In this document: positions 1 through 64,000 of the stretch, one piece after another
How positions within the stretch are numbered: the stretch's first letter is position 1
Layout of the letters: each line of letters begins with the position of its first letter
From: an uncultured Candidatus Saccharibacteria bacterium
GTDB lineage: Bacteria; Patescibacteriota; Doudnabacteria; UBA920
Direction: 5' to 3'
Assembly: GCA_964512925.1 (NCBI GenBank)
Contig: CAZEKH010000001.1
Location: forward strand, 136,226-200,225
Length of the DNA: 64,000 bases
Notes under the pieces: generated by a model
Seen by the model: only the letters and a program-made list of their open reading frames with translations
Database searches by the model: none
What the model was told of the DNA's origin: nothing
Program-made: the position numbers and the translations under genes

Positions 1-3000
1 CCGGTTTTTACCGCTGGTATCGGCGCGGAAGGCATCAAAGGCCTTTTGGAACAGATTAATCTGGAAGAATTGTCTATGAGCTTGTCAGTGGCGGTTAAAG
101 AGCTTGAAGGCCAGGCCCAGAGAAAAGCTTTAAAACGTTTGAAATTGGTCAAATCTTTGATCAGCGCCGGTCTTCGTCCGGAATGGATGCTGGTAACAGT
201 CTTGCCGGTTATCCCGCCGGATTTACGCCCAATGGTTCAGTTGGACGGAGGCAGGTTTGCCGCATCTGACTTAAACGATTTGTACCGCCGCGTGATAAAC
301 CGAAACAACCGGTTGAAAAAACTTTTGGAAATAAAAGCCCCGGAAGTCATTACTAGAAACGAAAAAAGGATGTTGCAGGAAGCAGTGGATGCTTTGATAG
401 ACAACTCGGTCAGACACGGTAAAGAAGTTACCGCTTCAACTGGGCAGAAAAGAAAACTTAGAAGTCTGGCTGATATGCTGAAAGGCAAGCAAGGCCGCTT
501 TAGGCAAAATTTGTTGGGTAAGCGCGTGGACTATTCCGGCAGGAGCGTAATCGTGGTTGGTCCGCATTTGAAACTTCACCAGTGCGGTTTGCCGAAGTTT
601 ATGGCTTTGGAATTGTTTAAACCATTTGTTATTTCCAAGCTAATCGCCCGCGAGTACGCGCATAATGTCCGTTCCGCCAACCGCATAATAGAGCAGGGGC
701 GCAATGAGATTTTTGATATCTTGGAAGAAGTGACCAAAAATCATTATGTGCTTTTAAACCGCGCTCCGACTTTGCACAGATTGGGTTTTCAAGCTTTTCA
801 GCCAGTTCTTATAGAAGGCAAGGCAATTCAGCTTCATCCTATGGTTTGCGCGGCTTTTAATGCAGACTTTGACGGTGACCAAATGGCCGTGCACGTGCCT
901 TTGACCGAGCTGGCGCAAAAAGAAGCGCGCGAGATTATGGTTTCAGCTCATAACCTTTTAAAGCCAGCTTCCGGCGATCCGGTGATGACCCCAGACAAAG
1001 ATGTAGTGGTCGGCTGTTACTACATCACCCGTATCAAACCAGGCTGCAAGGGTGAAGGAAAAATTTTCTCCAGCCCCTCAGAAGCTGTGATGGCGTATAA
1101 CAATAAATTTTTAGAGATCCAGGCGAAGATTAAAGTGCGGCTGGAAAGCGGTGAAATGGTGGAGACTTGCGTGGGCCGGCTGATTTTCAACAAAATTTTA
1201 CCCAAAGAACTTGGTTTTAGAAATGAAAATTTTGACAAGAAGAAACTGCAGGGTTTGGTCCGCGAAGTTCATCGGGCGTTTGGCAATGACCGGACAGCCG
1301 AGCTGATTGACGAGATTAAGCGCATCGGCTTTCACTATATGATGCGTTCCGGCCTGTCCTGGGGTATGGATGATTTGCTGGTGCCTGGCGACAAGCAGAA
1401 GGAATTGGCTTCCGCAGATGAAGAGGTTCAGAGCACTTATGACCAATATCGCGAAGGGCTTTTAACCGAAGAGGAAAGAAAAAACCGCGTGGTGGAAATT
1501 TGGGCCGGAGCTTCCGACAAGATTGCGGAAGAAGTAAAAACAACTGTGCCGGAGTTTGGTTCGGTCAACTACTTCGTGTCTTCCGGCGCTAGAGGATCTT
1601 TTTCCCAGATTACCCAGATGTCCGGTATGAAAGGTTTGGTGGTAAACCCGTCCGGAGATGTTATAGAACTTCCGGTAAAGGGAAGTTTTAAAGAAGGACT
1701 TCAGGTTTTGGAATATTTTATTTCTACTCACGGAAGCCGAAAAGGTATGTCTGACACGGCTCTTCGTACCGCGGATGCAGGATATCTAACCAGACGTCTG
1801 GTGGATGTTTCTCAGGATGTGGTGGTGAATGCTGAGGACTGCGGAACTTTGGATTTTGACCTGATCACTCTGGAAGAAAGCAAAAAAATGAACAAGCTTT
1901 TTGACCGCAGGTTGTTTGGTCGGGTTTCCGCTGAGGATGTTAAAGACAGAAACGGAAAAATCATTGTTCAAACCAACCAGGGAATAGATGACCAACAGGC
2001 TAGAGAAATAGTGGAAGCGGGGATCACGGAAGTTAAATGCCGCAGCGTGATAAAATGCAAATTAACCCGCGGTATTTGCAGGCAGTGTTATGGGTTTGAT
2101 CTTGGTTTTAACCAGATGGTCAACTTCGGCGCAGCAGTCGGGATTGTGGCGGCGCAGGCTATCGGTGAGCCTGGCACGCAGCTGACTATGCGTACTTTCC
2201 ACACCGGAGGTTCGGCTTCTGTAAAAGACATCACTCAGGGTCTCCCCCGCGTGGAAGAGCTTTTTGAAGCCAGAGAACCTAAAGGACAGGCCTGGGTTTC
2301 GGAGATTGACGGCACGGTTTATATTTCCAAGATCAGCAATAAAGAATATTCCTTGAGAGTTGAGGGAGCCGGGGTTACTAAAGACGAGTATATGCTGCAC
2401 GGCGCCCAGTCTTCACTGAAAGACGGCAGTCATATTTTGTCCGGGGAAACTCTTTATATCAACAACGAAGGTCAGGCTGTCAAAGCTAAAGCCGACGGAA
2501 TGGTCAGAGTAGATAGCGATAAAATTAAAGTCGTGTATGAAAGCGATGAGGTAAAAGAATATATTGTGCCGGCTTCTTTTTCCTTGCTTGTCAAAGACGG
2601 GGATTTGGTAACTAAGGGTCAGGCTTTAACAGAAGGAAACTTAAGCCCTCACCAAATAATGCTTTTGCGCGGTACTCAGGCAGCCCAGAAATACATCATC
2701 AAAGAAGTTCAGTCTGTTTATGACTCCCAAGGGCAAAACATCCACGACAAGCACATTGAAGTTATCGTCAGACAAATGTTTTCAAAGATGAAAATATCAG
2801 AAGCAGGAGACAGTCAGTTCGTGTCAGGCGAGCTGGTGGACAAGTCCAAGCTCAACGCGCTTAACGAACAGCTTGCGTCAGAAGGCAGAAAGCCTGCGGA
2901 AGCCGAACAGATGCTGATGGGTATAACCAAGGTATCTCTAAATACCGAAAGCTTCTTAGCAGCAGCGTCTTTTCAGGAAACTACCCGCGTGCTTATCGAG

Positions 3001-3153
3001 GCGGCGGTTACCGGCAAGACTGACTACTTAAGAGGATTGAAGGAAAATGTTATCATTGGAAAACTCATTCCGGCCGGAACGGGTTATGACTTCCATGTAG
3101 CTCAGGAAAAGATCCGAGCAGAAGAAGCAGTTTCAGCAGTGGCAGAAGAATAA
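1..3153 (+). CDS. rpoC: DNA-directed RNA polymerase subunit beta' (5' end truncated by the window edge; ORF track start 46 is an internal TTG)
   Basis: Frame 1 is open from nt 1. Contains the catalytic [14 protein letters not shown] motif and the conserved beta' C-terminal region (GKLIPAGTG). Stop at 3151-3153. Confidence 0.95.
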
Positions 3154-3162
3154 AACATATTG

Positions 3163-3199
3163 AAAAACGCTCCGATGTCCATCGGAGCGTTTTTGTTTT
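3163..3199 (+). terminator. Rho-independent terminator of rpoC
   Basis: Hairpin ACGCTCCGATG-tcc-CATCGGAGCGT followed by TTTTTGTTTT. Confidence 0.8.
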
Positions 3200-3235
3200 G
3201 CTTATAAATAAAAGGGAAAATGAGATATATACATC

Positions 3236-3264
3236 TTGCAAAAGTATTCATTTTATGGTATAAT
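3236..3264 (+). promoter_or_regulatory. sigma70-like promoter for the 3321 ORF
   Basis: TTGCAA (3236-3241), 17-nt spacer, TATAAT (3259-3264). RBS GGAGGGG at 3310-3316 precedes the ATG at 3321. Confidence 0.55.
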
Positions 3265-3320
3265 ATATATTAAGTGCCCTTTTAGTCTTGTATAGGAGCC
3301 CAAGATTGGAGGGGTAAAAG

Positions 3321-3752
3321 ATGGCAAAACTTGCCACAGTATTTTTTCTGGCCGCGCTTAGCGTGGCCTTTTGTGAGGAAGGAGGAAGAAGCATTGTTCT
3401 TTCGGACGTCCGCTATGACGCTCCGAAAGAAGGCACCCGCGCGGTCGGGCGCGGGTGGAAGGTTAGTGCCGCGGCTGTGCTTGCCGCGTCTGCCTTTGAC
3501 TGCCAGTCGTCTTGGGGACGGCTGGAATTGAACCCATTGCTAAGGGGTTCAGACGGACGATTTGGCGCAAAGGGGGCCGGCATCAAACTTGGTATCACAG
3601 CGGGATCTTTGTTTTTGGAGTATGCGCTGGCGCGCAAGCTGCCAAAGGCGGAGAAGGTCGGCGTTGTGACCAACGGTTTGATGGCTGGCGTGTTAACATC
3701 AGTCGCGGTATACAATAAGAAACTTGCCGCCCAGGAGCGGGCAGGCAAGTAA
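3321..3752 (+). CDS. hypothetical secreted/membrane protein with N-terminal signal peptide; high GC (~60%)
   Basis: Good promoter, SD and a downstream terminator. Hydrophobic N-terminus MAKLATVFFLAALSVAF. Composition differs from neighbouring genes. Confidence 0.5.
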   Translation: MAKLATVFFLAALSVAFCEEGGRSIVLSDVRYDAPKEGTRAVGRGWKVSAAAVLAASAFDCQSSWGRLELNPLLRGSDGRFGAKGAGIKLGITAGSLFLEYALARKLPKAEKVGVVTNGLMAGVLTSVAVYNKKLAAQERAGK

Positions 3753-3777
3753 AACACTAAGCTTCACAAGTTTGCTT

Positions 3778-3813
3778 GGGCGCTTTCGGAGAAATCCGGA
3801 GCGCCTTTTTTTA
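3778..3813 (+). terminator. Rho-independent terminator
   Basis: GGCGCTTTCGGAGAAATCCGGAGCGCC hairpin followed by TTTTTTT. Confidence 0.65.
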
Positions 3814-3954
3814 AAATGAGGTTATAGCAGTTATGAGAAAAATGCAAGTAAAAAAATCCCTGCCCACAGGCAGGCCCGCTGGAGGTTGCCCTCATAACCT
3901 GCCTCGTTTGACTTACGAGTCATGGCGGGAAATTGGGGCAGGGATGACAGAATA

Positions 3955-4010
3955 CAAAAATAGCAAAAACAGGGGCACCCTCTAGCCTTGCTGAGAGGGT
4001 GCCCCTGTTA
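3955..4010 (-). terminator. Rho-independent terminator of valS
   Basis: CAGGGGCACCCTCT...AGAGGGTGCCCCTG hairpin with a U-run on the minus strand. Confidence 0.75.
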
Positions 4011-4018
4011 ACTGGTTA

Positions 4019-6280
4019 TTATTTTGGCCATTTGGATACCATCAGGAGTCCGCCTTTGTCTAGGAGCTTGTGTTCGTTTAAGATTTGCCAGATGTGTTCG
4101 GTAACAAAAGGCATAAAGGGGTGGAGGAGTCTGAGAATAGTATCGAGTATATAGTATAAAGTATTTAGCGTGTTGAGTTTTAATGCTTCGTCGGCCAGTT
4201 GAATTTTACTGGCTTCAATATAGACGTCTGCAAATTCGTGCCAGACAAAGTGATAGATTTCTTGTGCAGCTTCGTGCAGACGGAAGTTCTCCAGGTGTTC
4301 GGTGGAAGATTTAATAAGATTTTCTAATTTGGAGAGGATGTCTTTGTCGGCATCGGTGATTGGCTGCACCCCCTCCCTTAATCCCTCCCCCATCTGATGG
4401 GAGAGGGAAATGGGCGAGGGAGTGTTCTCCTCAGCAGGGGAGGGTAAAGAGGTGAGAATGAAGCGAGCAATATTCCAAAGCTTGTTGGCAAAATGCTTCA
4501 TACCTTTGATTTTGTCTTCAGCAAGTGGAATGTCGTTGCCGGCGGCTGAGGAAAATATTAAAGCAAATCTTAAGGCATCGGTCCCATAGGTATCTATAAC
4601 AGCCAAAGGGTCTATGACATTGCCTTTGGACTTGGACATTTTTTGTCTGTCTTTGTCGCGTACTAGTCCGTGAAGGTAGACTTTTTGAAAAGGAGCTTTG
4701 TTGGTGCGGTAGTAGGAAAGCATAACCATCCTGGCTACCCAAAAGAAAAGTATGTCCCAACCAGTTTCCATAACTTGGGTTGGAAAGAAACTTTTAAAAT
4801 CCAACCTCTCCCCATCCCTCCCCTCAGAAGGGGAGGGGGAAGTAGAAGATTTGCGCTTTTGGTCATTTGCCATAAGTGTGGCAAAAGGCCACTGGCCGCT
4901 AGAAAACCAAGTGTCAAAAGTATCTGGGTCTTGAACTAAAACTTTAGAGTTACATTTTGGGCAAATTGTCTCGGTGTTATTTGTGTCAATTATAAATTCG
5001 GGGCAATTTTGGCAATATTTTGCCGGGATGGATATTCCCCACCAAATCTGTCTTGAGATTGGCCAGTCACGGATGTTTTCCATCCAGTGGCGGAAGATTT
5101 TTTCAAATTTTTCTGTGACAATTTCTACTTCTTTTTTATCCAGTGCTTGTATAGCCATATCGCGCAAACTCGGTCTCCCATCTTTGAGCGGTTTGGTCAT
5201 AGCTATATACCACTGCTGAACAATCTGGGGTTCGATGATTCTGCTGCACTTGTAGCAAGTTTGGACATTGTGTTTATAGTTTTCGTCTATTTTTTCCAAA
5301 AGCCCTTTTTCTTTGAGTTTTTCTACTATTTTTGGTCTGGCTTCTTCAGTGCGCATCCCAGCAAATTCTCCGGCGATAGGTAGAAGCTTGCCGCGAAGAT
5401 CTATAATCTGTTCAAAGTCCAAGTTATGACGTTTAGCAATGTCAAAGTCAACAGCATCGTGCCAGGGGGTGATGGTCATAACTCCACTGCCAAACTCCAT
5501 ATCCACTGCCTTGTCTTTTATGATTGTTGCCGTAATTTTGCCATTGATCCACTCCACATTTTCCAGTTTTTGTCCGTGCTTATACTGCTCGTATCTTTTG
5601 TCGTCCGGATGCATAACTACGTACTTGTCGCCGAACTTAGTTTCAGGACGCGAGGTGCCTATGGTAAAAGGTCCGTATTTAAAATAGTAAAAAGGCTCTG
5701 TGCGTTCTTCGTATTTGGTTTCAAGATCTGCAAGTCCAGTTTGGTGTTTGCTGCACCAGTTGCAAATCCGGCCATCGCGGTAGACAAGGCCGTCTTCGTG
5801 CATTTTTTTAAAAGTGTCGTAAACAACTTTGACTATTTCTGGGTCCAAGGTAAAAATATTTCTACTCCAGTCACAGGAAGCCCCCAGACGTTTTAAGCTG
5901 TTTTCTGTTATGTGTTTGTTGCCCTGTACAAAGTCCCAAATTTCTTTGTAAAAGTCTTCGCGCTGCATCCCAAAACGGCTGCGACCTTCTTTTTCCAGCT
6001 TTTTTTCGTATACCACTTGGGTTTCAAAACCCGCGTGGTCAGTGCCAGGCTGCCACAGGGTTTTAAACCCTTGCATCCTTTTGTAGCGTATTAAAATGTC
6101 TTCAATTGTTACAAATAAAGCGTGCCCTACATGCATAGGCGCATTGGCATTTGGCGGGGGCATTATAATTGTGTAAGGCTCGCCCGTTAGGTTGTCCGGG
6201 TTAAAGTACCCAGAGTCTTCCCACATTTTGTAAATTTTGTCCTCTACTTCGTTTGCGTTGTAAGATTTTTGTAATTCCAT
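4019..6280 (-). CDS. valS: valine--tRNA ligase (class I aaRS); likely start is the internal Met MELQKSYN, the ORF track extends to 6355
   Basis: HIGH-type motif PPPNANAPMHVGHA and KMSKS motif KMSKSKGN. N-terminal YNANEVEDKIYKMWE. Carries two in-frame low-complexity insertions derived from palindromic repeats. Confidence 0.75.
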   Translation of the reverse strand: MELQKSYNANEVEDKIYKMWEDSGYFNPDNLTGEPYTIIMPPPNANAPMHVGHALFVTIEDILIRYKRMQGFKTLWQPGTDHAGFETQVVYEKKLEKEGRSRFGMQREDFYKEIWDFVQGNKHITENSLKRLGASCDWSRNIFTLDPEIVKVVYDTFKKMHEDGLVYRDGRICNWCSKHQTGLADLETKYEERTEPFYYFKYGPFTIGTSRPETKFGDKYVVMHPDDKRYEQYKHGQKLENVEWINGKITATIIKDKAVDMEFGSGVMTITPWHDAVDFDIAKRHNLDFEQIIDLRGKLLPIAGEFAGMRTEEARPKIVEKLKEKGLLEKIDENYKHNVQTCYKCSRIIEPQIVQQWYIAMTKPLKDGRPSLRDMAIQALDKKEVEIVTEKFEKIFRHWMENIRDWPISRQIWWGISIPAKYCQNCPEFIIDTNNTETICPKCNSKVLVQDPDTFDTWFSSGQWPFATLMANDQKRKSSTSPSPSEGRDGERLDFKSFFPTQVMETGWDILFFWVARMVMLSYYRTNKAPFQKVYLHGLVRDKDRQKMSKSKGNVIDPLAVIDTYGTDALRFALIFSSAAGNDIPLAEDKIKGMKHFANKLWNIARFILTSLPSPAEENTPSPISLSHQMGEGLREGVQPITDADKDILSKLENLIKSSTEHLENFRLHEAAQEIYHFVWHEFADVYIEASKIQLADEALKLNTLNTLYYILDTILRLLHPFMPFVTEHIWQILNEHKLLDKGGLLMVSKWPK

Positions 6281-6341
6281 ATGCGATCCTAATTTACGAA
6301 TTACACTCGAATGATCCGAATGTAGTTTGAATAATAAATTA

Positions 6342-6752
6342 TTAAAGATAGCCAAGTTGTTTAAAAAGTTTTCTTGAGGGCGGAACTATATCCATATCTT
6401 TTAAATTTTCAATTTTTACCCATTCAATTTTTTCTACTCCCTCGGGTTTTTGCGGCTGGCCTGAAACATAGGAGCAAAGAAAGTTAAAATATTTATATTT
6501 TGTTTGAACTCCATTTATATCTGGTTTTTCTTCTTCGCTTATACCAATATCTTGATCAGCTTTTATTTTTATACCAAGTTGTTGCAGGATTGCTTTTTCC
6601 GCAAATTCTTTTAAATTTATGTCTTGTTCAGTAAATTCAGCTCCGAACAAATACCAAGTTTCTTTGTAAGGCAGACTGCCTTGCGGCTTTTTACGCATTA
6701 GTACTTTTCCTTGGTTTTCAATGACACATATAGCTAGGCTTTTTGTTTGCAT
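6342..6752 (-). CDS. NUDIX-fold protein with degenerate Nudix box
   Basis: GAEFTEQ...EFAEKAILQQLGI aligns to the MutT Nudix box, but RE..EE is replaced by KA..QQ. Confidence 0.45.
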   Translation of the reverse strand: MQTKSLAICVIENQGKVLMRKKPQGSLPYKETWYLFGAEFTEQDINLKEFAEKAILQQLGIKIKADQDIGISEEEKPDINGVQTKYKYFNFLCSYVSGQPQKPEGVEKIEWVKIENLKDMDIVPPSRKLFKQLGYL

Positions 6753-7119
6753 TGTTTATTTGGATTCCCGCTACCGGCCTTGTCTTGATTGCCAAGTCGA
6801 GACAGGTCGCGGGAATGACAATATAAAAAAATAAAAAACACCTAAAATAGGTGTTTGAGAGCCCTCGCGGGCGGTACCATCTCAAAGTTGTCCCCCAAAA
6901 GCTGAAGCATTTAGGCGGATCCCGCTTTGCGGGACTTAATTTACTACTTTAACGGGCAGTCTCCGGCCAGGTCTAGTTTTTCCAAAGTGGAAATTTCTTC
7001 TGGCACCATCCCGATGACGGTCAGGATATAGGCTTTTTTATAGTATAGAGTATTTGGTATTTTGTATCAAGCGGATAGCAAATTAAAATTATAGATAAAA
7101 TTAAAAAAGGAGAGCGCGT

Positions 7120-7307
7120 TTATTGCGCGCTCTCTGGTGTGTCGATGAAGATTTGCGGGCGAGAATCCTGCTTGGTTCCTAAAGGTCTCCATCTCCAGGA
7201 TTTACCGGCAATAACAATCCCATTCCAGGGATTGTTATTTTTCCAGGCGGCCATAAACTCTCCGGTCGCCTTTGTAAAATCTTCTGCGGATAAGTAAGTC
7301 CACTGCA
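7120..7307 (-). CDS. small hypothetical protein (62 aa, MQWTYLSAEDF...)
   Basis: ATG preceded by GGAGGAGG SD on the minus strand. No recognisable family. Confidence 0.3.
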
Positions 7308-7364
7308 TATGATTCCTCCTCCAGGTTTTGCGCCCTGGAATTTGCGGTTGGCAAGTTTCAAGGT

Positions 7365-7397
7365 ACAAAAAACCCCGCCCTTTAGGAAGGGCGGGGT
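7365..7397 (-). terminator. Rho-independent terminator
   Basis: CCCCGCCCTTTAGGAAGGGCGGGG hairpin flanked by an A/T run. The same stem recurs at 35269-35304. Confidence 0.65.
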
Positions 7398-7490
7398 GGG
7401 AAATGAAAATATCAATGCCCAAAACACCGCCCTAAAGTAGAGCAGGAGGTAGAGGATGAGACCAAGAAATGTAATGAGGATTTGATCATA

Positions 7491-7805
7491 TTAAAATTCA
7501 TAAGGAATACCAAGTTTGAGCGAAGCTTTTTGTATCCAGTTTTCCATTTTTTGAACTCTGCGGACAAGAAAAACCATTTCTTGATGATAATCTTTTATAA
7601 GCTTTGCCAAATTATCAATTTGTGTTTGCACCTGTAGAATATCGGTTTTATCAGCTTTTTGAGATAAAAGAGTTTGAAATTTTGTATCAAGATTGTGTAT
7701 GTCAGTTTTGAGCGCTACTTTATAGTTTAAAAAATCAATAATAAAATCCACTTTTTCTTCAAGATTTGTTGGTTTTTTAACGGATTTTTTATTATTATTT
7801 TTCAT
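7491..7805 (-). CDS. hypothetical coiled-coil protein
   Basis: 104-aa ORF, lysine-rich N-terminus, heptad-like sequence. Confidence 0.45.
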   Translation of the reverse strand: MKNNNKKSVKKPTNLEEKVDFIIDFLNYKVALKTDIHNLDTKFQTLLSQKADKTDILQVQTQIDNLAKLIKDYHQEMVFLVRRVQKMENWIQKASLKLGIPYEF

Positions 7806-7904
7806 TTGTCGCTTTAGTTGCCTGCATATTTTTAGATATTTATATTATATACCAGTGTTTTAAACTTTTCAAATAGTAGTTTTTTATGAGCAATTATGAT
7901 CGTT

Positions 7905-7998
7905 GTTGCCTCACCCCCCAGTACTATTTAGTACGGGGCAAGCCAGCCCCCAGCCCGAACGCCGCAAGCGGGCAGGTCTCCGATGTCGGAGAGGGGGT
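7905..7998. repeat. composite GC-rich palindromic repeat (CCTCACCCC / CCCGAACGCC...GGCGGGCAGGTCTCC-loop-GGAGAGGGGG modules)
   Basis: Same modules recur at 48320-48390, 48660-48740, 49140-49205, 52142-52200 and 55830-55900, and inside pgm at 33590-33650. Confidence 0.7.
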
Positions 7999-8004
7999 AG
8001 GGTG

Positions 8005-9105
8005 TTAAATTTGCAAATTGCTGTCCGCTGAAAGTTTTTTGTAGGAGATGGGTTTAAACCCGCCTGCTAGTTTAACCGCTGCGGCAATACCGATCATCTC
8101 TGCGTTGTCGCCGGTTAAGTGTAGGGGAGCGGGGAAGAATTTTAGTCCATTATTTTTAGACATTATCTCCAGTCTCTGCCTAAGCGCGCGGTTAGCGGCA
8201 ACTCCGCCTGACAGCGAGATGGATTTAGCGCCAAACTCTTTGGCTGCGCGCAGGGTTTTTTGGGTGAGAACATCTACAACCGCTTCCTGGAAGGAAGCGC
8301 AAATGTCAGAGGTAGCGTTTAGTGGGTAGCGTTTAGTGGGTAGGGACTGCAGGTGATAGAGGACAGCTGTTTTAAGACCGGAGAAGGAAAAGTTGTAGTT
8401 TTTGTGGGTGAGCATCGGGCGCGGGAAATTTATTGCCTTAGGGTCGCCTTTTTCAGCTAACTTGGAAACTTCCGGTCCGCCCGGGTAGGGAAGTTTGAAC
8501 ATCTTTGCCACTTTGTCAAAACATTCGCCCGCCGCGTCGTCCACGGTTTCGCCGATCACTTTATAGTTATGTAAATCTTTCATCAAAACCAGCATAGTGT
8601 GGCCGCCGGAAACTATGAGAGCAATGGATGGAAACACCCCCTCCCTTAATCCCTCCCCCGTTTTGCGGGAGAGGGAAGTGGAGAATGGTGAATATAGGTG
8701 GCCAAGCATATGGTTAATCGGGATCAGCGGTTTTTTTGTTGCCAGAGAAAGGGCTTTGGCAAACTCTACCCCTACGGCCAAAGAGACTATGAGCCCTGGG
8801 CCTTGGGTGGGGGCAATATAATCCAAATTTTCAATTTTTAATTTTGCAATTTTCAATGCCGACTCTACAACCGGGCGGATATATCTGATGTGAGCGCGGG
8901 CTGCGGCTTCCGGTACTACCCCGCCCATTTTGGAGTGGATTTTAATTTGGGATTTTACGACCGCAGACAGGATTTTTATTTCTGGCAATTTTTTATTAGT
9001 CCCCCTCTGCTGGTGAGGAGAGGGGTTAGGGGAGAGGTTACAGCTTAAAACCGCAGCAGCAGTTTCGTCGCAGGAAGTTTCAATGGCAAGAATTTTTTGC
9101 ATCAT
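8005..9105 (-). CDS. tsaD: tRNA N6-adenosine threonylcarbamoyltransferase TsaD (Kae1/Gcp family)
   Basis: N-terminal ILAIETSCDETAAAV, GGVAANRALR and C-terminal GDNAEMIG motifs. Two in-frame repeat-derived insertions (GEGLREGV; NLSPNPSPHQQRG). Confidence 0.85.
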   Translation of the reverse strand: MMQKILAIETSCDETAAAVLSCNLSPNPSPHQQRGTNKKLPEIKILSAVVKSQIKIHSKMGGVVPEAAARAHIRYIRPVVESALKIAKLKIENLDYIAPTQGPGLIVSLAVGVEFAKALSLATKKPLIPINHMLGHLYSPFSTSLSRKTGEGLREGVFPSIALIVSGGHTMLVLMKDLHNYKVIGETVDDAAGECFDKVAKMFKLPYPGGPEVSKLAEKGDPKAINFPRPMLTHKNYNFSFSGLKTAVLYHLQSLPTKRYPLNATSDICASFQEAVVDVLTQKTLRAAKEFGAKSISLSGGVAANRALRQRLEIMSKNNGLKFFPAPLHLTGDNAEMIGIAAAVKLAGGFKPISYKKLSADSNLQI

Positions 9106-9178
9106 ATATAGAATATTGCTGTATTATATACGAACTGAAAGTGAAATAAAAGTTGGTTAAAAGTGTATAATAGAAGAT

Positions 9179-9733
9179 ATGACTGACCAAGCTGATGAAG
9201 CACTGGCAAAATTGGCGCAAAATGGCGATTCTGGGGCTTTTTCCCAGCTGGTTTTGAGATATGAGCAAAAAATTCTCAGGTACGCCAGAAAATTTTTGTT
9301 TGGTTATCAGGAAGCCGAGGATTTGGCGCAGGAAGTTTTTTTGAAAGCGTTTGTGAATTTGCGAAGTTTTGATACAGACAGAAGATTTTCCCCCTGGATC
9401 TACCGGATTGCCCACAACGAGTTTATAAACGCAATCAAGAAAAAAGGCAAAGAGCCGCTGCCGTTTTTTGACGCTGATGCGATTTTTCCCCACCCGTTGT
9501 CCAAGGAAGATCCGGCCAAAGATACGGACATTGCCCAGACTAAAATAATGCTGGATAAATGTTTGTCCAAGCTTGATCCGAAATACCGCGAGCCTTTGGT
9601 CTTGTTCTTCTTTGAAGATATGGATTACAAACAGATTGCGGACATCTTGCGTATTCCGATGTCCACGGCCGGAGTGAGGATCAAACGGGGTAAAGAGAGG
9701 CTCAAGGAAATTTTTTCAAATATAAAGGGATAA
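9179..9733 (+). CDS. ECF-type RNA polymerase sigma-70 family factor
   Basis: Region 2 (YRIAHNEFINAIKK) and region 4 HTH (DYKQIADILRIPMSTAGVRIKRGKERL). Confidence 0.85.
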   Translation: MTDQADEALAKLAQNGDSGAFSQLVLRYEQKILRYARKFLFGYQEAEDLAQEVFLKAFVNLRSFDTDRRFSPWIYRIAHNEFINAIKKKGKEPLPFFDADAIFPHPLSKEDPAKDTDIAQTKIMLDKCLSKLDPKYREPLVLFFFEDMDYKQIADILRIPMSTAGVRIKRGKERLKEIFSNIKG

Positions 9734-9737
9734 ATAT

Positions 9738-10502
9738 ATGGAAAATTTAGATGATACACCAATTCATAGCAAAGTGCAAAAAGCCATTCAGAGTGGAGAT
9801 GTTAAAATGCGCCCCAGATGGGTGTTTGGACTAAAAACTTTTTCTGCTGTTTTGGGTTTTGTTTTGCTGATTTTGTCTTTGTGGTATATTGGCAGTCTGA
9901 TTGTGTTTCTGCTCAGCGCGAACGGGCTGTGGGCAGCCCCGGGTTTTGGCTTTAGAGGGTTGGTTGCTTTTTTATGGTCAGTGCCCTGGGTTTTGTTGGT
10001 TTTATCGCTTATGTTTTTGTTTGTGGTAGGCCTCTTGGTTAGCCATTTTTCTTTTGCCTATGGCAGGCCTTTGATTTTTACCGCTTTCGGCATAATAGTA
10101 GTTAGCGTTGCCGGGACTGTTATTGTATATCTAACCCCTTTGCATCAGAATTTGTTTTTACAGGCCAGGATGCACAAATTGCCGTTTGGGGAAAATCTAT
10201 ACCAAGGTTATGGGTTTTCCAGGTCTGAAAAATTGGCAGCGGGCGAAGTGATGCAGATTGTGCCTGAGGGTTATGTGCTGGAAACCCCGCAGGAAGAAAT
10301 ATTATATGTATTAGTGGCTCCGGACACGGATTTTTCTTATGGTAGGGATATAGATTTGGGGGATAGGATTTTAGTTATAGGCGTCAGGCGTAAAAATACC
10401 ATAGATGCCAGAGCTGTCAGGGAGCTTAAGAGTCAGGAATTTTTAAGGCCCAGAGGTGCCTATGAGGGTAAATTTAAAATGCTTCAGCTGCCGGTGAAAT
10501 AA
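9738..10502 (+). CDS. membrane protein, putative anti-sigma factor partner of the ECF sigma
   Basis: Starts 5 nt after the sigma gene. Several TM helices. Function by position only. Confidence 0.45.
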   Translation: MENLDDTPIHSKVQKAIQSGDVKMRPRWVFGLKTFSAVLGFVLLILSLWYIGSLIVFLLSANGLWAAPGFGFRGLVAFLWSVPWVLLVLSLMFLFVVGLLVSHFSFAYGRPLIFTAFGIIVVSVAGTVIVYLTPLHQNLFLQARMHKLPFGENLYQGYGFSRSEKLAAGEVMQIVPEGYVLETPQEEILYVLVAPDTDFSYGRDIDLGDRILVIGVRRKNTIDARAVRELKSQEFLRPRGAYEGKFKMLQLPVK

Positions 10503-10568
10503 TATTTTTGTCCCAAGTGTAGTATGAGGCGGATATCCAAAATAATTAACCATTAAAATAAAATAGTT

Positions 10569-11000
10569 ATGAAAAAGAAATATTTTAGTTTTGCAGTGGT
10601 GCCGATTTTAACCCTGGCGCTTTTGGGCGCTGGAACAGCTTCCGCCCACGGAATGCTTGGTTTTGGACAGGCTGCCCAAAACCCCGAACAATTTGCCAGC
10701 CAAAGGCAGGCAATGTTTCAAAAAGAAGCTGAGCTGTTAGGGGTAAGCGTGGATGAAGTAAAAAATGCCTGGGCAGCAGGCAAAACGCTCGAGCAGCTGG
10801 CCCAGGAAAAGGGTATAACCAAGGACCAGCTAAAAACCAAGATGCAGGAGTTGAGAAATAAAGAACTATCAGCCCAGCTCCAAGCGTTGGTTTCTAAAGG
10901 TGTTATCACACAAGCCCAGGCTGATGCCCGTTTGCAGTTTATGAAAAACCACCAGCAGGAAGGCAAGGGCAAGCGAGGCGGATTTAGAATGCATTTTTAG
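10569..11000 (+). CDS. hypothetical secreted protein
   Basis: Signal peptide MKKKYFSFAVVPILTLALLGAGTASA. Followed by a terminator. Confidence 0.55.
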   Translation: MKKKYFSFAVVPILTLALLGAGTASAHGMLGFGQAAQNPEQFASQRQAMFQKEAELLGVSVDEVKNAWAAGKTLEQLAQEKGITKDQLKTKMQELRNKELSAQLQALVSKGVITQAQADARLQFMKNHQQEGKGKRGGFRMHF

Positions 11001-11010
11001 AACAGTTGAT

Positions 11011-11048
11011 TAAACAAGAGCCCTATTTTGGGCTCTTGTTTTGGTTTT
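11011..11048 (+). terminator. Rho-independent terminator
   Basis: AACAAGAGCCC-tatttt-GGGCTCTTGTT followed by a T-rich tail. Confidence 0.75.
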
Positions 11049-11120
11049 CCCCAAAGTATTAAATTTTAATGTATAATATATTGTAGGATATGTACTTATT
11101 TAAATGGTAAGAGTAAAAAT

Positions 11121-11552
11121 ATGGAAAATAATTTTACTGCCAAAGCTGAAATATTGATCAAAGCCTCACCGGCCAAAATTTGGCGGGCTTTGACCACGCC
11201 GGAAATAGTTAAACAGTATTTTTTTGGCACTGATGTGGTTACCAATTGGAAAGAAGGTTCCCCGATTGTATACAAAGGCGAATGGCAAGGAAAAAAATAT
11301 GAGGATAAAGGCAAGATTGTCCAGGTGGAGCCGGAAAAACTTTTGGTTACAACTTACTGGTCAAGTTTATCAGGACGGCCGGATCTGCCGGAGAATTATA
11401 GCACCGTGATTTATGAACTGTTTTCCAAGGGCGAGGGAACGGAATTGGTTGTGACGCAAGATAACAATTTAAATGAAGAATCAAGATTGCATAGCGAGAA
11501 AAATTGGAAAATGGTTTTAGAAGCTTTAAAAAAACTTTTGGAACATAAATAA
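11121..11552 (+). CDS. SRPBCC superfamily protein (AHSA1/Aha1-like fold)
   Basis: 143 aa. KIWRALTTPEIVKQYF... is typical of the activator of Hsp90 ATPase homolog / polyketide cyclase SnoaL-like START family. Confidence 0.55.
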   Translation: MENNFTAKAEILIKASPAKIWRALTTPEIVKQYFFGTDVVTNWKEGSPIVYKGEWQGKKYEDKGKIVQVEPEKLLVTTYWSSLSGRPDLPENYSTVIYELFSKGEGTELVVTQDNNLNEESRLHSEKNWKMVLEALKKLLEHK

Positions 11553-11583
11553 AAACTGCCCCGATATCGGGGCAGTTTTTATT
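11551..11583. terminator. bidirectional Rho-independent terminator
   Basis: AAAAACTGCCCCGATATCGGGGCAGTTTTT palindrome between convergent genes. Confidence 0.8.
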
Positions 11584-12415
11584 ATTTTTCAAATTGTCTG
11601 ATTTCTTTTGAATAGTTTGGTGTATCGCCTATTTCAAGGGATTTGTCGGTAATAAAATATTTTTTTCTGGCTTGTTCAATACTAAGGTCTGTGTCTAAGA
11701 GTTTATGTTTCAAAGCCAGCTCATCGGCTGAAGCTGTCAGCCACAATTGCCAGGACCACATAGAGATTCTGCCGGGGCTTAATTTGTTGATATGTCCGAC
11801 AATGCTGGAAGTGCAATTGGCCCAAAAAGTGTTATACCAGCGGGGTTTTGTTTGCAGCTCGTTCATAGTTTTTAGCATATCGGTTAAAAGCAGGCGCATA
11901 TTTTCAGAGGATGATGTTTTAACCGGATAAACATAAACATTGTCTTTTCTGATATTGGCTCTAAGAAGCAGCACATCCCGTTCATCGGTCGCTATGTACA
12001 TCAGCGGATAAGTATGTAGCATACCTTTCCAAATGCTGTATGTTTGAGCTTTGGTTTTTCTGGCCTCGATGCTGATGGCTAGAAAATCTCCATTTTCAAA
12101 CTCAAAAGATAGGAAAGTATGGGCCGCCAACTTGTTTTCGTTAAACGGCTCGGTAACATACCAGATTTTTTTAATTTGTCTTAAATCATAAGTTCGGTCG
12201 TAGTAACCGGGTATCATATCGTGCTCAGTCGGCGAGTAGCGGAAATTCCGCACATTTTTTATGGTTACCATATCGCCGGAAAATTCCGCAGTAGAAGGTA
12301 TTTTTAACTGTTCTTGCCAATCGCCCGTAGTTGCCGGAGTTTTCAGATTTTGCCAAAGTAAAAATACACTTAGTAAAAATATTGCGCTTAAAAAAAATTT
12401 TATTTTTTCTGTCAT
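11582..12415 (-). CDS. hypothetical secreted protein
   Basis: N-terminal signal/TM segment. No recognised motif. Confidence 0.5.
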   Translation of the reverse strand: MTEKIKFFLSAIFLLSVFLLWQNLKTPATTGDWQEQLKIPSTAEFSGDMVTIKNVRNFRYSPTEHDMIPGYYDRTYDLRQIKKIWYVTEPFNENKLAAHTFLSFEFENGDFLAISIEARKTKAQTYSIWKGMLHTYPLMYIATDERDVLLLRANIRKDNVYVYPVKTSSSENMRLLLTDMLKTMNELQTKPRWYNTFWANCTSSIVGHINKLSPGRISMWSWQLWLTASADELALKHKLLDTDLSIEQARKKYFITDKSLEIGDTPNYSKEIRQFEK

Positions 12416-12897
12416 TTTTCGGTTGCGGTTAATTGTCCGTCTGAATTTATTATGCCGATGAACTGGGTGTCGTTTTGGTAGTGTTTTAAAACAAAAGGTA
12501 TTGAGACCTTTGCATTTTTGGTAAACTCGGCGAGTGGCAAGTTGTCTATGGGGTAAAAATTCAGAGCGCCTTCGTTGGAGTCTAAATTGTTTGGGACTGA
12601 CAACAGCACTCCCGTGTGCCAGCAGATTATAGACAAAAGGTCCGGCCTGGTTGTTAAAACGGTTAATTTTAGCTTTAAATCGGAGATTTGATCTAGGGTA
12701 ATATGGCTTTCTTCCGAAAGTTCTCTGAGTAAAGATTTTTGCAAGTCTTCAGCTTCTCCAAGTTCCAACTCGGTCTTGCCGCCTAAAGTGGAAATCAGAT
12801 TCGGATCGCGCTTTCTTTCGGGTGAACGCTTCATTAGTAAAACTTCTTTTTTGTTTGGGTGTATAAGGATCAGACCGGTTCGGCATTCAATTTTCAT
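12412..12897 (-). CDS. NUDIX hydrolase
   Basis: Nudix box GGKTELELGEAEDLQKSLLRELSEES (GX5EX7REUXEE pattern retained). Confidence 0.6.
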   Translation of the reverse strand: MKIECRTGLILIHPNKKEVLLMKRSPERKRDPNLISTLGGKTELELGEAEDLQKSLLRELSEESHITLDQISDLKLKLTVLTTRPDLLSIICWHTGVLLSVPNNLDSNEGALNFYPIDNLPLAEFTKNAKVSIPFVLKHYQNDTQFIGIINSDGQLTATEK

Positions 12898-13141
12898 TTG
12901 ATTGGGTTTTTATTAGTTTAAGTTTTTTTATTCTTGACCATTTTTTAACTTCTGACTCGCGTTTTAGAGCTTTGTTTTTGCTTCGAAATTTTTCACTATA
13001 TACTATTTTTCCGCCGCCACGGCTTCTTGTGTATTTGGCGCCCTTGCCCGTGTTGTGAAGCAGCGCGCGCTTTTTTAGGTCATTTGTTGAACCGGAGTAG
13101 AGGCTTTTGTCTTTACAAAGGAAAATGTAGAAGTAATGCAT
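12887..13141 (-). CDS. small stand-alone GIY-YIG nuclease (COG2827/UPF0213-like)
   Basis: YFYIFLC...LYSGSTNDLKKRALLHN. GIY-YIG motifs within 84 aa. Confidence 0.7.
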   Translation of the reverse strand: MHYFYIFLCKDKSLYSGSTNDLKKRALLHNTGKGAKYTRSRGGGKIVYSEKFRSKNKALKRESEVKKWSRIKKLKLIKTQSNEN

Positions 13142-13246
13142 AAAAATATTATATCATCTTTAACTTGTGAAGATTGTAAAAAACCTATAAACTTTAGACA
13201 TAGTTAAAATATTGTAATATCCGCCTTTGGCGGGGAAAGAAAAAAT

Positions 13247-13474
13247 ATGAAACAAATGACCTGCGCCCAATTGGGCGGACCCGTAAATTGCGCCGTTGCT
13301 TTTACCGGAAATTCTTTAGAAGAAATTGCCGGACAGGGCGGGACACACCTGATGTCTACCACGGACGAAGACCATAAGGCAGCCAGAGATATGATGCAAA
13401 ATAGTAAGCCTGAAGACCAGGCTCAATGGATGGCAGATATGATGCCAAAGTTTGCAGCCCAACCGGAGTTATAG
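13247..13474 (+). CDS. small hypothetical protein (DUF1059-like?)
   Basis: 75-aa ORF with a downstream terminator. Weak resemblance to small metal-binding DUF1059 proteins. Confidence 0.4.
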   Translation: MKQMTCAQLGGPVNCAVAFTGNSLEEIAGQGGTHLMSTTDEDHKAARDMMQNSKPEDQAQWMADMMPKFAAQPEL

Positions 13475-13481
13475 TTTTTTT

Positions 13482-13512
13482 AAAAGCCTTCCAAAACTTG
13501 GGAAGGCTTTTT
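13482..13512. terminator. bidirectional terminator
   Basis: AAAAGCCTTCC-aaaacttg-GGAAGGCTTTTT. Confidence 0.75.
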
Positions 13513-13517
13513 AAATG

Positions 13518-14510
13518 CTATGAATAGTTTTCTTTATGAAGTTCTTTGGGGTGAAAAAATTTGGTTAGTCCGCTGCCGAAAAACAAAAGTAAGATAGCGG
13601 CAGAATACACCACCAAGTCTTCCACTTCCCAGGCGCGGAATTGTGTGAGCATGATTACCACTGAAGTGGCAAAAAACAGGGCGATTAAAATTGTGGTTAT
13701 TCTGGTGATGTATCCGAGGATAAAAAGTATGCCAAAGATCATCTCGGCAAAGCCGGCGCTTAGCACAAACAGCCTGTCAGAGTACCAGGAAAAACCCAAA
13801 AGCCGCATAAAGTTCCAGTTATGTTCGGACAAAAAAGCTAAAGAGAGTTCCGGGTACATAAGTTTTTCCGTAAAAGCCATCACTATCAGAGAAATACCTA
13901 CAGTTACCCTGACCATTTCTACCGAGTGTTTGTCCAATTTTTTAAACCGAGAATTCTCCGGTGAATTTTTGATAAAGAAAAAGAGAGCCAGACCCAAAAG
14001 CAGAAGATTTTCCAACAATGCCGCAGGGGAGGCGAGTATGCCAAGAAAAAGCAGGAGCCCAAAAAGCATCATTGAAGCAGCTCGGGGAAATATATTAAAC
14101 ACAAATAGGAGACCGGCCAAAACCTGGACAGCCCCGAGTATGGAAGTTAGTGTGTTGGTTATGGGCAGGTCAGGGCTAAGGATGAGGCTCCAGATAAAAG
14201 TTACAGTGATGAGGAACACACCCAAGATCGCTTGCGCGGTTTGAATGATTCCACGTTCTTTTCTTTCCGCAAAATCCAGTATTTTTTGCCAGGTTTTAAG
14301 TTTGTGGTCTAAAAAGCTAAACAACAAAACCGCTATCAGGCTGATAACAGACCACAGCAGTACTTCTTTGCTGGTTAAGTAGTAAAACGGAGTTTTGCCG
14401 TGTTCAGCTGCAGTTATGGAAGCTGAATCCACAAACCATTTGACGTGAGCTGAGGCAAAAGCTAAGGGGCTTATAAGGCTTATAAGGATAAGTAAAAATA
14501 TTTTTTTCAT
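13518..14510 (-). CDS. polytopic integral membrane protein (possibly DoxX-like)
   Basis: Signal peptide plus about 8 predicted TM segments. Confidence 0.55.
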   Translation of the reverse strand: MKKIFLLILISLISPLAFASAHVKWFVDSASITAAEHGKTPFYYLTSKEVLLWSVISLIAVLLFSFLDHKLKTWQKILDFAERKERGIIQTAQAILGVFLITVTFIWSLILSPDLPITNTLTSILGAVQVLAGLLFVFNIFPRAASMMLFGLLLFLGILASPAALLENLLLLGLALFFFIKNSPENSRFKKLDKHSVEMVRVTVGISLIVMAFTEKLMYPELSLAFLSEHNWNFMRLLGFSWYSDRLFVLSAGFAEMIFGILFILGYITRITTILIALFFATSVVIMLTQFRAWEVEDLVVYSAAILLLFFGSGLTKFFHPKELHKENYS

Positions 14511-14609
14511 TTTTTTATTTATTTTATTTTACAACAAATCTATATAAGTATATTACACCAAAATGGGCAATTTTCAAATTTGTGGAGGTTTGGCATAAAC
14601 TGCTAAGAT

Positions 14610-15194
14610 ATGGATATGCATATAAAATCAGCGGAATTTGTAAAAGGGCTTACAGGGCCGGACGACCTGCTTTTAGATGGCACGCCTCAGGTGGCTTTTA
14701 TTGGGCGTTCCAATGTCGGCAAGTCCAGCGTGATCAATGTTCTGGCTAACAAAAAAGATTTGGCCAGAACCAGTTCTTTTCCGGGACGAACCCAACAGGT
14801 CAATGTTTTTTTGATCAATAAAGAATTTTATTTATTGGATCTGCCCGGTTATGGTTACGCGAAGGCTTCCAGGGAAATGCAGGAACAAATCCAGCAGCTC
14901 ATCTACTGGTATTTACTTGATTCCGACTATGAGCAAAAAGCTGTGGTGTTGATAGTGGACGCGGAAGTGGGTTTGACTAAAACGGACTCGCAAATGCTTT
15001 TTAGTTTGGAGGAAAAAGGGAAAAATGTTATTGTGGTGGCTAACAAAATAGACAAGCTAAAAAAAACCGCCATCCCCAGACAGTTAAAAGAAATTCAGGA
15101 TTCCATAGGCAACCATAAGCTTATTGCTTTTTCCGCAGAAAAAAAGATCGGAGTGGAGGAGTTGTTGAAAGTTGTTTTGGAAGGTATAAGTTAA
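14610..15194 (+). CDS. engB: ribosome biogenesis GTP-binding protein YihA/EngB
   Basis: G1 GRSNVGKSS, DLPGYGYA G3 region, NKIDK G4. Confidence 0.85.
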   Translation: MDMHIKSAEFVKGLTGPDDLLLDGTPQVAFIGRSNVGKSSVINVLANKKDLARTSSFPGRTQQVNVFLINKEFYLLDLPGYGYAKASREMQEQIQQLIYWYLLDSDYEQKAVVLIVDAEVGLTKTDSQMLFSLEEKGKNVIVVANKIDKLKKTAIPRQLKEIQDSIGNHKLIAFSAEKKIGVEELLKVVLEGIS

Positions 15195-15292
15195 GCAGGG
15201 TACAGGAGTAGGCCTTGAATAATTAAAAGTTCGCTTTAGTATTCTGCGTTTCACAATTTTGTCAAAAAAATCGTGAAAATATATTGTTCTCC

Positions 15293-15368
15293 TCCCTTGA
15301 GGGGAGGGGTTAGGCCTGCCCGAAATGCATGAGCATGCATATGCGATGCAGGCGGGGGAGGGTGATGC
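15293..15368. repeat. ~50-bp repeat, inverted copy at 32325-32385
   Basis: GGCCTGCCCGAAATGCATGAGCATGCATATGCGATGCAGG is the reverse complement of 32330-32378. Confidence 0.7.
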
Positions 15369-15487
15369 CGTATCGTTAATAATTTGTTAGTTAGCTCAGA
15401 GATAGTTTATTTAAATTCCTGGGGTTGAAAAAAACTGAAGAATATGGTAAACTTGCAAAAGTTTCCAGTTAAATCGTTTCATATATT

Positions 15488-15727
15488 ATGTATTACTTAT
15501 ATATAATAAAAAGTAATATTAAAGACTGGCGTTATATAGGAATCACTGACAATGTTGAAAAAAGGTTAATTGAACACAATAAAGGTAAAACCAAATCAAC
15601 TAAAGCCTATATTCCATTTACGCTTATTTATAGAGAGACTTTTTCTAACAAGACCGATGCTAGAAAAAGAGAAATATATTTGAAGAAAAATTATAAAGCA
15701 AGAGAAGAAATATTTAGAAACTTATAA
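15488..15727 (+). CDS. small stand-alone GIY-YIG nuclease
   Basis: MYYLYIIKSN...RYIGITDNVEKRLIEHN. Confidence 0.7.
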   Translation: MYYLYIIKSNIKDWRYIGITDNVEKRLIEHNKGKTKSTKAYIPFTLIYRETFSNKTDARKREIYLKKNYKAREEIFRNL

Positions 15728-15741
15728 ACATTTTCTTTTGC

Positions 15742-15816
15742 GGCGCTATCATCTAATGGTTAGGATAAGTGGTTTTCATCCACTAAATCGGGGTTCGATT
15801 CCCCGTAGCGCTACCA
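15742..15816 (+). tRNA. tRNA-Glu (anticodon UUC)
   Basis: Cloverleaf with acceptor GGCGCTA/TAGCGCT, anticodon arm AGTGG-TTTTCAT-CCACT, T-arm CGGGG-TTCGATT-CCCCG, CCA encoded. Confidence 0.8.
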
Positions 15817-15829
15817 AAGAAAATGTTTA

Positions 15830-15985
15830 TAAAAAGTTAGGACAAGTGGTTTTTCCGCCAAAGGCGGACCCGCCTCTGGCGGGTATCCTGATCACACTAA
15901 ATCTGGTTTCAATTTTACAATTTAATTTATAGAAAGATTGATCCGCCTTTGGCGGACGATTCCCCGCCGTGCCCCGCATACGAGT
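15830..15985 (+). pseudogene. disrupted tandem copy of the tRNA-Glu gene (D-arm and 3' acceptor fragments split by hairpin insertions)
   Basis: TTAGGACAAGTGGTTTT and GATTCCCCG...TAGCGCTA match the upstream tRNA. The intervening sequence holds TCCGCCAAAGGCGGA and CCCCGCATACGAGTCCGCGAGTTATGCGGGG hairpins. Confidence 0.45.
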
Positions 15986-16046
15986 CCGCGAGTTATGCGG
16001 GGTAGCGCTATGACAAAAAACTCATCCAAACCGATGAGTTTTTGGT

Positions 16047-16385
16047 ATGAAAACAATGGGTCATGTCCCCATTGTTTTCCCTAGTGAGATGATAAAAAAA
16101 GAATCTGCTCCCGCGATTGAGGCTTTTAAAGAGAGAGAAGGAAAAGTTACGGGCTTGTACGAGGAATGGGACGGCTGCTTGATTGATGATATGTTAAATG
16201 AAGAAGGTAATGCTTTTGCTCAATATTATTTTGATTTCGAAAAAGGGCAGTTTCTAAATGACTACACAAATTTATTTGATGTAGCAGACCCACGCACCTT
16301 TGATGTTCCTTGCACCTGGGAAAATTATGAAAAGTTAAAAGGCGTTATTGATAACCGTTATAACCAATGGAAGAAGTCAAAGTAA
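16047..16385 (+). CDS. hypothetical protein (low-GC islet)
   Basis: 112-aa ORF in the ~33% GC region that follows the tRNA. Confidence 0.4.
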   Translation: MKTMGHVPIVFPSEMIKKESAPAIEAFKEREGKVTGLYEEWDGCLIDDMLNEEGNAFAQYYFDFEKGQFLNDYTNLFDVADPRTFDVPCTWENYEKLKGVIDNRYNQWKKSK

Positions 16386-17452
16386 AAAAACATTTTCTTA
16401 TAATAGCGTCACAGATAGCTGAGCTATATGTCATATTCTCATATTTAATGACTTTTCTAGCACGGAAGGGCACTGATTATTTTGAAGATATTTTGCTTCC
16501 TTTTATTTTGTTTTTAATTGCTGCGGTTGTCTTTTTTACCCAGATAAAGGCAATTGAAAAATTCAGAAAGTTAATAAGCTATATTTCAATAATAAGTATT
16601 ATTGTTTTATCCTATTTAGTATTTATTATTCATAATAAAGGGTACGATTATTTTCAACTTAATTGGTGGAATTTTGAATTTTACAAATATAGAAATCTAA
16701 TTATTTTTTTGTTTCTTATTGTTGGTTCCCAAGTTGTTAAGTTATTGGCTTTGAATATAAATAAACTAAGTTATCAGAAAATAGTTGAGTCTAGTAGGTT
16801 AAAAAAGTTCTTTGTTGTTACTGCTGTAATTCTTGTAGTTGGCATTGTTTTTGTCTTCGTTATGCAAAAGCTAGAGACACACAAGATTGAAAGAACAGGA
16901 ACCGAAGTAGTAAAAAGCATTGAAAAATTTAGGTCGCAATACGGGCGCTTGCCTGAATCACGGGCCGAAATGGGACTTCCTGACACAGAAAGTACACGTC
17001 CTTTTTATACAAAAATCAGCAACGATGAGTATGAACTTAACTACCCAATAGGTTTTGATGGGGGTTATGTATATTATTCAAAAATAGGAAAGTGGCAAGA
17101 CTATCCGTCGGGCGACTTTGGTTGTGCTAACGATGACTATCAATTACTCACATCTCCTAACGGTCAACATACAGCGCGATTATTCAGAAGGGATTGTGGC
17201 GCCACAACAGATTATTCAGGACACGTAACATTGGACAGCGAACCAATTTTTGTACTTAATCATTATTATGGTAAAACTATTGAAGTAAACTGGATTAACG
17301 ACACGCATCTTTTCATTCAATATGCGTATAAGGAATCACCTGACGACGTTTCAATTTTCAAAACAGAATATAAAGGTATTAAATTAGAATATTTCTACTG
17401 GCCTTGTATTGGCCCAGTAGATAAACACCCTAAAGGGTACTGTTTAGAATAA
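16367..17452 (+). CDS. hypothetical membrane protein with C-terminal soluble domain
   Basis: 4-5 N-terminal TM helices. Low GC. Confidence 0.45.
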   Translation: MEEVKVKKHFLIIASQIAELYVIFSYLMTFLARKGTDYFEDILLPFILFLIAAVVFFTQIKAIEKFRKLISYISIISIIVLSYLVFIIHNKGYDYFQLNWWNFEFYKYRNLIIFLFLIVGSQVVKLLALNINKLSYQKIVESSRLKKFFVVTAVILVVGIVFVFVMQKLETHKIERTGTEVVKSIEKFRSQYGRLPESRAEMGLPDTESTRPFYTKISNDEYELNYPIGFDGGYVYYSKIGKWQDYPSGDFGCANDDYQLLTSPNGQHTARLFRRDCGATTDYSGHVTLDSEPIFVLNHYYGKTIEVNWINDTHLFIQYAYKESPDDVSIFKTEYKGIKLEYFYWPCIGPVDKHPKGYCLE

Positions 17453-17467
17453 TAAATCCTATATAAT

Positions 17468-18052
17468 ATGGACTTAAAATTATTTAAAGAAAAACTAGAA
17501 AAGTTTGGCGTAATTTTTGAAGCTGGTTTAAACGATAAGGAAATATTGTTTGCTGAACAAAAATATCAATTTAAATTTCCACCTGACCTTAAACAATGGC
17601 TGCAATACGCATTACCCATTCAGCTAAAGGATAACCAAGGTATGAAATTCCCTAACTGGCGAAATTTAGAAAATAAGGATTTGAAATTCCAAATGGATGG
17701 ACCTTTAGAGGGCATTTTATTCGACGTGGAAAATAATAACTATTGGCTAAATGAATTAGGTAATAAGCCTGCTGATTTGGAAGAGGCTAAAAGTATTATT
17801 TCTGATGCTATTAACAAAGCACCTAAATTAATTCCAGTATACGGACACAGATATTTACCAAGCGAGCCTTTAGAAGAAGGGAATCCAATTCTAAGTGTGC
17901 ACCAGACTGACATTATTTATTATGGAAATAATCTATGGGGTTATTTAGATATTGAGTTTGGCTCTCCTGGACAAATGGTTATTTACGTTGGTGATTCAGA
18001 AGAGCCAAAAAAAATTAAGTTTTGGTCAAGAATTATTGAAAGTAACAAGTAG
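17468..18052 (+). CDS. SUKH/SMI1-KNR4 family protein (putative immunity protein)
   Basis: N-terminal LEKFGVIFEAGLNDKEILFAEQKYQFKFPPDLKQWL pattern typical of SMI1/KNR4 (SUKH-1) domains. Confidence 0.45.
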   Translation: MDLKLFKEKLEKFGVIFEAGLNDKEILFAEQKYQFKFPPDLKQWLQYALPIQLKDNQGMKFPNWRNLENKDLKFQMDGPLEGILFDVENNNYWLNELGNKPADLEEAKSIISDAINKAPKLIPVYGHRYLPSEPLEEGNPILSVHQTDIIYYGNNLWGYLDIEFGSPGQMVIYVGDSEEPKKIKFWSRIIESNK

Positions 18053-18056
18053 CTCT

Positions 18057-18749
18057 ATGTGGCCATTTAAGAAGAAAGTAAAAGAAACTCACATACTCAC
18101 TCCTAGACAAATTAAGGAGGCTCATAAGTTAATAACGACAAATAAGCAGTTATTAGCTGAGAGTCAGATGGCGGGCTGTTATTATTGTTTAGAAATTTAT
18201 CCCGCTAAGGAAGTCGAGGAGTTTTTGGAAGTAGAAAATACAGCACTTTGTCCCAAGTGTGGTATTGATTGTGTTTTAGGAGATAAAATTGATTTCCCAT
18301 TGAATAAAGAAGTCTTACAAGAATTGCATAACTTTTGGTTTTCAGACAGGGGCTGGTCGATATTTACTGAAGATAAAGACTCTAAAAAAGCAGATGTGTT
18401 TGTAAGAAATAAGATGACTAAAGATGACAGAAAAAAGATGCCTTGGATTTTAGAATTATTAGTAACCCCAAAGTTTGCGAATGATAACCTTTCGCAAGAG
18501 GAAAAATTAAAATTACACAGCTTTATTGATGATATAGATACTGAGCTAAGAGAGGTTCGTAAAGTAGAATCAATTGTTAAACTAAACTGGTTTGTATATG
18601 AAGAAGCCTTCTTTTGTTTAGACAAGCCAGATAAGGTTGATGAAATACTAAAAGAAGTTTCAAAAAAATATAGCCCTGAAATCACTTGGCAAACAAAACT
18701 TACGAATGACCCTAAGTGGGATTCCGTATCACACTATCTGAAAATTTAA
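18057..18749 (+). CDS. hypothetical protein with CxxC...CxxC zinc-ribbon-like motif
   Basis: ATG at 18057 (the ORF track's upstream TTG extension overlaps the previous gene). CYYC...CPKC. Confidence 0.45.
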   Translation: MWPFKKKVKETHILTPRQIKEAHKLITTNKQLLAESQMAGCYYCLEIYPAKEVEEFLEVENTALCPKCGIDCVLGDKIDFPLNKEVLQELHNFWFSDRGWSIFTEDKDSKKADVFVRNKMTKDDRKKMPWILELLVTPKFANDNLSQEEKLKLHSFIDDIDTELREVRKVESIVKLNWFVYEEAFFCLDKPDKVDEILKEVSKKYSPEITWQTKLTNDPKWDSVSHYLKI

Positions 18750-18901
18750 GATAGAATTATAAACCTCTCTTACCAAAGCCAAATAAGTTTTCCACCTGTA
18801 CAGAGCGGGTCTACCAAGAAATGCTTCTCAGCCTGTGATGGGGGATTTTTTCTTGATACAAAGTCCCACTTGCAAAGATCATCTTCGTTCACTTCGTTCA
18901 T

Positions 18902-18932
18902 AAAAAACCCCGACCTTGTGTCGGGATTTTTG
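18902..18932 (+). terminator. Rho-independent terminator
   Basis: AAAAAACCCCGACC-ttgtg-TCGGGATTTTTG. Confidence 0.8.
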
Positions 18933-18936
18933 TAAA

Positions 18937-18965
18937 TTGACGGTTGGCGACAAAAGGGGTATTAT
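18937..18965 (+). promoter_or_regulatory. sigma70-like promoter of htrA
   Basis: TTGACG, 17 nt, TATTAT. A second TATAAT lies 20 nt downstream. Confidence 0.5.
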
Positions 18966-19051
18966 GGTTTGTTAACAATTATTTCTGTATCGGGTATAAT
19001 ACGGTAAGGGTTGAGTTGAGGTTTTAAGAAAAAATAATTTAAAAAAATAGT

Positions 19052-20128
19052 ATGAACAAATTTTTAAAATACATAAGCATAGTAACTATTGTGTTGGGAG
19101 TGGTGTTTGTCGTACAAACCGGTGTAGCGCAGAACATTAAATTCAGCCCTATTAAGCCCCAGGCAAAGCAAAACGCTCTTTTAACTGACGAACAGCAGGG
19201 GATTTTGGCTGTGAGAAAAGCAAAGGCCAGTGTGGTCAATATAGTGGGCAGGAAAAACGACATTGGTCCGGGCAAGGTCATCTCCGGCATAGACATCACC
19301 AACGGCACGGGCATTGTCTGGTCGGCTGACGGGTACATAGTGTCCAACAGTCACGTGGTGGAAGATGTGGCTTTTGAATACGAAGTGGTGTTTGCGGACG
19401 GTTCTTCGTATCCCGCCAAAGTGGTGGGTAAAGACAAATACAATGACGTGGCGCTTTTAAAAATAGAAAGATCTGGGTTAACCTCTGCAACTGTGGGCGA
19501 TTCCGACGCTTTGGAAACCGGACAAACAGTCTTTGCTATCGGTAACTCTCTGGGTAAATATCAAAACACAGTTTCCAGAGGTGTAGTGTCGGGTTTGGGT
19601 AGGGCGATAGACATCGGCAGCGAAGCCAAGCCTTTGCCGCGTTTGCAAAACTTGATTCAGACTGACGCGGCCATAAACTTGGGAAATTCCGGCGGGCCTT
19701 TGGTTAATATGGCAGGGGAAGTGGTAGGGATGAATACGCTTATAGAAAACGACGCTGCCAGCATTGGGTTTTCGGTTCCTATAAACACTGTAAAAAAATC
19801 AGTGGAACAGCTGAAAAATTTCGGTAAAGCCTCCAGACCCTATATGGGCATCCAGTATCAAACCATCACTCCTGAAGCTAGGGTTCTGTATGGCTTTTCA
19901 GCTTCGAACGGAGCAGCGGTTTCCATAGTGGCAAAAAATTCTCCAGCTCAAAAAGCCGGACTGAAAGATGGAGATATAATTTTGGAAATAAACAGAGAAG
20001 TTTTGTCGGCGCAAAATGAGCTAGACAAAATCTTGACCAAATATCAGGCAGGGGACCAGATTTTGCTCAAAGTTTTGCGAGGTAAAAACACTTTGGAACT
20101 TTTACTGATTTTGGAAGAATATAAGTAA
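19052..20128 (+). CDS. htrA: HtrA/DegP-family trypsin-like serine protease with one PDZ domain
   Basis: Signal/TM anchor, His-Asp-Ser triad with GNSGGPLVN, C-terminal PDZ. Confidence 0.85.
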   Translation: MNKFLKYISIVTIVLGVVFVVQTGVAQNIKFSPIKPQAKQNALLTDEQQGILAVRKAKASVVNIVGRKNDIGPGKVISGIDITNGTGIVWSADGYIVSNSHVVEDVAFEYEVVFADGSSYPAKVVGKDKYNDVALLKIERSGLTSATVGDSDALETGQTVFAIGNSLGKYQNTVSRGVVSGLGRAIDIGSEAKPLPRLQNLIQTDAAINLGNSGGPLVNMAGEVVGMNTLIENDAASIGFSVPINTVKKSVEQLKNFGKASRPYMGIQYQTITPEARVLYGFSASNGAAVSIVAKNSPAQKAGLKDGDIILEINREVLSAQNELDKILTKYQAGDQILLKVLRGKNTLELLLILEEYK

Positions 20129-20319
20129 TTGAGCAAAAATAAGTAAAATTGACAAAATTGATCAAAATTTAATAAAACGGGACTTACGTATATGGTGTCA
20201 TTCCCGCGGAGGCGGGAATCTAGTTAGTATAACTGTGTTATTTATTAATAAAATTTACTCTGTCACGTCTATTCATCTTTGATAAAAAAAGACAATATGG
20301 ATTTTTAAAAGTGAATAGA

Positions 20320-20356
20320 AAAAGACCGTGCCGATGTGTGTCAGCTCGGTCTTTTT
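20320..20356 (+). terminator. Rho-independent terminator
   Basis: AAAAGACCGTGCCGATGTGTGTCAGCTCGGTCTTTTT. Confidence 0.7.
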
Positions 20357-20514
20357 GAAACCTTCAGGAACTTATGACTCGGCTTTTCTGGCCTTTATAT
20401 TACTCAAAATTGAAAATTTTGAGGAAGCGTTCTGAAAATCTGGCTCCGCCAGTTTTCAGAAAACTTCTAAAGGTAAAGAAAAGCTTATGAAAGGAAAAAT
20501 GCTAGTTTGTCCGT

Positions 20515-20784
20515 TCATAAATTGTCTTCGGTTCCTGTTTTGACCGCTTGCCAGATGGCAAGCATAATCAGGGAAGCGGCGATGCTGACCAGGGAGGCGT
20601 GCTCAACGGCTTTTAACAGCTCGGAGACTTGCGCCAGCATAATCAGCATACCAAAGCCTTTGGAGACCAAAGGCTTGCTTCCTGTTTTGCCGGCAAGCTT
20701 TGCCTTCAGGTTAGAAGTTGACCGAAAGGCGCTTACCAGCAGGCCTGCCATAACCACAGCCGCCAGGAACGCGAAGGAGTTCAT
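20515..20784 (-). CDS. small membrane protein, relatively high GC
   Basis: 89 aa with two hydrophobic segments. Confidence 0.35.
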   Translation of the reverse strand: MNSFAFLAAVVMAGLLVSAFRSTSNLKAKLAGKTGSKPLVSKGFGMLIMLAQVSELLKAVEHASLVSIAASLIMLAIWQAVKTGTEDNL

Positions 20785-21079
20785 AATGCTCCTTTCTTTC
20801 CCGATTTGACTCTCGGGAGAACCTCCTTAATGGTAATGTGCTTCCTCAACCTTGGTTGGCAACGCCAACTCGGGGAGGACCCCGAAGTATAAGTTTAAAA
20901 CATGTGTTTGTCAATATACTTAACCGATGTTAAAATATGTTTAATTGATTTGTATGTTTTGTTGTTTTTAAATTAACCTAATTTCTCCGCCTGCAACTTT
21001 TGCCTAGCATTTGGGCAGGTAATTAACCTAATTACCTAAAATCATACATTGGGATTTATTTAGAATAATCAGAAATTTT

Positions 21080-22060
21080 ATGGATATATACAACACTATC
21101 ATCATCGGATCCGGGCCGGCGGGACTGACAGCCGCAATTTATGCTGCCAGGGCTTCTTTGGCGCCTCTGGTTTTGGCCGGACAAAATCCTGGCGGACAGC
21201 TGATGCAGACCACGGAAGTGGAAAATTTCCCCGGGTTTATAAACGGCATACTTGGCCCGGAGCTGATGGAGAACATGACAAAGCAGGCTGAGAGGTTTGG
21301 CGCCAAAATTCTGCAGGAGACTGCGGTTTCGGTTGATTTTAGCGCTCAGCCTTTTGTGGTAACCACAAATATATACAACTCCCAAAAACCACCTCTTAAT
21401 GCAAGAGAGGGCATAGGGGGTGGTATGCCACAAGGGGTATATCTGGCCAAAACCGTGATCATTGCCACGGGCGCGGAAGCCAACTGGCTGGGCTTGCCCA
21501 ACGAGCAGAGGCTTCGCGGCAAAGGCGTTTCCGCCTGCGCTACCTGCGACGGGTTTTTCTTTAAGGGCAAAGACGTGGCAGTCATCGGCGGCGGGGACAG
21601 CGCCATGGAAGAGGCAAATTTCCTTTCCCGTTTTGCCAATACGGTTACCATAGTCCACCGCAGGGAGGAGTTTAAAGCTTCCAAGATAATGCTTCAAAGG
21701 GCAAAAGAAAATCCCAAAATAAAGTTCGTAACCAATGCGGAAGTTTTGGATGTATTAGGCGCGGAAAAAGTTGAAGGATTGAAAATAAAAGATAAAGTTT
21801 CCGGAAGTGAAAGTGATTTAGCTGTTCAAGGAATGTTTTTAGCCATTGGTCATACTCCGGCAGGCAAGATTTTCAAAGACGCGGGCGTGGAAGTTAACGA
21901 GAAAGGCTATATAGTCCCCAAATACCATACAGAAACCAACGTCCCGGGTGTCTTTTGCGCCGGAGATGTGGACGATGCGCGTTACAGGCAGGCCATCACC
22001 GCCGCTGGTATGGGCTGTATGGCTGCTTTGGATGTTGAGAAATATTTAAGCGAAACATAA
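21080..22060 (+). CDS. trxB: thioredoxin-disulfide reductase
   Basis: FAD-binding GSGPAG, redox-active CATCDG, NADPH-binding GGGDSAMEEA. Probable in-frame hairpin insertion near 21375-21425. Confidence 0.9.
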   Translation: MDIYNTIIIGSGPAGLTAAIYAARASLAPLVLAGQNPGGQLMQTTEVENFPGFINGILGPELMENMTKQAERFGAKILQETAVSVDFSAQPFVVTTNIYNSQKPPLNAREGIGGGMPQGVYLAKTVIIATGAEANWLGLPNEQRLRGKGVSACATCDGFFFKGKDVAVIGGGDSAMEEANFLSRFANTVTIVHRREEFKASKIMLQRAKENPKIKFVTNAEVLDVLGAEKVEGLKIKDKVSGSESDLAVQGMFLAIGHTPAGKIFKDAGVEVNEKGYIVPKYHTETNVPGVFCAGDVDDARYRQAITAAGMGCMAALDVEKYLSET

Positions 22061-22635
22061 TGAAAGAAATTGGGAATAATGAATTTAGCGGGGAAGTCCA
22101 AAAATCCCCAGAGTCAAAGCTTGAAAGTAAGATAAAAAATATTCGCCAGGAGATGTGGCGGCTTTGCTTGATTTTGAATGAGTATTTACTTTCTATAGGA
22201 AATAAGAAAATTTTAAATCGGGAAAATTTTAATATAAATACTTTTTATTCTTATATTACGCAAGCCTCAACAAGCCTTTTAACCGGATCGAAGAATCCGT
22301 TATATCAGGAAGCTATGACTACTCATGCTGAATTGTTAAAGCTTTTTGAGCAACTGATATTTAGTTATAAAAGTTTGGGCAGGCTTAGAAAAACACACCC
22401 AACTGACCAAACATATGATATTTCTCCTAAAGTCGACGATTGGTCGATTGCCTTTCATGGCGATATGAACCCAAATGGCGCCAGAGTTTTAAGTAGCCGA
22501 TTGCCAGATTTGTCGCAGCAAGAAGGGGATATTGGTGATGACGAGCTTATAGATATGCCAGGGGAGAAAGCAAGGAGAAACAAAAGAATTTTGAACATTC
22601 AAGCAAAACTGCCAGATGAAGAGATAAAAATATGA
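22060..22635 (+). CDS. hypothetical protein
   Basis: 191-aa ORF translationally coupled to both neighbours. Confidence 0.45.
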   Translation: MKEIGNNEFSGEVQKSPESKLESKIKNIRQEMWRLCLILNEYLLSIGNKKILNRENFNINTFYSYITQASTSLLTGSKNPLYQEAMTTHAELLKLFEQLIFSYKSLGRLRKTHPTDQTYDISPKVDDWSIAFHGDMNPNGARVLSSRLPDLSQQEGDIGDDELIDMPGEKARRNKRILNIQAKLPDEEIKI

Positions 22636-23075
22636 AAAAATATTGTATTTCTGGCAAAGTTGTAAAGGGTCTGGGCTATGGCAGGAAGCTTGGATACCCG
22701 ACTGCCAACATAGAAAGGCGCGGGTGGGCGAGGCTTACAGAAAAACCGAAGACTGGGGTTTGGGCTGGCTGGATGCAATTGAAAATAGAAAATAGAAAAT
22801 TGAAAATAAATCCCTCTCCCTCAATGGGGGATGGGAAGGGGTGGGGGTGGCACAAGGCTGCTGTAGTTATAGGGCCTTTGGACCAATCCGGTCTTCCAAA
22901 AATAGAAGCGCACCTCCTAAATTTTACAGGCAATTTGTACGGGAAAAAAATTACCATTGTTTTAGAAAAGTATTTAAGGCCGTTTAGAAAGTTTAAGACT
23001 GAAGCCGAACTGAAAAAGCAGATAGGGAAGGATGTTCACAGAGTTAGAAAATTTAAAAATAGAGATAAAAAATAA
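22632..23075 (+). CDS. riboflavin kinase domain protein (RibF C-terminal-domain-like)
   Basis: GKVVKGLGYGRKLGYPTANI motif. Repeat-derived in-frame insertion at 22790-22860 (NPSPSMGDGKGWGW). Confidence 0.6.
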   Translation: MKKYCISGKVVKGLGYGRKLGYPTANIERRGWARLTEKPKTGVWAGWMQLKIENRKLKINPSPSMGDGKGWGWHKAAVVIGPLDQSGLPKIEAHLLNFTGNLYGKKITIVLEKYLRPFRKFKTEAELKKQIGKDVHRVRKFKNRDKK

Positions 23076-23089
23076 AGAATAATGACCAC

Positions 23090-23215
23090 TTTTATAACCC
23101 GCATCTGTCATTCCGGAAATTCCAATCATTAAGGAATTATCCGGAATCTAGCTTTTTTACCCTGGATCCCAGCTCTCTCCGCCTGCTGGCGGATAGTCTG
23201 GGATGACAAAAAGTT
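23090..23215. repeat. two adjacent copies of the TGTCATYCC-hairpin-GGRATC element family
   Basis: CTGTCATTCCGGAAATTCC...GGAATTATCCGGAATC and CCTGGATCCCAG...CTGGGATGACAAAAAG. Confidence 0.6.
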
Positions 23216-24144
23216 ACTTACTACTTGTATTTATGTACCCTCTAATCATTTTCTTTTCTTCTCTCCTTTGGGCTTTGGACGCTCCTTTTCGGCAGCCTTT
23301 GTTGGTCGCGGGTTTGGGCGTGGGGTTTGTGGCTTTACTTGAACATTTGTTCAACACCGGAGCGTCATTGCCGGCTTTGTGGCAAAACCGGGCAAGCTTA
23401 AAAAATATCACACCCAAGCAGTGGGCGGGATTTTTTTACATTGGAGCCGGGGCTTCGGCTTTTGCCGCCATACTGTTTGTCAAAGGCGCGGTTTCTATGA
23501 ACTACAACTTTACAGTAGTGGCGCTCTTACAAAAATTTCAACCGCTCTTTGCTATTTTGTTGTCGTACTTCTTTTTAAAAGAAAAAATCACGGGAAAATT
23601 TTGGCTTTATGCCGTGCCGGCTTTGTTTGGAGGATACTTGGTGAGTTTTGGTTTGTCTAATCCTTTTGTGTTATTACAAACCGCAAAAATTGCTTCATTT
23701 GTCGGCCCTTTTCTTGCGGTCTTGGCAGCAATCCTATGGGCAGGAGGGACTGTTGTGGGTAGAGGGCTTTTAAATAATTTAGATTTTAAACTTGTAACTG
23801 CTTTGAGATTTTTGTTTGGCCTTTTGTTTTTAGTTTTTTATGTTTGGTTTTTTGAAAAATTTCAGTTTAGCCAAATGGGCAGCTTTGAGTGGAGAAATGT
23901 GTTTATTATTGCTATGCTGACAGGGTTTTTTGCCTTGTCTTTGTACTACTATGGCCTGAAAAAAACCAAAGCCTCGGTTGCCACGCTTATGGAGCTTGGT
24001 TACCCAGTTGCCCTTACAATCATCAACTGGAAATTTCTTCATATTGCCCTAAGCCCCTGGCAGATCGCCGGAGCGGTGCTTTTGGTAGTATCTGTGGTAG
24101 CTATGGCTTTAGTCGGACAAAAGAAAGCGCCAGAAGTTCGGTAG
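23203..24144 (+). CDS. EamA/DMT-family transporter
   Basis: 10 predicted TM helices in two repeated halves. Confidence 0.65.
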   Translation: MTKSYLLLVFMYPLIIFFSSLLWALDAPFRQPLLVAGLGVGFVALLEHLFNTGASLPALWQNRASLKNITPKQWAGFFYIGAGASAFAAILFVKGAVSMNYNFTVVALLQKFQPLFAILLSYFFLKEKITGKFWLYAVPALFGGYLVSFGLSNPFVLLQTAKIASFVGPFLAVLAAILWAGGTVVGRGLLNNLDFKLVTALRFLFGLLFLVFYVWFFEKFQFSQMGSFEWRNVFIIAMLTGFFALSLYYYGLKKTKASVATLMELGYPVALTIINWKFLHIALSPWQIAGAVLLVVSVVAMALVGQKKAPEVR

Positions 24145-24438
24145 CTCGATATGATATTAAGTATAGATTTTCAGCTGTACTTTAGAAACAAGATCCCAGC
24201 ATTCCTCCTTTTTTAAAACTCCGGAAGGATAAGTCGCGAGGATTACAATAAAAATAAACTGTCATTCCGGCCTTTGAGCCGGAATCTTGTATTTTAAGAG
24301 AAATATTTTTCACTGTATTTAGTATTTTACTTTGAATTACGAAATTGTTATCAAGACAAAATTTTCCAGGCGATTGACGAGAGGGGTGTTTTGGAGTACA
24401 ATATAAAGTCCTAAATATAACAATTAATTTATAAATAT

Positions 24439-26802
24439 ATGTTAAAAAAAGCTCTTATTTTAGCGGCTTTTGTGGGGCTGATGGCGGCTTTTGCGCCAAA
24501 AGCTCTGGCCGCCACCCCGTATTTGTCCGTTTCTGGACAGAGCGGTGACAACTATACCTTTACCATCACTGGCGCGGATTCAAACGCGAGGGTGGTTTTG
24601 TACGCGAGAACCCAAGGGTCTTCGCTTTGGTCAACAGTCATTGACCCGATTGGTTATACAGACTTTTCCGGCAATTTAACCACCACAAAAAATGCAGGAT
24701 TAGGTAGTTCCGCTGGTGAGTTTTATGTTTTGGTCAACGGCCAGCAGTCAGGAGTGGTAAGTTCAAACTATAACAATTACAATAACTATAATGGAAATTA
24801 TAGCGGTTGTACTTATAACTGTGGCAGTCCATATGGTTTATCTTTGAGCCAAAACAGCGTCAGTGTGGCAGTAGGACAGAATTCGTATGTTACTGCCTAT
24901 AACTCTTCCGGGTTATATATTTCTTCAAATTCCAATTCTTCTGTTGTTATAGCTTCGGTTTCCGGTAATCAGATTACTTTATACGGCAGGGCTTCGGGCA
25001 CGGCAACTGTGCAGGTATGCGGCAATAGCTATAACAATAACTATTACTATAACAACAGCTCAAACTGCGCCAGCATTTTCGTTACCGTAAGTGGCGGAGT
25101 TTTGGGCGCAAATACCAACCTTTGGTTTTCGCCTTCTAACCCAACTTTATTTGTGGGGCAAAATTTAGCAGTCTCTATCAACAGTTCAGTGGTCGCGGGT
25201 AGCTACTACTATCCGCAGAGCAATGCCTACTATATTTCCTCTAACTCTAACTCAGGTGTTGTTTCCGCCAATGTAGTGGGAACAGTTTTAAACTTGTATG
25301 GCTTGACGAACGGTTCTTCCACTATCAATGTTTGTCACAGCTCGCTGGGGTATTGTTCAAGTCTGTATGTTACAGTTAGTGGCGGCTCCTCAGGATCCAG
25401 CATCACTTTTAGCGAACCAAGTCCGGCTATGTATGTCGGGCAAAGCAAAGCTGTCAGCATTTACGGCGGCTCGTATGGCACCTATTACATAGGCGCAAAC
25501 GGCAACTCCTCAGTAGTTTCAGCCAGCATTTCAGGTTCAACTTTGAACTTGTACGCAATGCAAAACGGTTCTTCCACCATTAGCATTTGTCAGTATGGTG
25601 GCACTTGCGGGTATATTTATGCTACGGTTTCCGGCTCGGGTACCGGGTCTTTAACTCTTAGCCAGGGCACTTTAAACCTAACACCTAACCAGTCTTCTTC
25701 AGTAACTGTTTATGGCAACAATTCCGGTCTCTATATTTCCCAAAATTCCAACTCCCAGGTAGCCAGCGCGACTTTGTCCGGCAATACTGTCAATGTGTAT
25801 GCCTACACGCAAGGCAACACTACTATTTCCATCTGCCAGACAGGATATAGCGTTTGCGCTTACTTGTATGTTACTGTCAGCGGCGGCTCTACCGGGGGAC
25901 AGGTTTGGTTTTCTCCTTCCAGCGCCAACATCAACGTTGGCCAAAATCAAGCGGTAAATATTTATAGCGGCAGTTTTAACAGCTATTACATCTCAGCTAA
26001 TTCAAACCCAAGCGTTGTAACAGCCAGCATTTCTGGCAATATAATGAACATCTACGGACGGGTAAATGGCTCTTCTACTGTTACAGTTTGTCAGTCTTCT
26101 GTCTCAGCCTGTTCTAGCTTTTATGTTACAGTATCTGGTGGCGGCACGACCGGCGGTTTGTCTTTAAGTCAAACCTCAGTTAGCTTAAACATCGGACAGA
26201 CTTCATATGTTACAGCTTATAACTCTTCTGGCCTGTACATTTCTTCCAATAGCAATTCTTCCGTAGCCTCAGCTTCTGTCTCAGGTAGTCAAATAATGAT
26301 TTACGGACTAACCAACGGCAGTACCAACATTTTGGTTTGTTCCGGTGGTTCGGGTTATACAGTGGGCTGTGCTACTGTGTATGTAACAGTTTCTGGTGGC
26401 GGCGGAGTTTTGGGTACATCTATCTACAAAAATGGCACACTGATTTCTGAAAACGGCACAGTCTATATAACTTATAAAAATACCAAAACCGGATTTGCCA
26501 ATAGAGCGGCTTTTGAAGGCTTGGGCTTTAGATTTACAAATGTTTTGTCCACCGGCTATACCGGCCTTGTTAACTCCGGTTATATTGTGCAGACTGCTTA
26601 TGCTTCCCACCCTTGGGGCTCCTGGATTAAGTCAGGCGGCACGGTTTACTTTGTCCACGAGTCTGGGCTTATCCCAGTTCCATCTTATGATGTGTTCTTA
26701 AATAATGGGGGACAGGACTACCTGGTGGTCCCTGCCAACTCCTGGGACTTTAGTCTCCCAATGCTGTCACCGATGACGTATGGGGATTTTAGGCTTCAAT
26801 AA
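24439..26802 (+). CDS. large secreted surface protein with ~8 tandem Ig-like (Big_2-type) repeats
   Basis: Signal peptide. Repeated modules ...YISSNSNSSVV-ASVSGNxITLYG-NGSSTVxVC-...YVTVSGG. Confidence 0.7.
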   Translation: MLKKALILAAFVGLMAAFAPKALAATPYLSVSGQSGDNYTFTITGADSNARVVLYARTQGSSLWSTVIDPIGYTDFSGNLTTTKNAGLGSSAGEFYVLVNGQQSGVVSSNYNNYNNYNGNYSGCTYNCGSPYGLSLSQNSVSVAVGQNSYVTAYNSSGLYISSNSNSSVVIASVSGNQITLYGRASGTATVQVCGNSYNNNYYYNNSSNCASIFVTVSGGVLGANTNLWFSPSNPTLFVGQNLAVSINSSVVAGSYYYPQSNAYYISSNSNSGVVSANVVGTVLNLYGLTNGSSTINVCHSSLGYCSSLYVTVSGGSSGSSITFSEPSPAMYVGQSKAVSIYGGSYGTYYIGANGNSSVVSASISGSTLNLYAMQNGSSTISICQYGGTCGYIYATVSGSGTGSLTLSQGTLNLTPNQSSSVTVYGNNSGLYISQNSNSQVASATLSGNTVNVYAYTQGNTTISICQTGYSVCAYLYVTVSGGSTGGQVWFSPSSANINVGQNQAVNIYSGSFNSYYISANSNPSVVTASISGNIMNIYGRVNGSSTVTVCQSSVSACSSFYVTVSGGGTTGGLSLSQTSVSLNIGQTSYVTAYNSSGLYISSNSNSSVASASVSGSQIMIYGLTNGSTNILVCSGGSGYTVGCATVYVTVSGGGGVLGTSIYKNGTLISENGTVYITYKNTKTGFANRAAFEGLGFRFTNVLSTGYTGLVNSGYIVQTAYASHPWGSWIKSGGTVYFVHESGLIPVPSYDVFLNNGGQDYLVVPANSWDFSLPMLSPMTYGDFRLQ

Positions 26803-26837
26803 TGCAAGTAGATAGTATATTGTATTAAGTATTATGC

Positions 26838-26872
26838 AAAAACTCCCCCGATGTAATCGGGGGAGTTTTTTT
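26838..26872. terminator. bidirectional terminator
   Basis: AAAAACTCCCCCGATGTAATCGGGGGAGTTTTTTT. Confidence 0.85.
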
Positions 26873-26907
26873 GTCTTTGCTAAATACAAAATACTTTATA
26901 CTAAATA

Positions 26908-27468
26908 CTAGTTCGCCACTCTTTCCACATAAGCGCCGTCTCTGGTGTCCACACGGATGAGGTCGCCTTCCTTGATGAACATCGGAGCGTCAACTGTCAG
27001 GCCGGTTTCAAGCGTGACGATTTTCGTAACATTGCCGCCACTGTTGCCTTTGGTGTCGGGTGGAGCTTCGGTAACTTTTAGTTCAACTTTGATCGGAAGT
27101 TCTATGGAAACTGGTTTGTCGTTAAAGCGCAAGATGGAAACTTCCATACCTTCTTTCAAAAACTTTTCTTGTTCCAATGTAACTTCTTTTTGGATGTCTA
27201 CGGTTTCAAAAGTCGACTGATTCATAAAGTGGGTGCCGTCAGCATCGGCATATAGAAAGCCGGCTTTTTCGCGGGTAACATCCGCTTCCTCTATGCTTTC
27301 GCCGAATTTGAAAGAATATTCGTAAACTTTGCCGGTGATGACATTTCTAAGTTTGGTTTGCATTACTGGTTTTCTTTGGGCAGTACGCATCCGGTTGGAC
27401 CAGATGACCTGAACTGGCTGTTTTTCCCAGAGAATAATGGTACCAATTTTAAGATCGTTTAAATCCAT
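26908..27468 (-). CDS. efp: elongation factor P
   Basis: Full-length EF-P with the conserved KPGKG-type loop region. Confidence 0.9.
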   Translation of the reverse strand: MDLNDLKIGTIILWEKQPVQVIWSNRMRTAQRKPVMQTKLRNVITGKVYEYSFKFGESIEEADVTREKAGFLYADADGTHFMNQSTFETVDIQKEVTLEQEKFLKEGMEVSILRFNDKPVSIELPIKVELKVTEAPPDTKGNSGGNVTKIVTLETGLTVDAPMFIKEGDLIRVDTRDGAYVERVAN

Positions 27469-27570
27469 TGTTGTTTAATCCTAATTATCCGAATTAATAT
27501 CCAAATGTTCCGAATTTACTGCAATCATTCGGGTAATTTGGATTGCAGTATTTGGGTAATTCGGGTTATG

Positions 27571-27801
27571 TTATGCTGCTACAAACGGCAGGAGAGCCAT
27601 ATGCCGGGCTCTTTTTAAGGCCTGGGCAACTACGCGCTGGTGTTTTGGGCAAGTGCCTGTTCTTTTGCTACCCATAATTTTAGCGTGGGGAGACATAAAG
27701 CGTCTGAGGCCTTGGGTGTCTTTGTAGTCAATGGTGGTTAAGTGGTTGGAGCAGAAATAACACTGCTTTTTTACGTTGATGGTTGGTTGTTGTGGACGCA
27801 T
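27571..27801 (-). CDS. rpsR: 30S ribosomal protein S18
   Basis: CYFCSNHLTTIDYKDTQGLRRFMSPHAKI... Confidence 0.9.
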   Translation of the reverse strand: MRPQQPTINVKKQCYFCSNHLTTIDYKDTQGLRRFMSPHAKIMGSKRTGTCPKHQRVVAQALKRARHMALLPFVAA

Positions 27802-27906
27802 AATAAAATTATTCTAATTATTCTAATTGCTCTAATTAACCTAACTGATTTTTAGAATAATTAGGTCAATTAGGTTAATTTGTCATTACCATTTTAAACC
27901 AATGGT

Positions 27907-28404
27907 TTAAAATGGTATATCTTCCACATTTACATCTTCCTGCTGGATGGTTGGAAGTTCTTCTTCTCTTGGGGCTGGGGCAGGGGAGAGGTTTTGTGGT
28001 TTGGTTGAGGATTGAAATGTTGGAGCTTGGGAAACTTGGGGCTGGAAAGCTGAAGACTGGGAAGTGCCGGAAGATTTGCTGTCCAGCATAATCATATTGT
28101 CGCCGATGATTTCCGTGCGGTAGCGCTTTTGTCCGTCCTGGCCGTCCCAGGAGCGGGTCTGGAGCCTGCCTTCTATGTAGACTTTTGCGCCTTTTTTCAG
28201 GTATTGGTGAGCGATCTCGCCAAGCTTGCGCCAGAGGACTACGTTGTGGAATTCGGTTTGTTCCACTTTTTGCCCCGTGTCTTTGTTGGTGTAAGCAAAG
28301 CCCGTGGCAACACCGATCTGGCAAACATTGACGCCAGAAGGGGTGGTGCGCAGTTCTGGGTCGCGGGTCAGCCGACCGATGATCATAACTTTGTTTAAAT
28401 CCAT
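27907..28404 (-). CDS. ssb: single-stranded DNA-binding protein
   Basis: OB-fold N-terminus MDLNKVMIIGRLTRDPELR and acidic C-terminal DIPF tail. Confidence 0.9.
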   Translation of the reverse strand: MDLNKVMIIGRLTRDPELRTTPSGVNVCQIGVATGFAYTNKDTGQKVEQTEFHNVVLWRKLGEIAHQYLKKGAKVYIEGRLQTRSWDGQDGQKRYRTEIIGDNMIMLDSKSSGTSQSSAFQPQVSQAPTFQSSTKPQNLSPAPAPREEELPTIQQEDVNVEDIPF

Positions 28405-28494
28405 ATAAATCGCTGATCTCTCGCGGATTAAAACGCTGATCTCATGCGGATCTGCGTGGGGTCCGCGTTAATTTCTGCGTGTATTCCGCGTTAA

Positions 28495-28983
28495 TTATTT
28501 GGTGAGGTCTTCAGTTAGCGCTGCCTCTATCTTTTCTTCCAGGGCTTTTTCGTCTATGTCTTCCAGCTTAACCTGAGGCTTTGCTTTTTTCTCCACCGGA
28601 GCTGAGCTTGGCTTTTCCAGTTCAGAAGCCGGGATTTTGCGCTTGGAATTTAAGGCGCTTTGGGCTTTCCTGTCCTTTTCCGCGCGTTCCAAGTACTCAT
28701 CCAGGTTGACCAGGATATAGCGGATAATGTTTTGGTTCTGGGAGCGGATTTTCGCGTCCAAACCGTTGACCTTTTTTCCTTCCATACTGAAATTCACCAC
28801 AACATAATGTCCGTTGCGGGTTTTCTTGATGGGATAGGCAAGTTTCTTTTTGCCTAACTGGGTTTCTACAACTTCTTCTCCGCCAAATTCTTTGACAAAG
28901 TCTAAAACTTGAGCGGTGATGCCAGGAACGTCAGTGTCTGCTACGTGGCTTCCGAGCAGATACATAAGTTCATATTTTGGCAT
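28495..28983 (-). CDS. rpsF: 30S ribosomal protein S6 with acidic C-terminal extension
   Basis: MPKYELMYLL...YVVVNFSMEG. Conserved rpsF-ssb-rpsR order. Confidence 0.9.
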   Translation of the reverse strand: MPKYELMYLLGSHVADTDVPGITAQVLDFVKEFGGEEVVETQLGKKKLAYPIKKTRNGHYVVVNFSMEGKKVNGLDAKIRSQNQNIIRYILVNLDEYLERAEKDRKAQSALNSKRKIPASELEKPSSAPVEKKAKPQVKLEDIDEKALEEKIEAALTEDLTK

Positions 28984-29216
28984 AAGGAGGTCTCCTTATC
29001 TCTGCGGCTAAATACCACAAAGAATATGAATAATTATTGTTCACAAATCACCAATACTACAAATTTTACAAATAACTTATCAATCTGTTTGATTTGCCGT
29101 ATCTATGATCAGTGGATGATGTTGAAAGTATAGCAATTACTGGGTTTTTTGTCGATATTGACAATTTTTAGGATTTATGGTAAGATGTTGGGTCATTCTG
29201 AAGGAGGGTGACATTA

Positions 29217-29480
29217 GTGTACGCAGACAAACGCCTTGCCAAATTTTTCCACGGACCGCTCGGTGTCCCTCCAGGGATACGGTCGGTCATCGTCCTTGAA
29301 GGGGGCGAGACCGCAGACGCGGTTATGTGGAGAGCATACAAGGAGAAAGCGGTTTATACGTCATGGGGTGGAGACAAGCTTTTTTGGGTGGTTTTTCCAA
29401 ACAAACCTGACAGAGCTTGGGATTTCACCGCAGGGGCGCTTAGACGCGAACTCCGAAAGGCAAATCAGCCGAAAGGCTGA
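29217..29480 (+). CDS. hypothetical protein in a high-GC segment
   Basis: GTG start 10 nt after GGAGGG. ~58% GC. Followed by GC-rich hairpins. Confidence 0.3.
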   Translation: MYADKRLAKFFHGPLGVPPGIRSVIVLEGGETADAVMWRAYKEKAVYTSWGGDKLFWVVFPNKPDRAWDFTAGALRRELRKANQPKG

Positions 29481-29684
29481 GCCGCTCGCACCCGGCTTAC
29501 GGTGCGGCGCTAACCGCAGGATCTCTAAGCGAGGTTTTGGCGGGAAACGATCCGAAGCGGCGGCCGAAGGCCTGCCGAAGACGGATCGCCGGCGCGGCGA
29601 TGTCTGCATATAATATATTATGAAAAAAAATAAGATCTAGCTTAAAACCCTAGGTCTTTTCTTTTGATTTATTTTTTATAAATT

Positions 29685-29782
29685 ATTTCCTCCCCTTAGT
29701 GTAAGGGGAGGCTGGGAGGGGATATGAAGTTTTCAGTATCACCCCCTGCCCCCTCTTATGTTAAGAGGGGGGAAAATATTTG
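29685..29782. repeat. m2-m1 junction of the CCTCCCCTTA..TAAGGGGAGG / ATCACCCCC..CCCCCTCTTA..TAAGAGGGGG repeat family
   Basis: Same modules flank the DUF559 gene at 40400-41005, in the opposite order. Confidence 0.6.
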
Positions 29783-29785
29783 CGT

Positions 29786-30880
29786 CTATGCAGATGTTAG
29801 GAAATGAACAACATCCCCATCCTGTACCACATAGGCTTTGCCTTCGGTGCGAAGCCAGCCTTTTTCTCGGGCCTTGCCATAGCTGCCGGCTTCCAGGAGT
29901 TTGTCCCACTGGATGACTTCCGCGCGGATGAAGTTTTTTTCAAAGTCAGAGTGGATCTTGCCTGCGGCCTCAGGCGCTTTGGAGCCGGCTACACAAGTCC
30001 AGGCTTTGGACTCTTTTGGTCCCGCCGTGATGAAAGTTACCAAGCCCAAAGTTTTGTAGGCTTGTTTGATGATTTTGTTTAAACCTGACTCAGGCAGTCC
30101 CAGCTCTTTTAAATATTCGCTCCGTTCTTCGTCAGAAAGTTCGGAAAGCTCGGATTCAAGTTGCGCATCAGCAGATATAAAATCCTTATAGTCCCCCTCC
30201 CCAGGCTTGGGGAGGGTTGGGGAGAGGTCGAAGTTTTTAGTACTTAAATCAAATTTCTGGTTCGCCACAAACAAAAACGGTTTTGTGGTAAGAAGCTGGA
30301 TGTCTTTGCTGTTTTCTTTTTCTTCATCGCTCAAAGAAACTTCAGACGCCATTTTCCCTTGGTTTAAAGCTTCTCTATATTTTTCCAAAACCTGTTTTTT
30401 TATAACCATTTCCCGGTCGCCGGATCTGGCGCCTTTGGAAGCGGTCTCAAGCCTTTTTTCCACATTTTGCAGGTCAGCCAGCTGAAGCTCCAGGCCAATA
30501 GTTTCCATATCCCTTTTTGGGTCCACAGTGCCGGAAACGTGGATGATGTCCTTGTTTTCAAAAAACCTTATAACTTCCATTATAGCGTCCACTTCTCTTA
30601 TGTTTGCCAAAAACTGGTTACCCAAACCTTCGCCTTTGTGCGCGCCGGCAACCAAACCTGCGATGTCCACGAACTCTATGGTAGTAGGCACGACTTTTTC
30701 ACTTTTTTCCTGCTGGGCAAGTTTTCCAAGCCTCTCGTCCGGCACTGTTACGACTGCCACGTTTGGTTCAATAGTTGCAAAAGGGTAGTTGGAAGCCACA
30801 ACCTTGCTTTTGGTAATGGCGTTAAAAAGTGTGGATTTGCCTACATTTGGCAGGCCGACAATGCCGATTTTGAAGCTCAT
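29786..30880 (-). CDS. ychF: ribosome-binding ATPase YchF (Obg-family GTPase)
   Basis: GIVGLPNVGKSTLFNA, NYPFATIEPN, C-terminal TGS domain. In-frame repeat insertion at 30190-30235 (PKPGEGDYKDF). Confidence 0.9.
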   Translation of the reverse strand: MSFKIGIVGLPNVGKSTLFNAITKSKVVASNYPFATIEPNVAVVTVPDERLGKLAQQEKSEKVVPTTIEFVDIAGLVAGAHKGEGLGNQFLANIREVDAIMEVIRFFENKDIIHVSGTVDPKRDMETIGLELQLADLQNVEKRLETASKGARSGDREMVIKKQVLEKYREALNQGKMASEVSLSDEEKENSKDIQLLTTKPFLFVANQKFDLSTKNFDLSPTLPKPGEGDYKDFISADAQLESELSELSDEERSEYLKELGLPESGLNKIIKQAYKTLGLVTFITAGPKESKAWTCVAGSKAPEAAGKIHSDFEKNFIRAEVIQWDKLLEAGSYGKAREKGWLRTEGKAYVVQDGDVVHFLTSA

Positions 30881-31211
30881 AGTTTTTCCTTATAGTCTCC
30901 CTCCCCCTGTCTGCCGCCAGGCAGGCAAAGCTTGGGGAGGGTTGGGGAGAGGTTTGATCTTGAATAATAACGATATACAACCCAAGTATTGTAAATGAAA
31001 TAAGGATTTTCGCCAAGCATTAAATTTTTACTAATGCGAAATAATACAAAGTCATTTTTTTGTGTCATCCCCGCGGAGGCGGGGATCTTGCTAATTGTCA
31101 TTATTTACCGATTTTCATATGGGTAAACTTCAACAGGTATCTAAGTTTGCCCAGCAAGGACTTGATTTTTTCAAAGAGAGAGAGAGTACATTACTGGGCA
31201 AGGAGGTAGTT

Positions 31212-31361
31212 ATGGGCATCAAATTACCAATTCTGCCAGGCAGAAGGAATTCAAGAAGGCGCTCACCAGCTGAGCGCAGGCTACGAATGAAAGGGGGGTG
31301 TTCGGGGAAAAGCTGCAAGGAAGCTTTTTCAGAAATCCGACACCAGTGTCGGGAGGGGTGA
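31212..31361 (+). CDS. small Arg-rich hypothetical protein (49 aa)
   Basis: Perfect SD AAGGAGGT 6 nt before the ATG. Terminator hairpin GCGGCGCGCTCCTCGCGCCGC+T7 at 31416-31445. Confidence 0.3.
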   Translation: MGIKLPILPGRRNSRRRSPAERRLRMKGGCSGKSCKEAFSEIRHQCREG

Positions 31362-31743
31362 AAATTCCCGATGGCAAGACCCCGATGTCGTCCGGTGGTA
31401 ATCGTTTCAAAGCGGCGCGCTCCTCGCGCCGCTGATTTTTTTACAAAGAAAAAGCGCCGTTTGTAGTCCGGCGCCTGCCCGAATGGGCAAAAAACTGTGC
31501 TGGATCACCCCCTTTCCCGCTGGTTGCGCCCCGTCTGTGCGGGGTAAATAGGATGCGTCAGACATCTTTTTTTGCTACCACGGGAAAGGAGGTTTGTTCA
31601 GTTGGAATCTCATACGAGTCCTCCTAATCACAATATACTCCAAATGAAAAAAAATATCCACTTGACCAAAATGTGGAAAAGAGTAAGATATTAGACAAGA
31701 TGCTGCCTGGAGCAGCAAATTTCAATCAGAAAGAGGCAGATAC

Positions 31744-32169
31744 TTGGCACCTTTTGGCAGTCAAAAGTCTAGGGCCAACATTGGTCGTCACGGGCAAAGG
31801 AGGTCGCAAGCACGCGCTTACGCACGCAATCATCCTATTTCATTCGGGGTATGCAGCGTCCCACTACAAGAGATTTTAGCAGGGTTGTACTTGCTTTCAT
31901 CTCTGGGTGATCAAAAAGAAACTCCTAGCACCGAGCGACTGATCGTTGAGATCGTTGGTGCGGCCACACGGCTAAAATGTCCTGTTATCATCAAAGCTTA
32001 CAAGGTGGTTTGTAAGCACAAGGGCGGTCAAAAGTACGGCAAGTTGGGGGTAGAGATTCGTACCAAGCGGCGTTTTCAAATAGACGGATATCCGCCCATT
32101 ATCCGCCTCTGGGATACGCCTGAACAAGTCTTATTCTATATGAGAAAGTGGGCGAGCAAACTTTCTTGA
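31744..32169 (+). CDS. hypothetical protein
   Basis: 141-aa ORF ending just before a strong terminator. No family recognised. Confidence 0.3.
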   Translation: MAPFGSQKSRANIGRHGQRRSQARAYARNHPISFGVCSVPLQEILAGLYLLSSLGDQKETPSTERLIVEIVGAATRLKCPVIIKAYKVVCKHKGGQKYGKLGVEIRTKRRFQIDGYPPIIRLWDTPEQVLFYMRKWASKLS

Positions 32170-32179
32170 CACCCATCGT

Positions 32180-32214
32180 GGGCGCCGGCAACTGCTGCCG
32201 GCGCTCTTTTCTTT
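32180..32214 (+). terminator. Rho-independent terminator
   Basis: GCGCCGGCA-actgc-TGCCGGCGC followed by TCTTTTCTTT. Confidence 0.75.
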
Positions 32215-32479
32215 GGGAGTGTTATAATATTAATACTTGCGGTTTTCAATGAATTTTCTATTCTGATTTTTCAAGGTGGAGTGGAATTGCTTAAAGTTAT
32301 TGATTATTTAAAGTTCAGGGGTCCCCACCTGCATCGCATATGCATGCTCATGCATTTCGGGCAGGCCTCCACTCCTCGGATGCACTCGTCGGTCGGGATG
32401 ACAAAAAGAATTTGGGGAGGGTTCTTGCTTAATACTTAATACTTAATACTTAATACTTAATACTGAGCATCCCACACAA

Positions 32480-33940
32480 ATGCAAAACATAGATACTTCC
32501 ATTTTCAAAGCCTATGACATAAGGGGTATATATCCAACACAGATAGATGCGGATTTGGTATATAAAATTGGTCAGGCGTATTTGCAGTTTCTGCAAACGC
32601 GGAATTACGCTGACCAAGACGCGGACTTACGGAGAAAGTTTAAAATTGTAGTGGGACACGATATGCGCCTGTCTGGGGAGGAGTTTTCTGAAAGCGCAAT
32701 CCGCGCTTTGACAGACGCGGGAGCGGATGTGGTGGATATCGGCCTGGTTTCAACTGATCAGTTGTACTTTGCTGCCGCGACTTTGGACGTTGATGGCGGT
32801 ATTCAGATCACTGCCAGCCACAACCCGAAAGAATACGGCGGGATGAAATTGGTTAGGGAAAAAGGCCGGCCGATTTCGGGGGATAGCGGAATTTATCAGA
32901 TTCGGGATTTGGTAATAAGTAATCAGAAATCAGTTATCAGTGATCAGAGAGGAAGAGTGGAAAAGAAGGATATTACTGAAGAGTATTATAAACATATACT
33001 AAAAACTTTTGAAATAAGTAAATTTAAAAAATTCCGTATAGTTGCCAATGCCAACTTTGGGATGGCTAATCCCGCCATCGAAAAGCTTAAAACTCTTTTG
33101 CCAATTGAGTTTGTGGAAGTTTTAAATGGCCATTTGGACGGCAGTTTCCCTAAAGGACCTTCGGATCCACTACTTCACTCTAACCGTGAAGAAACTATAG
33201 AAGCCATAAAAAAGCACAAACCGGATTTGGGCGTGGCTTGGGACGGGGACGCTGACCGTTGTTTCTTTTTTGATGAGAACGGAAAATTTGTCACACCCGC
33301 GTACATAAACGCGATTTTAGCAGAATACTATTGCAAAAAAAATCCAGGCTGCAAGATACTTCACGATACCAGGGTTGTAAGAGTGATTGATTATGCCGTA
33401 GAAAAAAACGGGGGAGTGAGTGTCATGAACAAAGCCGGCCACTCGTTCATAAAAGAGCGGATGATCAAGGACGACATTGTTTTTGGCAATGAAACTTCGG
33501 GGCACTATTATTTCAAGGACAATTTTTATCTGGATAACGGCCTAATGCCGTTTTTGGCAATACTGTCAATTTTGTCCGAATATATATCTCCCTCATCCTT
33601 TGCGGGAGACCTGCCCGCCGTGGGTGTTCGGGCGGGGGGTCAGGGAGAGGTCGTGCTGTTATCCGATATTCTACAGCCTTTACGCGAGAAGTTTTTTATC
33701 TCCGAAGAGATAAATTTTAAAGTCAAAGATGCCAATCAGGTTATTGAAAGCCTCAGGCAAAAATACCAGGAAGCCAAAATAGATGAAATAGACGGTTTGG
33801 ATTTTAATTTCCCATCCTGGCGCTTCAATGTGCGCAAAAGCAATACAGAACCGCTTTTAAGGCTCAACTTGGAAGCTAATAGCCAAAAAGAGCTTGAGGA
33901 AAAACAAAAAGAAATTAGCGATTTAATTTTAGCCATATGA
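32480..33940 (+). CDS. phosphomannomutase/phosphoglucomutase (alpha-D-phosphohexomutase family)
   Basis: Active-site TASHNPKEYGGMK, metal-binding DGDADR. In-frame palindromic-repeat insertion at 33590-33650 (SFAGDLPAVGVRAGGQGEVV). Confidence 0.85.
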   Translation: MQNIDTSIFKAYDIRGIYPTQIDADLVYKIGQAYLQFLQTRNYADQDADLRRKFKIVVGHDMRLSGEEFSESAIRALTDAGADVVDIGLVSTDQLYFAAATLDVDGGIQITASHNPKEYGGMKLVREKGRPISGDSGIYQIRDLVISNQKSVISDQRGRVEKKDITEEYYKHILKTFEISKFKKFRIVANANFGMANPAIEKLKTLLPIEFVEVLNGHLDGSFPKGPSDPLLHSNREETIEAIKKHKPDLGVAWDGDADRCFFFDENGKFVTPAYINAILAEYYCKKNPGCKILHDTRVVRVIDYAVEKNGGVSVMNKAGHSFIKERMIKDDIVFGNETSGHYYFKDNFYLDNGLMPFLAILSILSEYISPSSFAGDLPAVGVRAGGQGEVVLLSDILQPLREKFFISEEINFKVKDANQVIESLRQKYQEAKIDEIDGLDFNFPSWRFNVRKSNTEPLLRLNLEANSQKELEEKQKEISDLILAI

Positions 33941-34284
33941 ATGAAACCTGGACAGAGTTTGTTGAAGAAAATAATGAGGTTTATAAACTTTTTTTAGCCT
34001 GGCGCGAGATGGAGGATTTAAAAAAAAGACTTGATCCCAGCCACCCAGAAACTTCGCAGGTTTTTTGGCAGAAAATTGAAGAGATAAAAAAACAATCCCA
34101 TTGGGATGATTTGTTATTTGATTCAGATGTCATTATTAGGAAAAGTTTGGCAAAAAAAATTTATGACTATAGCATATCAACCGGAAACATTTATGCTGTT
34201 GGTAACTACTATGAAGATTTGGTTGAAAAAATGAGGCTTGAGGTGATGGAAAAAAGAGGGTATAAAAAATCGGCCCTAGAGTAG
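33937..34284 (+). CDS. hypothetical protein
   Basis: ATGA overlap with the upstream gene. 115 aa. Confidence 0.45.
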   Translation: MNETWTEFVEENNEVYKLFLAWREMEDLKKRLDPSHPETSQVFWQKIEEIKKQSHWDDLLFDSDVIIRKSLAKKIYDYSISTGNIYAVGNYYEDLVEKMRLEVMEKRGYKKSALE

Positions 34285-35253
34285 GCCGATTTTTTCTTTA
34301 ACTTCAGAAAGTGTTACGCTGGCAACTGCTTTTGCTTTTCTGGCGCCTTCAGCCAAAACTTCCGCTATATAATCTGGTTTGTTTAAAAGTTCTTTTTTCT
34401 TTTCCCTAAACTCCGCAAAATATCCGGCAGTGGCTTTTGCCAAAGTTTCTTTCAGTTCGCTGTATTTTAACTGGCCCGTTTTTTGGGCTTCGGAAAAATA
34501 TTTTACTTCATTTTCGGAGCTAAACTTTGATAGTAGATCTAAAAGGTTTTCTTCGCCCGGAGATTTTTGTCCAGGTATGGAAGCGGTAACGGCTTTTTTG
34601 AGTTTTCTATGTATTTCTTCCGGACCGTCGTCTAAATTTAGGGCTTCGTCGCCGGTCTTGCTCATTTTTTTTGCCGGGTCGGTTAAGGACATTATCCGCA
34701 AAGGTTTCCGAAGATACGTTTGGGGCTCTGGGAAAGTTTCGCCGAAGTGGTGGTTAAATTTCCTGGCGACGACCCGAGAAAGTTCAACGTGCTGGATCTG
34801 GTCTTCACCTACCGGGACAGCGGTTGGTTTGTAAAGTAATATATCAGCCGCCATCAAGCAAGGGTAAGTTAAAAGTCCGGCGTTGATGTTTTCTTTATGT
34901 TGTTTGGCTTTGTCTTTATATTGAGTCATCCTTTCAAGCTCGCCTAATGGGGTGATACAGTTGAATATCCAGGCAAGTTCGGAGTGTTCGTGAACGTGGC
35001 TCTGGACAAAAAAAGTGATTTTTTCCGGGTTGATGCCTAAAGCTAAGTAGGTAGCCGCGATGTCCAAAGTATTTTCTGCAAAAGTTTTCGGATCAAAAGG
35101 CGTAGTTAAGCCATGCAAATCAGCGATGAAATAAAAGCAGTTATTGTTTGGGTTATTTTGGGTTTCCAAAAGTTGCTGTACCAAGCCCAAGTAGTGCCCG
35201 ATATGAAGTTTCCCAGAAGCGCGTATTCCCGCCACCAAGTTTTGTTTTGTCAT
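34276..35253 (-). CDS. trpS: tryptophan--tRNA ligase
   Basis: HIGH motif GKLHIGHYLG, KMSKS motif KMSKTG. ~325 aa. Confidence 0.9.
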   Translation of the reverse strand: MTKQNLVAGIRASGKLHIGHYLGLVQQLLETQNNPNNNCFYFIADLHGLTTPFDPKTFAENTLDIAATYLALGINPEKITFFVQSHVHEHSELAWIFNCITPLGELERMTQYKDKAKQHKENINAGLLTYPCLMAADILLYKPTAVPVGEDQIQHVELSRVVARKFNHHFGETFPEPQTYLRKPLRIMSLTDPAKKMSKTGDEALNLDDGPEEIHRKLKKAVTASIPGQKSPGEENLLDLLSKFSSENEVKYFSEAQKTGQLKYSELKETLAKATAGYFAEFREKKKELLNKPDYIAEVLAEGARKAKAVASVTLSEVKEKIGLL

Positions 35254-35266
35254 ATGGAATATTATA

Positions 35267-35305
35267 CCAAAAACCCCGCCCTTTGCTAAGGGCGGGGTTT
35301 TTGGT
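35267..35305. terminator. bidirectional terminator
   Basis: AAAAACCCCGCCCTTTGCTAAGGGCGGGGTTTTTGG. Confidence 0.8.
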
Positions 35306-35367
35306 ATGTTACTGATCCACTGATTACTGATAACTGATCACTATGTACCGAGTGCTAAGCACTGTCC

Positions 35368-37344
35368 CTACATTTCCATTATCACGGGCAAAACCATTGG
35401 GCGGCGTTCGGTTTTTTGGTAGAGGTATTCGCCGATTTCGTCGCGGATGATATTTCTAAGGAAAGTCCAATTCGGCTCGAGCCGTTCTTTACTCTTGGAT
35501 TCCACGAGTTTTCTTACTTCGTGTTTGACTTCACGGATCAGCTCGTCGTTGCCTTTCATATAGATGAAGCCTCTGGAGATGATATCCGGCTGGTTGATGA
35601 TCTTGCCGTTTCTGCGGTCCAGCGTGATGATGATGACAAACATTCCGTCTTGGGCCATCACCTGGCGGTCGCGGATAACCACTTCGCCGACATCGCCTAC
35701 TCCAAGCCCGTCTATGAACACATAACCTGAGACCACTTTCGGGTCTTCGACTATCTTGGCTTCTTTGGCGGAAGTTATCTCAACTATCTGCCCGTTGTCT
35801 AAAGCAAAGATGTTGCTGTCCGGGATGCCCATAGTTTTTGCCAGATCCGCGTGAGCCACAATCATATGGTGTTCGCCGTGGATGGGCATAAAGTATTTCG
35901 GTTTGACTAAAGCTATCATCAGTTTTAGTTCTTCCTGGTGAGCGTGTCCGGAAGTGTGGATGTCTAAAGTTTTGTTGTAAATGACGTGGCTGCCCAAACG
36001 GGTGAGGTTTGAAAGCATAGCGGAAATAGCGCGCTCATTGCCCGGGATAGGGGAGGCGGACACAATGGTGGTGTCGCCTTTTTTGATTTTTACGGTTTTG
36101 TGGTCGCCACGGGCAATGCGAGCCAGGCCAGCCGCTTCTTCGCCCTGGGCGCCAGTGGTTAAGATGACGATCTGGTTGTCCGGAAATTTTTTCGCCATTT
36201 CGGACTTGATGATGATCTTCGGCTGAATCTTTAAGTAACCCAAAGACAAAGCAATCTCAATGTTGTTGACCATAGAGCGGCCTGTAACTATGACTTTGCG
36301 GTTGTATTTGGCAGCCGCGTCAAACACTTGCTGGATGCGGGAGATGCTGGTTGAAAAGTTGGCAAAAATAATTCTTCCCTTTATGTCAGCAAAAGTCCGG
36401 TCAATGGTTAAGCCGATTTCTCTTTCCGAAACACAGTAACCGGGTTTGACCGCGTTGGTTGAGTCTGACATTAAAAGTAAAACTCCTTCAGCGCCGAATT
36501 TGGCGATTTTGTCGAATTCGGTGGGCTTGCCGTCTACCGGCGTGTGGTCAAACTTCCAGTCAGTGGCATATACCACTTGTCCGACCGGGGTGGTGATACA
36601 AAGACCTACTCCATCTGGGATACTATGATTGGTTCTAAAGAAGCGAATTTTAAAATTGCCCAAAACCAAAACATCGTCTTTGGTCAGAGAGTTGATTTTT
36701 GAGCGGCCTAACAGACCGAACTCTTCCAAACGCTTTTTTATGAACGCCGCGGTCAGGGGTAAAGTATAAACCGGCGGGTCGCCCAGTTTGGGTAAGATAT
36801 ACGGCATAGCGCCGATGTGGTCCAAATGCCCGTGGGTGATGATCACGCCTCTGACTCTGCGCTTGTTTTCTTCCAGCCATTTGGTGTCAGGGATGATGTA
36901 GTCAATGCCCGGCATAGTATCGTCTGGAAAAGCCAGACCCATATCTATGATAATCAGGTCATCGCCAAATTCCAGGACAGTCATATTTTCACCGACTTCC
37001 TCTATACCTCCCATTGGGATAATCCTGAGGTTTTGTCTGGAAGCCGTGTAGCGGCTGGTAGAAGACAAAACAGTGTCAGCCGGTGTTTTAAGACCGAGGC
37101 TGGTTGCTTTGTCTATCAGGCGGTCAAGCCGGCTGGTACCGCTATTGACGTTAGCCTGCTGTTCGTTAGCAGGGGATTTTTTTACGGGATGGTTCACCCC
37201 GTGCCCGCTTCTCTGCGGATTTCGATTGTGAGAAAAGGTTTTTCTCATCATAAAATTCTTTCGGGTCAAACTTTCTGCAAAAAAAGACCTGGATAATAAA
37301 TATTCCCATTTTTTTGGGAACGATTGCGTTTCTTTGAGCTTCAA
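35368..37344 (-). CDS. rnj: ribonuclease J (metallo-beta-lactamase/beta-CASP) with ~100-aa N-terminal extension; start uncertain (alternative Met at 37251)
   Basis: HGHLDHIG motif, beta-CASP and C-terminal domain. Conserved core begins at LRIIPMGGIEEVGENMTVLEF. Confidence 0.85.
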   Translation of the reverse strand: MKLKETQSFPKKWEYLLSRSFFAESLTRKNFMMRKTFSHNRNPQRSGHGVNHPVKKSPANEQQANVNSGTSRLDRLIDKATSLGLKTPADTVLSSTSRYTASRQNLRIIPMGGIEEVGENMTVLEFGDDLIIIDMGLAFPDDTMPGIDYIIPDTKWLEENKRRVRGVIITHGHLDHIGAMPYILPKLGDPPVYTLPLTAAFIKKRLEEFGLLGRSKINSLTKDDVLVLGNFKIRFFRTNHSIPDGVGLCITTPVGQVVYATDWKFDHTPVDGKPTEFDKIAKFGAEGVLLLMSDSTNAVKPGYCVSEREIGLTIDRTFADIKGRIIFANFSTSISRIQQVFDAAAKYNRKVIVTGRSMVNNIEIALSLGYLKIQPKIIIKSEMAKKFPDNQIVILTTGAQGEEAAGLARIARGDHKTVKIKKGDTTIVSASPIPGNERAISAMLSNLTRLGSHVIYNKTLDIHTSGHAHQEELKLMIALVKPKYFMPIHGEHHMIVAHADLAKTMGIPDSNIFALDNGQIVEITSAKEAKIVEDPKVVSGYVFIDGLGVGDVGEVVIRDRQVMAQDGMFVIIITLDRRNGKIINQPDIISRGFIYMKGNDELIREVKHEVRKLVESKSKERLEPNWTFLRNIIRDEIGEYLYQKTERRPMVLPVIMEM

Positions 37345-37594
37345 AAGTGGCTTGTTCGGCCGACCGTCAAAGCTAAATGTTTAGCAATTAGCAGATGCAA
37401 AATAAAAAAACTTTTTTATCAAATATCCGGTAATTGTTTTGGTTTCTTTAGAGCCAAGAAAACTATTTCTAATATTATATCACTAATCTAGAAAACTGTC
37501 AAAAAATAAACAAAATTTTGCTTTATTTAAAAGGGAAAATAAAATAACATATAGCGATCTGATTTAACTACAACCCTGCATATTTCTACGCATT

Positions 37595-37681
37595 TGGTGG
37601 GCGAAGAGGGACTTGAACCCTCACGGGATTACTCCCACACGTACCTGAAACGTGCGCGTATGCCAATTCCGCCATTCGCCC
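37595..37681 (-). tRNA. tRNA-Leu (anticodon CAG), type II with long variable arm
   Basis: Minus-strand read GGGCGAATGGCGGAATTGGCATACGCGCACGTTTCAGGTACGTGTGGGAGTAATCCCGTGAGGGTTCAAGTCCCTCTTCGCCCACCA. Confidence 0.8.
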
Positions 37682-37761
37682 ATCAAATATTTAGAATATA
37701 TAAGCGGGTAGACACCACTCGAGCAAAAATATTTGCCTACCAATTATATACGAACTAACTT

Positions 37762-39507
37762 TTATTTCCAAGCTCTTTTTTCCTGAACATACCAACGGCT
37801 TACCGCTGAATACCTTTGAGCCGGTTCAAAAATTGATTTAAAAGCAACTCCTTTGAGGTTTTTATTGGCTACAAAAAAGTACTGCGCCTGGTTGATCGGC
37901 AGGGACGCAAGTTCTTGAGAGACTGTTTGTTCCAGCAGGCGGTATTTATCCAGCCGTAAATTTTGGTCAGTAGTGGTTCTCGCTTCCACAATCAGTTTGT
38001 CCGCAGCTTGGCTGTTTAAGCCGGACAGGTTCAGGCCCGGATCGCTTTTTTGGCTGGAGTGCCAAAAGATAAAAGGATCCGGATCAGGGGAAAATTTTTG
38101 AAAAAACAACAACAGGTCAAAATTTCTGCCTTTGATTATTTCCTCGGACAACTGCTTGTTGGAGAAAGTTTTTACATCCGCGTTGATGCCGACTTCTTTT
38201 AGGTTTTGGGAAATCAGTTTGGCGGCTTTGACATTGGGTTCGTATTCATTGGTAGCCAGCACAAAATTTAAACCGATCTTTTTTCTTTCCCTGACCAAAG
38301 TTTCGGCGTTCAAAGCCCAGCCAGCCGCTTCCAACTGGGCAATGGCTTTGTCTTTGGAGAACTCCGGGTTTAAAAGGCTTTGTTCGCCGAAGTTGAAAAT
38401 CAGCTGCTTGAAACCTAAAATATTTTGTTCGCCAAATGCCTGGCTGATGATTTGTTTACGGTCAATAGCCAGGTTGACGGCTTGCCTGATAGAGCTTTCA
38501 GACAACGGATTCTTTCGTAGATTAAAAAACAAGGTTTGATATTGCGCGGACGGGGCTGAAAAAATTTGCAAATTCCCCGTGCGTTCAGCCAAAATTTTAG
38601 TGTTGGAGGTCAGGTAGCTGAAAAAATCCGCTTCTTTGGCCTGAACAGAAGCGATGGCTTGTTCGTCTGTATCAAAAAATTTGATTGTCATCTCGTCCAG
38701 ATACGGCCGCCCGTTCGTATAGCCGTCAAAAGCTTTGAGGTTCAGGCTTTGAATTTTGCCGTTCGGAAGTTTGCTTATTTCAGAGATGGCAAAAGCCCCG
38801 CTGCCTATGGCTTTGAGGTTGAATTCTGACAAAGGGAAATTTTGTGCGTCCACTTTCATCCAGACGTATTCCGGAAGGATGGGTAAGGTCAGGTTGCCAA
38901 GAAACGGGCCGGAAATGTCCTTGGTAATAAACTTAACCGAAGTTTCGGACAATTTTTCTACAGTGGTGGACTGCCAAAACGTATTGTAAGGGCTTTTCAC
39001 CTGCGGATTTTGTAAAATTTTTATCGTAAAGATGATGTCATTGGCATCAATAGGTCTGCCGTCGTGCCATTTGCGGCCTGTTTTTAGTTTGATTATGTAT
39101 TGTTTTTGGTCCTGGGAAATCTCTGGCATTCCGTCCGCCAGCTCAGGAACCAATTTACCGTTTTCATCGTATTTATAGAGAGAGGCAAACAATAGGCGGG
39201 TGAGGCTTAAATCCGGTTCTTGGTAGGCGAGTATGGGGTTTAAAAAAACCGGTTGCCCGCGCACAGCCTCGGTGATTTTTCCACCGCGAGCCGGTATGGG
39301 ATTGGTATGGGCGAAATAGGATTTTCTTAAACTAAAACCCAGGCCGATAAAAAATATAAAAATTAAAAAAAACAAAGCATATTTTTCGTGTTTACCCATC
39401 AAAGAAAAAACCTTGCCAAGCAAGGAAAGTCGGATTTTTGGCACAGCTTTGAGTCCCTGGAAAATTAGCCTGCCTTCATTTTTAAATTGTTGGATAAACT
39501 CTGCCAT
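37762..39507 (-). CDS. ABC transporter substrate-binding protein, family 5 (oligopeptide/dipeptide-binding-like), membrane-anchored
   Basis: N-terminal TM anchor. ~540-aa SBP_bac_5-like domain. Start may be the internal Met near 39399. Confidence 0.55.
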   Translation of the reverse strand: MAEFIQQFKNEGRLIFQGLKAVPKIRLSLLGKVFSLMGKHEKYALFFLIFIFFIGLGFSLRKSYFAHTNPIPARGGKITEAVRGQPVFLNPILAYQEPDLSLTRLLFASLYKYDENGKLVPELADGMPEISQDQKQYIIKLKTGRKWHDGRPIDANDIIFTIKILQNPQVKSPYNTFWQSTTVEKLSETSVKFITKDISGPFLGNLTLPILPEYVWMKVDAQNFPLSEFNLKAIGSGAFAISEISKLPNGKIQSLNLKAFDGYTNGRPYLDEMTIKFFDTDEQAIASVQAKEADFFSYLTSNTKILAERTGNLQIFSAPSAQYQTLFFNLRKNPLSESSIRQAVNLAIDRKQIISQAFGEQNILGFKQLIFNFGEQSLLNPEFSKDKAIAQLEAAGWALNAETLVRERKKIGLNFVLATNEYEPNVKAAKLISQNLKEVGINADVKTFSNKQLSEEIIKGRNFDLLLFFQKFSPDPDPFIFWHSSQKSDPGLNLSGLNSQAADKLIVEARTTTDQNLRLDKYRLLEQTVSQELASLPINQAQYFFVANKNLKGVAFKSIFEPAQRYSAVSRWYVQEKRAWK

Positions 39508-39547
39508 TTTGGAAAAGGAGCCAGTCCTTTTTTGCTTTGGTTGTTGT

Positions 39548-39766
39548 TTACTTGATAAACAAAAAAGAAATATTGATTCCCACGAAGAGGGTGCCTAAAA
39601 CTATGGTTGCGTAAAACAGCCATTTTTCAAAACCGCGGCGGGTGGAAACTACGCCTCCGCCACCGCCGAAAACTCCAGACAAGCCGGAAGATTTGTTCTG
39701 TAAAACCACAGCAATAATCAAAAGAACCATAACCAGGATATTTGCAAATTGTAGGATATTTTTCAT
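39548..39766 (-). CDS. secG: preprotein translocase subunit SecG
   Basis: Two TM helices with the characteristic GVFGGGGG glycine-rich loop. Confidence 0.7.
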   Translation of the reverse strand: MKNILQFANILVMVLLIIAVVLQNKSSGLSGVFGGGGGVVSTRRGFEKWLFYATIVLGTLFVGINISFLFIK

Positions 39767-39923
39767 AAATGGATTTTAGTAACTTATGCATTATATGGAT
39801 TTTGAAACTTTGCGTCAAGGCGCTACAGAAAAAAGTTGACCGCACTACAGATGCCTACAAAAAAATGCAGGGTTGACATTTGCAGATTTTTATGGCATTG
39901 TAGGTGTGCGAAGGGGGTAAATT

Positions 39924-40307
39924 ATGCGTATCTGGTTGTTGGTGCATACTGGCTTGTGGTTGCTGATGATCGCACCCGCAAGCTGGTTGGGCTGCTTGTG
40001 GGCACTGGCAGGGGTGGTTGCGCCACTAGAAAAAATGCCCTGGTGGCAAAGGGTTGTTGCCGCGAGTATTTTTGCCCTCGGGTTAGTATACGCCACTGGG
40101 TTTATGATTGATCCATGGTTTACACCAGCAGGCACTGCTTGCGCAATGGTATTTTACTATCTGGGGGTTCTGTTGTGGGTCATTGGTCAGGGGCTTTGGT
40201 GGCTTCTGCCCAAAATGGTCTGGCCGTTTGTGGCCAGTCAAATCCTAATCGGAGTGCTTATACTCCGAAAATGGATGCACAGCAAGCCATTTTCGGTTCA
40301 ACCCTAG
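39924..40307 (+). CDS. hypothetical membrane protein, high GC
   Basis: TTGACA -35-like at 39875. SD GGGGGT. 4 TM helices. Confidence 0.35.
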   Translation: MRIWLLVHTGLWLLMIAPASWLGCLWALAGVVAPLEKMPWWQRVVAASIFALGLVYATGFMIDPWFTPAGTACAMVFYYLGVLLWVIGQGLWWLLPKMVWPFVASQILIGVLILRKWMHSKPFSVQP

Positions 40308-40399
40308 CAACTTTTTCAATCGTTTTTTGCTCGCTGATACGCGGGCGCGCTTTTAGGGCGGACGTTGTTATACGGCCGCCTTTTTGTTTTTTCTATAAA

Positions 40400-41005
40400 A
40401 AATATCACCCCCCAGCCCCCTCTTACTTTAAGAGGGGGAGGAGAAAAAAAGGCTCTAATTATTTTATAGAAATGATATTGTTCCGTCCCTCCCCTTAAGA
40501 TAAGGGGAGGTTAGGAGGGGATACTTTTTAGCGCATTTATTGTTTGCAGAATTTTTTCTCCTACGCCATCAATATTTTTAAATACATCAGTATTGTAAAA
40601 TCTTAATACAATAATATTTTGTTTATCTAAAAATTTAGTGCGGATTTCATCATTGATTTTATTTTGTATCTCTAAATGCTGTCCGCCGTCTAACTCAATA
40701 GCAAGTCTTAATTTTGAACAATAAAAATCCAAAATATAATTACCCACGCTATATTGCCGCGTAAATTTATAACCCGTTTGTCTGTTCCTTAAAATCTGCC
40801 AGAGTTTGTATTCTGCATCTGTTTGGTTGTTGCGAAGATTTTTTCTAAGTTGCTTTAACTGTGGGTGTTGGTAAAACATAAAGTATGAGTGAATATCACC
40901 CCCCAGCCCCCTCTCCTGCCAAAGGCGGGCAAGTATTTTAAGAGGGGGAGGTTATTTTTGCATTATCCCTCCCCTTAAGATAAGGGGAGGTTAGGAGGGG
41001 ATAGT
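40400..41005 (-). mobile_element. DUF559 endonuclease cassette bounded by ~110-bp direct repeats
   Basis: Direct repeats 40400-40510 and 40893-41005 (m1 ATCACCCCCCAGCCCCCTCT...TAAGAGGGGGAGG; m2 TCCCTCCCCTTAAGATAAGGGGAGGTTAGGAGGGGATA) flank the 369-bp ORF. Confidence 0.4.
40511..40879 (-). CDS. DUF559 endonuclease-domain protein (Vsr/restriction-endonuclease-like fold)
   Basis: YILDFYCSKLRLAIELDGGQH motif typical of DUF559. Confidence 0.75.
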   Translation of the reverse strand: MFYQHPQLKQLRKNLRNNQTDAEYKLWQILRNRQTGYKFTRQYSVGNYILDFYCSKLRLAIELDGGQHLEIQNKINDEIRTKFLDKQNIIVLRFYNTDVFKNIDGVGEKILQTINALKSIPS

Positions 41006-41013
41006 GTTTCGAA

Positions 41014-42975
41014 TTATAAACTCTTTTTTATAGTCTCTGCCAGTTTTTGCCCCACCACTTCAGCCAGTTCTTCCAATGATGAGTTTTTTATTTGGCTGAC
41101 TGTGCCGAATTTGGTTTTTAAGAGTTTTTTGGTTTTAGGCCCCACGCCCGGTATTTCGTCCAGCGCAGATTTAACGGCTTGCTTGCTTCTTAAGCTTCGG
41201 TGGAAAGTTATGCCAAACCTGTGGGCTTCGTCGCGAAGTCTTTGCAACATCTGAAGCCCGGGCTGATCGTGGCTTAAAACTATGGGAGTGGGATTGCCCG
41301 GTAAAAATATTTCCTCGATGCGTTTGGCCAAGCCGATCAAGGGTATAGGGCTAAGGGCTAAGGGTATAGACTCTATTTTTTCCAGCGCAGCGGATAGTTG
41401 GCCTTTGCCCCCGTCTATCACTATCAAATCCGGTATGGGCCAGAACTCCCCCGGCTTCGCCACCCCCTCTTTGGCAAAGAGGGGGGAGGGGGAGTTCGTC
41501 TGATTTACTGATCCACTGACCAAATGTCCCGACTTGGCTAGTCTTCTGCTTAGCATTTCCTGCATCATCTGGAAATCGTCCGGCGTGTCTTTTGTGCGGA
41601 TTTTAAATTTTCGGTATTCGGATTTTTTAGGCATTCCGCCCTCAAACACCACCATACTCCCGACCGCGTTAGTGCCCTGGGTGTTGGAGATGTCGTAACA
41701 TTCTATCCGCCTTGGGATATTTTTCAAATTCAAAACTTCTTTGAGTTGCTCCAATCCTGCATTTATCCTATCTAGCATAAAGGCTTCGGAAGACTGTTTT
41801 TGTTTGAGAAATTCCAAAGCGTTTTCTTCGGCTATTTTCCAGAGTTTTTGCGGTTGTTTTTGAATTGCTAAATTGATTTTAATAGTTTTGCCTGAGCGTT
41901 CTTTTAGTAAAGCTTCTAGAAGGTTTTGATTTTCAATTTTAGTTCCAGTATAAATTTTTTTCGGAAAATCCGAAGTCTTACTATAATAGTCCTCTAAAAA
42001 CCTTTGCAGCCCAGTTTCTTCCCCCCTTAAGATAAGGGGGGACTGAGGGGGGTTATGATGCAGAGTGGATTTGTAGACATTTGTAAATTTGTCTTTCATT
42101 TGTATATTTGAATTTTTGTAGACAAAATTTTCCTTATCTGCCAGTTTTCCTTGCCTGACTTTCAGTAGACTAAAAGAGATCTCCCCATTTGCTTGGCTTT
42201 GCCCGACAACATCCCAGGAAACTTTTTTAGGCATAATCACATTTTGCTTTTGTTCCAGAGATTCTAGGGATTTGATTTGGTTTCTAAGGCGCGCGGCTTT
42301 TTCAAAAAGTTTTTTAGCCGCGGCTTTTTGCATTTCTCTGGCAATTTCTTTTTTTACGCCTATTATGTCGCCTTGTAAAAATTTTTTAATTTTATCGAGA
42401 TGTTTTGCGTATTCTTCAAGGGTTATTGAGCCTATGCACACACCAGGGCAGCGGTGCAGATGAAAGTAAAAGCAAGGTTTTTGGCCAATTTTCTCATTGG
42501 CGCAATAGGAAAAGATGTAGCGGACAGTTTTAAGAATCTCTTTGGCTTTGTAAGCGGCGGAGTAGGGACCGAAAGAAGTAGGGCTAAGGGCTAAGGGTTT
42601 AGGGTGTAGGGATAGTTCAATATTTCTGGAAATGGTTATTTGGGGTATTTGTGTTGAGTAGTCAATGACAATAAACGCATAGCTCTTGTCGTCTTTTTGG
42701 AGGATGTTGTATTTGGGGCGGTATTTTTGGATCAGGGTTTGTTCCAGGTACAGGCTTTCAAGTTCAGTTGAAACTACTGTAAAGTCTAAGCTTTTTGCTT
42801 CCTGCATCAAGAAAGGAATTTGAGGTCTTTCATCTGTGCCACGGAAATACTGGCTAACTCGGTTTTTCAGGTCTTTGGCTTTACCCACATACAAAACCGC
42901 CCCGTCTTGGTCTTTGTAAATATAGACCCCGGGTTTTTTGGGGAGGCTTGGGAGGGTGAAACTTATTTTTTTCAT
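41014..42975 (-). CDS. uvrC: excinuclease ABC subunit C; start at internal Met MKKISF (the ORF track's upstream extension translates an intergenic hairpin)
   Basis: N-terminal GIY-YIG (GVYIYKDQDGAVLYVGKAKDLKNR), UvrBC interaction region, RNase-H-like endonuclease, C-terminal HhH. At least four in-frame repeat-derived insertions. Confidence 0.9.
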   Translation of the reverse strand: MKKISFTLPSLPKKPGVYIYKDQDGAVLYVGKAKDLKNRVSQYFRGTDERPQIPFLMQEAKSLDFTVVSTELESLYLEQTLIQKYRPKYNILQKDDKSYAFIVIDYSTQIPQITISRNIELSLHPKPLALSPTSFGPYSAAYKAKEILKTVRYIFSYCANEKIGQKPCFYFHLHRCPGVCIGSITLEEYAKHLDKIKKFLQGDIIGVKKEIAREMQKAAAKKLFEKAARLRNQIKSLESLEQKQNVIMPKKVSWDVVGQSQANGEISFSLLKVRQGKLADKENFVYKNSNIQMKDKFTNVYKSTLHHNPPQSPLILRGEETGLQRFLEDYYSKTSDFPKKIYTGTKIENQNLLEALLKERSGKTIKINLAIQKQPQKLWKIAEENALEFLKQKQSSEAFMLDRINAGLEQLKEVLNLKNIPRRIECYDISNTQGTNAVGSMVVFEGGMPKKSEYRKFKIRTKDTPDDFQMMQEMLSRRLAKSGHLVSGSVNQTNSPSPLFAKEGVAKPGEFWPIPDLIVIDGGKGQLSAALEKIESIPLALSPIPLIGLAKRIEEIFLPGNPTPIVLSHDQPGLQMLQRLRDEAHRFGITFHRSLRSKQAVKSALDEIPGVGPKTKKLLKTKFGTVSQIKNSSLEELAEVVGQKLAETIKKSL

Positions 42976-43103
42976 TTGTAGGTTTGAATTTGAGGTCATT
43001 GTCATTCCCGTGAAAACGGGAATCTTAATGAGTTTATTATACTTGTCCGTAACGCAGGTTGACAAATAAATTTGTAAATAGTATACAAAAGCGGGGAGGA
43101 TGG

Positions 43104-43265
43104 ATGAAACTTACTGGTTGTGCAATTTGTTTCTTGGTCTCTATGCGTTTTTTGACCTGGTTACCCCAAGGCGATGGAGCCTGGGGAAAGGGATTGATTG
43201 GCTTGGCGGGAGTAGTATACTTGTTGGGAGGAGTGATGATTTGGCGCCTTCCAACACAGAAGTAG
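43104..43265 (+). CDS. small 2-TM membrane protein (53 aa)
   Basis: SD GGGGAGGATGG before the ATG. Paralogous to the next small ORF (GLIGLAGVVYLLGGVMIW versus GLAIAGLVVGFWAMMDW). Confidence 0.3.
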   Translation: MKLTGCAICFLVSMRFLTWLPQGDGAWGKGLIGLAGVVYLLGGVMIWRLPTQK

Positions 43266-43361
43266 TTTTTTGGGTTCCTTTGCGGCTGTTATGTGCGCTT
43301 GGGATCCTTCTTTTTTTTGACAATTTTTCTGATTTCAATTATAAACCTTGTGGAGGTGGGG

Positions 43362-43529
43362 ATGAAAGTGATTGTCGGGATTGGCCTTCTGATCGAAGGC
43401 TGTATATCGGTTGGATGCTTTGTGTGGTATCGAGGCATTGATCCGACCGCTTCGATACACTCTTTTGGACTTGCAATCGCAGGTTTGGTGGTGGGGTTTT
43501 GGGCTATGATGGATTGGATAAATGAATGA
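43362..43529 (+). CDS. small 2-TM membrane protein (55 aa), paralog of the preceding one
   Basis: SD GGAGGTGGGG before the ATG. Confidence 0.3.
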   Translation: MKVIVGIGLLIEGCISVGCFVWYRGIDPTASIHSFGLAIAGLVVGFWAMMDWINE

Positions 43530-43677
43530 AAAGGGGGTGGGAGACTATATCGGGCTTTAGGTGTGTTTACCCTAGGGCTCTTTTCATTTCTTGACATTTA
43601 TGGTAAACTTGCTATTACTTTGTGCTTAAAAATTATTTATGAATTTTTATTTTTGATATTTCAATTTTAAATTTTTT

Positions 43678-46584
43678 ATGGCTGATATCATTTCTATCCG
43701 CGGGGCGCGGATGCATAACTTAAAAAATATTGATGTAGATTTGCCTAGAAACAAGCTGGTGGTTTTAACCGGCCTGTCAGGCAGCGGCAAGTCGTCTTTG
43801 GCTTTTGACACCATCTATGCCGAAGGGCAGAGAAGGTATGTGGAAAGTTTGTCAGCTTATGCCAGACAGTTCATTGGTCTTATGGACAAGCCGGACGTGG
43901 ACAAAATAGAAGGTTTGTCCCCGGCAATTTCCATTGACCAAAAGTCCGCATCGCACAACCCTCGCTCTACTGTCGGAACCGTAACTGAAATTTATGACTA
44001 TATGAGGCTACTTTGGGCTCGTGTGGGAGTGCCTCATTGTCCGGTCTGCGGGAAAAAAATCCAAGGTCAAACTATCCAGGCAATGGCTGAGCAGCTTTTG
44101 GGTTTGGAAAAAGGCACAAGGCTGATGCTTTTGGCGCCTTTTATTAAAGATCAAAAAGGCGAACACCGGCATATATTTGAACAGATCAAAAAAGCCGGTT
44201 TTGCCCGCGTGCGTGTGGATGGCACAGTGATGGACTTAAACGAAGCCCAGGGTTTAAGCCTGGACAAGCAAAAAAAACATAATATAGAAGTGGTGGTGGA
44301 CCGCGTGGTGGTAGATCCGGCTGAACGGGGCAGACTCTCCGAGAGTCTGGAAAAGGCTGCGGATTTGGGCGATGGGATAGTTATAGCTTTGCGGGTTGCT
44401 GAAGAAACAAAACCTGACAGCAAGACGCGATCAACCTCTCCCCAGCCCTCCCCAAGTCTTGGGGAGGGAGGCTATAAGGAAATATTGCTCTCCCAAAAAT
44501 TCGCTTGTCCGGACGGACACATTCAGCTGTCTGAGCTGGACCCGAGGGATTTTTCTTTTAACAGCCCGCACGGAGCTTGTTCGGAGTGTAAGGGTTTGGG
44601 CACTAAGCTGACGGTGGAGCCGGATTTGGTTTTACCCAACCACCGGCTGACTTTGGCTGAAGGCGCTATCCGTCCCTGGAGCAAGACGACTTCCAGACAG
44701 TCCTGGTACTCGCGGATGCTGGAAGCCGTGGCCAAAGAATACGGTTTTTCCGTACACACTCCGGTGAAAGATTTGCCAAAAAAATATATTGATATTGTTT
44801 TGCACGGTTCAGGCGAGAAAAAAATCCGCATCTCCGGCGAGTTTAGGAGCGGCGACGGGGAGTTTGAGATGAACACGGTTTTTGAAGGCGTGGTGCCAAA
44901 CCTGGAGAGGCGGTACCGCGAGACTGACTCGGAATATATGCGCAGCGAAATAGAAAATTATATGCGCGTGCGCCAGTGTCAGGTTTGCCACGGCAAGCGC
45001 CTTAGGCTGGAAGTTTTGGCTGTGACCGTAGGCGGACAGGGGATAGTGGAGGTATCTGCTATGACTATAGACAAAGCCGCGGATTTTTTTGAAAAACTTT
45101 CCAAATCTTTGAGCGCCAAAGACAATCAGATTGCCAAACAAATTTTAAAGGAAATTTCCGCGCGTCTGTCTTTTTTGCTCAATGTTGGTTTGTCGTATTT
45201 GTCTTTGGACAGAACTGCGGATACTTTGTCCGGTGGGGAAGCCCAGCGCATCCGTTTGGCGACCCAGATCGGCAGCGGCCTGACCGGAGTTTTGTATATA
45301 TTGGACGAGCCATCTATCGGCCTGCATCAGCGCGACAACGGTAGACTCCTTAAAACATTGAAAGATTTAAGAGATTTGGGCAATACGGTGATAGTTGTAG
45401 AGCACGATGAGGAAACCATTCGCGAGGCGGATTGGGTGGTGGACATCGGACCAGGAGCCGGCAAGCACGGAGGCGAGCTGGTGGCGGAAGGTAAACCTTT
45501 GGATATTGAAAAAAATCCGAAAAGCATCACCGGGCAGTATTTGTCAGGAAAAGAATACATAGAAGTGCCGAAAAAAAGACGGCACGGCAACGGTAAAAAT
45601 ATTTCAGTTGTGGAAGCTTCTGAGTTTAACCTGAAAAATGTTACAGCCCAGATCCCGCTCGGCAAATTTGTCTGCGTAACCGGGGTGTCAGGTTCCGGCA
45701 AATCTACATTGATTTCTGACATTTTAGCCAGAGCGTTAAACAAACATTTTTGGGACAGCAAGGACGAACCAGGCAAGCATAAAAAGATCACGGGACTTGA
45801 ACACCTAGACAAAGTCATCAGCATTGACCAAAGCCCCATAGGCAGGACTCCGAGGTCAAACCCGGCTACTTACACCGGGCTGTTTACGCCGATCCGGGAG
45901 ATTTTTGCCGAAACCCGCGAAGCCAAGATGCGCGGCTATCAGGCTGGCAGGTTTAGTTTCAACGTCAAAGGCGGTCGTTGTGAGAAATGCGCCGGGGACG
46001 GGGTTTTGAAAGTCGAGATGAATTTTTTACCCGATGTCTATGTAACCTGCGAAGAGTGCAACGGCAAAAGGTATAACCGCCAGGCTTTGGAGATCCACTA
46101 TAAAGAAAAAACCATTTCCGATGTTTTGGAGATGACAGTTGACGAAGCAAAAACTTTTTTTGCAGCCGTGCCTGCCTTGCACAAAAAACTGGAAGTCTTG
46201 TCCCAGGTGGGCTTGGGCTATATGCGCCTGGGCCAGAACGCCACGACTTTGTCCGGCGGGGAAGCTCAGAGGATCAAACTTGCAACCGAACTGTCGCGCG
46301 CGTCTACCGGCCGCACTCTTTACCTTTTAGACGAGCCAACTACGGGCTTACATTTTGCGGACGTCAAACGTTTGATCCACGTTTTAAACAAACTGGTAGA
46401 CAAGGGCAACACTGTGGTGGTCATAGAACACAATCTGGATATGATCAAAACCGCGGATTGGCTTTTGGATATGGGTCCGGACGGGGGAGACAAGGGCGGA
46501 ACTATAGTTGCCGAAGGCACACCCGAAGATGTGGCAAAAGTCAAAGTTAGCTTTACCGGCCAATACCTAAAAAAGATTTTATAA
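43678..46584 (+). CDS. uvrA: excinuclease ABC subunit A
   Basis: Two ABC ATPase modules ([12 protein letters not shown]; [11 protein letters not shown]), zinc fingers and signature motifs. In-frame repeat insertion at 44430-44480 ([17 protein letters not shown]). Confidence 0.95.
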
Positions 46585-46605
46585 CCCACACATTTTATTT
46601 TATGA

Positions 46606-46633
46606 TATAATACCTTCATACACGACTGTATGA
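46606..46633. repeat. palindromic hairpin CTTCATACACGACTGTATGAAG; second copy at 47150-47178
   Basis: Identical hairpins flank the TrpR-like gene on both sides. Confidence 0.6.
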
Positions 46634-46657
46634 AGGTATTATTAATATACCAACAAA

Positions 46658-47149
46658 ATGACAAAGCTATCTAAAAGAAAATTAGACCCTGAGCATTTTG
46701 GGCACTATATAAATAATCTATGGTCAGCTTTTACTCTGCTAACCAGCAAGGAAGATATACGGCTTTTGTTTAAAGATATTTTTACCCATACGGAATATAA
46801 AATGTTTGCAAAACGATTGGAGATTGCTCGCCGTCTTTTAATGCAGGAGAGTTACGAGCAAATAGAAAAAGCATTAAATGTTACATCAAGGACTATTACC
46901 TCCGTAAATAATGTTCTTTCAGAAAAAGGGGATGGTTTTAGAAAAGTTCATGAAAAGTTTGAAAGAATTGAGGATGCTTATTGGAAGAAACAAAAAGAGA
47001 TCACGAAAAATTTGGAAAATCCTTTTCGGAAGAAAGCTCAAAGGAAAACTGTGGGCGGGGCGTTGCTCAAAGCCGGCGCCATAGCTTTAGACAAAGTAAT
47101 CGTCAAAAAGATAAAAGAAAAATCTGCAAAAAAATATTTAGATATATGA
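46658..47149 (+). CDS. TrpR-related YerC/YecD-family DNA-binding protein
   Basis: EYKMFAKRLEIARRLLMQESYEQIEKALNVTSRTITSV HTH region. Confidence 0.55.
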   Translation: MTKLSKRKLDPEHFGHYINNLWSAFTLLTSKEDIRLLFKDIFTHTEYKMFAKRLEIARRLLMQESYEQIEKALNVTSRTITSVNNVLSEKGDGFRKVHEKFERIEDAYWKKQKEITKNLENPFRKKAQRKTVGGALLKAGAIALDKVIVKKIKEKSAKKYLDI

Positions 47150-47475
47150 CACACCTTCATACACGACTGTATGAAGGTGTGGGTGGGGAAAGTGGGGGGT
47201 GGGTTGGTTTGTAGAATTGCCACAAAACTGACCAAATAAAGTTTGGATTTTAAATAATCCGCCTTAAATAAGGCGGATTATTTTTGCTATGGGGCTTGAT
47301 TTTTTTGAGGGTTTGTGTTAAAGTAACAAAGCTTTGAATGAGGAATCGACTAAACCTAAGGGTAAGGCCGATTTTTTGTTTGTTTGTCGCGGTGCAGGAG
47401 ATCTCGCACTACGGCAAAAAGCTGCGCCCGTCTCAAAAAGGCGGGTTAAGATTTCAGTTCACCAAGGAGAGGGAA

Positions 47476-48102
47476 ATGTCAGATTTTCGCAAGTTGTTTC
47501 TCGCGGCTTTCGCCGCGATTCTGATGTTCTGGGCGCCGCAGACTGCGTCGGCAGGTTTCGTGGACAATTTCGAATTGAACCCGAACGCTGGGGACGTGGG
47601 CGGTCTAGATGGTTCGAATACGATCTGGGTCGTCACGCCCACCCTGGACGTTGCGGGACCCATGTATGGAGGTCTCTCGTGCCACAGCGGCACGAGTTGT
47701 ATCGACATGGACGGCACTGGCCAGATGGCCGGCTCCCTCAAGACCATGTTCGCTACTATGGTTGGGGCGACTTACACCGCCAATTTCTGGATCGGGGGAA
47801 GTCAGCGCAACTTCCTTGGACCGGATGCGGTGACGGTGAATTTCGGGACCGCGATCCCACTGGTGGTCACGACGCCGCAAGGCGACACCAGCTGGACAAT
47901 GTACACAATGTCTTTCGTCGGTGATGGGAACAACCACTGGTTGGAATTTGTCGGTCAGGGAGCCGACAACGTCGGAGTGTTGCTGGACGACGTGGAACTG
48001 GCCGATAACTCGGTTCCGGAGCCCGCGACGTTCGCGTTGATCGGCGGAGGTCTGGTGCTTCTCGGCCTCAAACGCCGAGGTCGCAAGAACGCCAACAACT
48101 AG
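47476..48102 (+). CDS. secreted protein with C-terminal PEP-CTERM sorting signal; high GC (~60%)
   Basis: Start at Met preceded by GGAGAGGG SD (the ORF track's extension to 47338 is unlikely). Signal peptide. C-terminus VPEPATFALIGGGLVLLGLKRRGRK. Confidence 0.55.
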   Translation: MSDFRKLFLAAFAAILMFWAPQTASAGFVDNFELNPNAGDVGGLDGSNTIWVVTPTLDVAGPMYGGLSCHSGTSCIDMDGTGQMAGSLKTMFATMVGATYTANFWIGGSQRNFLGPDAVTVNFGTAIPLVVTTPQGDTSWTMYTMSFVGDGNNHWLEFVGQGADNVGVLLDDVELADNSVPEPATFALIGGGLVLLGLKRRGRKNANN

Positions 48103-48104
48103 TC

Positions 48105-48135
48105 CGCCCGCCCCGATGTCCATCGGGGCAGGCAA
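48105..48135 (+). terminator. hairpin / possible terminator
   Basis: GCCCCGATGTCCATCGGGGC. The same CCGATGTCCATCGG stem is used in the rpoC terminator. No T-run. Confidence 0.35.
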
Positions 48136-48289
48136 GGAGGACTAATCGCAATAAATTAGCCTGTTTCCCGCGTTCGGGCAGCAAGCAGGCTAATCGCTGT
48201 TTTTCGCACTCCCTAGCAGGACGGCGAAAAACACACGCAACAATGTTCGCTCGAGCCGCGACTCACTTCTGTGATCGCGGCTCTTTTCA

Positions 48290-49215
48290 TTTGTATAATT
48301 TTTTACATACTAATTAACTCCCCCAAGGCCCCCCGTCCGAACGCCCACGGCGGGCAGGCCTCTTTAAAAAAGAGGGGGGAATGAAGCGGGTAGGTTTGAA
48401 AAAGAGTGGAAAAAATATTACAGTCGTTGCAACCTCACCCCACCCCCTCTCCGATAGCGGAGAGGGGGAAGCGGATGCAAGATTCCAGCCGGAGTTTACC
48501 CCGATGAACATCGGGGCGGGAATGATACCTTTTCTATTTTTGTCATCCCCACATAACCGGGGATCTTGGTTTTTACCCTCTCCAATATGGGAGAGGGTGT
48601 CCCGATGAACATCGGGACGGGTGAGGTTTGAGCGATGGTGATAAAATATAAGTTGGTTTAATTTTCTAACATTGTTACCTCACCCCATCCCCCCGCCCGA
48701 ACGCCACAGGCGGGCAGGTCTCCCAAATGGGAGAGGGGGTAAAGAACGCATCATTCTCACCTAGTGGGAATGATATAGAAACGCGGAATGACGGAATATT
48801 TTTCCTATTTTCCCCAAGTTTCCCACATAGCTTTGCACAGGGGTTTTCCACTTTTGGGGGATAATTTTTGCTGTTTGTTGGGCTTTGACCAGAGGCAGGC
48901 TTTTGTGCCAAGATATAAAGACCACTTTTTACCCCCGTTAGAAGCAATCCGCCGTCAGGTGGATACCGAGCCTTTTTGTGCCCGGGCTTCTAACGGGGTG
49001 ATCTGGTTTGTGGGGACATTAACTCCCCCTGACCCCCTCTTTGAAAAAGAGGGGGAAATGAAAGGGGGTAGATTTGAAAAAGAGGGGAGAGGCTTAAAAT
49101 ATTACAATCATCGTAACCTCACCCCCCTACTTCGTTAAAACTTCGTAGGGCAAGCCAGCCCCCCGCCCGAACGCCCAAGCCGGGCAGGTCTCCGATAGCG
49201 GAGAGGGGAACTAAT
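48290..49215. repeat. ~0.9-kb non-coding repeat cluster
   Basis: Contains CCCTCTCC-loop-GGAGAGGG hairpins, CCGATGAACATCGG hairpins, CCCGAACGCC..GGCGGGCAGGTCTCC modules, a TGTCATCCCC..GGGGATC element and a 75-bp GGTGAGG..CCTCACC MITE-like unit. Confidence 0.7.
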
Positions 49216-50451
49216 TTGATATCTATGAATGAGCTGAAAATAAAAATTGAACAAGAGATTGTTAAAGCTTCCGGGATTTCTATCATCGGGCTTTTAAACG
49301 ACCTGGTGGAATACGCGGAAAGCCTCCGCGCTTCGGACATCCATATTGACCCGTACGAAAAAGATGTGCTGGTTCGTTTTCGCGTGGACGGGGTCTTGCA
49401 GGAGATATTCCGCTTGCCGAAAAATATCCATAGCGAAACAATCAGCCGCATCAAGATTTTGTGCGGCCTGAGGACTGACGAACATCAGGCGGCGCAGGAC
49501 GGACGCTTTCGGATGTTTTTTGATGTTGAAAAGAAAAAATTCATTGACGTCCGCGTGTCCGTGGTCCCAACTTACTTTGGCGAAAACGCGGTGATGCGTC
49601 TTTTGACTGACAAGGCCGAAGGTTTGTCTTTGGACGACTTGTATTTTTCCAAAGAAAACCAGAAAAAAATCCTTAAAGCCGCGCATAAGCCTTATGGGAT
49701 GATCTTAACTACCGGCCCTACGGGTTCGGGCAAAACCACCACGCTTTACGCGCTTATCAAGCTTTTACAGGGGCCAGAAATTTCTATCGTAACTATAGAA
49801 GACCCGATTGAGTACGCGATGCTGGGCATAGAGCAGATCCAGGTCAACTCCAGAACCAACTTAACTTTTGCCCAGGGACTTCGCGCCATCCTCAGGCAGG
49901 ACCCAAACATCATAATGGTTGGCGAAATCCGCGACTCAGAAACTGCCGGGATAGCGGTTAATACGGCGCTTACTGGACATTTGCTTTTGTCCACTCTTCA
50001 TACCAATGACCCGGCTACCACTCTGCCCAGGCTTTTGGATATGGGAATAGAGAGCTATCTGGTTGCCTCCACTGTTAACTTGGTTATCGGTCAGAGATTG
50101 GTTAGAAAAATTTGCGAGAGCTGCAGAGTAGTAAAAAAATTCACCCCTGCTGAAACCAAAAGTTTGTCCGAACATATCCCTTTAAAAATCTTAAAAAAAT
50201 TTAAACACTTCTATCAAGGTACCGGCTGCGATGAATGTAACAACACCGGGTATAAAGGCAGGGTGGCGCTGCACGAGGTGTTGGAAGTTGATGATCATAT
50301 CCGCGAGTTGATTTTGAAAAAAGCTTCCGCAACGGAGATCCGCCATCAGGCTTTTGAAAAAGGCACGGTGGCTATGGGAATGGATGGTCTTTTAAAAGCC
50401 GGGCAAGGCCTGACCACGGTGGAAGAGATACTCAGGATAAGCCATGAGTAG
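49216..50451 (+). CDS. pilB: type IV pilus assembly ATPase, GspE/PilB family (short form)
   Basis: Walker A GPTGSGKTTT, Asp and His boxes, C-terminal tetracysteine CESC...CDEC. Confidence 0.8.
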   Translation: MISMNELKIKIEQEIVKASGISIIGLLNDLVEYAESLRASDIHIDPYEKDVLVRFRVDGVLQEIFRLPKNIHSETISRIKILCGLRTDEHQAAQDGRFRMFFDVEKKKFIDVRVSVVPTYFGENAVMRLLTDKAEGLSLDDLYFSKENQKKILKAAHKPYGMILTTGPTGSGKTTTLYALIKLLQGPEISIVTIEDPIEYAMLGIEQIQVNSRTNLTFAQGLRAILRQDPNIIMVGEIRDSETAGIAVNTALTGHLLLSTLHTNDPATTLPRLLDMGIESYLVASTVNLVIGQRLVRKICESCRVVKKFTPAETKSLSEHIPLKILKKFKHFYQGTGCDECNNTGYKGRVALHEVLEVDDHIRELILKKASATEIRHQAFEKGTVAMGMDGLLKAGQGLTTVEEILRISHE

Positions 50452-50517
50452 AATTATTCTAATTAACCTAATTTCTAATTATTCTAAAATATTATTTTAT
50501 CCCCATAAGCAAAATTT

Positions 50518-50895
50518 TAATTTGCTGTCATCCCGGCCTTGAGCCGGGATCCAGGGTTATATGCAAAACGAATGTTATGTATACATCCTTGCAAACAAAA
50601 GAAACGGAACACTGTATGTGGGAGTGACCAATGACTTAATAAGAAGAGTTTATGAACATAAAAATGATTTAACAGAAGGCTTTACTAAAAAGTACCAGAT
50701 ACACACTTTAGTCTATTTTGAAAATACAGGAAATATAGAAAGCGCAATAAAAAGAGAAAAACAGTTAAAAAGATGGCAAAGACAATGGAAAATATCCCTT
50801 ATTGAAAAACAAAATCCGCAGTGGAATGAGTTATACTCTAACTTGACTTAACCCTGGATCCCGGATATCCGCCTAAGGCGGATTCCGGGATGACA
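50518..50895 (+). mobile_element. GIY-YIG gene bounded by inverted hairpin repeats
   Basis: Left TGTCATCCCGGCCTTGAGCCGGGATCCAGGGTT (50521-50553). Right AACCCTGGATCCCGGATATCCGCCTAAGGCGGATTCCGGGATGACA (50840-50887). Both are members of the same element family, in opposite orientation. Confidence 0.4.
50561..50851 (+). CDS. small stand-alone GIY-YIG nuclease (UPF0213-like) inserted between pilB and pilC
   Basis: CYVYILANKRNGTLYVGVTNDLIRRVYEHKN. Confidence 0.7.
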   Translation: MQNECYVYILANKRNGTLYVGVTNDLIRRVYEHKNDLTEGFTKKYQIHTLVYFENTGNIESAIKREKQLKRWQRQWKISLIEKQNPQWNELYSNLT

Positions 50896-51023
50896 AAATC
50901 TATTTAGCTAAAGCCCTATATTTGATTGGAGTTTATAACCACTTATTTAGAATAATTAGGTTAATTACCTACCCGAATGCCAAGTAAAGCGTGGTAGGCG
51001 GGGAAATTAGAATAATTTAACCC

Positions 51024-52142
51024 ATGTTTAATTTAAAAATTCAAAAAAACACACCTGAACTAGTTACTTCTCCGTCGTTTTTTACCCGCCTTGTTGAAGG
51101 TTCCATCTCCCGCTCGGAGCAGGTGCAGTTTGCAAAGAGGCTGGCTTTTTTGATGCGCGCGGGAGTGCCGATTTTAGAGAGCCTGCAGATTTTGGCCGGG
51201 CAGTCTAAGACTAAAGGCGGCAAAAAAATGTTAGAGAATTTGGTGTCAGAAGTTTCCAACGGGCATTTTTTGTCTACCGCAATGGCTAAGTTTTCTTCCG
51301 TGTTTGGTGACTTTGCGGTCAACATTGTCAAAGTCGGGGAACAGGCTGGCATCTTGCCTGAGAATTTAAACTATTTGGCGGAGGAGCTGAAAAAAAAGCA
51401 GGCGCTGAGAAAAAAAGTGATGGGCGCTTTGTTTTACCCGATATTTATAGTGGTGGCCACGCTTTTGTTGGTGGGACTTTTAACTGTCGTGGTGTTTCCT
51501 AAAGTTTTACCCATCTTTACCAGTATCAATGTGCCTTTGCCTGTTAGCACAAAAATTCTAATGTCAGTCAGCCGGTTTCTCATAGCTTATGGATTTTGGG
51601 TGTTGATTTTGATATTGATTTTTCCCTTCGCTCTTTTGTTTTTATCCCGCTTGCCTAAAGTCAAAGCCTGGCTGGATAAAGTTTTGCTGAAAATTCCGTT
51701 AGCCGGTAGCATTGCCCAGAACTATTATTTGGCTAACTTTTGCCGGACTATGGGACTGCTACTCAAAGGCGAGTCGCGCCTTGACGAAGCTTTGCAGACT
51801 TCCGCGCGTACCACGCAAAATATGGTTTACAGAAAGCAGCTGGAAAACCTGGCGCAGACTGTAGCGAAAGGCAGTAGGATGTCCGAGTATATGCTGAAAA
51901 ACAAAAAATATTTTCCGGATATGGTGTCTCATATGTTGGCCGTGGGGGAAACCGCGGGCAACCTAAGCGAGAGTTTTATGTATCTGGCGGATATGTACGA
52001 AACCGAGGTAGATGACCAGACAAAAAATTTATCTACTCTCATTGAGCCGGTTTTGATGGTGTTTATGGGCCTGTTGGTCGGTTTTGTTGCGATTTCCATC
52101 ATCACCCCAATTTATTCGGTTACCCAGAAATTACATCCATAA
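51024..52142 (+). CDS. pilC: type IV pilus inner-membrane platform protein PilC (GspF family)
   Basis: Two T2SSF repeats and three TM segments. Confidence 0.85.
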   Translation: MFNLKIQKNTPELVTSPSFFTRLVEGSISRSEQVQFAKRLAFLMRAGVPILESLQILAGQSKTKGGKKMLENLVSEVSNGHFLSTAMAKFSSVFGDFAVNIVKVGEQAGILPENLNYLAEELKKKQALRKKVMGALFYPIFIVVATLLLVGLLTVVVFPKVLPIFTSINVPLPVSTKILMSVSRFLIAYGFWVLILILIFPFALLFLSRLPKVKAWLDKVLLKIPLAGSIAQNYYLANFCRTMGLLLKGESRLDEALQTSARTTQNMVYRKQLENLAQTVAKGSRMSEYMLKNKKYFPDMVSHMLAVGETAGNLSESFMYLADMYETEVDDQTKNLSTLIEPVLMVFMGLLVGFVAISIITPIYSVTQKLHP

Positions 52143-52265
52143 TGCCCCTCTCCGAGCACGGAGACCTGCCCGCCGTGGGCGTTCGGGCGGGGGGTTAGGG
52201 TGAGGTAACAGTGTTTGAATATTAAATAAGCTTAAATTTTATTACCATCGCTTAAACCTCACCCC
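52142..52265. repeat. composite repeat including a 75-bp MITE-like element (GGTGAGGTAACAG...TTAAACCTCACC)
   Basis: Near-identical copy at 52870-52990. Related copies at 48610-48683 and 58930-59005. Confidence 0.7.
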
Positions 52266-52311
52266 AGCCCTCTCCCATATAGGAGAGGGAGTAAAAACAT
52301 TTCTGACAATT

Positions 52312-52797
52312 ATGATCAATTCTGCGCAATCTAAAAACGGGTTTACCCAACACCATTTTTTTTTAGAAAAAAATAGTGCTGGGTTTACCCTCATAGAAGT
52401 TTTGGTTTCAATGGGTATACTGGCAATGCTGGGGACTTTGGGACTGGTGTTTGGGTTGGATTTTTATCGGGCGTATGCTTTTAACTCGGAAAGGGATTTG
52501 GCGGTGGGGATTTTACAAAAAGCGCGCAGTCGCAGTTTGGCTAACATTAACCAAACAACTCACGGAGTTTGTATTATAGGTTCTAAATATATTTTGTTTG
52601 AGGGTGCTTTAAATTGCGATCCGAACAATTCAGCCAATGAAGTTTATGATGCAAACCCAGGCGTTTCAAATTCGGGACTACAAATTGTTTTTCAGCAGCT
52701 TTCCGGTAGGCCGAATTCTGTTGGTTCTGTAACATTAACTTCGGGCGTGAGATCTTCGGTTATTAACATTAACGCTGAGGGGATGGTGGAGTGGTAA
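52312..52797 (+). CDS. pseudopilin / minor pilin (prepilin-type N-terminal cleavage/methylation domain)
   Basis: KNSAGFTLIEVLVSMGILAMLG class III signal. Confidence 0.7.
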   Translation: MINSAQSKNGFTQHHFFLEKNSAGFTLIEVLVSMGILAMLGTLGLVFGLDFYRAYAFNSERDLAVGILQKARSRSLANINQTTHGVCIIGSKYILFEGALNCDPNNSANEVYDANPGVSNSGLQIVFQQLSGRPNSVGSVTLTSGVRSSVININAEGMVEW

Positions 52798-53056
52798 AAT
52801 AATTTAAGATTAAAGATTAAAGATTGAAGATTTAAACAATACGTTTTTATTTTATATGTATGAGTTTTTTCAAATCCCCCTCTCCACTCTCGGAGAGGGT
52901 TAGGGTGAGGTAACAGTGTTTGAATATTAAATAAGCTTAAGTTTTATTACCATCGCTTAAACCTCACCCCTTCCCTCTCCCATATGGGAGAGGGAGTGAA
53001 AAATCAAAAAAAATAGGGTTGAGATAATGTAAAAAAAATGCTAAACTAAGGCGCAA

Positions 53057-54526
53057 ATGAAAATATCAGGAAAAAAAATAAATACCCAGGCAGGCGGCAG
53101 CACGGTTGAGCTAATGGTGGCTTTGTTCGTGTTTGTCGTGTGTTTAGCCGGCATCATTGCCGTGGTTTTTGGCAACCAGTTTTTGTCCGTGGATACGGAG
53201 ATGAACGGAACTGCCATAGCCAAAGCCCAGGAGCTTTTGGATGAAAAGCGTAACGACGCAAGAACGAACTTTAACGGCGTGGTAGCCGGGGTTTCTACTG
53301 ACGGACAATTTACTAAGACAGTGGCAGTCAACAATCTTAACCAATGCCAAAAGGAAGTAACAAGTGAAGTTTCCTGGAACGACGGCACACGCTTACAAAA
53401 AGTTTCTTTAACTACTTTGATCAGCAACACTGACGAGCTCGTGGCGGTCAGCGGAGTTTGCTCAAACCAAAATGGTTTTTCTGGCCTTACTTGCCCCAGT
53501 ACATCGTCTTATTCGGATTGGAATTTTACTTTGCCTGGCGGCGGGACAGTTAAGTCTATGTTTGTGACTAGTAGAATTGTAAGTCTGGCGGTAGACCCTT
53601 CCGGCACGGCAATAACAGATTTTGACTATCTTAGGTTTACAGTTTCTTCTGGTTTAGTATTTAACAATGGAACATTTACAAGAACTCCTTCCGGCGTACG
53701 CACTTCGTCCGGCGGTTTAAACGGCGTAACATATGACAACTCAAAAACTTATGCGTATGGCGCTGGCAAGTGGAGTGGCGCAGGACAAGTGCAGATCATC
53801 AATGCCGACGCAACAAGACCAGGGGGAATGTATGCCATAGCCTTTGTCCTCGATAGTAACACTCAGGACGCTTTAAGCATATTTTTTAGGGACAATAAAA
53901 TTTACATAGGGACAAAAAATAACCCCTCAGGTCCTGAGCTTTATATCATCGACGTTACGAGCCCGGAGTCAGCTCAGATTTTAGCTACCAAAGAGATTGG
54001 CGCGGATGTAAAAAAGATTGTTGTTAGGGGGAGTTTGGCTTACTTAGCAACTTCGGACCCAAGCGCGGAAGCGCGGGTTTATGATATTGGGCAAGTCAAA
54101 AGTATTGCTTTGCCAGGCGTGATCAATTTTGTTGGAAATTTCAATGCCAGTTTGCTTTCCGGTGCCAACAGTTTGGCGGTTTTGGGCGCTACTGTGTTTT
54201 TGGGCGGCAGTGGCGCAAATAATTTTTATGAAATAAATACTTTAAACGCTTCTTCAATGTCTGAGATTACGCATCAACCGATAGGCGGGAGCATAAACGA
54301 CCTTTCCGCCAGCGGCAACCTGGCATATCTCGCCACTGACGGCGCCAATGTTTCAGGCAAGGAGCTTGAACTGTTAAATTACGCGGATATAAGTAGTCCT
54401 CAAACCTGTGCCATTGGTTCGGAAGACTTGCCAGCCTCGGCTTCGGCCGTGGTGTTAGATGGGGGATGGGTGTATGTGGGAATGAATGCTTCAAACAAAC
54501 CGTTGAGGATATATAAGTTTCAGTAG
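53057..54526 (+). CDS. pilin-like protein fused to an LVIVD-repeat beta-propeller domain (candidate pilus-tip adhesin)
   Basis: N-terminus AGGSTVELMVALFVFVV (G-x4-E prepilin-like). C-terminal half has repeated LYIIDVTSPES / ARVYDIGQV / LAYLATxD motifs resembling LVIVD repeats. Confidence 0.55.
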   Translation: MKISGKKINTQAGGSTVELMVALFVFVVCLAGIIAVVFGNQFLSVDTEMNGTAIAKAQELLDEKRNDARTNFNGVVAGVSTDGQFTKTVAVNNLNQCQKEVTSEVSWNDGTRLQKVSLTTLISNTDELVAVSGVCSNQNGFSGLTCPSTSSYSDWNFTLPGGGTVKSMFVTSRIVSLAVDPSGTAITDFDYLRFTVSSGLVFNNGTFTRTPSGVRTSSGGLNGVTYDNSKTYAYGAGKWSGAGQVQIINADATRPGGMYAIAFVLDSNTQDALSIFFRDNKIYIGTKNNPSGPELYIIDVTSPESAQILATKEIGADVKKIVVRGSLAYLATSDPSAEARVYDIGQVKSIALPGVINFVGNFNASLLSGANSLAVLGATVFLGGSGANNFYEINTLNASSMSEITHQPIGGSINDLSASGNLAYLATDGANVSGKELELLNYADISSPQTCAIGSEDLPASASAVVLDGGWVYVGMNASNKPLRIYKFQ

Positions 54527-54585
54527 ATTACATTTTAGATTCCCTCTCCAAGTGTTGGAGAGGGCTAGGGAGAGGTTGAATTATA

Positions 54586-55083
54586 ATGAGTTATAAATTA
54601 CAAAACCAAAATTTAACTCCCCCTAACCCCTCTTTGAAAAAGAGGGGTGAAGAAGCTGGGTTTACCCTGCTCGAGACTTTGCTTTATATCGCCCTCCTGT
54701 CTTTTTTTCTCGCGAGTTTGGTGGGTATCACTTATCAGTCTTTGGATTCAGCCGGGCAGATTGGCCGAAAAATTGCCATTCAGCAGGAAGCTAACTTTAT
54801 ACTTAGAAAAATGGACTGGGCTATAACCGGTGCTTCGGACATCACCGGAACTGCGGATCATTTAACAATCACAAGGACTGTTTCGCCTACTTCAGTTGAA
54901 TTTATCTCAGATACTCTAAACAAAGGTATGGACATCAAAGCCGAGCTTGGCCAGATGAAGTTAAACAGCAGTAACGTCAAAGTGGAAAATGTAAATTTTG
55001 TCATATCCGGCAGTCCGAAAAAAGTCGTAGCCAGTTTTGATATTAACGGAGAAAATTTTAGTTTGACTAGGTATTTGAGGTAA
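54586..55083 (+). CDS. pseudopilin / minor pilin
   Basis: EAGFTLLETLLYIALLSFFLASL. Confidence 0.7.
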   Translation: MSYKLQNQNLTPPNPSLKKRGEEAGFTLLETLLYIALLSFFLASLVGITYQSLDSAGQIGRKIAIQQEANFILRKMDWAITGASDITGTADHLTITRTVSPTSVEFISDTLNKGMDIKAELGQMKLNSSNVKVENVNFVISGSPKKVVASFDINGENFSLTRYLR

Positions 55084-55096
55084 CCGTTAGAGACTT

Positions 55097-55795
55097 ATGG
55101 AATATACTTATATTTTAAAAAGTAAAAAAGACGGTAAAATGTATACAGGTCTGACCAGTGATCTACGGAAGCGTTTTAAGGAGCATAATGAAGGTTTGGT
55201 TCCTTCTACAAAGAATAGAGGGCCATTTAAGATAATTTATTATGAAGCTTGTGTAAATAGACAAGATGCCGCAAGTAGAGAGATTTTTTTAAAAACTGGT
55301 ATGGGAAAGAGATATATAAAAAATCGTTTAAAACGCTTCCTGTCTCTAACGGCTCAAAGAGATAGTGCTAGCACCGTTATAAACAGCTTGCCAAAGTCAA
55401 GCGAAGTTTTTAACGGTGGATATATCGCTTTAACTTCCGTCATCATCGTTTCTTTATTGCTCCTGACTGTCATCACCGCTTTAAGCTCTGTTAACTATTT
55501 TTCCCGTTACAACATATTGGAAAACGAATATAAGGACAGAAGTTTTGCTTTGGCTGAAGGCTGTGTGGATTATGCTATAGGAAGACTGGCGGGAAATAGT
55601 AATTACATCGGTAATGAAACAGTAAACATCGGAGTCGGAACTTGTCAGGTGGCGTCAGTTTCTTCCGGGGCTTTTCCTAAAACTATCAGCACTGTCGGAA
55701 TTTTTCCACCCACGGCTGCAAAAAAAAGTTATACCAAACTTCAGGCAGTTGTAAGTTCAAGTTTCGCCATCAGTTCTTTTATAGAAAATCCATAA
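55097..55795 (+). CDS. GIY-YIG nuclease domain fused in frame to a pilin-like hydrophobic C-terminal half (possible insertion-generated fusion)
   Basis: First ~90 aa are GIY-YIG (YTYILKSKKDGKMYTGLTSDLRKRFKEHN). The remainder has GGYIALTSVIIVSLLLLTVITAL and an internal TTG that could start a separate minor-pilin ORF. Confidence 0.5.
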   Translation: MEYTYILKSKKDGKMYTGLTSDLRKRFKEHNEGLVPSTKNRGPFKIIYYEACVNRQDAASREIFLKTGMGKRYIKNRLKRFLSLTAQRDSASTVINSLPKSSEVFNGGYIALTSVIIVSLLLLTVITALSSVNYFSRYNILENEYKDRSFALAEGCVDYAIGRLAGNSNYIGNETVNIGVGTCQVASVSSGAFPKTISTVGIFPPTAAKKSYTKLQAVVSSSFAISSFIENP

Positions 55796-56112
55796 ATATG
55801 CTTGTCATTCCCTTGGCAAAGGGAATCTTGTACCCTCTCCCTCTCCGAGAGACGGGGATCTGCCCGCCTTGGGCGTTCGGGTGGGGGTAGGGGTGAGGTT
55901 ACGGATTTGATAAAATTAAAGATATTTAAATATGTAATATTAACCCCTGGATCCCGGATATCCCGCGAAGCGGGATTCCGGGATGACAGCAAAAATTTTT
56001 TGGAAAGATTGAATTTTGAACATTGAATCAAGATATTTCTAAAAAACCAACCGCCTTTACAAAAGGCGGATATAAAATTATAATTAAGCCATAAATATTA
56101 AATCATTAAAAT

Positions 56113-56625
56113 ATGAAAAAGTTTCTTAAAAAATCCCAAGGATTTACATTGATTGAAATCCTGGTAGTCATCGGTATCATCGCGGTGTTGGCAACCATTG
56201 TCATCATCGCCATTAACCCCGCCCGCCAGTTTGCCCAGTCAAGGAACACTCAGAGGACGGCCAATGTCCAGGCAATTTTAAATGCGGTAGGGCAGAGGAT
56301 TGCGGATAACAAAGGTGTGTTTGCCGGCACAGTAGGAGCCCAAACTTGTCCAAATTTAACCACCTCCGGAGCAAATGCCTTAACTGCTGGCACTGCTTAT
56401 AAAATAAAGGCTCCTGCAGTACTGGCAAGTAATGAGATTGATTTATCGTGTCTGGTTACAACTTATATTCCTTCTTTTCCTTATGATCCAAGCGATGCAG
56501 CTGCAGCGTGGACAAGCACAGCCGCTTATAATACCGGGTATACAATAGCAATTGATGCGAGCGGAAGAGCTACGGTAGCCGCGCCTACTGCTGAATTAGG
56601 AACGACTATTTCAATCACCCGCTAA
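56113..56625 (+). CDS. pilA: type IV major pilin
   Basis: MKKFLKKSQG|FTLIEILVVIGIIAVLATIVI canonical prepilin leader and N-terminal helix. Confidence 0.8.
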   Translation: MKKFLKKSQGFTLIEILVVIGIIAVLATIVIIAINPARQFAQSRNTQRTANVQAILNAVGQRIADNKGVFAGTVGAQTCPNLTTSGANALTAGTAYKIKAPAVLASNEIDLSCLVTTYIPSFPYDPSDAAAAWTSTAAYNTGYTIAIDASGRATVAAPTAELGTTISITR

Positions 56626-56638
56626 AATTTTATTTTAT

Positions 56639-56676
56639 ATCCAGCCTCGATGTTTACGGGGCTGGATTTTTTGTTT
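56639..56676 (+). terminator. Rho-independent terminator of pilA
   Basis: ATCCAGCCTCG-atgtttac-GGGGCTGGAT followed by TTTTTTG. Confidence 0.8.
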
Positions 56677-56702
56677 CAAAAATGGTATAATAGATATGCA
56701 AA

Positions 56703-56996
56703 TTGATAAACTTTATTATGCAAAAAACTTTACCTGCATTTTTAAAACCTGTTGTTTGGTGGGCTAAGTTTGATGATTTGGATATTGAAAAAGACAAGGG
56801 AACTATTATTGCGCACATATTAAATACCGGAGATACAAAGGCCACAGACTGGATGAAATCTGTATATAAAGAACAAGATATTAAACAGGTTTTACTTGAA
56901 AAAAGACCAGGTTTTTGGGATAAAAAATCTTTAAATTTTTGGTCATTGGTTTATGGAGTAATGCCGAATTTTAATCAGATGCGCCAGATAAAATAA
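56703..56996 (+). CDS. hypothetical protein, candidate antitoxin partner of the downstream AbiEii-like gene
   Basis: 97-aa ORF ending 2 nt before the next start. Assignment by position only. Confidence 0.35.
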   Translation: MINFIMQKTLPAFLKPVVWWAKFDDLDIEKDKGTIIAHILNTGDTKATDWMKSVYKEQDIKQVLLEKRPGFWDKKSLNFWSLVYGVMPNFNQMRQIK

Positions 56997-56998
56997 CT

Positions 56999-57619
56999 AT
57001 GCATTTAGAAATTTTAGACAAAGAAAAACAAGATTTGTTGCCCCATCTAGTGCTATTTTCTCAGCAATTTTATTTAGCTGGTGGTACGGCTTTAGCTTTA
57101 CAACTTGGCCACAGGAAAAGTGAGGATTTTGATTTTTTTTCACAAACTGAATTTAACGAAAACGAATGGAATATCAAAACTGAAAAAGAATTTTTAAATT
57201 TTGGTTTAAAAAAAGTTACTGCCACTTGGCAGACTTTGGGGTATCATATTGGCGGGCATACCAGTTTAAGTTTGATGTGCTATCCGTACCATTTGCTTGA
57301 GCCGTTCGTAGAAATAAAAGGTTTAAAACTCGCTTCGCTTTTAGACATTGGTTGTATGAAATTGTCAGCCATTGTGTCGCGTTCTACCAGTAGGGATTAT
57401 GTTGACCTGTATATGCTTTTAAATGGGCATTTTGAGTTAGGTTTTTTGCTTGAAAAATGTAAAAAAAAGTTTCCAACTTTGGATACTAACCTCATCATAA
57501 AATCTTTGACTTATTTTGAAGATATGGAAGATAAAAATTTGGATATACTGGATCCTAAAATACCCGATATGAAAAAAATTCAGGAATTTTTTGTGAAAGA
57601 AGTAAAAAAGCTTGTATAA
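56999..57619 (+). CDS. nucleotidyltransferase, AbiEii/AbiGii toxin family (DUF1814)
   Basis: FYLAGGTALALQLGHRKSEDFDFF N-terminal motif typical of AbiEii. Confidence 0.6.
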   Translation: MHLEILDKEKQDLLPHLVLFSQQFYLAGGTALALQLGHRKSEDFDFFSQTEFNENEWNIKTEKEFLNFGLKKVTATWQTLGYHIGGHTSLSLMCYPYHLLEPFVEIKGLKLASLLDIGCMKLSAIVSRSTSRDYVDLYMLLNGHFELGFLLEKCKKKFPTLDTNLIIKSLTYFEDMEDKNLDILDPKIPDMKKIQEFFVKEVKKLV

Positions 57620-57627
57620 AATATAAA

Positions 57628-57668
57628 AAAAAACACCTTTTCACTGTTGTGAAGAGGTGTTTTTTTGT
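57628..57668 (+). terminator. Rho-independent terminator
   Basis: CACCTTTTCAC-tgttgt-GAAGAGGTG followed by T7. Confidence 0.75.
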
Positions 57669-57790
57669 ATTGATTTTTTGTTGACATTTGCCGGAAAATG
57701 GAGTAAATTTGTATATTGCGCTAGCCTTTTTCAGCCCCAAGTGCACGGCGGCTGGGAATGGTAATCTAAGGCGCGATTTAGGAGGTTGCC

Positions 57791-58582
57791 ATGACCTATA
57801 AAATGGCAAGGGCGTGTTTGATTGCCCTTATTTTTCTTTCGCTTGTGTGTATCGTACCACAGGCGGAAGCGACAACAATCACCCCGTGGCAGGGGTCAGC
57901 CGCGGGTCGGACATACAACGACCCTGACTTCTCCGACGCCAAGGCCGACGCCTTGGCTAACGGCTTTCAGATCGCGCCCTCAAGCGCGATCACGACACAG
58001 GTGCTGGCCAGCACCTGTGTGTTCGTCATTAACGAGGCGTCCAACGCTCCGACAGCGGGAGAAATCTCCCTACTGGATGCGTGGGTTCGGAGTGGCGGTA
58101 CGTTAGTTGTTACCGCCGATTCCGGTTCAGCTGGGGTTGGATCTGGGAACGCCATCTTTTCGTCTTTGGGCGTTGGCTTGTCATTCGCGGGGATTGCAAC
58201 TCCTGGGGTGATCTTACCGTCGCCGTTCTCAGCAGGAATCGTTGGACAAAGCCTCACAAATTCTCCCGCTTCTGGGGTAACTGGTGGATCAGCCGTTGTT
58301 CAGACGCTGATTCATTATGCCACTCTTGGGCTTGGGATCGTGTTCGGGATGGGAGACGCGAATGTCGCTGCCGCTCATAACGCAGTCGTGGATCAGGTGA
58401 ATTTGGCTTTGGTCAAAAACATCTGCACTGTCGCAGGGTGTGCTGGCAGTACGGGCGGGGGCCCAGGCCCTGATCCGGGTGGGCAGACTCCAGATATGCC
58501 GACTTGGATTTTGGCGGGAACCGGCGGCTTAGGGATTTGGGGTGTCCCTGAGTTTAGACGCCGCCGCCGCTCACGCAAATAA
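57791..58582 (+). CDS. secreted Gly/Ala-rich protein, high GC (~58%), C-terminus resembling a PEP-CTERM-like anchor
   Basis: Signal peptide MTYKMARACLIALIFLSLVCIVPQAEA. C-terminal ...LGIWGVPEFRRRRRSRK. Confidence 0.5.
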   Translation: MTYKMARACLIALIFLSLVCIVPQAEATTITPWQGSAAGRTYNDPDFSDAKADALANGFQIAPSSAITTQVLASTCVFVINEASNAPTAGEISLLDAWVRSGGTLVVTADSGSAGVGSGNAIFSSLGVGLSFAGIATPGVILPSPFSAGIVGQSLTNSPASGVTGGSAVVQTLIHYATLGLGIVFGMGDANVAAAHNAVVDQVNLALVKNICTVAGCAGSTGGGPGPDPGGQTPDMPTWILAGTGGLGIWGVPEFRRRRRSRK

Positions 58583-58685
58583 ACCACCGCATAAGACGGC
58601 GAGATAAGCCCTGTCCGCACTAGGGCAGGGTAAAATTAGAAGGAGATTCCATCAACTTTGTCCCCCAAAGAGGGGACGCTTTCAG

Positions 58686-58717
58686 GCCGGCGCTCAACCA
58701 AGGCGCCGGTTTTTTTA
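58686..58717 (+). terminator. Rho-independent terminator
   Basis: GGCCGGCGC-tcaaccaa-GGCGCCGG followed by T7. Confidence 0.7.
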
Positions 58718-58779
58718 TATTCTCTTCTTTTGCGTAAATACCTACAACTTTGCTACGAAATTACTTGCAGTTTTCCCTC

Positions 58780-59100
58780 CCCTTGAGGGGGAGGGTTAGG
58801 GAGAGGTGATGCAGTGAATTTTTTTTCATCCTCGCGACTTGTCCTTCAGCAGTTTGAACGAAGGAGGAATGTGGGGATCTTGGTTTTTTGCCCTCTCCGA
58901 TATCGGAGAGGGTGTCCCGATGAACATCGGGACGGGTGAGATTTGAGCAATGGTGATAAAACATAAGTTTATTTAATTTTCTAACATTGTTACCTCACCC
59001 CTGACCCTCTCCGAAAGCGGAGAGGGGGAAGAGGATGCAAGATTCCCGCTGGAGTTTATCCCGATAAACATCGGGGCGGGAATGACAGCATTAAATGAAA
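58780..59100. repeat. second copy of the ~230-bp composite repeat unit (circularly permuted relative to 48437-48683)
   Basis: 58872-59005 matches 48553-48683. 59005-59095 matches 48437-48527, both at high identity. Confidence 0.75.
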
Positions 59101-59201
59101 AAAACCATAAATTTTGTGCAAAACCAGAGGATAAAGGGTGTATAAAACTCTTTGCAAAACAAGGCTTTTTATGGTAATATAAGTATATTATCAGCAAATT
59201 T

Positions 59202-59576
59202 ATGGTAGATATTACATTAAAAGCAATTGAGCAATTATTAGATCGGAAGTTAGAGCCGATTGTTGTTACATTGGATGCGGTTCAGGAAACAGTATCAGGT
59301 CATACTGAAAAGTTAGATAAATTACAAAAAGTAGTTTCTAACCATACTGAAATATTGGTTAAGCACTCAGAAAAACTTGATAATTTGGAGAAGATGGTTT
59401 CTGGACATACTGAGATTTTAAATTCTCATACTAAAATTTTGGATGGCATTAGCAAACAGCTTGTGGCTTTGTCTCAGGACAAGGCGGCAATGATAGAAAG
59501 ATTGGACAGGCATGAGAAAATCATTGAAGCTTTGGCAGCTAAGTTGAATTTGGACATCAAACATTTTTTTGTATAA
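59202..59576 (+). CDS. hypothetical coiled-coil protein with ~11-residue HTExL repeats
   Basis: Promoter TTGCAA..TAATAT upstream. Repeats SGHTEKLDKLQ / SNHTEILVKHS / SGHTEILNSHT. Confidence 0.45.
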   Translation: MVDITLKAIEQLLDRKLEPIVVTLDAVQETVSGHTEKLDKLQKVVSNHTEILVKHSEKLDNLEKMVSGHTEILNSHTKILDGISKQLVALSQDKAAMIERLDRHEKIIEALAAKLNLDIKHFFV

Positions 59577-59676
59577 GAAATTAGAAGAAAGTTTTTAAAT
59601 ATTAAAGTTTGTTACCTCACCCCAACCCTCTCCGAAAACGGAGAGGGGGTTTGGCCAGAAAATTAACAGAAACAAA

Positions 59677-60963
59677 ATGAAGAAAATATTATTGGGTTTT
59701 TTAAGTAGCGTGTTGGTTTTGGGACTTTTGCCGGTTTCGGTTTTAGCCATTGCGCCGGGCAAGGTTGTAGTTATAAAAAAAGTTATAAACGACAACGGTG
59801 GAAGCAAAGTTTCTGGTGATTTTACTATTGATCTCTATGTGAAAGACATCACCAGGCCGGCTAGCGAGCCTATGGTTTTGTGGTCAGAGTTTCCAGGACC
59901 CGTGTCGCCTGGCACAACTTTTAGCATAGGCGCTACTTCCTATAAAGTCACCGAGACCCCAGCGTCCGGTTATACAGCTTACTATTCTTCAGACTGCGAA
60001 GGCTCAGTTTCAAACGGAGAGGTTAAAACTTGTACTGTAACAAACAACGACCAGCCACCGAAAGTTACGGTTATAAAAAATGTAGTCGGTGGAAGCAAAA
60101 CTGCCGGGGATTTTGTAATGCAAGTTTATGGGCGCGATGTGACTCGGCCGGCGGATGAGCCCAATGTGCTTTTGGCGGAATTTCCAGGATCAGGCGGCGA
60201 GGGGACTACTGTAAATATCAATGCCGGAAGCTATGAAGTTAAAGAAATTGTGGATTTAGCTTATACCACCACTTTTTCCGAAGGTTGCAGCGGGACAGCC
60301 TCCGTTGGTCAGAACATCTCTTGTACAGTAACCAATACTTTTAAAAATTCTGAAGGTGGAAGTGGCGGAGGTTCGGGCGGCTCTGGCGGAAGCGGGGGAA
60401 CTGGAGGAGCTGGTGGAACTGGCGGCGGGGGTGGAGGTGGCGGTTTGCCAGTGACCTCTGGTTCAATATCCGGCAGCGTATATAACGATATCAATACAAA
60501 CCAAGTCAAAGACGGTACAGATACAGGACTTTCTGGCTTTACAGTTTTTCTGGATGCCAATGACAACGGACAGCTAGATTCCGGCGAGGCTACAGCTCTA
60601 AGCGGCGCAAACGGAGCCTATGTTTTTTCTGGAATACCTTTCGCAATTTATAATATTAGAGTAGTAGCTCAGCCAGGTTGGAGCATTGCTTTTCCAACCT
60701 TAGCATCTGGCAATAAATATACAGTCAATGTAAGCAGTATCCAACCCAATCATTTTGTTAAAGACTTTGCCTTAAACAACAAGGGTGTGATTTTAGGAGC
60801 GTCTACCGGCCCAGGTGGCAGTACAGCGCCCGGCGCTTCTGACCCTGCAATTTTAGGAGCAGTCACTGAACTGCCCAGAACAGGTTTGCCAGCCAGCCTG
60901 CCTGCATTGTTTGCAGGGCTTGGTATAGCGGGATTTTTACTGAAAAAGAAAAAATTTGTTTAA
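59677..60963 (+). CDS. LPXTG-anchored cell-surface protein
   Basis: Signal peptide. Gly-rich linker. C-terminal LPRTG + hydrophobic segment + KKKK tail. Confidence 0.7.
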   Translation: MKKILLGFLSSVLVLGLLPVSVLAIAPGKVVVIKKVINDNGGSKVSGDFTIDLYVKDITRPASEPMVLWSEFPGPVSPGTTFSIGATSYKVTETPASGYTAYYSSDCEGSVSNGEVKTCTVTNNDQPPKVTVIKNVVGGSKTAGDFVMQVYGRDVTRPADEPNVLLAEFPGSGGEGTTVNINAGSYEVKEIVDLAYTTTFSEGCSGTASVGQNISCTVTNTFKNSEGGSGGGSGGSGGSGGTGGAGGTGGGGGGGGLPVTSGSISGSVYNDINTNQVKDGTDTGLSGFTVFLDANDNGQLDSGEATALSGANGAYVFSGIPFAIYNIRVVAQPGWSIAFPTLASGNKYTVNVSSIQPNHFVKDFALNNKGVILGASTGPGGSTAPGASDPAILGAVTELPRTGLPASLPALFAGLGIAGFLLKKKKFV

Positions 60964-61002
60964 GAACAATCCCTTCCCAAAAATGGGAGGGGATTTTGGT
61001 AT

Positions 61003-61617
61003 ATGAAATATATAAAAAAAATTATACTTTGGGTTTTGTTTTTGTTGGTCTTATGTACGGTGTCAGTGGTGCTGTTGAATTTTCGGTATTTTGTTTTGCA
61101 GTATCAGCTTTTGGTGTCCGGCAAGCCGCCAGAGATAGAGGCGCCGCAAATTTCTAAAAATTCTCAAACGTTGGAAAAAAATGAAAAGCCAAATTATCTT
61201 TGGATTCCATCTTTGGGCATTGAAGCTCCCATAGTATATGTGGATGGAATAACTGACCAAATTTTTCAAGAAGCTTTAGGAAAAGGTGTAGTGCATTTTC
61301 CTCAAACCGCCAAGCCAGGGGAATATGGCAACTGTTACATATTTGGCCATAGCAGCGACTATGCCTGGAGCAAAGGTTCGTACAAAACAGTATTTGCTTT
61401 GCTAACCAAGATTCAGCCAGGGGCGGAAATATTGGTTTCAGATAGTATTGGCAAAGTTTATTTCTATAAAGTTTTGGAAGCAAAAGTGGTAAGTAAAAAG
61501 GATGTGGGCCTGCTGTCCCAGGAAAAATATACAAAAAAACTTTTAACTTTACAAACTTCTTATCCGATAGGCACAGCTTTAAAGCGCTATATTGTTCGCG
61601 CGGAGTTGTCTGAGTAA
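61003..61617 (+). CDS. sortase-fold protein with Ser in place of the catalytic Cys (TLQTS instead of TLxTC)
   Basis: N-terminal TM anchor. Conserved His in NCYIFGHSS. LLTLQTSYP...RYIVRAE matches sortase TLxTC...R spacing, but the codon is TCT (Ser). Confidence 0.55.
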   Translation: MKYIKKIILWVLFLLVLCTVSVVLLNFRYFVLQYQLLVSGKPPEIEAPQISKNSQTLEKNEKPNYLWIPSLGIEAPIVYVDGITDQIFQEALGKGVVHFPQTAKPGEYGNCYIFGHSSDYAWSKGSYKTVFALLTKIQPGAEILVSDSIGKVYFYKVLEAKVVSKKDVGLLSQEKYTKKLLTLQTSYPIGTALKRYIVRAELSE

Positions 61618-61618
61618 A

Positions 61619-61660
61619 TCCAGCACTACTTTTTGCTACAAAAAGTGGTGCTGGATAAAA
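61619..61660. other. long perfect hairpin (possible terminator)
   Basis: TCCAGCACTACTTTTTG-cta-CAAAAAGTGGTGCTGGA. Confidence 0.4.
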
Positions 61661-61702
61661 AGTGTGGTATAATAATATAAATACAAAATTAATCTTTTTG
61701 AA

Positions 61703-62014
61703 ATGAAAAATAAAGCAACATTTGCAGCTTTACTAGCTGCTATCGTATTTGGCGCCGTGTTCCCAACTCTGTCTTTGGCGCAAAATTTCGATGTTTTAAA
61801 TGAACAACGGGAAGAGGCAAGGACTTTGGAACAAGCCAGGCCAAGCGGTTTGCAGTTTGAACAGGCTTTGCCTGACGCAGATCCTTCAGTTATGGCGGTT
61901 GGCGAGGTTAAGGGGGCTTCTACCAAGCTGCCCAGAACCGGAGCTCCGCTTCTGGCACTTGCGATTTCTGCCTTAGCCGGGACTTTCGCGTTCCTCAAAA
62001 GAAAGAAAATTTAA
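61703..62014 (+). CDS. small LPXTG-anchored secreted protein
   Basis: Signal peptide. C-terminal LPRTGAPLLALAISALAGTFAFLKRKK. Confidence 0.6.
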   Translation: MKNKATFAALLAAIVFGAVFPTLSLAQNFDVLNEQREEARTLEQARPSGLQFEQALPDADPSVMAVGEVKGASTKLPRTGAPLLALAISALAGTFAFLKRKKI

Positions 62015-62079
62015 ACTCTGCCAAAGCCCCGCTCTAAAGTCAGCCGAACAGGCAGACAGGGCGGGGTTTTAGAAATCAA

Positions 62080-62985
62080 ATGCCAGTTAAAACCAAACCT
62101 TCAACAATTGTTAAATCTTCAAACAAAAAAGCTTTGTTAAAAGCGGTTTTGGTTGTAAAAAAAAGGTCAAAGCTAAAGAATGCCGAAGCGATAAAAATTA
62201 AAAAAAATTCTAGAGCAGAAAAGAACAAGTCCGGAGTTTTAGCATTGAAAAAAAATAAAACCGTTAAACTTAAAAGCCCCCCAGAGTTTTTAATTTCCAA
62301 GCCCAGAGAGTACAGCCTTAGGCAAATTTTGCTGAAGCTGGAAACAGAAAAAATAAATTTAAAACCACAGAGCCCCGTTAAAGTTTTTTTAAGAAATTTT
62401 GTTACAGCCTCAGGAGCGGCGGTTTTGTGTTGGATGGTGTTAAATTCCCCGTATTTTTTTGTAGCCGCCAAGCAGGAGATAAATCAAATTTCAAAATCAG
62501 CGGAAACAAGCGGTGCTCAGGAAATGATTCAAACTAAGATATTACCAGAGCTTAAGACAAATGAAATTTATATTCCAAATTTGCAAATTCGGGCTCCGAT
62601 AGTTTATGCCCAAAATAAAGATGAGTCCGAATTTCAAAAATCTTTGAGATTTGGCGTCGTGCACTATCCGGAAACCGTAATGCCTGGCGAAAAAGGCAAC
62701 TGTTATATCTTTGGCCATAGTTCTGATGCGGCCTGGACAAAAGGCGAATATAAAACAGTGTTTGCGGCGCTTCCCCAGATAGTCACTGGCGAGTCCATTT
62801 ATATTTCCGATCCTGAAGGCAGGGTTTATGTTTATAAAGTTTATGAGACTTTGGTTGTTTCGGCTTCTGACACCAAGTATATTTCTGAAAATTTTGGAGA
62901 AAAAACGATATTAACTCTTCAAACTTCCTATCCTGTGGGGACTGCTTTAAAAAGGTATATAGTTCGAGCGGAGGTTTTAGAGTAA
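62080..62985 (+). CDS. sortase-fold protein paralog, also with TLQTS (Ser) and Lys-rich N-terminal extension
   Basis: NCYIFGHSSDAAW ... ILTLQTSYPVGTALKRYIVRAEV. Ser codon TCC differs from the paralog's TCT. Confidence 0.55.
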   Translation: MPVKTKPSTIVKSSNKKALLKAVLVVKKRSKLKNAEAIKIKKNSRAEKNKSGVLALKKNKTVKLKSPPEFLISKPREYSLRQILLKLETEKINLKPQSPVKVFLRNFVTASGAAVLCWMVLNSPYFFVAAKQEINQISKSAETSGAQEMIQTKILPELKTNEIYIPNLQIRAPIVYAQNKDESEFQKSLRFGVVHYPETVMPGEKGNCYIFGHSSDAAWTKGEYKTVFAALPQIVTGESIYISDPEGRVYVYKVYETLVVSASDTKYISENFGEKTILTLQTSYPVGTALKRYIVRAEVLE

Positions 62986-62994
62986 CATAAGTTT

Positions 62995-64000
62995 ATGAGG
63001 GTTAAAAACCCATCACAATTTGGGCATTCGACTGTGGAAATACTGGTAGCGGCATTTATTTTGGCTTCAGCTTTAGTTGCTGTTCTGATGATTGTTTGGC
63101 AACAATTGGCTTTAGCTTTGTCGGGAGAGATGTTTCAAAAAGCTACTCAAAAAGCGATGACAGCTTTGATTGAAGGTCAGACGGTTTTAAGAAGCAATTT
63201 TGAAGCCAGTATAGACAAAAATGAAACCGATGGAATTTTTGCCTTAAGTCTGAATAAGGATTTTTTAAGCCCACAAGCTGAAAAAGTCATGTCAAAAGTT
63301 TCTTGGCAGGATGCTTTTTATGGGCAGAGAGAGATCGAAATGTCCGGTAATGTCTGGGATCTGAGCCATATGGGCGGAGCAGACACCTGCGGACTGGGTT
63401 TTTCCGGCAGCTGGATAAGCGCCAATACTTTGGGAAGTTATTATGCCGATCCGGCTAACCCAATTATTGACGCTGATGTAGATGATAAAAAAATATATGT
63501 TGCAACAAACTCTTCCGCGTCTTCTCTGGAAGATTTTTTTATTTTAGATGCCTCAGACCAGCTCAATCCTCAGAAATTATCCACTTCCGTTTTAAATACC
63601 GGACCTGGATTGGCTGCTCTTCAAAAGAGCGGTGATTATATATTTGCCGCCAATGACGGCACAGCCCAGCAGCTTCATATTATTAAAGTGTTAAATCCCG
63701 AGGCGCCAACGTTAGTTTTAAAATTGCGAGTACCCAATTTTAACGGCCTGCAATCTGACGGAACAGGCTCATCTGTGCTAGTTTATGGCACAAAATTATT
63801 TTTAGGTTTAACAAAGAACAATGGTCCGGAATTGCATATTTATGATGTTAGTAATCCAGAAGCTCCTTTATGGTTGGGTTACTTTGAAACAAACAGCGCT
63901 GTCAATGCGATGACAGCTTTTCGCGGCAGATTGTATTTGTCCGTTGCCTCAGGAGATCAGTTGGTGATTTTAGACATCAGCGATGCCCATCATCCTGTAA
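62995..64000 (+). CDS. pilin-like protein fused to LVIVD-repeat beta-propeller (3' end beyond window); paralog of 53057-54526
   Basis: ATG at 62995 (absent from the ORF track because no stop lies within the window). N-terminus FGHSTVEILVAAFILASALVAVL. Repeats ELHIYDVSNPEAP, QLVILDISDAHHP. Confidence 0.5.
   Translation, partial: MRVKNPSQFGHSTVEILVAAFILASALVAVLMIVWQQLALALSGEMFQKATQKAMTALIEGQTVLRSNFEASIDKNETDGIFALSLNKDFLSPQAEKVMSKVSWQDAFYGQREIEMSGNVWDLSHMGGADTCGLGFSGSWISANTLGSYYADPANPIIDADVDDKKIYVATNSSASSLEDFFILDASDQLNPQKLSTSVLNTGPGLAALQKSGDYIFAANDGTAQQLHIIKVLNPEAPTLVLKLRVPNFNGLQSDGTGSSVLVYGTKLFLGLTKNNGPELHIYDVSNPEAPLWLGYFETNSAVNAMTAFRGRLYLSVASGDQLVILDISDAHHPV

Follow-up and report, generated by a model that had tools for sequence, protein, structure and literature searches.

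BoxC repeats, also called PIT or TMECO, are among the most conserved short repeats of bacteria, and after about 30 years of being known they have, to our knowledge, neither an accepted function nor a known means of spreading. Other described families resemble them in behaviour or build. The Rickettsia palindromic elements (RPEs), which Ogata and colleagues, writing in Science in 2000, are said to have found as palindromic repeats in frame in essential genes whose function is kept, are 100–150 bp long, occur in Rickettsia only, with relatives in Wolbachia, and are translated as whole elements. In REP/REPIN systems a repeat-flanked gene (RAYT) is the proposed mobilising enzyme, and the small dispersed repeats of cyanobacteria, as Elhai and colleagues reportedly described in 2008, nest in other repeats and hairpin loops and occasionally in genes. 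RPEs are mentioned in PMC1779305 and PMC2229807. The earlier work on BoxC/PIT/TMECO, by Bachellier in the 1990s and by Hoyne and Maher in 2000–2002, is cited in Holder et al. (NAR, 2015; PMC4666352). The published consensus is 5'-CCCTCNCCC-N3-6-GGGNGAGGG-N3-GGGNGAGGG, type A having a TTA second loop, and in Escherichia coli the motif is reported to lie between genes without exception, with a density of about 0.005 copies per kb or 23 per genome (PMC4666352). No mobility gene near the motif turned up in the published work on that species; CD and NMR showed that the single strand of the E. coli sequence forms an intrastrand triplex in vitro, and published tests gave no sign of a triplex in vivo or in duplex DNA, nor of a promoter, terminator or regulatory role.

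The window, by which we mean the whole 64-kb stretch of DNA that was analysed, comes from an ultra-small (CPR) bacterium of the Candidatus Doudnabacteria (Patescibacteria) and holds about 40 copies of a unit of some 40 nt, CCCTCYCC-loop-GGRGAGGG-YTR-GGGNGAGGT, which consists of a G/C-rich hairpin and, after it, a third arm that is rich in G and a mirror image of the purine arm. At sequence level these repeats are members of the BoxC/PIT/TMECO intrastrand-triplex family, and the consensus of 16 aligned window copies, tCCCCTCYCC-loop-GGRGAGGG-yTr-GGGnGAGGT, fits the published one, including the TTA-type second loop. When the window copy at 52870–52916 was compared by blastn with 5426 E. coli genomes, all 5426 had matches (a median of 15 places per genome), the best about 82% identical over all 47 nt; no annotated feature lies over the motif among the matches listed, and one match, read directly, is the copy in the mtlA–mtlD spacer. 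The same motif sequence recurs, strikingly conserved, across many phyla. In 17 copies taken together, purine-motif triads (G*G:C, A*A:T, T*A:T) could form at 139 of 159 positions of the third arm, and in three sub-families a change in the hairpin arms is accompanied by one in the third arm.

The density of the family in the window is exceptional, as the earlier note had sensed. The strict pattern CCCTCYCC-N3-9-GGRGAGGG occurs 15 times, with 0.00 matches expected from 100 shuffles, and an nhmmer profile built from the 16 aligned copies detects 41 loci, or 0.64 copies per kb, compared with 0 to 0.45 per kb in relatives; 23 of the 41 score at least 12 bits. All 11 copies inside genes fold into hairpins, as had been proposed for the inserts, with energies from -13.5 to -36.7 kcal/mol when Watson–Crick and wobble pairs only are counted. 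RNA-fold z-scores are significant in few copies, since shuffled sequences of C blocks and G blocks fold well too, and the pattern statistics (15 against 0) are therefore the better evidence of hairpin potential. Rfam, searched in E-value mode over the whole window, returned two tRNAs and sub-threshold chance matches, none of them over the units.

Between genes (see the table), units are mostly found as parts of a roughly 125-nt element, made of a unit, an AT-rich spacer of 47–49 nt and an inverted unit, which is present in four copies that are 87–95% identical; the copy at 48570–48740, for example, is 87–90% identical to 58885–59092. Terminal inverted repeats around a short non-coding element, in several near-identical copies, are a hallmark of MITEs.

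Repeat units and associated features of the window, in order of position
Feature	Position	Strand	Description
valS site 1	4371–4418	-	four-armed (outer arm, hairpin, outer arm); peptide TPSPISLSHQMGEGLREGV
valS, degenerate second copy	4426–4455		beside site 1
valS site 2	4803–4844	-	three-armed; peptide TSPSPSEGRDGERL; 27.3 bits
Compound intergenic copy	7905–8003	-	third arm, two nested hairpins, main hairpin
tsaD site 1	8636–8684	-	87% identical to valS site 1; GEGLREGV
tsaD site 2	9000–9039	+	three-armed; peptide NLSPNPSPHQQRG
trxB	21386–21425	+	degenerate copy, weak; 9.8 bits
ribF-like flavokinase	22810–22845	+	degenerate, weak; peptide NPSPSMGDGKGW
Tail-to-tail unit pair	29687–29773		14-nt centre; just downstream of ychF
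ychF	30192–30228	+	near-consensus, three-armed; peptide DLSPTLPKPGEG; 30.3 bits
Intergenic unit	30895–30954	+	small hairpin nested in loop 1; upstream of ychF
pgm	33587–33651	+	compound: hairpin, nested 30-nt GC-rich module, third arm
DUF559 cassette	40401–41003	-	gene 40511–40879; PF04480, E = 1e-32; PDB 3HRL (NGO0050)
uvrC	41462–41499	+	variant B (CCCCCTCTT-loop-AAGAGGGGG), outer arms; variable linker
uvrC	42019–42055	+	three-armed, inside 17-residue insert KSTLHHNPPQSPLILRG; 20.5 bits
uvrA	44433–44469	-	three-armed; 26.1 bits
Mosaic array	48318–49210		simple and compound units
Full intergenic element	52146–52297		unit, 47-nt AT-rich spacer, inverted unit; left unit with nested 30-nt module
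Second unit-spacer-unit element	52870–53002		95% identical over 106 nt to 52192–52297
Tail-to-tail unit pair	54540–54650		37-nt centre; flanked by two pilin-like genes
Intergenic units	58774–59030		including a unit-spacer-unit element with nested GTCCCGATGAACATCGGGAC hairpin
Solitary near-consensus unit	59613–59649	-	31.0 bits

Inside genes the family takes another form. Eleven in-frame copies are spread over valS, tsaD, trxB, a ribF-like flavokinase gene, ychF, pgm, uvrC and uvrA, eight housekeeping genes confirmed with Pfam, and the earlier note's central observation, that one repeat family sits both between genes and in frame within them, thus stands. Copies were found at or near every in-gene position that it gave, with the exception of uvrC, where it had counted at least four sites and two can be verified; those that it saw in trxB, the flavokinase gene and pgm are present, in degenerate form in the first two and as a compound unit in pgm. 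The in-gene copies are bare units of 37–66 nt whose lengths are divisible by three, as had been anticipated (valS site 2, for example, measures 42 nt), and they hold no stop codon. Both orientations are represented, as are at least two reading frames, and orientation and frame together set the sequence of the insert peptides, which are of the form Pro/Ser/Leu ... Gly/Glu/Arg. The peptide shared by ValRS and TsaD is indeed identical, because the two copies have 87% identity across 47 nt of DNA and both genes read them in the same frame. The same motif is found in frame in other phyla as well, in genes for LeuRS, MurG, a pseudouridine synthase, an M16 peptidase, FemAB and others.

As had been suggested, the inserts fall in loops, which are variable among relatives and, at the valS sites, low-confidence coil in the AF2-predicted structure (a linker at site 1, and coil with pLDDT below 50 at site 2). 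TsaD site 1 coincides with a gap in solved TsaD; TrxB has about 19 residues more than its solved homologues, with the copy inside that loop, and UvrA has about 24 extra residues around its copy compared with solved UvrA. Comparison with relatives reveals empty sites for many of the copies, though not for all. ValS site 2 is a clean insertion of 14 codons, missing in two relatives (L001 and L002) whose ValRS is 77–79% identical; neither a target-site duplication nor an exact junction can be defined, because the closest relatives have diverged by about 20% in protein sequence. The two UvrC inserts (residues 310–326 and 493–508) are missing in 17 relatives, the 22-residue PGM insert is missing in L128 and the 12-residue flavokinase insert in L127, and tsaD site 2 is empty in L002 and filled in L001, where it carries a further nested insert. 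The expectation of empty sites fails at valS site 1, tsaD site 1 and ychF. At the first two of these, relatives hold other short sequences of similar length, so they are not simple filled-versus-empty sites, and replacement or repeated use of the site is indistinguishable there from insertion. The ychF copy is orthologous in the three closest relatives; the same segments in orthologs from unrelated taxa had been named in advance as a refutation, and ychF answers to this in part, but its shared copy is confined to a four-species clade, and that insertion is therefore simply old. The insertions are of different ages, those in ychF and at tsaD site 2 being common to relatives and those at valS site 2 and in uvrC, pgm and the flavokinase gene not. 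The pgm copy was missed by the profile and is 94% identical to the intergenic copy at 52160–52206, so in-gene and intergenic copies can be near-identical.

The earlier note had gone further and proposed that the element itself selects insertions that preserve the frame, and this we could not uphold: 64% of the unit's frames are open, compared with 60% for random 38-mers, and the mixed orientations and frames described above speak against a preference. Copies per kb are roughly ten-fold fewer in genes than in intergenic DNA, and this scarcity, with the lack of frame specificity, is the pattern expected of selection removing disruptive insertions. Frame preservation looks like survivorship and not like a property of the element. 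We consider it probable that a BoxC/PIT/TMECO family has multiplied in the Doudnabacteria lineage as miniature inserted DNA, the units behaving as miniature mobile or copied DNA and the in-gene copies being those that would have survived selection against disruptive insertions.

The most serious rival is that the units are functional cis-elements under selection (as a structure, a protein-binding site, a recombination or replication signal, or a triplex or G-quadruplex switch) and not parasites, the in-gene copies being tolerated or used for their nucleic-acid signal. Its best evidence comes from ychF, where the copy is 78–92% identical among the four species and 75–83% identical at third codon positions, compared with 69–73% and 43–52% in the flanking gene; a short element that outdoes its host gene at synonymous sites is not what simple junk DNA would predict. 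A paired change in the hairpin, from CCCTCCCC/GGGGAGGG in the window to CCCTCTTC/GGAGAGGG in L127, moreover keeps most of the pairing, with one G–T mismatch remaining, and the co-variation of the third arm and the conservation of the sequence across phyla lean the same way. The synonymous-site conservation suggests either constraint at the sequence level or gene conversion, however, and the latter can conserve a multi-copy sequence equally well. Positions are conserved in small clades only, most copies are missing in relatives 77–80% identical in protein sequence, both orientations occur inside genes, and the published tests already mentioned revealed neither a regulatory role nor a triplex in vivo. 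We therefore regard a cis-acting function as unlikely, if still the strongest of the alternatives.

A little less likely again is the idea closest to the earlier note, namely an independent, lineage-specific and RPE-like palindromic MITE that inserts in frame into genes. In behaviour the analogy is a good one, with in-frame copies in the loops of essential genes that are missing in relatives, and the full intergenic form, at about 125 nt, is RPE-sized. Kinship is another matter: the unit is found in many phyla and in all of the E. coli genomes examined and is not lineage-specific, its sequence is that of BoxC, its host is a Patescibacterium, and the in-gene copies are units of around 40 nt (37–66 nt) lacking frame specificity, not whole palindromes of 100–150 nt. 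That the peptides are selected protein modules, their likeness in nucleotides a by-product, seems to us very improbable; GEGLREGV is identical in two proteins, but one DNA unit gives different peptides according to orientation and frame, identical units are plentiful in non-coding DNA, structure prediction makes the inserts low-confidence coil, and what is conserved is the nucleotide sequence, including third positions. An assembly or binning artefact, with repeats misspliced into genes of a metagenome-assembled genome, is the least credible of all, for although repeats are a known hazard to assemblers and the source is a MAG, all in-gene copies are in frame, the exact YchF protein with its insert is on record twice (in NCBI and, on two contigs, in Logan), and three other samples yielded contigs with orthologous ychF copies.

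How a BoxC family of miniature inserted DNA might spread brings us to a gene that the units enclose. In the window a DUF559 gene, which codes for a small Vsr-like endonuclease, is bracketed by units at 40486–40523 and 40892–40951, and a unit pair is directly repeated on the two sides of the cassette (40401–40523 and 40892–41003). In L127, a DUF559 gene sits between units at the site that matches the window's tail-to-tail pair just downstream of ychF. The arrangement in both is unit, DUF559 gene and inverted unit, with the third arms gene-proximal. We also considered whether the 125-nt element is a deletion derivative of the DUF559 cassette and rejected this, its spacer being unrelated to the cassette ends. 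Among 80 metagenomic DUF559 loci, 30 showed the motif around the gene at the threshold used; in the 230 nt next to the gene ends its density reached 1.3 per kb, compared with 0.04 per kb elsewhere and 0.10 per kb in far non-ORF DNA, a local enrichment of about 13- to 30-fold, and the third arm was gene-proximal in 20 of 25 upstream and 20 of 27 downstream matches. In the E. coli member, ycjD, the motif is confined to the 3' end and the DNA beyond it: a degenerate copy contains the end of the reading frame, and a duplicated fragment of the ycjD 3' part has a true BoxC behind it. Of the 5426 E. coli genomes, 3378 have ycjD, and the number of motif places runs from 1 to 29 per genome. In one E. 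coli strain that lacks ycjD, looked at for an empty site, sapF is directly followed by genes for an MFS efflux transporter and an outer-membrane efflux subunit, with no fabI within 1.5 kb. Starting from the motif, a DUF559 gene lay within 8 kb at only 7 of 120 loci (single-query tblastn), and the association is visible only from the side of the gene.

The literature that we searched did not tie DUF559 to palindromes or to BoxC, and we know of no biochemical activity of DUF559 on BoxC-type DNA. From the genomic arrangement we infer that the DUF559 nuclease may have a role in spreading BoxC units, either by acting on the structured unit ends or because the DUF559 gene would itself home into unit pairs. 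A bolder and tentative suggestion, one that we hold to be somewhat less likely than not, is that DUF559 is the missing partner of BoxC/PIT, and that the bracketed gene is an unrecognised pan-bacterial miniature mobile or homing element whose gene-less ends spread as 40-nt and 125-nt passengers, in CPR bacteria even into the loops of essential proteins. The bracketing, seen across many bacteria, is in any case a possible clue to how BoxC spreads, and DUF559, as ycjD in E. coli, suggests itself as a concrete and testable partner that could turn an old descriptive puzzle into an experimental one.

These findings mean that BoxC repeats are able to colonise coding sequence, where they would be translated, against the always-intergenic picture drawn from E. 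coli, and the literature searched held no description of BoxC-type inserts in CPR genomes. The units contribute to the insert-rich proteins of this genome and of related Patescibacteria, where they inflate apparent protein divergence and may bias alignments used for CPR phylogeny, and arrays of them create spurious 'hypothetical' ORFs.

Set beside the described systems, the window family is separated from the cyanobacterial small dispersed repeats, by their description, in sequence. With REP/REPIN-RAYT and BIME systems it shares short GC-rich hairpins, inverted pairs, mosaics and a single-copy gene flanked by repeats, but neither the 16 window copies nor 127 from other genomes have a GTAG/CGTC tag in the DNA beside the hairpin, the window units have a third mirror arm and occur inside genes too, and the flanked gene, according to Pfam searches of selected ORFs, encodes a Vsr-like PD-(D/E)xK protein of the DUF559 family and not a Y1 transposase. 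RPEs likewise make in-frame, tolerated inserts in essential genes that add surface segments to the protein, and match the full intergenic element in size, whereas the in-gene unit here is shorter, the family is spread across phyla, the host is a Doudnabacterium and the sequence is that of BoxC. To BoxC itself the likeness runs through the whole unit, from the C-rich arm, 3–9-nt loop and G-rich arm to the TTA-type loop and the mirror G-rich arm, and inverted pairs are frequent both in E. coli and in the window. The differences are of density (about 0.4–0.6 copies per kb compared with about 0.005), of location (eleven copies in eight housekeeping genes, where the E. coli repeats are reported as intergenic only) and of elaboration, the window having units with nested extra hairpins and a DUF559 gene between inverted units. 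Intergenic location is a reported property of BoxC and not part of its structural definition, and the window family is therefore a variant whose membership of BoxC/PIT/TMECO stands.

The repeat family on which the earlier note rested is real, since CCCTCYCC-N3-9-GGRGAGGG is matched 15 times in the window against 0 times in 100 shuffles. Alignment of 16 copies reveals a unit that is asymmetric and longer than a plain hairpin, with the consensus tCCCCTCYCC, a loop of about 6 nt, GGRGAGGG, YTR and GGGNGAGGT (about 40 nt in total), and the profile made from this alignment finds 41 loci across the 64 kb, of which 23 score at least 12 bits. The arms may be of the CCCCCTCTT/AAGAGGGGG or the CCTCCCCTTA/TAAGGGGAGG type, some copies are four-armed and symmetric, and compound copies carry additional small hairpins nested within loop 1 or loop 2. 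Triads of the G*G:C, A*A:T or T*A:T kind are possible at 139 of the 159 third-arm positions in 17 copies from the window, and between sub-families changes in the third arm accompany those in the hairpin arms. We also observed a GC-rich module, roughly 30 nt long, CCTGCCCGCC-GTGGGCGTTC-GGGCGGGGGG, repeatedly nested between hairpin and third arm as a repeat inside a repeat.

Sequence comparison confirms the unit as a member of the BoxC/PIT/TMECO family, so that the Rickettsia palindromic element (RPE), proposed earlier as the known counterpart, is an analogue in behaviour and not the family itself; Rfam has no family for the unit. The motif that Holder et al. (NAR 2015, PMC4666352) call TMECO, previously BoxC or PIT, reads 5'-CCCTCNCCC-N3-6-GGGNGAGGG-N3-GGGNGAGGG; according to that paper its single strand adopts an intrastrand triplex of the class II purine-motif kind in vitro. 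It occurs in 3610 copies in 262 proteobacterial genomes, is linked with local genome instability and was never found to have a transposase or integrase in its neighbourhood; the same paper describes many G/C-rich triplex motifs in cyanobacteria. A window copy finds matches in all 5426 of 5426 E. coli genomes, at a median of 15 places per genome, and the copy in the E. coli mtlA-mtlD spacer reads ACCCTCTCC-TCAC-GGAGAGGG-TTT-GGGTGAGGG, followed by its inverted partner. Scanning one genome per species with the three-armed pattern gave at least 127 matches at at least 120 loci; those listed come from Bacteroidota, Cyanobacteria, Proteobacteria, Chloroflexota, Verrucomicrobiota, many Patescibacteria and one archaeon, and among them the unit sequence is strikingly uniform.

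Within the window, eleven copies lie in frame inside eight housekeeping genes and all are translated through, as had been claimed; a hairpin fold is obtained for each of the 11, at -13.5 to -36.7 kcal/mol. The hosts valS, tsaD, trxB, flavokinase, ychF, phosphoglucomutase, uvrC and uvrA are confirmed by Pfam, and the best matches of ValRS, UvrC and YchF are from Candidatus Doudnabacteria and other Patescibacteria; identical proteins are recorded on an NCBI contig of 273,987 bp. The copy in pgm is 94% identical to an intergenic one, and the peptide GEGLREGV is indeed common to ValRS and TsaD because the copies at valS-1 and tsaD-1 share 87% identity. The expected absence of the inserts from orthologues holds for some genes only. 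The second valS copy is a clean 14-codon insertion, absent in relatives whose ValRS is 77-79% identical, and the inserts in PGM (22 residues) and flavokinase (12 residues) are each absent from one relative; for uvrC, where at least four sites had been proposed, two were verified, both of them specific to the window: these inserts measure 17 and about 16 residues and are absent from 17 relatives. The ychF copy is common to the three closest relatives, and the tsaD-2 site is empty in one relative and filled in another, with a further insert nested there, which makes this insertion older than their split. At the valS-1 and tsaD-1 sites relatives have other short AT-rich sequences of similar length, and these loops are hot spots, not simple filled or empty sites. 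As for position in the protein, both ValRS inserts are low-confidence coil flanked by confident helices in an AlphaFold2 model; those of TsaD, UvrA and TrxB fall where solved homologues have a gap or do not align (UvrA is about 24 and TrxB about 19 residues longer there), and the YchF segment takes the place of a similar-length stretch in a solved protein.

In relatives' loops equivalent to the window insert sites we saw AT-rich inserts reading SKIQITNNK, KFQNPNSK or NSYKLQVTS, and others translating to EAILPQEKIASDALAM or ILRSAQDDK (L001 and L002, with valS and tsaD orthologues; proteins P0005, P0009, P0039, P0047 and P0125), which look like additional repeat families colonising Patescibacteria protein loops.

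How did the in-frame state arise? It had been suggested that the element selects frame-preserving insertions, but we saw no evidence of frame choice. With respect to the host gene, units point either way (four each among the clear three-armed cases), at least two reading frames are used and give different peptides, and frames are open in 64% of cases for unit copies and 60% for random 38-mers, that is, no better. Six of the 23 strong loci fall inside confirmed housekeeping genes, the other 17 lying in intergenic DNA or doubtful repeat-made ORFs, a minority of the window; by rough estimate the unit is depleted ten-fold in genes. Together this is the pattern left by purifying selection on random insertions. 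The ychF and tsaD-2 insertions are shared with relatives, those at valS-2 and in uvrC, pgm and the flavokinase gene are not, and insertions thus accumulated over time in this lineage; with the identical profile, relatives' contigs have 0 to 0.45 copies per kb and the window 0.64.

The ychF copy is unusually conserved. Across four species it keeps 78-92% nucleotide identity and 75-83% at third codon positions (a small comparison, of 12 such positions), against 69-73% and an essentially saturated 43-52% for the rest of the gene, and in one species a paired change preserves most of the hairpin pairing. Constraint on the nucleic-acid sequence or gene conversion homogenising the copies would each account for this, and we regard it as a lead.

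Between genes the usual form is a tail-to-tail pair, in which two units, each a hairpin with its third arm, face one another third arm to third arm across a centre of 14-49 nt; the AT-rich spacer of the full element was seen within no gene. Four of these pairs, in which the centre is AT-rich and 47-49 nt long, share 87-95% identity across 106-128 nt. They constitute a MITE-like element, about 125 nt in length, with the three-armed units as its 'terminal inverted repeats'. Several ORFs of 74-116 codons that partly or largely overlie units are probably not genes, and repeat arrays of this kind will produce spurious 'hypothetical proteins' in annotation. An ORF whose C terminus bears a PEP-CTERM sorting motif (Pfam E = 1.6e-5), unexpected in a Patescibacterium, adjoins the densest array. 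A second small hairpin family, TTGTCATTCCCGCGGAGGCGGGAATCTT, unrelated to the unit, has five copies mostly just beyond genes, three of them overlapping sub-threshold Rfam 'FtrB' matches.

Repeats and associated features in the window
Feature	Positions
valS-1, in-gene unit	4371-4418
valS-2, in-gene unit	4803-4844
tsaD-1, in-gene unit	8636-8684
tsaD-2, in-gene unit	9000-9039
Nested module of about 30 nt	33605-33651, 52160-52206, 55854-55900, 7936-7975, 48678-48718, 49148-49188, 48325-48360
TTGTCATTCCCGCGGAGGCGGGAATCTT hairpin repeat	20195-20226, 31062-31093, 42999-43030, 48540-48571, 55802-55833
Related GGGATGACA-containing repeats	50852-50895, 55945-55988
DUF559 gene, minus strand	40511-40879
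ORFs overlying units	48381-48608, 48788-49138, 58973-59197, 30877-31101
PEP-CTERM ORF	47338-48102

A side result, a candidate partner gene for the BoxC/PIT family, may matter more than the in-gene copies. The only gene found between two units in the window encodes a 122-residue DUF559 protein (Pfam E = 1e-32) related to PDB 3HRL, an 'endonuclease-like protein'; the flanking third arms point toward it, and its reading frame terminates within one. On a relative's contig (L127) a DUF559 gene directly downstream of ychF is bracketed by units in the same way, and the corresponding window place has two units, 14 nt apart, without a gene. Among 80 metagenomic loci encoding relatives of this protein, the motif was seen at 30 at the threshold used. 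The 38.6 kb lying no more than 230 nt from a gene end contain 52 matches, or 1.3 per kb, against 12 in 268 kb (0.04 per kb) in the remainder and 2 in 19.6 kb (0.10 per kb) in distant non-ORF DNA; the third arm is gene-proximal in 20 of 25 upstream and 20 of 27 downstream matches. In E. coli K-12 (L210, 1351040-1351830), ycjD (DUF559) terminates within a degenerate motif (…RRSPSP*). Downstream of the gene, part of its 3' end is present a second time, and a canonical BoxC comes next. The gene is accessory, present in 3378 of 5426 complete E. coli genomes; one strain without it has efflux-transporter genes after sapF, and fabI is absent within 1.5 kb. The nuclease, its catalysis putative, might act on structured unit ends, or its gene might home into unit pairs. 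The association could also be mere target preference, or the third arm, which has GAGGT, could serve as a ribosome-binding site. Against a DUF559 role, most motif copies among the matches listed are far from any DUF559 gene, and the spacer of the MITE-like element has no relation to the DUF559 cassette. Titles, abstract openings and term counts of those papers in the searched library that mention DUF559 gave no connection to these repeats. At locus L093 (4592-7999) we noted a 1136-codon open frame in which a triplex motif precedes a DUF559 domain (residues 340-444) by about 70 codons and a UvrD-helicase N-terminal domain (843-1093) follows it; the frame may be a fusion or read-through of neighbouring genes.

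In-gene units are not unique to this genome: among the 127 matches listed from other genomes, 32 sit in long open frames, and seven such frames that were checked carry Pfam domains (LeuRS, MurG, pseudouridine synthase, M16 peptidase, FemAB, a radical-SAM enzyme and a prophage terminase). On a Chitinophagaceae contig (L049, 6261-7862) a unit lies in frame within a phage-type terminase large-subunit gene, so prophage or phage genes have been entered too. What we have, then, are BoxC/PIT triplex repeats whose density is without precedent and which are translated within essential genes of a CPR bacterium. Archaeal repeats of a similar kind, which switch between triplex and G-quadruplex according to a related paper, are all intergenic, and likewise in E. 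coli K-12 the motif is reported as 'always located intergenically' (PMC4666352), whereas the window copies are also translated within essential genes.

Follow-up and report, generated by a model that had tools for sequence, protein, structure and literature searches.

The 3' end of tRNA-Glu(UUC) in this candidate-phyla-radiation (Patescibacteria) bacterium is well supported as an integration hotspot, and the DNA beside it is probably (roughly 60%) a decayed, non-autonomous unit formed by tandem accretion at the tRNA attB. In the window, i.e., the whole 64-kb stretch of DNA that was analyzed, the order from 5' to 3' is tRNA-Glu, a partial second tRNA copy, a 3-kb low-GC block with four genes, and a 58-nt element end. 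Because this 58-nt end of a serine-recombinase element closes the four-gene block, the locus would represent a remnant that has lost its recombinase, at a hotspot where integration is proven. This kind of locus is already familiar, and some local details are unusual, namely the cassette-like 58-nt repeat arrays, the 30-nt double hairpins that occupy loops of partial tRNA copies, and the GIY-YIG genes abutting tRNAs.

Integration at the 3' end of tRNA-Glu

The intact tRNA-Glu(UUC) gene (15742-15816, + strand), already recognized in the preliminary description, was called by both ARAGORN and Rfam (tRNA, 62.5 bits). The gene encodes its CCA end, and the recombination core (attB) is formed by its 3' CTACCA. 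The attB, attL, and attR sites of this core were defined in relatives. In two lineages (L091 and L094/L098), genes for large serine recombinases with Resolvase, Recombinase, and Zn_ribbon_recom domains are convergent into the identical tRNA-Glu and overlap its 3' end, and the last 10 recombinase codons (GSATGNRTPI*) are encoded by the 3' part of the tRNA. One species was observed in both states: the site is empty in L102 and occupied in L103 by a ~10.5-kb element, which lies between tRNA-Glu and a homologue of ORF2 and has as its right end the 58-nt sequence ending in CTACCA. The L102/L103 junctions gave attB as GCGCTACCA followed by CAAAATTC, attL as GCGCTACCA followed by CTTAAAATC, and attR as ...GGGTCTACCA followed by CAAAATTC. 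The tRNA-linked hotspot proposed earlier is thus borne out by the recombinases at the same tRNA, the empty and occupied sites in relatives, and the 58-nt end in the window. The refutation test set in the preliminary description, on SUKH or immunity-family hits and on synteny in relatives, came out mixed: SUKH hits were obtained, but one relative has a homologue of ORF2 (63% identical) directly 3' of tRNA-Glu, and another has a homologue of ORF3 (67%) 2.2 kb 3' of it. Gene content downstream of tRNA-Glu differed in every relative examined.

The GC content of positions 16001-19000 was 33.4-34.8%, the minimum of the window (mean 43%), in agreement with the ~33% first estimated. For the islet the value was 34.7% against 43.3% for the window, with 33-37% for the four ORFs. 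Two further ORFs elsewhere in the window were equally low in GC, and low GC was also seen in several 58-nt-bounded units of relatives. The locus structure is not an assembly artefact, because an independent Logan assembly from a separate run (L107) was identical from the end of the GIY-YIG gene through the tRNA and the broken copy to the start of ORF1. No recombinase gene or pseudogene was found in the 64-kb window, and for the window genome no evidence of a circular form or an empty site was obtained. The left junction 3' of the tRNA in the window (AAGAAAATGTTTAT...) had no likeness to the left end of the L091 element.

Like other genomic islands and integrative elements at tRNA genes, the locus combines insertion at a tRNA 3' end, atypical base composition, cargo that differs from one relative to the next, a site found both empty and occupied within one species, and degenerate recombinase-less remnants beside the tRNA. 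However, the usual enzyme of such islands is a tyrosine integrase, whereas the relatives here use a large serine recombinase. The shared core is only ~7 nt (CTACCAC), so no long tRNA-derived direct repeat flanks the island, and the recognizable boundary is instead the 58-nt element end.

The 58-nt element end and its arrays

The distal boundary of the islet is a conserved right end of a serine-recombinase element (18759-18816, + strand; nhmmer E=5.6e-18), which finishes, with CTACCA, exactly 3000 nt after the CTACCA of the tRNA itself. It was identical to the right end of the L103 element (attR) at 55 of 58 positions, and at 47 of 48 in the last 48 nt; host proteins of the window and of the relatives sharing this end were 56-74% identical. 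The sequence is single-copy in the window, and 14 copies were found in seven genomes, in one orientation within each locus. They bracket units of one or two genes (0.8-2 kb) that face either direction, and a trailer-like module lies 3' of every copy. At the four loci with both tRNA-Glu and the 58-nt sequence (the window, L088, L092, and L102/L103), the units lie just 3' of the tRNA. The arrays of L034 and L039, with no tRNA-Glu within the available DNA, have one unit in common, encoding a 205/206-aa HTH_35 protein, and then differing units.

Such arrays could be read as integron-like cassettes, in which the 58-nt sequence would be attC-like, the tRNA-Glu 3' end attI-like, and the small units mobile in trans via a serine recombinase encoded elsewhere, rather than debris. 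The same-orientation copies around small units would fit this reading, as would the common unit followed by differing ones in L034 and L039, an L088 SUKH gene standing alone between two copies, and the alignment, in which the repeat is conserved far beyond its surroundings. Nevertheless, no cassette was found at two positions or as a circle, the unit genes run in both directions, and the repeat has no conserved hairpin, unlike attC. The sole proven insertion (L103) is a 10.5-kb element with its recombinase, and the arrays may be mere accretion scars. We therefore regard mobile cassettes as a rather unlikely explanation. Integron cassette arrays and CALINs (attC clusters that lack an integrase) do resemble these loci in their short gene units, conserved ~60-nt site, single orientation, and position beside a fixed insertion point, and in that an array can exist with no recombinase nearby. 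They differ in their IntI tyrosine recombinase, where the enzyme here is a serine recombinase, in the folded structure of their repeat, and in that genes here lie in both orientations.

Another parallel may be found in the composite SCCmec/SCC islands, in which the large serine recombinases CcrAB or CcrC target the 3' end of rlmH. SCC units accumulate one behind another with the repeated integration-site sequence at their boundaries, and many are recombinase-less and dependent on recombinases in trans. The present locus shares the large serine recombinase, a conserved housekeeping gene targeted at its 3' end, tandem repeat-bounded units, and many units that lack a recombinase and would rely on one in trans. 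In contrast to SCC, a tRNA gene of Patescibacteria is targeted, the repeated boundary is longer (a conserved 58-nt sequence plus a trailer-like module), and the putatively mobile units, at 0.8-3 kb, are very small.

The broken tRNA copy and the GC hairpins

A second tRNA copy interrupted by two hairpins had been placed at 15830-15985. The copy is real and colinear with the tRNA, but its acceptor piece lies beyond that range, and we found four hairpins in it instead of two. Colinear repeats on the + strand delimit it at 15836-16010, corresponding to tRNA positions ~18-76. The repeat search recovered four pieces: GTTAGGACAAGTGGTTTT (15836-15853, 17/18 matches, D-loop to anticodon loop), a stretch from the 3' anticodon stem to the 5' T-arm (15895-15914, 17/20), the 3' T-arm (15957-15966, 10/10), and GTAGCGCTA (16002-16010, 3' acceptor). 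Positions 1-17 and the CCA end are missing. The D-stem base C25 of the copy corresponds to the G10-C25 variant carried by the tRNA of L088, L092, and L095, whereas the resident tRNA has A10-U25, so the copy did not arise from the resident gene by recent duplication. The copy was also considered as the flanking att repeat of the island, and this was rejected; functionally, the island is bounded by the CTACCA core together with the 58-nt end.

Hairpins 1 (TCCGCCAAAGGCGGA, 15854-15868) and 2 (CCCGCCTCTGGCGGG, 15869-15883), both from the hairpin search, form a 30-nt double hairpin (15854-15883) inserted at anticodon position 35/36. Hairpin 3 (TCCGCCTTTGGCGGA, 15942-15956; repeat and hairpin searches) is a 15-nt GC hairpin in the T-loop region. 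Hairpin 4 (CCCCGCATA-N13-TATGCGGGG, 15972-16002) is a 31-nt GC hairpin between the 3' T-stem and 3' acceptor pieces, with 1 match against 0.02 expected. Right after the copy, a terminator-like hairpin (16013-16046, + strand; 14-nt arms, 93% complementary) abuts the start codon of ORF1, and the tRNA-Glu trailers of relatives have a hairpin at the matching place. GC hairpins numbered 71 in the window and 0 inside the low-GC islet.

Palindromic elements such as REP/REPIN doublets, Rickettsia palindromic elements, and yeast mitochondrial GC clusters are likewise GC-rich hairpins and often paired. The hairpins of the window resemble them in being short, GC-rich, ~10-fold over chance, and present in non-essential DNA that they seem to invade. 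They differ in their 15-nt units (6-bp stem, 3-nt loop) and 30-nt doublets, in lying within loops of partial tRNA copies, where two lineages have them at an identical position, and in the lack of an identified associated transposase.

The two lineages are the window and L092, whose partial tRNA copy has an equal-sized double hairpin at the identical anticodon position, with different stems and perfect pairing; the partial copy of L095 carries a double hairpin in the D-loop. This recurrence might suggest that the copy is a functional RNA gene, for a split tRNA, a tRNA with an intron, or a regulatory RNA resembling a tRNA. However, the window copy has no 5' acceptor strand, no 5' D-stem strand, and no CCA end, and it was detected by neither ARAGORN nor Rfam. 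Furthermore, the L092 and L095 copies retain different tRNA parts, and no intact tRNA with such an insert was found in 1.4 Mb of related DNA. The idea of a functional RNA gene is close to refuted.

The GIY-YIG gene upstream of the tRNA

The GIY-YIG gene reported upstream of the tRNA was confirmed by a Pfam match (56.1 bits) at 15488-15727 (+ strand). It encodes a GIY-YIG-only nuclease of 79 aa, and its stop lies 14 nt 5' of the tRNA. Homologues with 50-54% identity occupy the same position in L092 and L095. In L005 a homologue lies 5' of tRNA-Thr, and the orthologous tRNA-Thr site of L001 has no GIY-YIG gene. A 27-nt inverted repeat (15722-15748 and 15806-15832; repeat search, 89% complementary) prolongs the acceptor helix into both leader and trailer, and its arms ATAAACATTTTC and GAAAATGTTTAT recur around the tRNA-Thr beside the GIY-YIG gene in L005.

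These observations raise the possibility that a selfish cassette of GIY-YIG gene and tRNA cut or disrupted the resident tRNA-Glu and supplied a complete copy, in which case the islet would be unrelated older DNA. Arms common to two different tRNAs, the presence and absence at the tRNA-Thr site, and the different alleles of the resident tRNA and the broken copy are all consistent with this, and L092 and L095 have a 5' partial tRNA-Glu copy just 5' of the GIY-YIG gene. Precedents are the free-standing GIY-YIG homing endonuclease T4 SegB in a tRNA cluster (PMC2330249) and tRNA-dependent lysogeny (PMC10865867), which are similar in the GIY-YIG gene beside a tRNA, its presence or absence at an orthologous site, and the disrupted tRNA copy beside a complete one. 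Unlike in those systems, the putative nuclease of the window has no phage context, and proteins of this group, ~80 aa long, consist of the catalytic domain without a DNA-binding domain. Moreover, the partial copy of the window lies downstream of the GIY-YIG gene, as opposed to upstream in L092 and L095, and the whole window contains no 5' tRNA fragment. Six of the ten GIY-YIG genes found had no adjoining tRNA, and three of the four positive cases came from tRNA-Glu searches, which is an ascertainment bias. We consider such a cassette doubtful as an account of the locus. Against the reading as accreted element remnants, the position of the partial copies in L092 and L095, upstream of a GIY-YIG gene, points to a different process for the origin of the broken copy.

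The four genes of the low-GC block

Four tightly packed genes are indeed present in the block, which was first described as holding orphan ORFs, but they are not ORFans: ORF3 has more than 400 homologues, ORF1 matches a Pfam family, and the N-terminal domain of ORF4 is found in ~2400 representative clusters. They are orphan solely in the sense that no toxin gene is nearby, and a check of the large ORFs of the window revealed no toxin.

ORF1 (16047-16385, + strand; 112 aa) matches DUF7832 (PF25191, 62.4 bits) over profile positions 40-112 of 115 and thus lacks ~39 N-terminal positions. Its homologues in Bacillus and Priestia, 38-49% identical, lie in an immunity-type array with SMI1/KNR4, YxiJ, and DUF3885 genes. 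ORF2 (16367-17452, + strand; 361 aa) has a multi-pass membrane N-terminus and a Cys-containing C-terminal domain with a weak DUF5412 match. ORF4 (18057-18749, + strand; 230 aa) combines an N-terminal zinc-ribbon domain (~residues 15-97) with a helical C-terminal half and a weak match to DUF695. The CxxC zinc ribbon noted earlier is evident in its four invariant cysteines (CxxC...CPxCG). ORF4 was assigned to no Pfam family and had no fold match in the PDB.

As judged from its homologues, ORF3 (17468-18052, + strand; 194 aa) is a true SMI1/KNR4 (SUKH) protein, as first suggested, and a candidate orphan immunity protein. PF09346 was matched by 16 of 20 homologues (420 in all were found), and the Pfam score of ORF3 itself was 16.7 bits, under the gathering cut-off of 25.4. 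A 58% identical homologue lies directly 3' of a 1542-aa toxin with Transglut_core, LGFP, and a C-terminal RNase domain (PF00545). The closest homologue, 67% identical and in L088, stands as the only gene between two 58-nt repeats, 2.2 kb 3' of tRNA-Glu. Described SUKH systems (PMC3113570, PMC3482391) are similar in the protein family, in a close homologue directly 3' of an RNase-tipped multidomain toxin, and in the "supernumerary" or isolated genes that, like ORF3, have no cognate toxin. They differ in that ORF3 scores below the family cut-off, its immunity role is putative, and its host belongs to the ultra-small, episymbiont-type bacteria, in which such systems have received little study. 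Isolated SUKH genes have been proposed to give immunity to non-self toxins (PMC3113570). ORF3, and perhaps ORF1, would most likely guard the cell against nuclease toxins from related bacteria. The description of the block as immunity genes is therefore partly supported: it appears secure for one of the four ORFs, ORF3; for ORF1 the Bacillales neighborhood is suggestive; and for ORF2 and ORF4 the Pfam, homologue, and structure searches gave no evidence of immunity.

Formation of the locus

In the explanation that we favor, 15817-18816 would be left over from site-specific insertions into the 3' end of tRNA-Glu(UUC). The site ...GCGCTACCA would serve for the attachment of large-serine-recombinase elements, a family that circulates in this Patescibacteria clade. 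Each insertion would put its own DNA between the tRNA CTACCA and the trailer, and every inserted unit would close with the conserved 58-nt sequence, itself ending in CTACCA. The left end of a unit would resemble the tRNA trailer, so the tRNA junction would stay targetable, and newer units would displace older ones outward. The inner unit (15817-16010) would have been gutted, leaving 19 nt and the partial tRNA-Glu copy, later invaded by GC-rich hairpins common across the genome. The outer unit (16011-18816) would comprise the terminator, the four-gene low-GC operon, and the 58-nt end. With no recombinase left, it would be fixed, or mobile only in trans.

The divergence of the cargo fits this explanation less well. 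Identities of the ORF2 and ORF3 homologues were about those of housekeeping proteins, which fits long vertical residence; these genes would therefore be long-term residents of the variable region rather than a one-off recent import. In L093/L102 the 63% identical ORF2 homologue lies 165 nt 3' of tRNA-Glu. In L102/L103 it lies outside the recombinase element and is separated from the tRNA by this 165-nt trailer instead of abutting it, so ORF1-4 need not have come with that element family. A plain tandem tRNA duplication followed by decay, with ORF1-4 as accessory genes passed on vertically and without any mobile element, would accommodate these data, together with the missing integrase and the equally AT-rich ORFs elsewhere in the window. 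However, the 58-nt end at the islet edge is nearly identical to that of the proven mobile element, whereas host proteins are only ~65% identical. The broken copy and the resident tRNA are different alleles, and neutral DNA as old as these lineage splits would lose its 17/18 and 10/10 matches. Since downstream gene content also varies among all relatives examined, we consider simple duplication very improbable. Beyond the 58-nt end, an intrinsic-terminator-like hairpin of the host trailer (18909-18925, + strand; hairpin search) lies 5' of an HtrA-like gene.

The tRNA-Glu gene and its broken copy

ARAGORN and Rfam concordantly placed a tRNA-Glu(UUC) gene with an encoded CCA end at 15742-15816 (RF00005, 62.5 bits; gathering score, 29), and this cloverleaf with the UUC anticodon was the one intact tRNA-Glu(UUC) at the locus. 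The preliminary description had placed an interrupted second copy next to it, and a repeat search indeed revealed, 19 bases further on, pieces colinear with the intact gene. They corresponded to the D-loop through the first four anticodon-loop bases (15836-15853, 17/18 matches), the 3' strand of the anticodon stem through the T-arm (15895-15914, 17/20 matches), the 3' strand of the T-arm (15957-15966, 10/10 matches) and the 3' strand of the acceptor stem (16002-16010). The broken copy (15836-16010) lacked tRNA positions 1-17 and the CCA end and carried four insertions, and neither ARAGORN, with the intron setting on or off, nor Rfam called a tRNA in it. An independent assembly from another sequencing run was identical over the entire stretch from the tRNA through the broken copy to the start of ORF1, indicating that the arrangement is real. 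The missing 5' fragment was found nowhere in the 64-kb window, and a terminator-like hairpin (16013-16046) followed the broken copy and adjoined the start codon of ORF1.

Position 25 of the broken copy is a C, as in the G10-C25 tRNA variant of the related contigs L088, L092 and L095, whereas the resident tRNA-Glu has a compensated A10-U25 pair. The broken copy is therefore not a fresh duplicate of the resident tRNA.

Two features of the relatives were observed at the same locus. A conserved element of ~120 nt that contains two hairpins (cccaaaaat.aggagcgca...gagcacgg.tttttggg...) lies directly 5' of tRNA-Glu in L092 (3100-3232) and L096 (2624-2760, minus strand); Rfam returned nothing for it at the gathering score, and it may be an undescribed small RNA. 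In L092 (1-7101), the HtrA-like and EngB genes are swapped to opposite sides of the GIY-YIG/tRNA-Glu unit compared to the window, pointing to a rearrangement that pivoted on the tRNA locus.

Integration at tRNA-Glu in related genomes

Housekeeping genes placed the window within Patescibacteria, near genomes labelled Magasanikbacteria. A synteny comparison via EngB in GTDB species representatives was abandoned, as the best matches were 50-65% identical and tRNA-Glu adjoined EngB in none of them. Useful relatives were obtained by an exact tRNA-sequence scan of metagenomes and by look-ups of islet-protein homologues, and their housekeeping proteins were 56-74% identical to those of the window.

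In two lineages (L091 and L094/L098), a large serine recombinase gene with Resolvase, Recombinase and Zn_ribbon_recom domains runs convergently into an identical tRNA-Glu, and the last ten codons of the recombinase (GSATGNRTPI, stop) are encoded by the 3' part of the tRNA. An empty and an occupied site were also found in one species. In the empty site, on the 496-kb contig L102, a homologue of the islet gene ORF2 lies 165 nt after tRNA-Glu, and in the occupied site, L103, the two are separated by a ~10.5-kb element encoding a recombinase, two DNA methylases and an HTH/Peptidase_M78 pair. Alignment of the L102 and L103 junctions gave GCGCTACCA joined to CAAAATTC for attB, GCGCTACCA joined to CTTAAAATC for attL, and ...AAGTTTTCCACCCGTACAGAGCGGGTCTACCA joined to CAAAATTC for attR, with CTACCAC as the only core common to the att sites. 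Such a short shared core is expected of a serine recombinase. The recombinase lies inside the inserted DNA in L091, L098 and L103. The recombinase overlap and the empty/occupied pair prove that tRNA-Glu is an integration site in these relatives.

The window itself contained no recombinase gene or pseudogene, tblastn with three of the recombinases found only the tRNA-encoded tail, and no recombinase domain was detected in ORF1-4. The window's own population was represented by occupied contigs only; exact look-ups of the flanking HtrA-like and GIY-YIG proteins, aimed at empty-site contigs, returned nothing.

The distal edge of the islet corresponds to the right end of the element in L103. The 58 nt at 18759-18816, ATAAACCTCTCTTACCAAAGCCAAATAAGTTTTCCACCTGTACAGAGCGGGTCTACCA, were 55/58 identical to the right end (attR) of that element, and 47/48 identical over the last 48 nt. 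The CTACCA core occurs at 15811-15816 and 18811-18816, the 58-nt end finishing exactly 3000 nt past the CTACCA of the tRNA, and defined junctions that share their core with the target are thus present in the window. The DNA after the 58-nt end (AGAAATGCTTC...) was similar to the present tRNA trailer (AAGAAAATGTTT...). That a non-coding sequence is so nearly identical in hosts with ~65%-identical proteins means either that the end is part of a mobile entity passing from one to the other or that a recombinase binding to it keeps it constant. The tRNA-linked integration hotspot proposed in the preliminary description is upheld through the recombinases of the relatives, the L102/L103 pair and the L103-type end at the islet edge.

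Islet gene families were also observed beside other tRNAs. In L089 (6409-10387), a gene for a large serine recombinase extends into the 3' end of tRNA-His, and beyond it lie a homologue of the ORF4 zinc ribbon and a tyrosine integrase adjoining tRNA-Arg; the protein called P0122 (132 aa) on this contig has an N-terminal start that is a spurious translation of the tRNA gene. In L090 (1073-2668), tRNA-Gln is followed directly by a DUF4265 gene and then by a 32%-identical ORF2 homologue that matches DUF5412, a further instance of the ORF2 family beside a tRNA.

The 58-nt end belongs to a repeat family

A profile search found 14 distinct copies of the 58-nt sequence in 7 genomes, with all copies within any one locus in the same orientation. 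In L088, where the repeat array spans 9781-11525, the order is tRNA-Glu, two genes, a repeat, a SUKH gene, a repeat, a SnoaL-like gene, a degenerate repeat and an IS3 transposase, and the SUKH gene between the two repeats is 67% identical to ORF3. The repeat of L102 (11372-11429) is separated from the tRNA by the ORF2 homogue and a 186-aa gene, and another copy was found in L092 (4360-4417). Five copies in L039 (727-5336) delimit units for an HTH protein, an ABC transporter encoded by two genes, a PsbP-like protein and a C39-like peptidase; the first of these units recurs in L034 (1604-2446), where a different one comes next. The units between repeats comprised one or two genes in L088, L039, L034, L092 and L102. 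A trailer-like module follows each copy, running from a terminator hairpin to TTTTTGATTTGGTTTTAT and then GTTTTCCAAAA, and the left end of the L103/L091 element is built in the same way. A reverse transcriptase gene (RVT_1, 83 bits) was observed at the end of the five-repeat array in L039 (5470-6483, minus strand).

Several other origins of these sequences were considered and rejected. A sequence at the distal edge of the islet that was first taken for a third fragment of tRNA-Glu turned out to be the 58-nt end, and local alignment of the tRNA with 18740-19060 gave a score of 17, equal to background, for a direct repeat of the tRNA 3' part. The 58-nt repeat was also rejected as a decayed 3' half of tRNA-Glu: 325 of 2000 shuffles reached the same similarity, and beyond CTACCA it had no significant similarity to the tRNA. 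A viral origin was dismissed on the absence of both the tRNA 3' half and the 58-nt core from IMG/VR. The GTTTTCCA motif was ~30-fold enriched downstream of tRNA-Glu and not enriched across the window; it is an invariant component of the 58-nt repeat and trailer modules, and not a relic of anticodon arms. Rfam assigned no family to the broken copy or to the 58-nt end.

The islet genes

ORF1 (16047-16385), ORF2 (16367-17452), ORF3 (17468-18052) and ORF4 (18057-18749), all on the plus strand, overlap or lie at most 15 nt apart, and their GC content of 33-37.5%, against a window mean of 43%, agrees with the low-GC segment of four ORFs noted earlier. ORF3 alone stayed below threshold against PF09346 (16.7 bits, E=0.012, cut-off 25.4), and a rescan gave no match at E<=0.01. 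Its 420 homologues, 41-67% identical over >90% of the length, include several that NCBI names SMI1/KNR4. When 20 aligned homologues were scanned, PF09346 was detected in 16, SUKH_5 in 6 and SUKH_6 in 3. ORF3 is thus, by full-length homology to family members, a predicted SUKH (SMI1/KNR4) protein, and the SUKH assignment that had been made from its N-terminus stands through these homologues.

An immunity gene directly after a multidomain toxin gene is the classic toxin-immunity layout, and a pair in the Magasanikbacteria genome L083 fits it. There, the gene for a 58%-identical ORF3 homologue begins 45 nt past that of a 1542-aa protein with a transglutaminase-like core, LGFP repeats and a C-terminal Ribonuclease domain (PF00545) at residues 1443-1541. 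The toxin-adjacent position of polymorphic-toxin immunity genes is therefore seen in the L083 homologue but not in ORF3 itself, as no toxin gene was found next to ORF3, nor did any of the window's large ORFs prove to be one. Isolated SUKH genes have been proposed to protect against non-self toxins (PMC3113570).

ORF1 matched DUF7832 with 62 bits, lacking ~39 N-terminal profile positions, and no literature on this family was found. Its homologues occur in Bacillus and Priestia, and a copy on a P. megaterium plasmid lies among SMI1/KNR4, YxiJ and DUF3885 genes. ORF2 encodes a membrane protein whose C-terminal domain weakly resembles DUF5412. The N-terminal part of ORF4 forms a four-Cys zinc-ribbon domain, in line with the zinc-ribbon protein reported before; this domain is widespread (2405 representative clusters), lies outside Pfam and was modelled confidently (pLDDT >90), and a fold search gave no PDB match better than E=2.9. 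The C-terminal half of ORF4 had a weak DUF695 match and a poor structure model. A PDB sequence search with ORF4 and the ORF3 family profile gave no meaningful match, and for ORF1-4 the PADLOC defence models gave no match and NCBIfam no useful one. The idea of orphan immunity genes in the islet holds in part: as a sequence-based prediction it is well founded for ORF3, given the SUKH homology and the toxin-paired homologue, and plausible for ORF1, whereas it is unsupported for ORF2 and ORF4.

Proposed assembly of the locus

The simplest account of the locus is tandem accretion at the end of tRNA-Glu, to which we give a probability of roughly 0.6. Each inserted unit would bring a trailer-like left end and a 58-nt right end. 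The trailer-like left end would leave the tRNA junction usable, so that the target persists and older units move outward. The inner unit (15817-16010) would have been reduced to the 19 nt and the partial tRNA copy, and the outer unit (16011-18816) would consist of the terminator, ORF1-4 and the 58-nt end. The empty-site junction would then read ...GTAGCGCTACCA + AGAAATGCTTCTCAGCC, the excised-circle junction ...GAGCGGGTCTACCA + AAGAAAATGTTTATAAAAAG, and the circle of the outer unit alone ...GGGTCTACCA + TGACAAAAAACTC. Against tandem accretion stand the window genome, with neither a recombinase in the window nor an empty-site read, and the ORF2 homologue in L102/L103, which lies outside the recombinase element. 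Furthermore, the divergence of the ORF2 and ORF3 homologues equals that of housekeeping genes, indicating long residence in a variable region rather than recent arrival.

Alternatively, the small units could be true cassettes shifted in trans, as in an integron but by a serine recombinase. This would fit the 58-nt arrays well, but no single cassette was observed in two places, and we consider it improbable. An integron proper uses an IntI-type tyrosine integrase and folded attC sites. No tyrosine recombinase was found at the 58-nt arrays, and the repeat alignment showed no consensus pairs and no conserved secondary structure; the locus is therefore not an integron. If units did prove to be shuffled in trans, the integron idea would have been realized with a switched recombinase class; otherwise, the locus represents the well-documented decay of islands at tRNAs.

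In kind, the locus belongs to a well-known class, integration hotspots at tRNA genes that hold a decayed islet, and the closest working likeness is to SCC composite islands. As seen across the relatives, the likeness lies in a large serine recombinase that targets the 3' end of a conserved gene, in tandem units set apart by a recurring boundary, and in the many units that have no recombinase of their own. The recombinase, the 3'-end insertion and the repeated boundary were all found across the relatives, and the window retains one boundary copy and no recombinase. New here are that the hotspot lies in Patescibacteria, that its target is the CTACCA of tRNA-Glu, for which natural attB, attL and attR sequences are available, and that a 58-nt boundary marks very small units in several genomes.

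Members of the Patescibacteria have very small genomes and probably live attached to other cells; to our knowledge, their gain and loss of accessory genes and their antagonism toward kin are poorly known. The locus offers a defined attachment site, the 3' CTACCA of tRNA-Glu, with natural att sequences, and candidate large serine recombinases that could also serve as genetic tools. The conserved 58-nt boundary marks small mobile or once-mobile units in several genomes, so that a plain sequence search would suffice to list their accessory cargo. Predicted immunity genes occur in Patescibacteria both paired with toxins and alone, which would imply contact-dependent antagonism among these bacteria.

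Hairpins and GIY-YIG genes around the tRNA

The observations on hairpins and GIY-YIG genes are leads rather than findings. The second copy had been described as interrupted by two small hairpins; hairpins are indeed present, but four GC-rich ones lie between its pieces. A 30-nt hairpin pair (15854-15883) precisely separates anticodon positions 35 and 36, and hairpins of 15 nt (15942-15956) and 31 nt (15972-16002) follow. They belong to a genome-wide hairpin population: the window contains 71 perfect GC-rich hairpins (stem >=6 bp, loop 3-5 nt), compared to 3-10 in shuffles, falling into many repeat families (e.g., 4367-4413, 7936-7996, 20195-20226, 48313-49209, 52160-52297 and 58885-59649), and none of the 71 lies inside the islet. 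An intron-containing tRNA was rejected as a reading of the hairpin-bearing copy because no intact tRNA with such an insert was found in 1.4 Mb of related DNA, where all five ARAGORN "intron" calls were tRNAs with long variable arms. In L093, the TsaD homologue (4879-5997) contains a Gly/Pro-rich stretch (…ASPLKGEENEVPSPGGGGLGRGD…) resembling a translated GC-rich repeat, suggesting that such repeats occur in coding regions too.

The GIY-YIG gene reported upstream of tRNA-Glu was confirmed (PF01541, 56.1 bits). It encodes 79 aa, and its stop codon lies 14 nt before the tRNA. The protein has the catalytic domain in common with GIY-YIG homing endonucleases but lacks their attached DNA-binding domain, and its score of 16 bits fell short of the cut-off (56) of the group I intron endonuclease model. 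Several observations hint at a second mobile process, associated with GIY-YIG genes, that disrupts a tRNA copy and supplies a complete one. Homologous genes occupy the same position by tRNA-Glu in L092 and L095, and another (L005, 8178-8560) lies immediately 5' of tRNA-Thr(GGU) and is absent at the orthologous L001 site (7650-7800), where the flanks differ on both sides and leader-trailer complementarity is peculiar to each genome. Partial 5' copies of tRNA-Glu bearing the 30-nt double hairpin lie just upstream of the gene in L092 (3233-3310), with the insert in the anticodon loop, between 35 and 36 like that of the window, and in L095 (533-600), with the insert in the D-loop. The arms ATAAACATTTTC / GAAAATGTTTAT around different tRNAs are also common to the window and L005. 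T4 SegB (PMC2330249) and tRNA-dependent lysogeny (PMC10865867) are precedents for such a process. Weighing against such a process are the missing DNA-binding domain and the lack of a 5' tRNA fragment in the window; moreover, 6 of the 10 GIY-YIG genes found are not beside any tRNA, and 3 of the 4 positive cases were ascertained via the tRNA. It is rather doubtful that this clade combines a serine-recombinase cassette system at the tRNA-Glu CTACCA, shuffling small units (immunity genes, transporters and peptidases) in trans, each with a 58-nt end, with a 30-nt double hairpin inserting specifically in the loops of tRNA copies and ~80-aa GIY-YIG genes travelling with replacement tRNAs.

Three more GIY-YIG genes were observed in the window, at 12887-13141 (minus strand), 50543-50851 (plus strand) and 55097-55795 (plus strand). 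A CCGCC-NNN-GGCGG hairpin (13221-13233) is located ~80 nt 5' of the first gene, and one at 50869-50881 immediately follows the second.

Follow-up and report, generated by a model that had tools for sequence, protein, structure and literature searches.

A useful point of comparison for the repeat described here is provided by the Rickettsia palindromic elements (RPEs), on which the primary papers are reportedly those of Ogata et al. 2000 and 2002. RPEs are repeated palindromic selfish DNA, found both between genes and in frame within housekeeping genes (PMC10969869); intragenic, in-frame copies are also described for several bacterial MITEs, namely ERIC, Nezha and other Anabaena MITEs, and Correia (PMC10969869). 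RPEs are approximately 100–150 bp long, AT-typical, and confined to Rickettsia and relatives. REP sequences are mobilised by RAYT transposases (Y1) and are extragenic by definition. The GC clusters of yeast mitochondria and the double-hairpin elements of Allomyces mitochondria are G+C-rich mobile hairpins in AT-rich genomes, which occupy spacers and now and then interrupt a protein gene (var1) without loss of its reading frame.

Within the 64-kb stretch of DNA analysed in this work (hereafter the window), a segment of the gene pgm very probably belongs to a family of REP/MITE-type palindromic repeats, short, GC-rich and non-autonomous, that has spread through an AT-rich Candidatus Doudnabacteria genome. 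As with RPEs, the host bacterium has a small genome, copies occur between genes as well as in frame in housekeeping genes that are unrelated to one another, many genes are affected, and the peptide that a copy encodes fits the fold of the host protein; in pgm the reading frame is kept, and the copy, an insertion relative to orthologues, occupies a loop. In contrast to RPEs, the coding copies are only 36–66 nt long, are strongly G+C-rich in an AT-rich genome, contain nested hairpin modules, and occur in Patescibacteria; compared by description, this length and the host, assigned to Doudnabacteria from named close homologues, place the repeat outside RPE-1 to RPE-10 by descent. Sequence similarity to RPEs was neither seen nor to be expected.

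The likeness to REP/BIME sequences of Proteobacteria lies in imperfect palindromes of 20–40 nt with many diverged copies per genome, often positioned just past stop codons, and in inverted pairs around a conserved spacer (52143–52289 and 52876–52994). Unlike these extragenic sequences, however, the repeat is frequently located inside genes, no RAYT gene was found in the window, and no 5′ GTAG-like tetranucleotide is seen to be conserved. With MITEs it shares a short, non-autonomous, inverted-repeat architecture and the fusion of some copies in frame with ORFs, the full intergenic units being short, multi-copy, non-coding units with terminal inverted repeats, although the window yielded no target-site duplication and no parent IS whose ends match. 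Like the mitochondrial GC clusters and double-hairpin elements, it consists of G+C-rich hairpins in an AT-rich genome, present in spacers and in frame; those elements belong to organelles and have no sequence relationship to the window repeat, which resides in many essential genes of a free-standing CPR bacterium.

Architecture and copies of the repeat

The basic unit of the repeat is ~38 nt long and consists of a hairpin (CCCTCTCC-loop-GGAGAGGG) followed by a GGGGWGAGGT tail. In a composite subfamily, the first hairpin and the tail are separated by a nested second one (CCTGCCCGCC-NNN-GGCGTTCGGGCGGGG). The two-hairpin element reported in the initial annotation is present, but it is not the basic unit. 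Full intergenic units span 120–150 bp, with two inverted GC-rich arms flanking an AT-rich core of ~48 nt; the units at 52143–52289, 52876–52994 and 48576–48740 all have such inverted arms and a common core. In the unit at 52876–52994 (119 bp, + strand), a basic arm lies on either side of the conserved AT-rich core; it exemplifies a complete element that lacks hairpin 2. The pgm copy corresponds to a single arm, and the coding copies are half elements without the AT-rich core.

Stems were compared copy by copy. Hairpin 1 displays compensatory changes (TCTCCG/CGGAGA, TCTCCC/GGGAGA, CCTCTTT/AAAGAGG and CCTCCTC/GAGGAGG), of which TCTCCG/CGGAGA in other window copies versus TCTCCC/GGGAGA concerns the closing pair. 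Judged from these sequences, the hairpins are maintained, with stems kept while loops vary. Because the loops differ in length, hairpin 1 is displaced from copy to copy in the MAFFT alignment. Energies from single-sequence folding surpass those of shuffles only modestly (z from +0.05 to −3.0), and G+C-rich shuffles also fold well. Inside the hairpin-2 loop GGCGTTCGG is invariant, which is not explained by a purely structural model and hints at sequence-specific recognition by some factor.

The repeat was also considered as a described structured RNA family, which was rejected for want of an Rfam match at gathering scores: across the whole window only two tRNAs reached the gathering threshold and no family matched the repeat, and all matches in a permissive E-value scan of 47900–49300 fell far below gathering scores and are regarded as noise. 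A consensus scan of 52100–53100 located no sigma-70-like or intrinsic-terminator-like site within the repeat units, and thus lends no support to the AT-rich core as a portable promoter or to the arms as canonical terminators.

The initial annotation had equated the pgm segment with a module found between genes, naming low nucleotide identity as the outcome that would speak against this. The 46-mer given there occurs exactly at 33605–33650 (+) and with three mismatches at 52160–52205, with zero matches in 100 dinucleotide-preserving shuffles, and a 29-nt core is found at six sites with ≤3 mismatches against 0 expected. An nhmmer profile detects seven strong composite copies in the window (E 2e-17 to 6.5e-13), six of them intergenic and one coding, the latter being the pgm copy (33588–33652, +; E 8e-16); a weak eighth copy lies at 40894–40951 (−). 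When the copies are aligned, the pgm copy is 76–93% identical to the other six over the 46-nt core and 68–83% identical over all 66 nt. Nucleotide identity is therefore high, and the equation of the two holds.

The closest intergenic copy (52143–52207, +; nhmmer), identical to the pgm copy at 43 of the 46 core positions, begins 1 nt past the stop codon of a T2SSF/PilC-like gene and forms the left arm of the inverted unit 52143–52289. The nhmmer search places another copy ~40 nt downstream of a GIY-YIG gene (55837–55900, +), and a third 6 nt past the tsaD stop codon (7934–7998, −), where an extra third hairpin precedes the tail. A further copy is an arm of the inverted unit 48576–48740 (48676–48740, −), and one lies immediately upstream of a T2SSE/PilB-like gene (49146–49210, −). 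All five of these sites had been listed previously and are real; the list lacked the copy at 48316–48380 (−), which was recovered with both the 29-nt core and nhmmer. Free-standing GIY-YIG and DUF559 genes adjoin several repeat copies.

The in-frame insert in pgm

The host gene, pgm (32480–33940, +), encodes an intact PMM/PGM (α-D-phosphohexomutase) of 486 aa, as assigned from the ORF, Pfam, PDB alignment and motifs. All four domains (PGM_PMM_I–IV) score above the curated Pfam cut-offs, and the product aligns over its full length with Xanthomonas PGM (6nn2; E 3e-101), the insert adding 18–22 residues opposite a gap in the solved structure. The phosphoserine loop TASHNP, the metal loop DxDxDR, the sugar loop E..S.H and the domain IV phosphate-binding loop are conserved; S113/H114, D255/D257/D259/R260, E338/H342 and R452/T456 are invariant in 97 orthologues, the window protein included. 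The earlier proposal that the element tolerates coding insertion is accordingly upheld, as the enzyme is intact with all its catalytic motifs, and both the Xanthomonas enzyme and the closest orthologues lack the inserted segment.

The insert comprises 66 nt, or 22 codons, at 33587–33652 (+) and is one arm of the composite repeat. Its ends, supported by nhmmer, were set by comparison with insert-free orthologues and are accurate to ± one codon; the segment had been placed at 33585–33660, which is correct in position but slightly too wide. As had been noted, it lies in frame within the 486-aa ORF, where it reads SPSSFAGDLPAVGVRAGGQGEV, including the previously quoted DLPAVGVRAGGQGEV; its length is divisible by three and it contains no stop codon. 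In the host protein it forms residues 370–391, between SEYI and VLLSD. Its G+C content is 70%, compared with 41% for the rest of the gene, and its RNA fold has an energy of −35.7 kcal/mol.

Three parts are recognised within the insert, all on the + strand. Hairpin 1 (33587–33609), identified by folding, consists of TCTCCC, an 11-nt loop and GGGAGA, a stem that is also present in the intergenic copy 48676–48740. The hairpin-2 module (33610–33639) reads CCTGCCCGCC GTG GGTGTTCGGGCGGGGGG and follows a pattern common to all seven window copies, and the G-rich tail (33640–33652; TCAGGGAGAGGTC) is equivalent to the GGG(G)WGAGGT of ~20 basic elements. The pgm copy differs from 52160–52205 at three positions; two of the differences are synonymous, whilst the third is TAG to CAG. 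The TAG of the copy at 52143–52207 would be a stop codon in the pgm frame, and the pgm tail has CAG at that place. Absence of TAG from the pgm insert is the pattern expected if the insert is read by the ribosome; stop codons seldom occur in G+C-rich sequence. Ribosomes would then read through the insert, adding a disordered surface loop of 22 residues, and peptides predicted from the insert-bearing pgm include AGGQGEVVLLSDILQPLR and one ending ...SSFAGDLPAVGVR.

In an AlphaFold2 model of the product (mean pLDDT 92.1), confidence is >90 outside the insert loop and falls to <50 at residues 374–387, which are modelled as a coil flanked by helices 356–367 and 394–404. The insert peptide is thus a predicted loop at the domain III/IV boundary, compatible with the fold.

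Orthologues and the origin of the insert

The neighbourhood of the orthologues is conserved as pgm–TrpRS–RNase J, with YchF upstream where shown. At the insert site, ~60 of the 71 Doudnabacteria pgm orthologues have a loop of five residues, and the ones with the highest identity to the window protein (P0003, 75%; P0010 and P0013, 74%) are without the insert. Hairpin-type inserts of differing module content are present at the same loop in eight orthologues, and a different, 13-residue insert in two more; all lie within approximately one codon of each other. The hairpin-type inserts all follow the hairpin-plus-tail plan, with sequence and length differing freely between lineages. The pgm insert of orthologue L002 has exactly the same 14-nt string, GGTCAGGGAGAGGT, as the 3′ end of the window insert, which leaves some room for a common ancestry of these two inserts. 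Insert-bearing orthologues pair with insert-free sisters at 97–100% bootstrap, from which it follows that gain has been recurrent, and the bearers are monophyletic in 0 of 100 replicates. Repeated hits on one loop among orthologues are, to our knowledge, not a reported feature of RPEs; here, the independent occupation of one PGM loop in several lineages provides a natural experiment for separating target preference from selective filtering. No target-site duplication is recognisable in the listed flanks of the copies, and the nearest orthologue without an insert, at only 75% identity, is no true empty-site allele.

The best reading of the repeat, by analogy with RPEs, is that of a selfish element tolerated in permissive linkers. 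The pgm insert presumably persists because the linker tolerates extra length, not because the insert is needed. A different view of its persistence, which we consider quite unlikely, is that the insert is kept for use, either as a flexible extension of the III/IV hinge that tunes closure of domain 4 or as an interdomain mRNA hairpin that pauses ribosomes. The fold energy of the insert RNA, the frame kept open by the TAG-to-CAG difference, the occupation of the same linker in several lineages, and the likewise interdomain position of the hairpin-2 copies in RecG and IF-2 are in keeping with such a use. However, most orthologues, including the closest ones, do without the insert, its sequence and length vary freely between lineages, the peptide is predicted to be disordered, and an open frame is required of any insert surviving in an essential gene, useful or not. 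A use of this kind would concern retention and is compatible with a selfish origin. As to origin, a single ancient insertion in the ancestor of Doudnabacteria, followed by many precise losses, with survivors re-patterned by gene conversion from their own intergenic repeats, would make the window insert old and not a lineage-specific gain. That all inserts fall within about one codon in the same loop and have a common hairpin-plus-tail plan, and that the window and L002 copies share a 14-nt end, would fit such a history, yet the shared tail is the family consensus at many unrelated sites. Moreover, ~60 of the 71 orthologues have the short five-residue loop, the bearers are scattered, each with an insert-free sister (97–100% bootstrap), and are never monophyletic, and at least five exact in-frame deletions restoring one loop length would be required; we regard a single ancient insertion as very unlikely.

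It is scarcely credible that the insert is an assembly artefact, with a repeat copy misjoined into pgm. Repeats are a classic cause of misjoins, the source genome appears to be metagenome-assembled, and the identical protein is found in a single record, on one NCBI contig of 273,987 bp; but the pgm frame continues exactly on both flanks of an insert whose length is divisible by three, comparable inserts occur at the same loop in independently assembled orthologues, and the insert is identical to no other copy, given its 11-nt hairpin 1 loop and the CAG in place of the TAG of the closest copy. The GC-rich 'byp' elements of Magnusiomyces mitochondria are a precedent for inserts that are bypassed, and a stable GC-rich hairpin element inside AT-rich coding sequence might suggest that the pgm insert is likewise skipped by the ribosome or removed from the mRNA. 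The pgm copy and the other coding copies examined are, however, free of stop codons in frame, and the stop codon of the closest intergenic copy is absent from pgm, such that an untranslated insert appears extremely improbable.

Other coding copies and mobilisation

The pgm gene is not special, since the basic element also lies in frame in five or more further housekeeping genes of the window; copies are present in ValRS and TsaD (two each), UvrA, YchF and UvrC. Seven of the 21 pattern matches to the basic element in the window lie inside ORFs, the remainder being intergenic, and the in-ORF copies in the 64 kb number at least eight. Those examined are read through in frame without stop codons. 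The ValRS copies, at 4368–4407 (−; SLSHQMGEGLREGV) and 4803–4839, are both insertions relative to T. thermophilus ValRS (1gax), as are the TsaD copies, at 8636–8675 (−; SLSRKTGEGLREGV) and, in opposite orientation, at 9001–9041, relative to TsaD 6n9a. In UvrA (44433–44471, −) the tail-bearing strand is opposite to the gene, and the protein has ~24 extra residues compared with UvrA 9gxk. The YchF copy (30193–30229, +; DLSPTLPKPGEG) is located in a hypervariable loop.

CPR/Patescibacteria have tiny genomes, and many of their proteins contain unexplained lineage-specific insertions. The pgm insert reveals no new mechanism; the locus does provide a concrete source for some of these insertions, in which short, G+C-rich palindromic repeats are copied into permissive linkers of essential enzymes and then, as we infer, translated. 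It also adds a new bacterial group to those with in-frame palindromic repeats, a second large case next to that of Rickettsia. Proteins with such inserts look more divergent than they are, and annotation acquires spurious 'PSP...GEG' low-complexity motifs; the inserts could also confound homology-based binning or phylogenomics of CPR.

As to the copying process, our best guess is that a nuclease or transposase acting in trans would copy the hairpin-forming DNA, or that copying would accompany break repair. Pfam revealed no transposase or REP-associated tyrosine transposase (RAYT) among the ~53 ORFs of the window, which covers 64 kb of a contig of ~274 kb. A broader reading, which we consider unlikely, is that the GC-rich hairpin modules form an active, CPR-wide mobile family that repeatedly enters the same interdomain linkers of essential proteins, with examples in the PGM domain III/IV loop of at least five Doudnabacteria lineages and, elsewhere, in RecG, IF-2, ValRS, TsaD and UvrA. 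The driver might then be a site- or structure-specific nuclease, such as a GIY-YIG or DUF559 product, which would recognise the invariant GGCGTTCGG loop in hairpin 2. If true, loop and linker expansion in proteins of these ultra-small bacteria would have a general engine in such a family.

A protein-database search with concatenated six-frame module peptides gave 2480 word-sharing candidates, none at E ≤ 10, because matches of 12–16 residues cannot reach significance among 5.8 billion sequences. A scan of a genome collection with the hairpin-2 pattern returned 24 matches, of which 20, in high-G+C Actinobacteria and others, were rejected as chance, those inspected having no flanking similarity to the element. 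Flanking modules are common only to the CPR matches (L011, L019, L025 and L029). The hairpin-2 module is also present in Doudnabacteria nzgw378 and in Nomurabacteria and Saccharibacteria contigs. In other CPR lineages hairpin 2, in reverse orientation, encodes TPPRPNA(E/I)GGQASQGE within RecG, within IF-2 and within an ORF of 186 aa, with an interdomain position in both RecG and IF-2.

A palindromic repeat within the pgm reading frame

The ORF at 32480–33940 (+) encodes a 486-residue phosphomannomutase/phosphoglucomutase (PGM) in which all four PGM_PMM Pfam domains are present and which aligns over its full length with 6nn2, a phosphoglucomutase of Xanthomonas (E 3e-101). Invariance among 97 orthologues extends to the catalytic serine loop, the DxDxDR metal loop, the sugar loop and the phosphate loop of domain IV, all of which are intact. 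The closest database relatives are 59–75% identical, those named being Candidatus Doudnabacteria or Patescibacteria; since the gene order pgm-TrpRS-RNase J is common to the five relatives compared with their flanks (with YchF upstream where shown), these five are orthologues.

Compared with 6nn2, the protein contains 18–22 extra residues at the junction of the last domain III helix and the first domain IV helix. A five-residue loop, LS-xxxKx-FSE, occupies this position in approximately 60 of 71 aligned orthologues, whereas the window PGM reads E-Y-I-SPSSFAGDLPAVGVRAGGQGEV-V-L; the loop alignment thus delimits an insert of 22 codons (33587–33652), to within one codon either way. The structure modelling proposed in the initial annotation, carried out with AlphaFold2 on a 97-sequence alignment and confident overall (mean pLDDT 92.1, pTM 0.91), places residues 374–387 (pLDDT <50) as coil between helices 356–367 and 394–404; the model renders the insert as an unstructured extension of the inter-domain loop, which is predicted to be disordered. 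A separate insertion hot spot lies in domain I, near residue 41 (window 32600–32630, residues ~41–50), where inserts of 4 to 44 residues occur across the orthologues. The longest, in the orthologue P0036, includes HSTSSGQVLGGERSG; the window PGM has 9–13 extra residues there, which are not G+C-rich and have a pLDDT of ~52.

The 46-nt sequence quoted in the initial annotation is located at 33605–33650 on the + strand and recurs with three mismatches at 52160–52205; no such match was obtained in 100 dinucleotide-preserving shuffles. Its 29-nt core, CTGCCCGCCGTGGGCGTTCGGGCGGGGGG, occurs at six sites with at most three mismatches, against none expected. An nhmmer profile built from the aligned copies identified seven strong composite copies in the window (E 2e-17 to 6.5e-13), three on the + strand (33588–33652, within pgm; 52143–52207; 55837–55900) and four on the − strand (7934–7998, 48316–48380, 48676–48740, 49146–49210), together with a weak copy at 40894–40951 (−). 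All five intergenic sites listed initially were recovered, and the copy at 48316–48380 is additional to them. Identity of the pgm copy to the others is 76–93% over the 46-nt core and 68–83% over 66 nt, not the low values that would speak against a common repeat, and the insert has a G+C content of 70% compared with 41% in the remainder of pgm. The segment is a member of a repeat family and an insertion relative to the orthologues, in an open frame and with the catalytic motifs of its host intact; the repeat copies, the orthologue gap and the open frame support the original proposal of an intergenic-type repeat lying in frame in a phosphohexomutase gene.

The insert comprises hairpin 1 (33587–33609; TCTCCC, an 11-nt loop, GGGAGA), a hairpin-2 module (33610–33639; CCTGCCCGCC-GTG-GGTGTTCGGGCGGGGGG), and a G-rich tail (33640–33652; TCAGGGAGAGGTC). 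The hairpin 1 loop varies freely from copy to copy, while its stem shows compensatory substitutions among copies (TCTCCG/CGGAGA, TCTCCC/GGGAGA, CCTCTTT/AAAGAGG) and reads CCTCCTC/GAGGAGG in a related genome. The hairpin 2 stem is CCCGCC/GGCGGG, its loop having 3–5 variable positions on the 5′ side and an invariant GGCGTTCGG. The hairpins are maintained. Hairpin 1 and the tail form a repeat of their own when hairpin 2 is lacking, a basic element of ~38 nt with ~20 window copies by pattern search; hairpin 2 is one among several modules nested between hairpin and tail, others being CCCGATGAACATCGGG at 48597–48617 and a 44-nt module at 15291–15363.

Paired arms, tail to tail, flank a conserved ~48-nt AT-rich core (AACAGTGTTTGAATATTAAATAAGCTTAAATTTTATTACCATCGCTTAA) at several intergenic sites and form with it inverted units of 120–150 bp (52143–52289, 52876–52994, 48576–48740 and 58880–59040); these MITE-like units lie between genes of a type IV pilus cluster. 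The pgm insert is a single arm, missing the stop-codon-rich AT-rich core. No Rfam family matched any part of the repeat, a promoter/terminator consensus scan of the inverted units gave no signal, and the AT-rich core contains no sigma-70 consensus match. A gene-free stretch of 1.1 kb upstream of a PilB-like ATPase gene (48100–49216, likewise with no Rfam match) is crowded with nested palindromes of various types, six or more modules in all; among them are CCCGATGAACATCGGG hairpins, CCCCCTCTTT...AAAGAGGGGG hairpins and three of the composite copies. The repeat profile gives no match to other short islands of high G+C content (77% or more in a 30-nt span) at 3428–3480, 9914–9952, 29481–29609 and 58440–58493, several of which lie in long ORFs; these might be further, unrelated hairpin modules.

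Retention of the frame and probable recurrent insertion at one loop

From the copy at 52160–52205 the pgm core differs at three positions. Two of the changes are synonymous (GGT/GGC, GGA/GGT); by the third, T to C, a would-be in-frame TAG is CAG in pgm. This last change, and an insert length that is a multiple of three, argue against the insert being skipped; a stop-free frame of triplet length is as expected if an essential gene keeps only translatable copies.

Ten of the 71 PGM orthologues have an insert in the same loop, of the hairpin type in eight. Each example compared at the nucleotide level has a CCCYCTCC...GGAGRGGG hairpin and a GGGGWGAGG tail, with differing content. The inserts measure 39 nt in contig L002, 42 nt in L003, 36 nt in L005, and 87 nt in L001 (~8640–8730), where an extra palindrome (TTCGAT..GCTCAGGGTCACCCTGAGC..GTCGAA, peptide FDMAQGHPEQSRS) is nested in the hairpin-1 loop, so nesting occurs in coding copies too.

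In a neighbour-joining tree from which the insert columns were excluded, the insert-bearing proteins are scattered and have well-supported insert-free sisters: P0038 for P0002 and P0027 and P0032 for P0016 (bootstrap 100 in both cases), P0017 for P0011 (99), and P0048 for P0036 (97). In none of 100 replicates did the insert-bearers form a monophyletic group, nor did the sister group of the window PGM ever contain one. A single ancient insert followed by many precise losses is a less parsimonious account of this distribution than repeated invasion, with the loop entered at least five times. Common ancestry of the window and L002 inserts is nonetheless possible, because they share a 14-nt 3′ end. 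The hot spot could represent either a target preference or the mere survival of those insertions that are tolerated.

Coding copies in other genes and lineages

Coding insertion by this repeat family is general across genes and lineages. In the window, the basic element is in frame in five housekeeping genes, in both orientations and encoding PSP...GEG-type peptides: ValRS (4368–4407 and 4803–4839), TsaD (8636–8675 and 9001–9041), UvrA (44433–44471) and, less firmly shown, YchF (30193–30229, a hypervariable loop) and UvrC (41463–41493). Relative to solved structures, ValRS has 17 and 20 extra residues, TsaD 12+6 and 9, and UvrA ~24 at the element.

When the hairpin-2 pattern was scanned against collections of genomes and metagenomes, the module was located within the same hairpin 1-hairpin 2-tail plan in another Doudnabacteria genome (contigs L025 and L029), and it was also found in Nomurabacteria and Saccharibacteria contigs. 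In three lineages it lies in reverse orientation inside ORFs, encoding TPPRPNA(E/I)GGQASQGE: at the wedge/helicase domain junction of RecG (L011 4545–4572, L030 4282–4309, and L033, with L034 identical in element and flanks), between domain 2 and the IF-2 domain of IF-2 (L035 1134–1161), and in a 186-residue ORF of a Saccharibacteria contig (L019 1931–1958). In these cases an outer CTCCCCC...GGGGGAG hairpin holds hairpin 2 in its loop. The ~50-nt outer-hairpin units are near-identical between phyla of the candidate phyla radiation (CPR), which suggests horizontal spread. The remaining matches of the genome scan, from high-G+C organisms, were taken as chance, those inspected having no flanking similarity.

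Possible origin and relation to known repeats

The repeat is likely to be selfish, non-autonomous DNA copied to new sites, genic copies of which would persist only where the frame is kept and the linker is permissive; the 22 residues of the pgm insert would be a passenger that is neutral or nearly so. One analogue is the G+C-rich hairpin elements found in fungal mitochondria. REP/BIME mosaics are similar in that window copies lie just past stop codons and as inverted pairs around a spacer, although REPs are extragenic by definition; the inverted arms resemble those of MITEs, but a target duplication and a parent IS are not known for the window repeat. In behaviour the closest analogue is the Rickettsia palindromic element, which occurs intergenically as well as in frame within numerous metabolic genes that are unrelated to each other, its insertions fitting the protein folds (PMC10969869). 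The repeat is not a member by descent of any of these families, since size, composition, host and sequence differ, and is best filed with the selfish palindromic repeats known to colonise coding regions. A limited literature search, judged by title and abstract, returned no relevant account of such repeats in Patescibacteria, CPR or Doudnabacteria. The initial annotation described a real feature and its interpretation is supported; the pgm repeat reveals no new principle, but its notable aspects are recurrent hits on a single loop, nesting of modules and, for a module that is translated in four different proteins, apparent spread across phyla.

Among the ~53 window ORFs, none has the domain of a transposase or of a REP-associated transposase. 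Small free-standing GIY-YIG genes (50561–50851 and 55097–55795) adjoin repeat copies, and a DUF559 (Vsr-like) nuclease gene (40511–40879) has hairpins on both sides (40488–40510 and 40894–40990). Similarly, L005 has a GIY-YIG gene (6949–7212) after pgm, and L002 a DUF559 gene (7281–7619) beside a hairpin. These nucleases are possible mobilising or homing enzymes, a lead rather than evidence. Two weak or partial Pfam matches in the window, a PEP-CTERM-motif protein (47338–48102) and an AbiEii-type toxin domain protein (56999–57619), are unrelated to the repeat.
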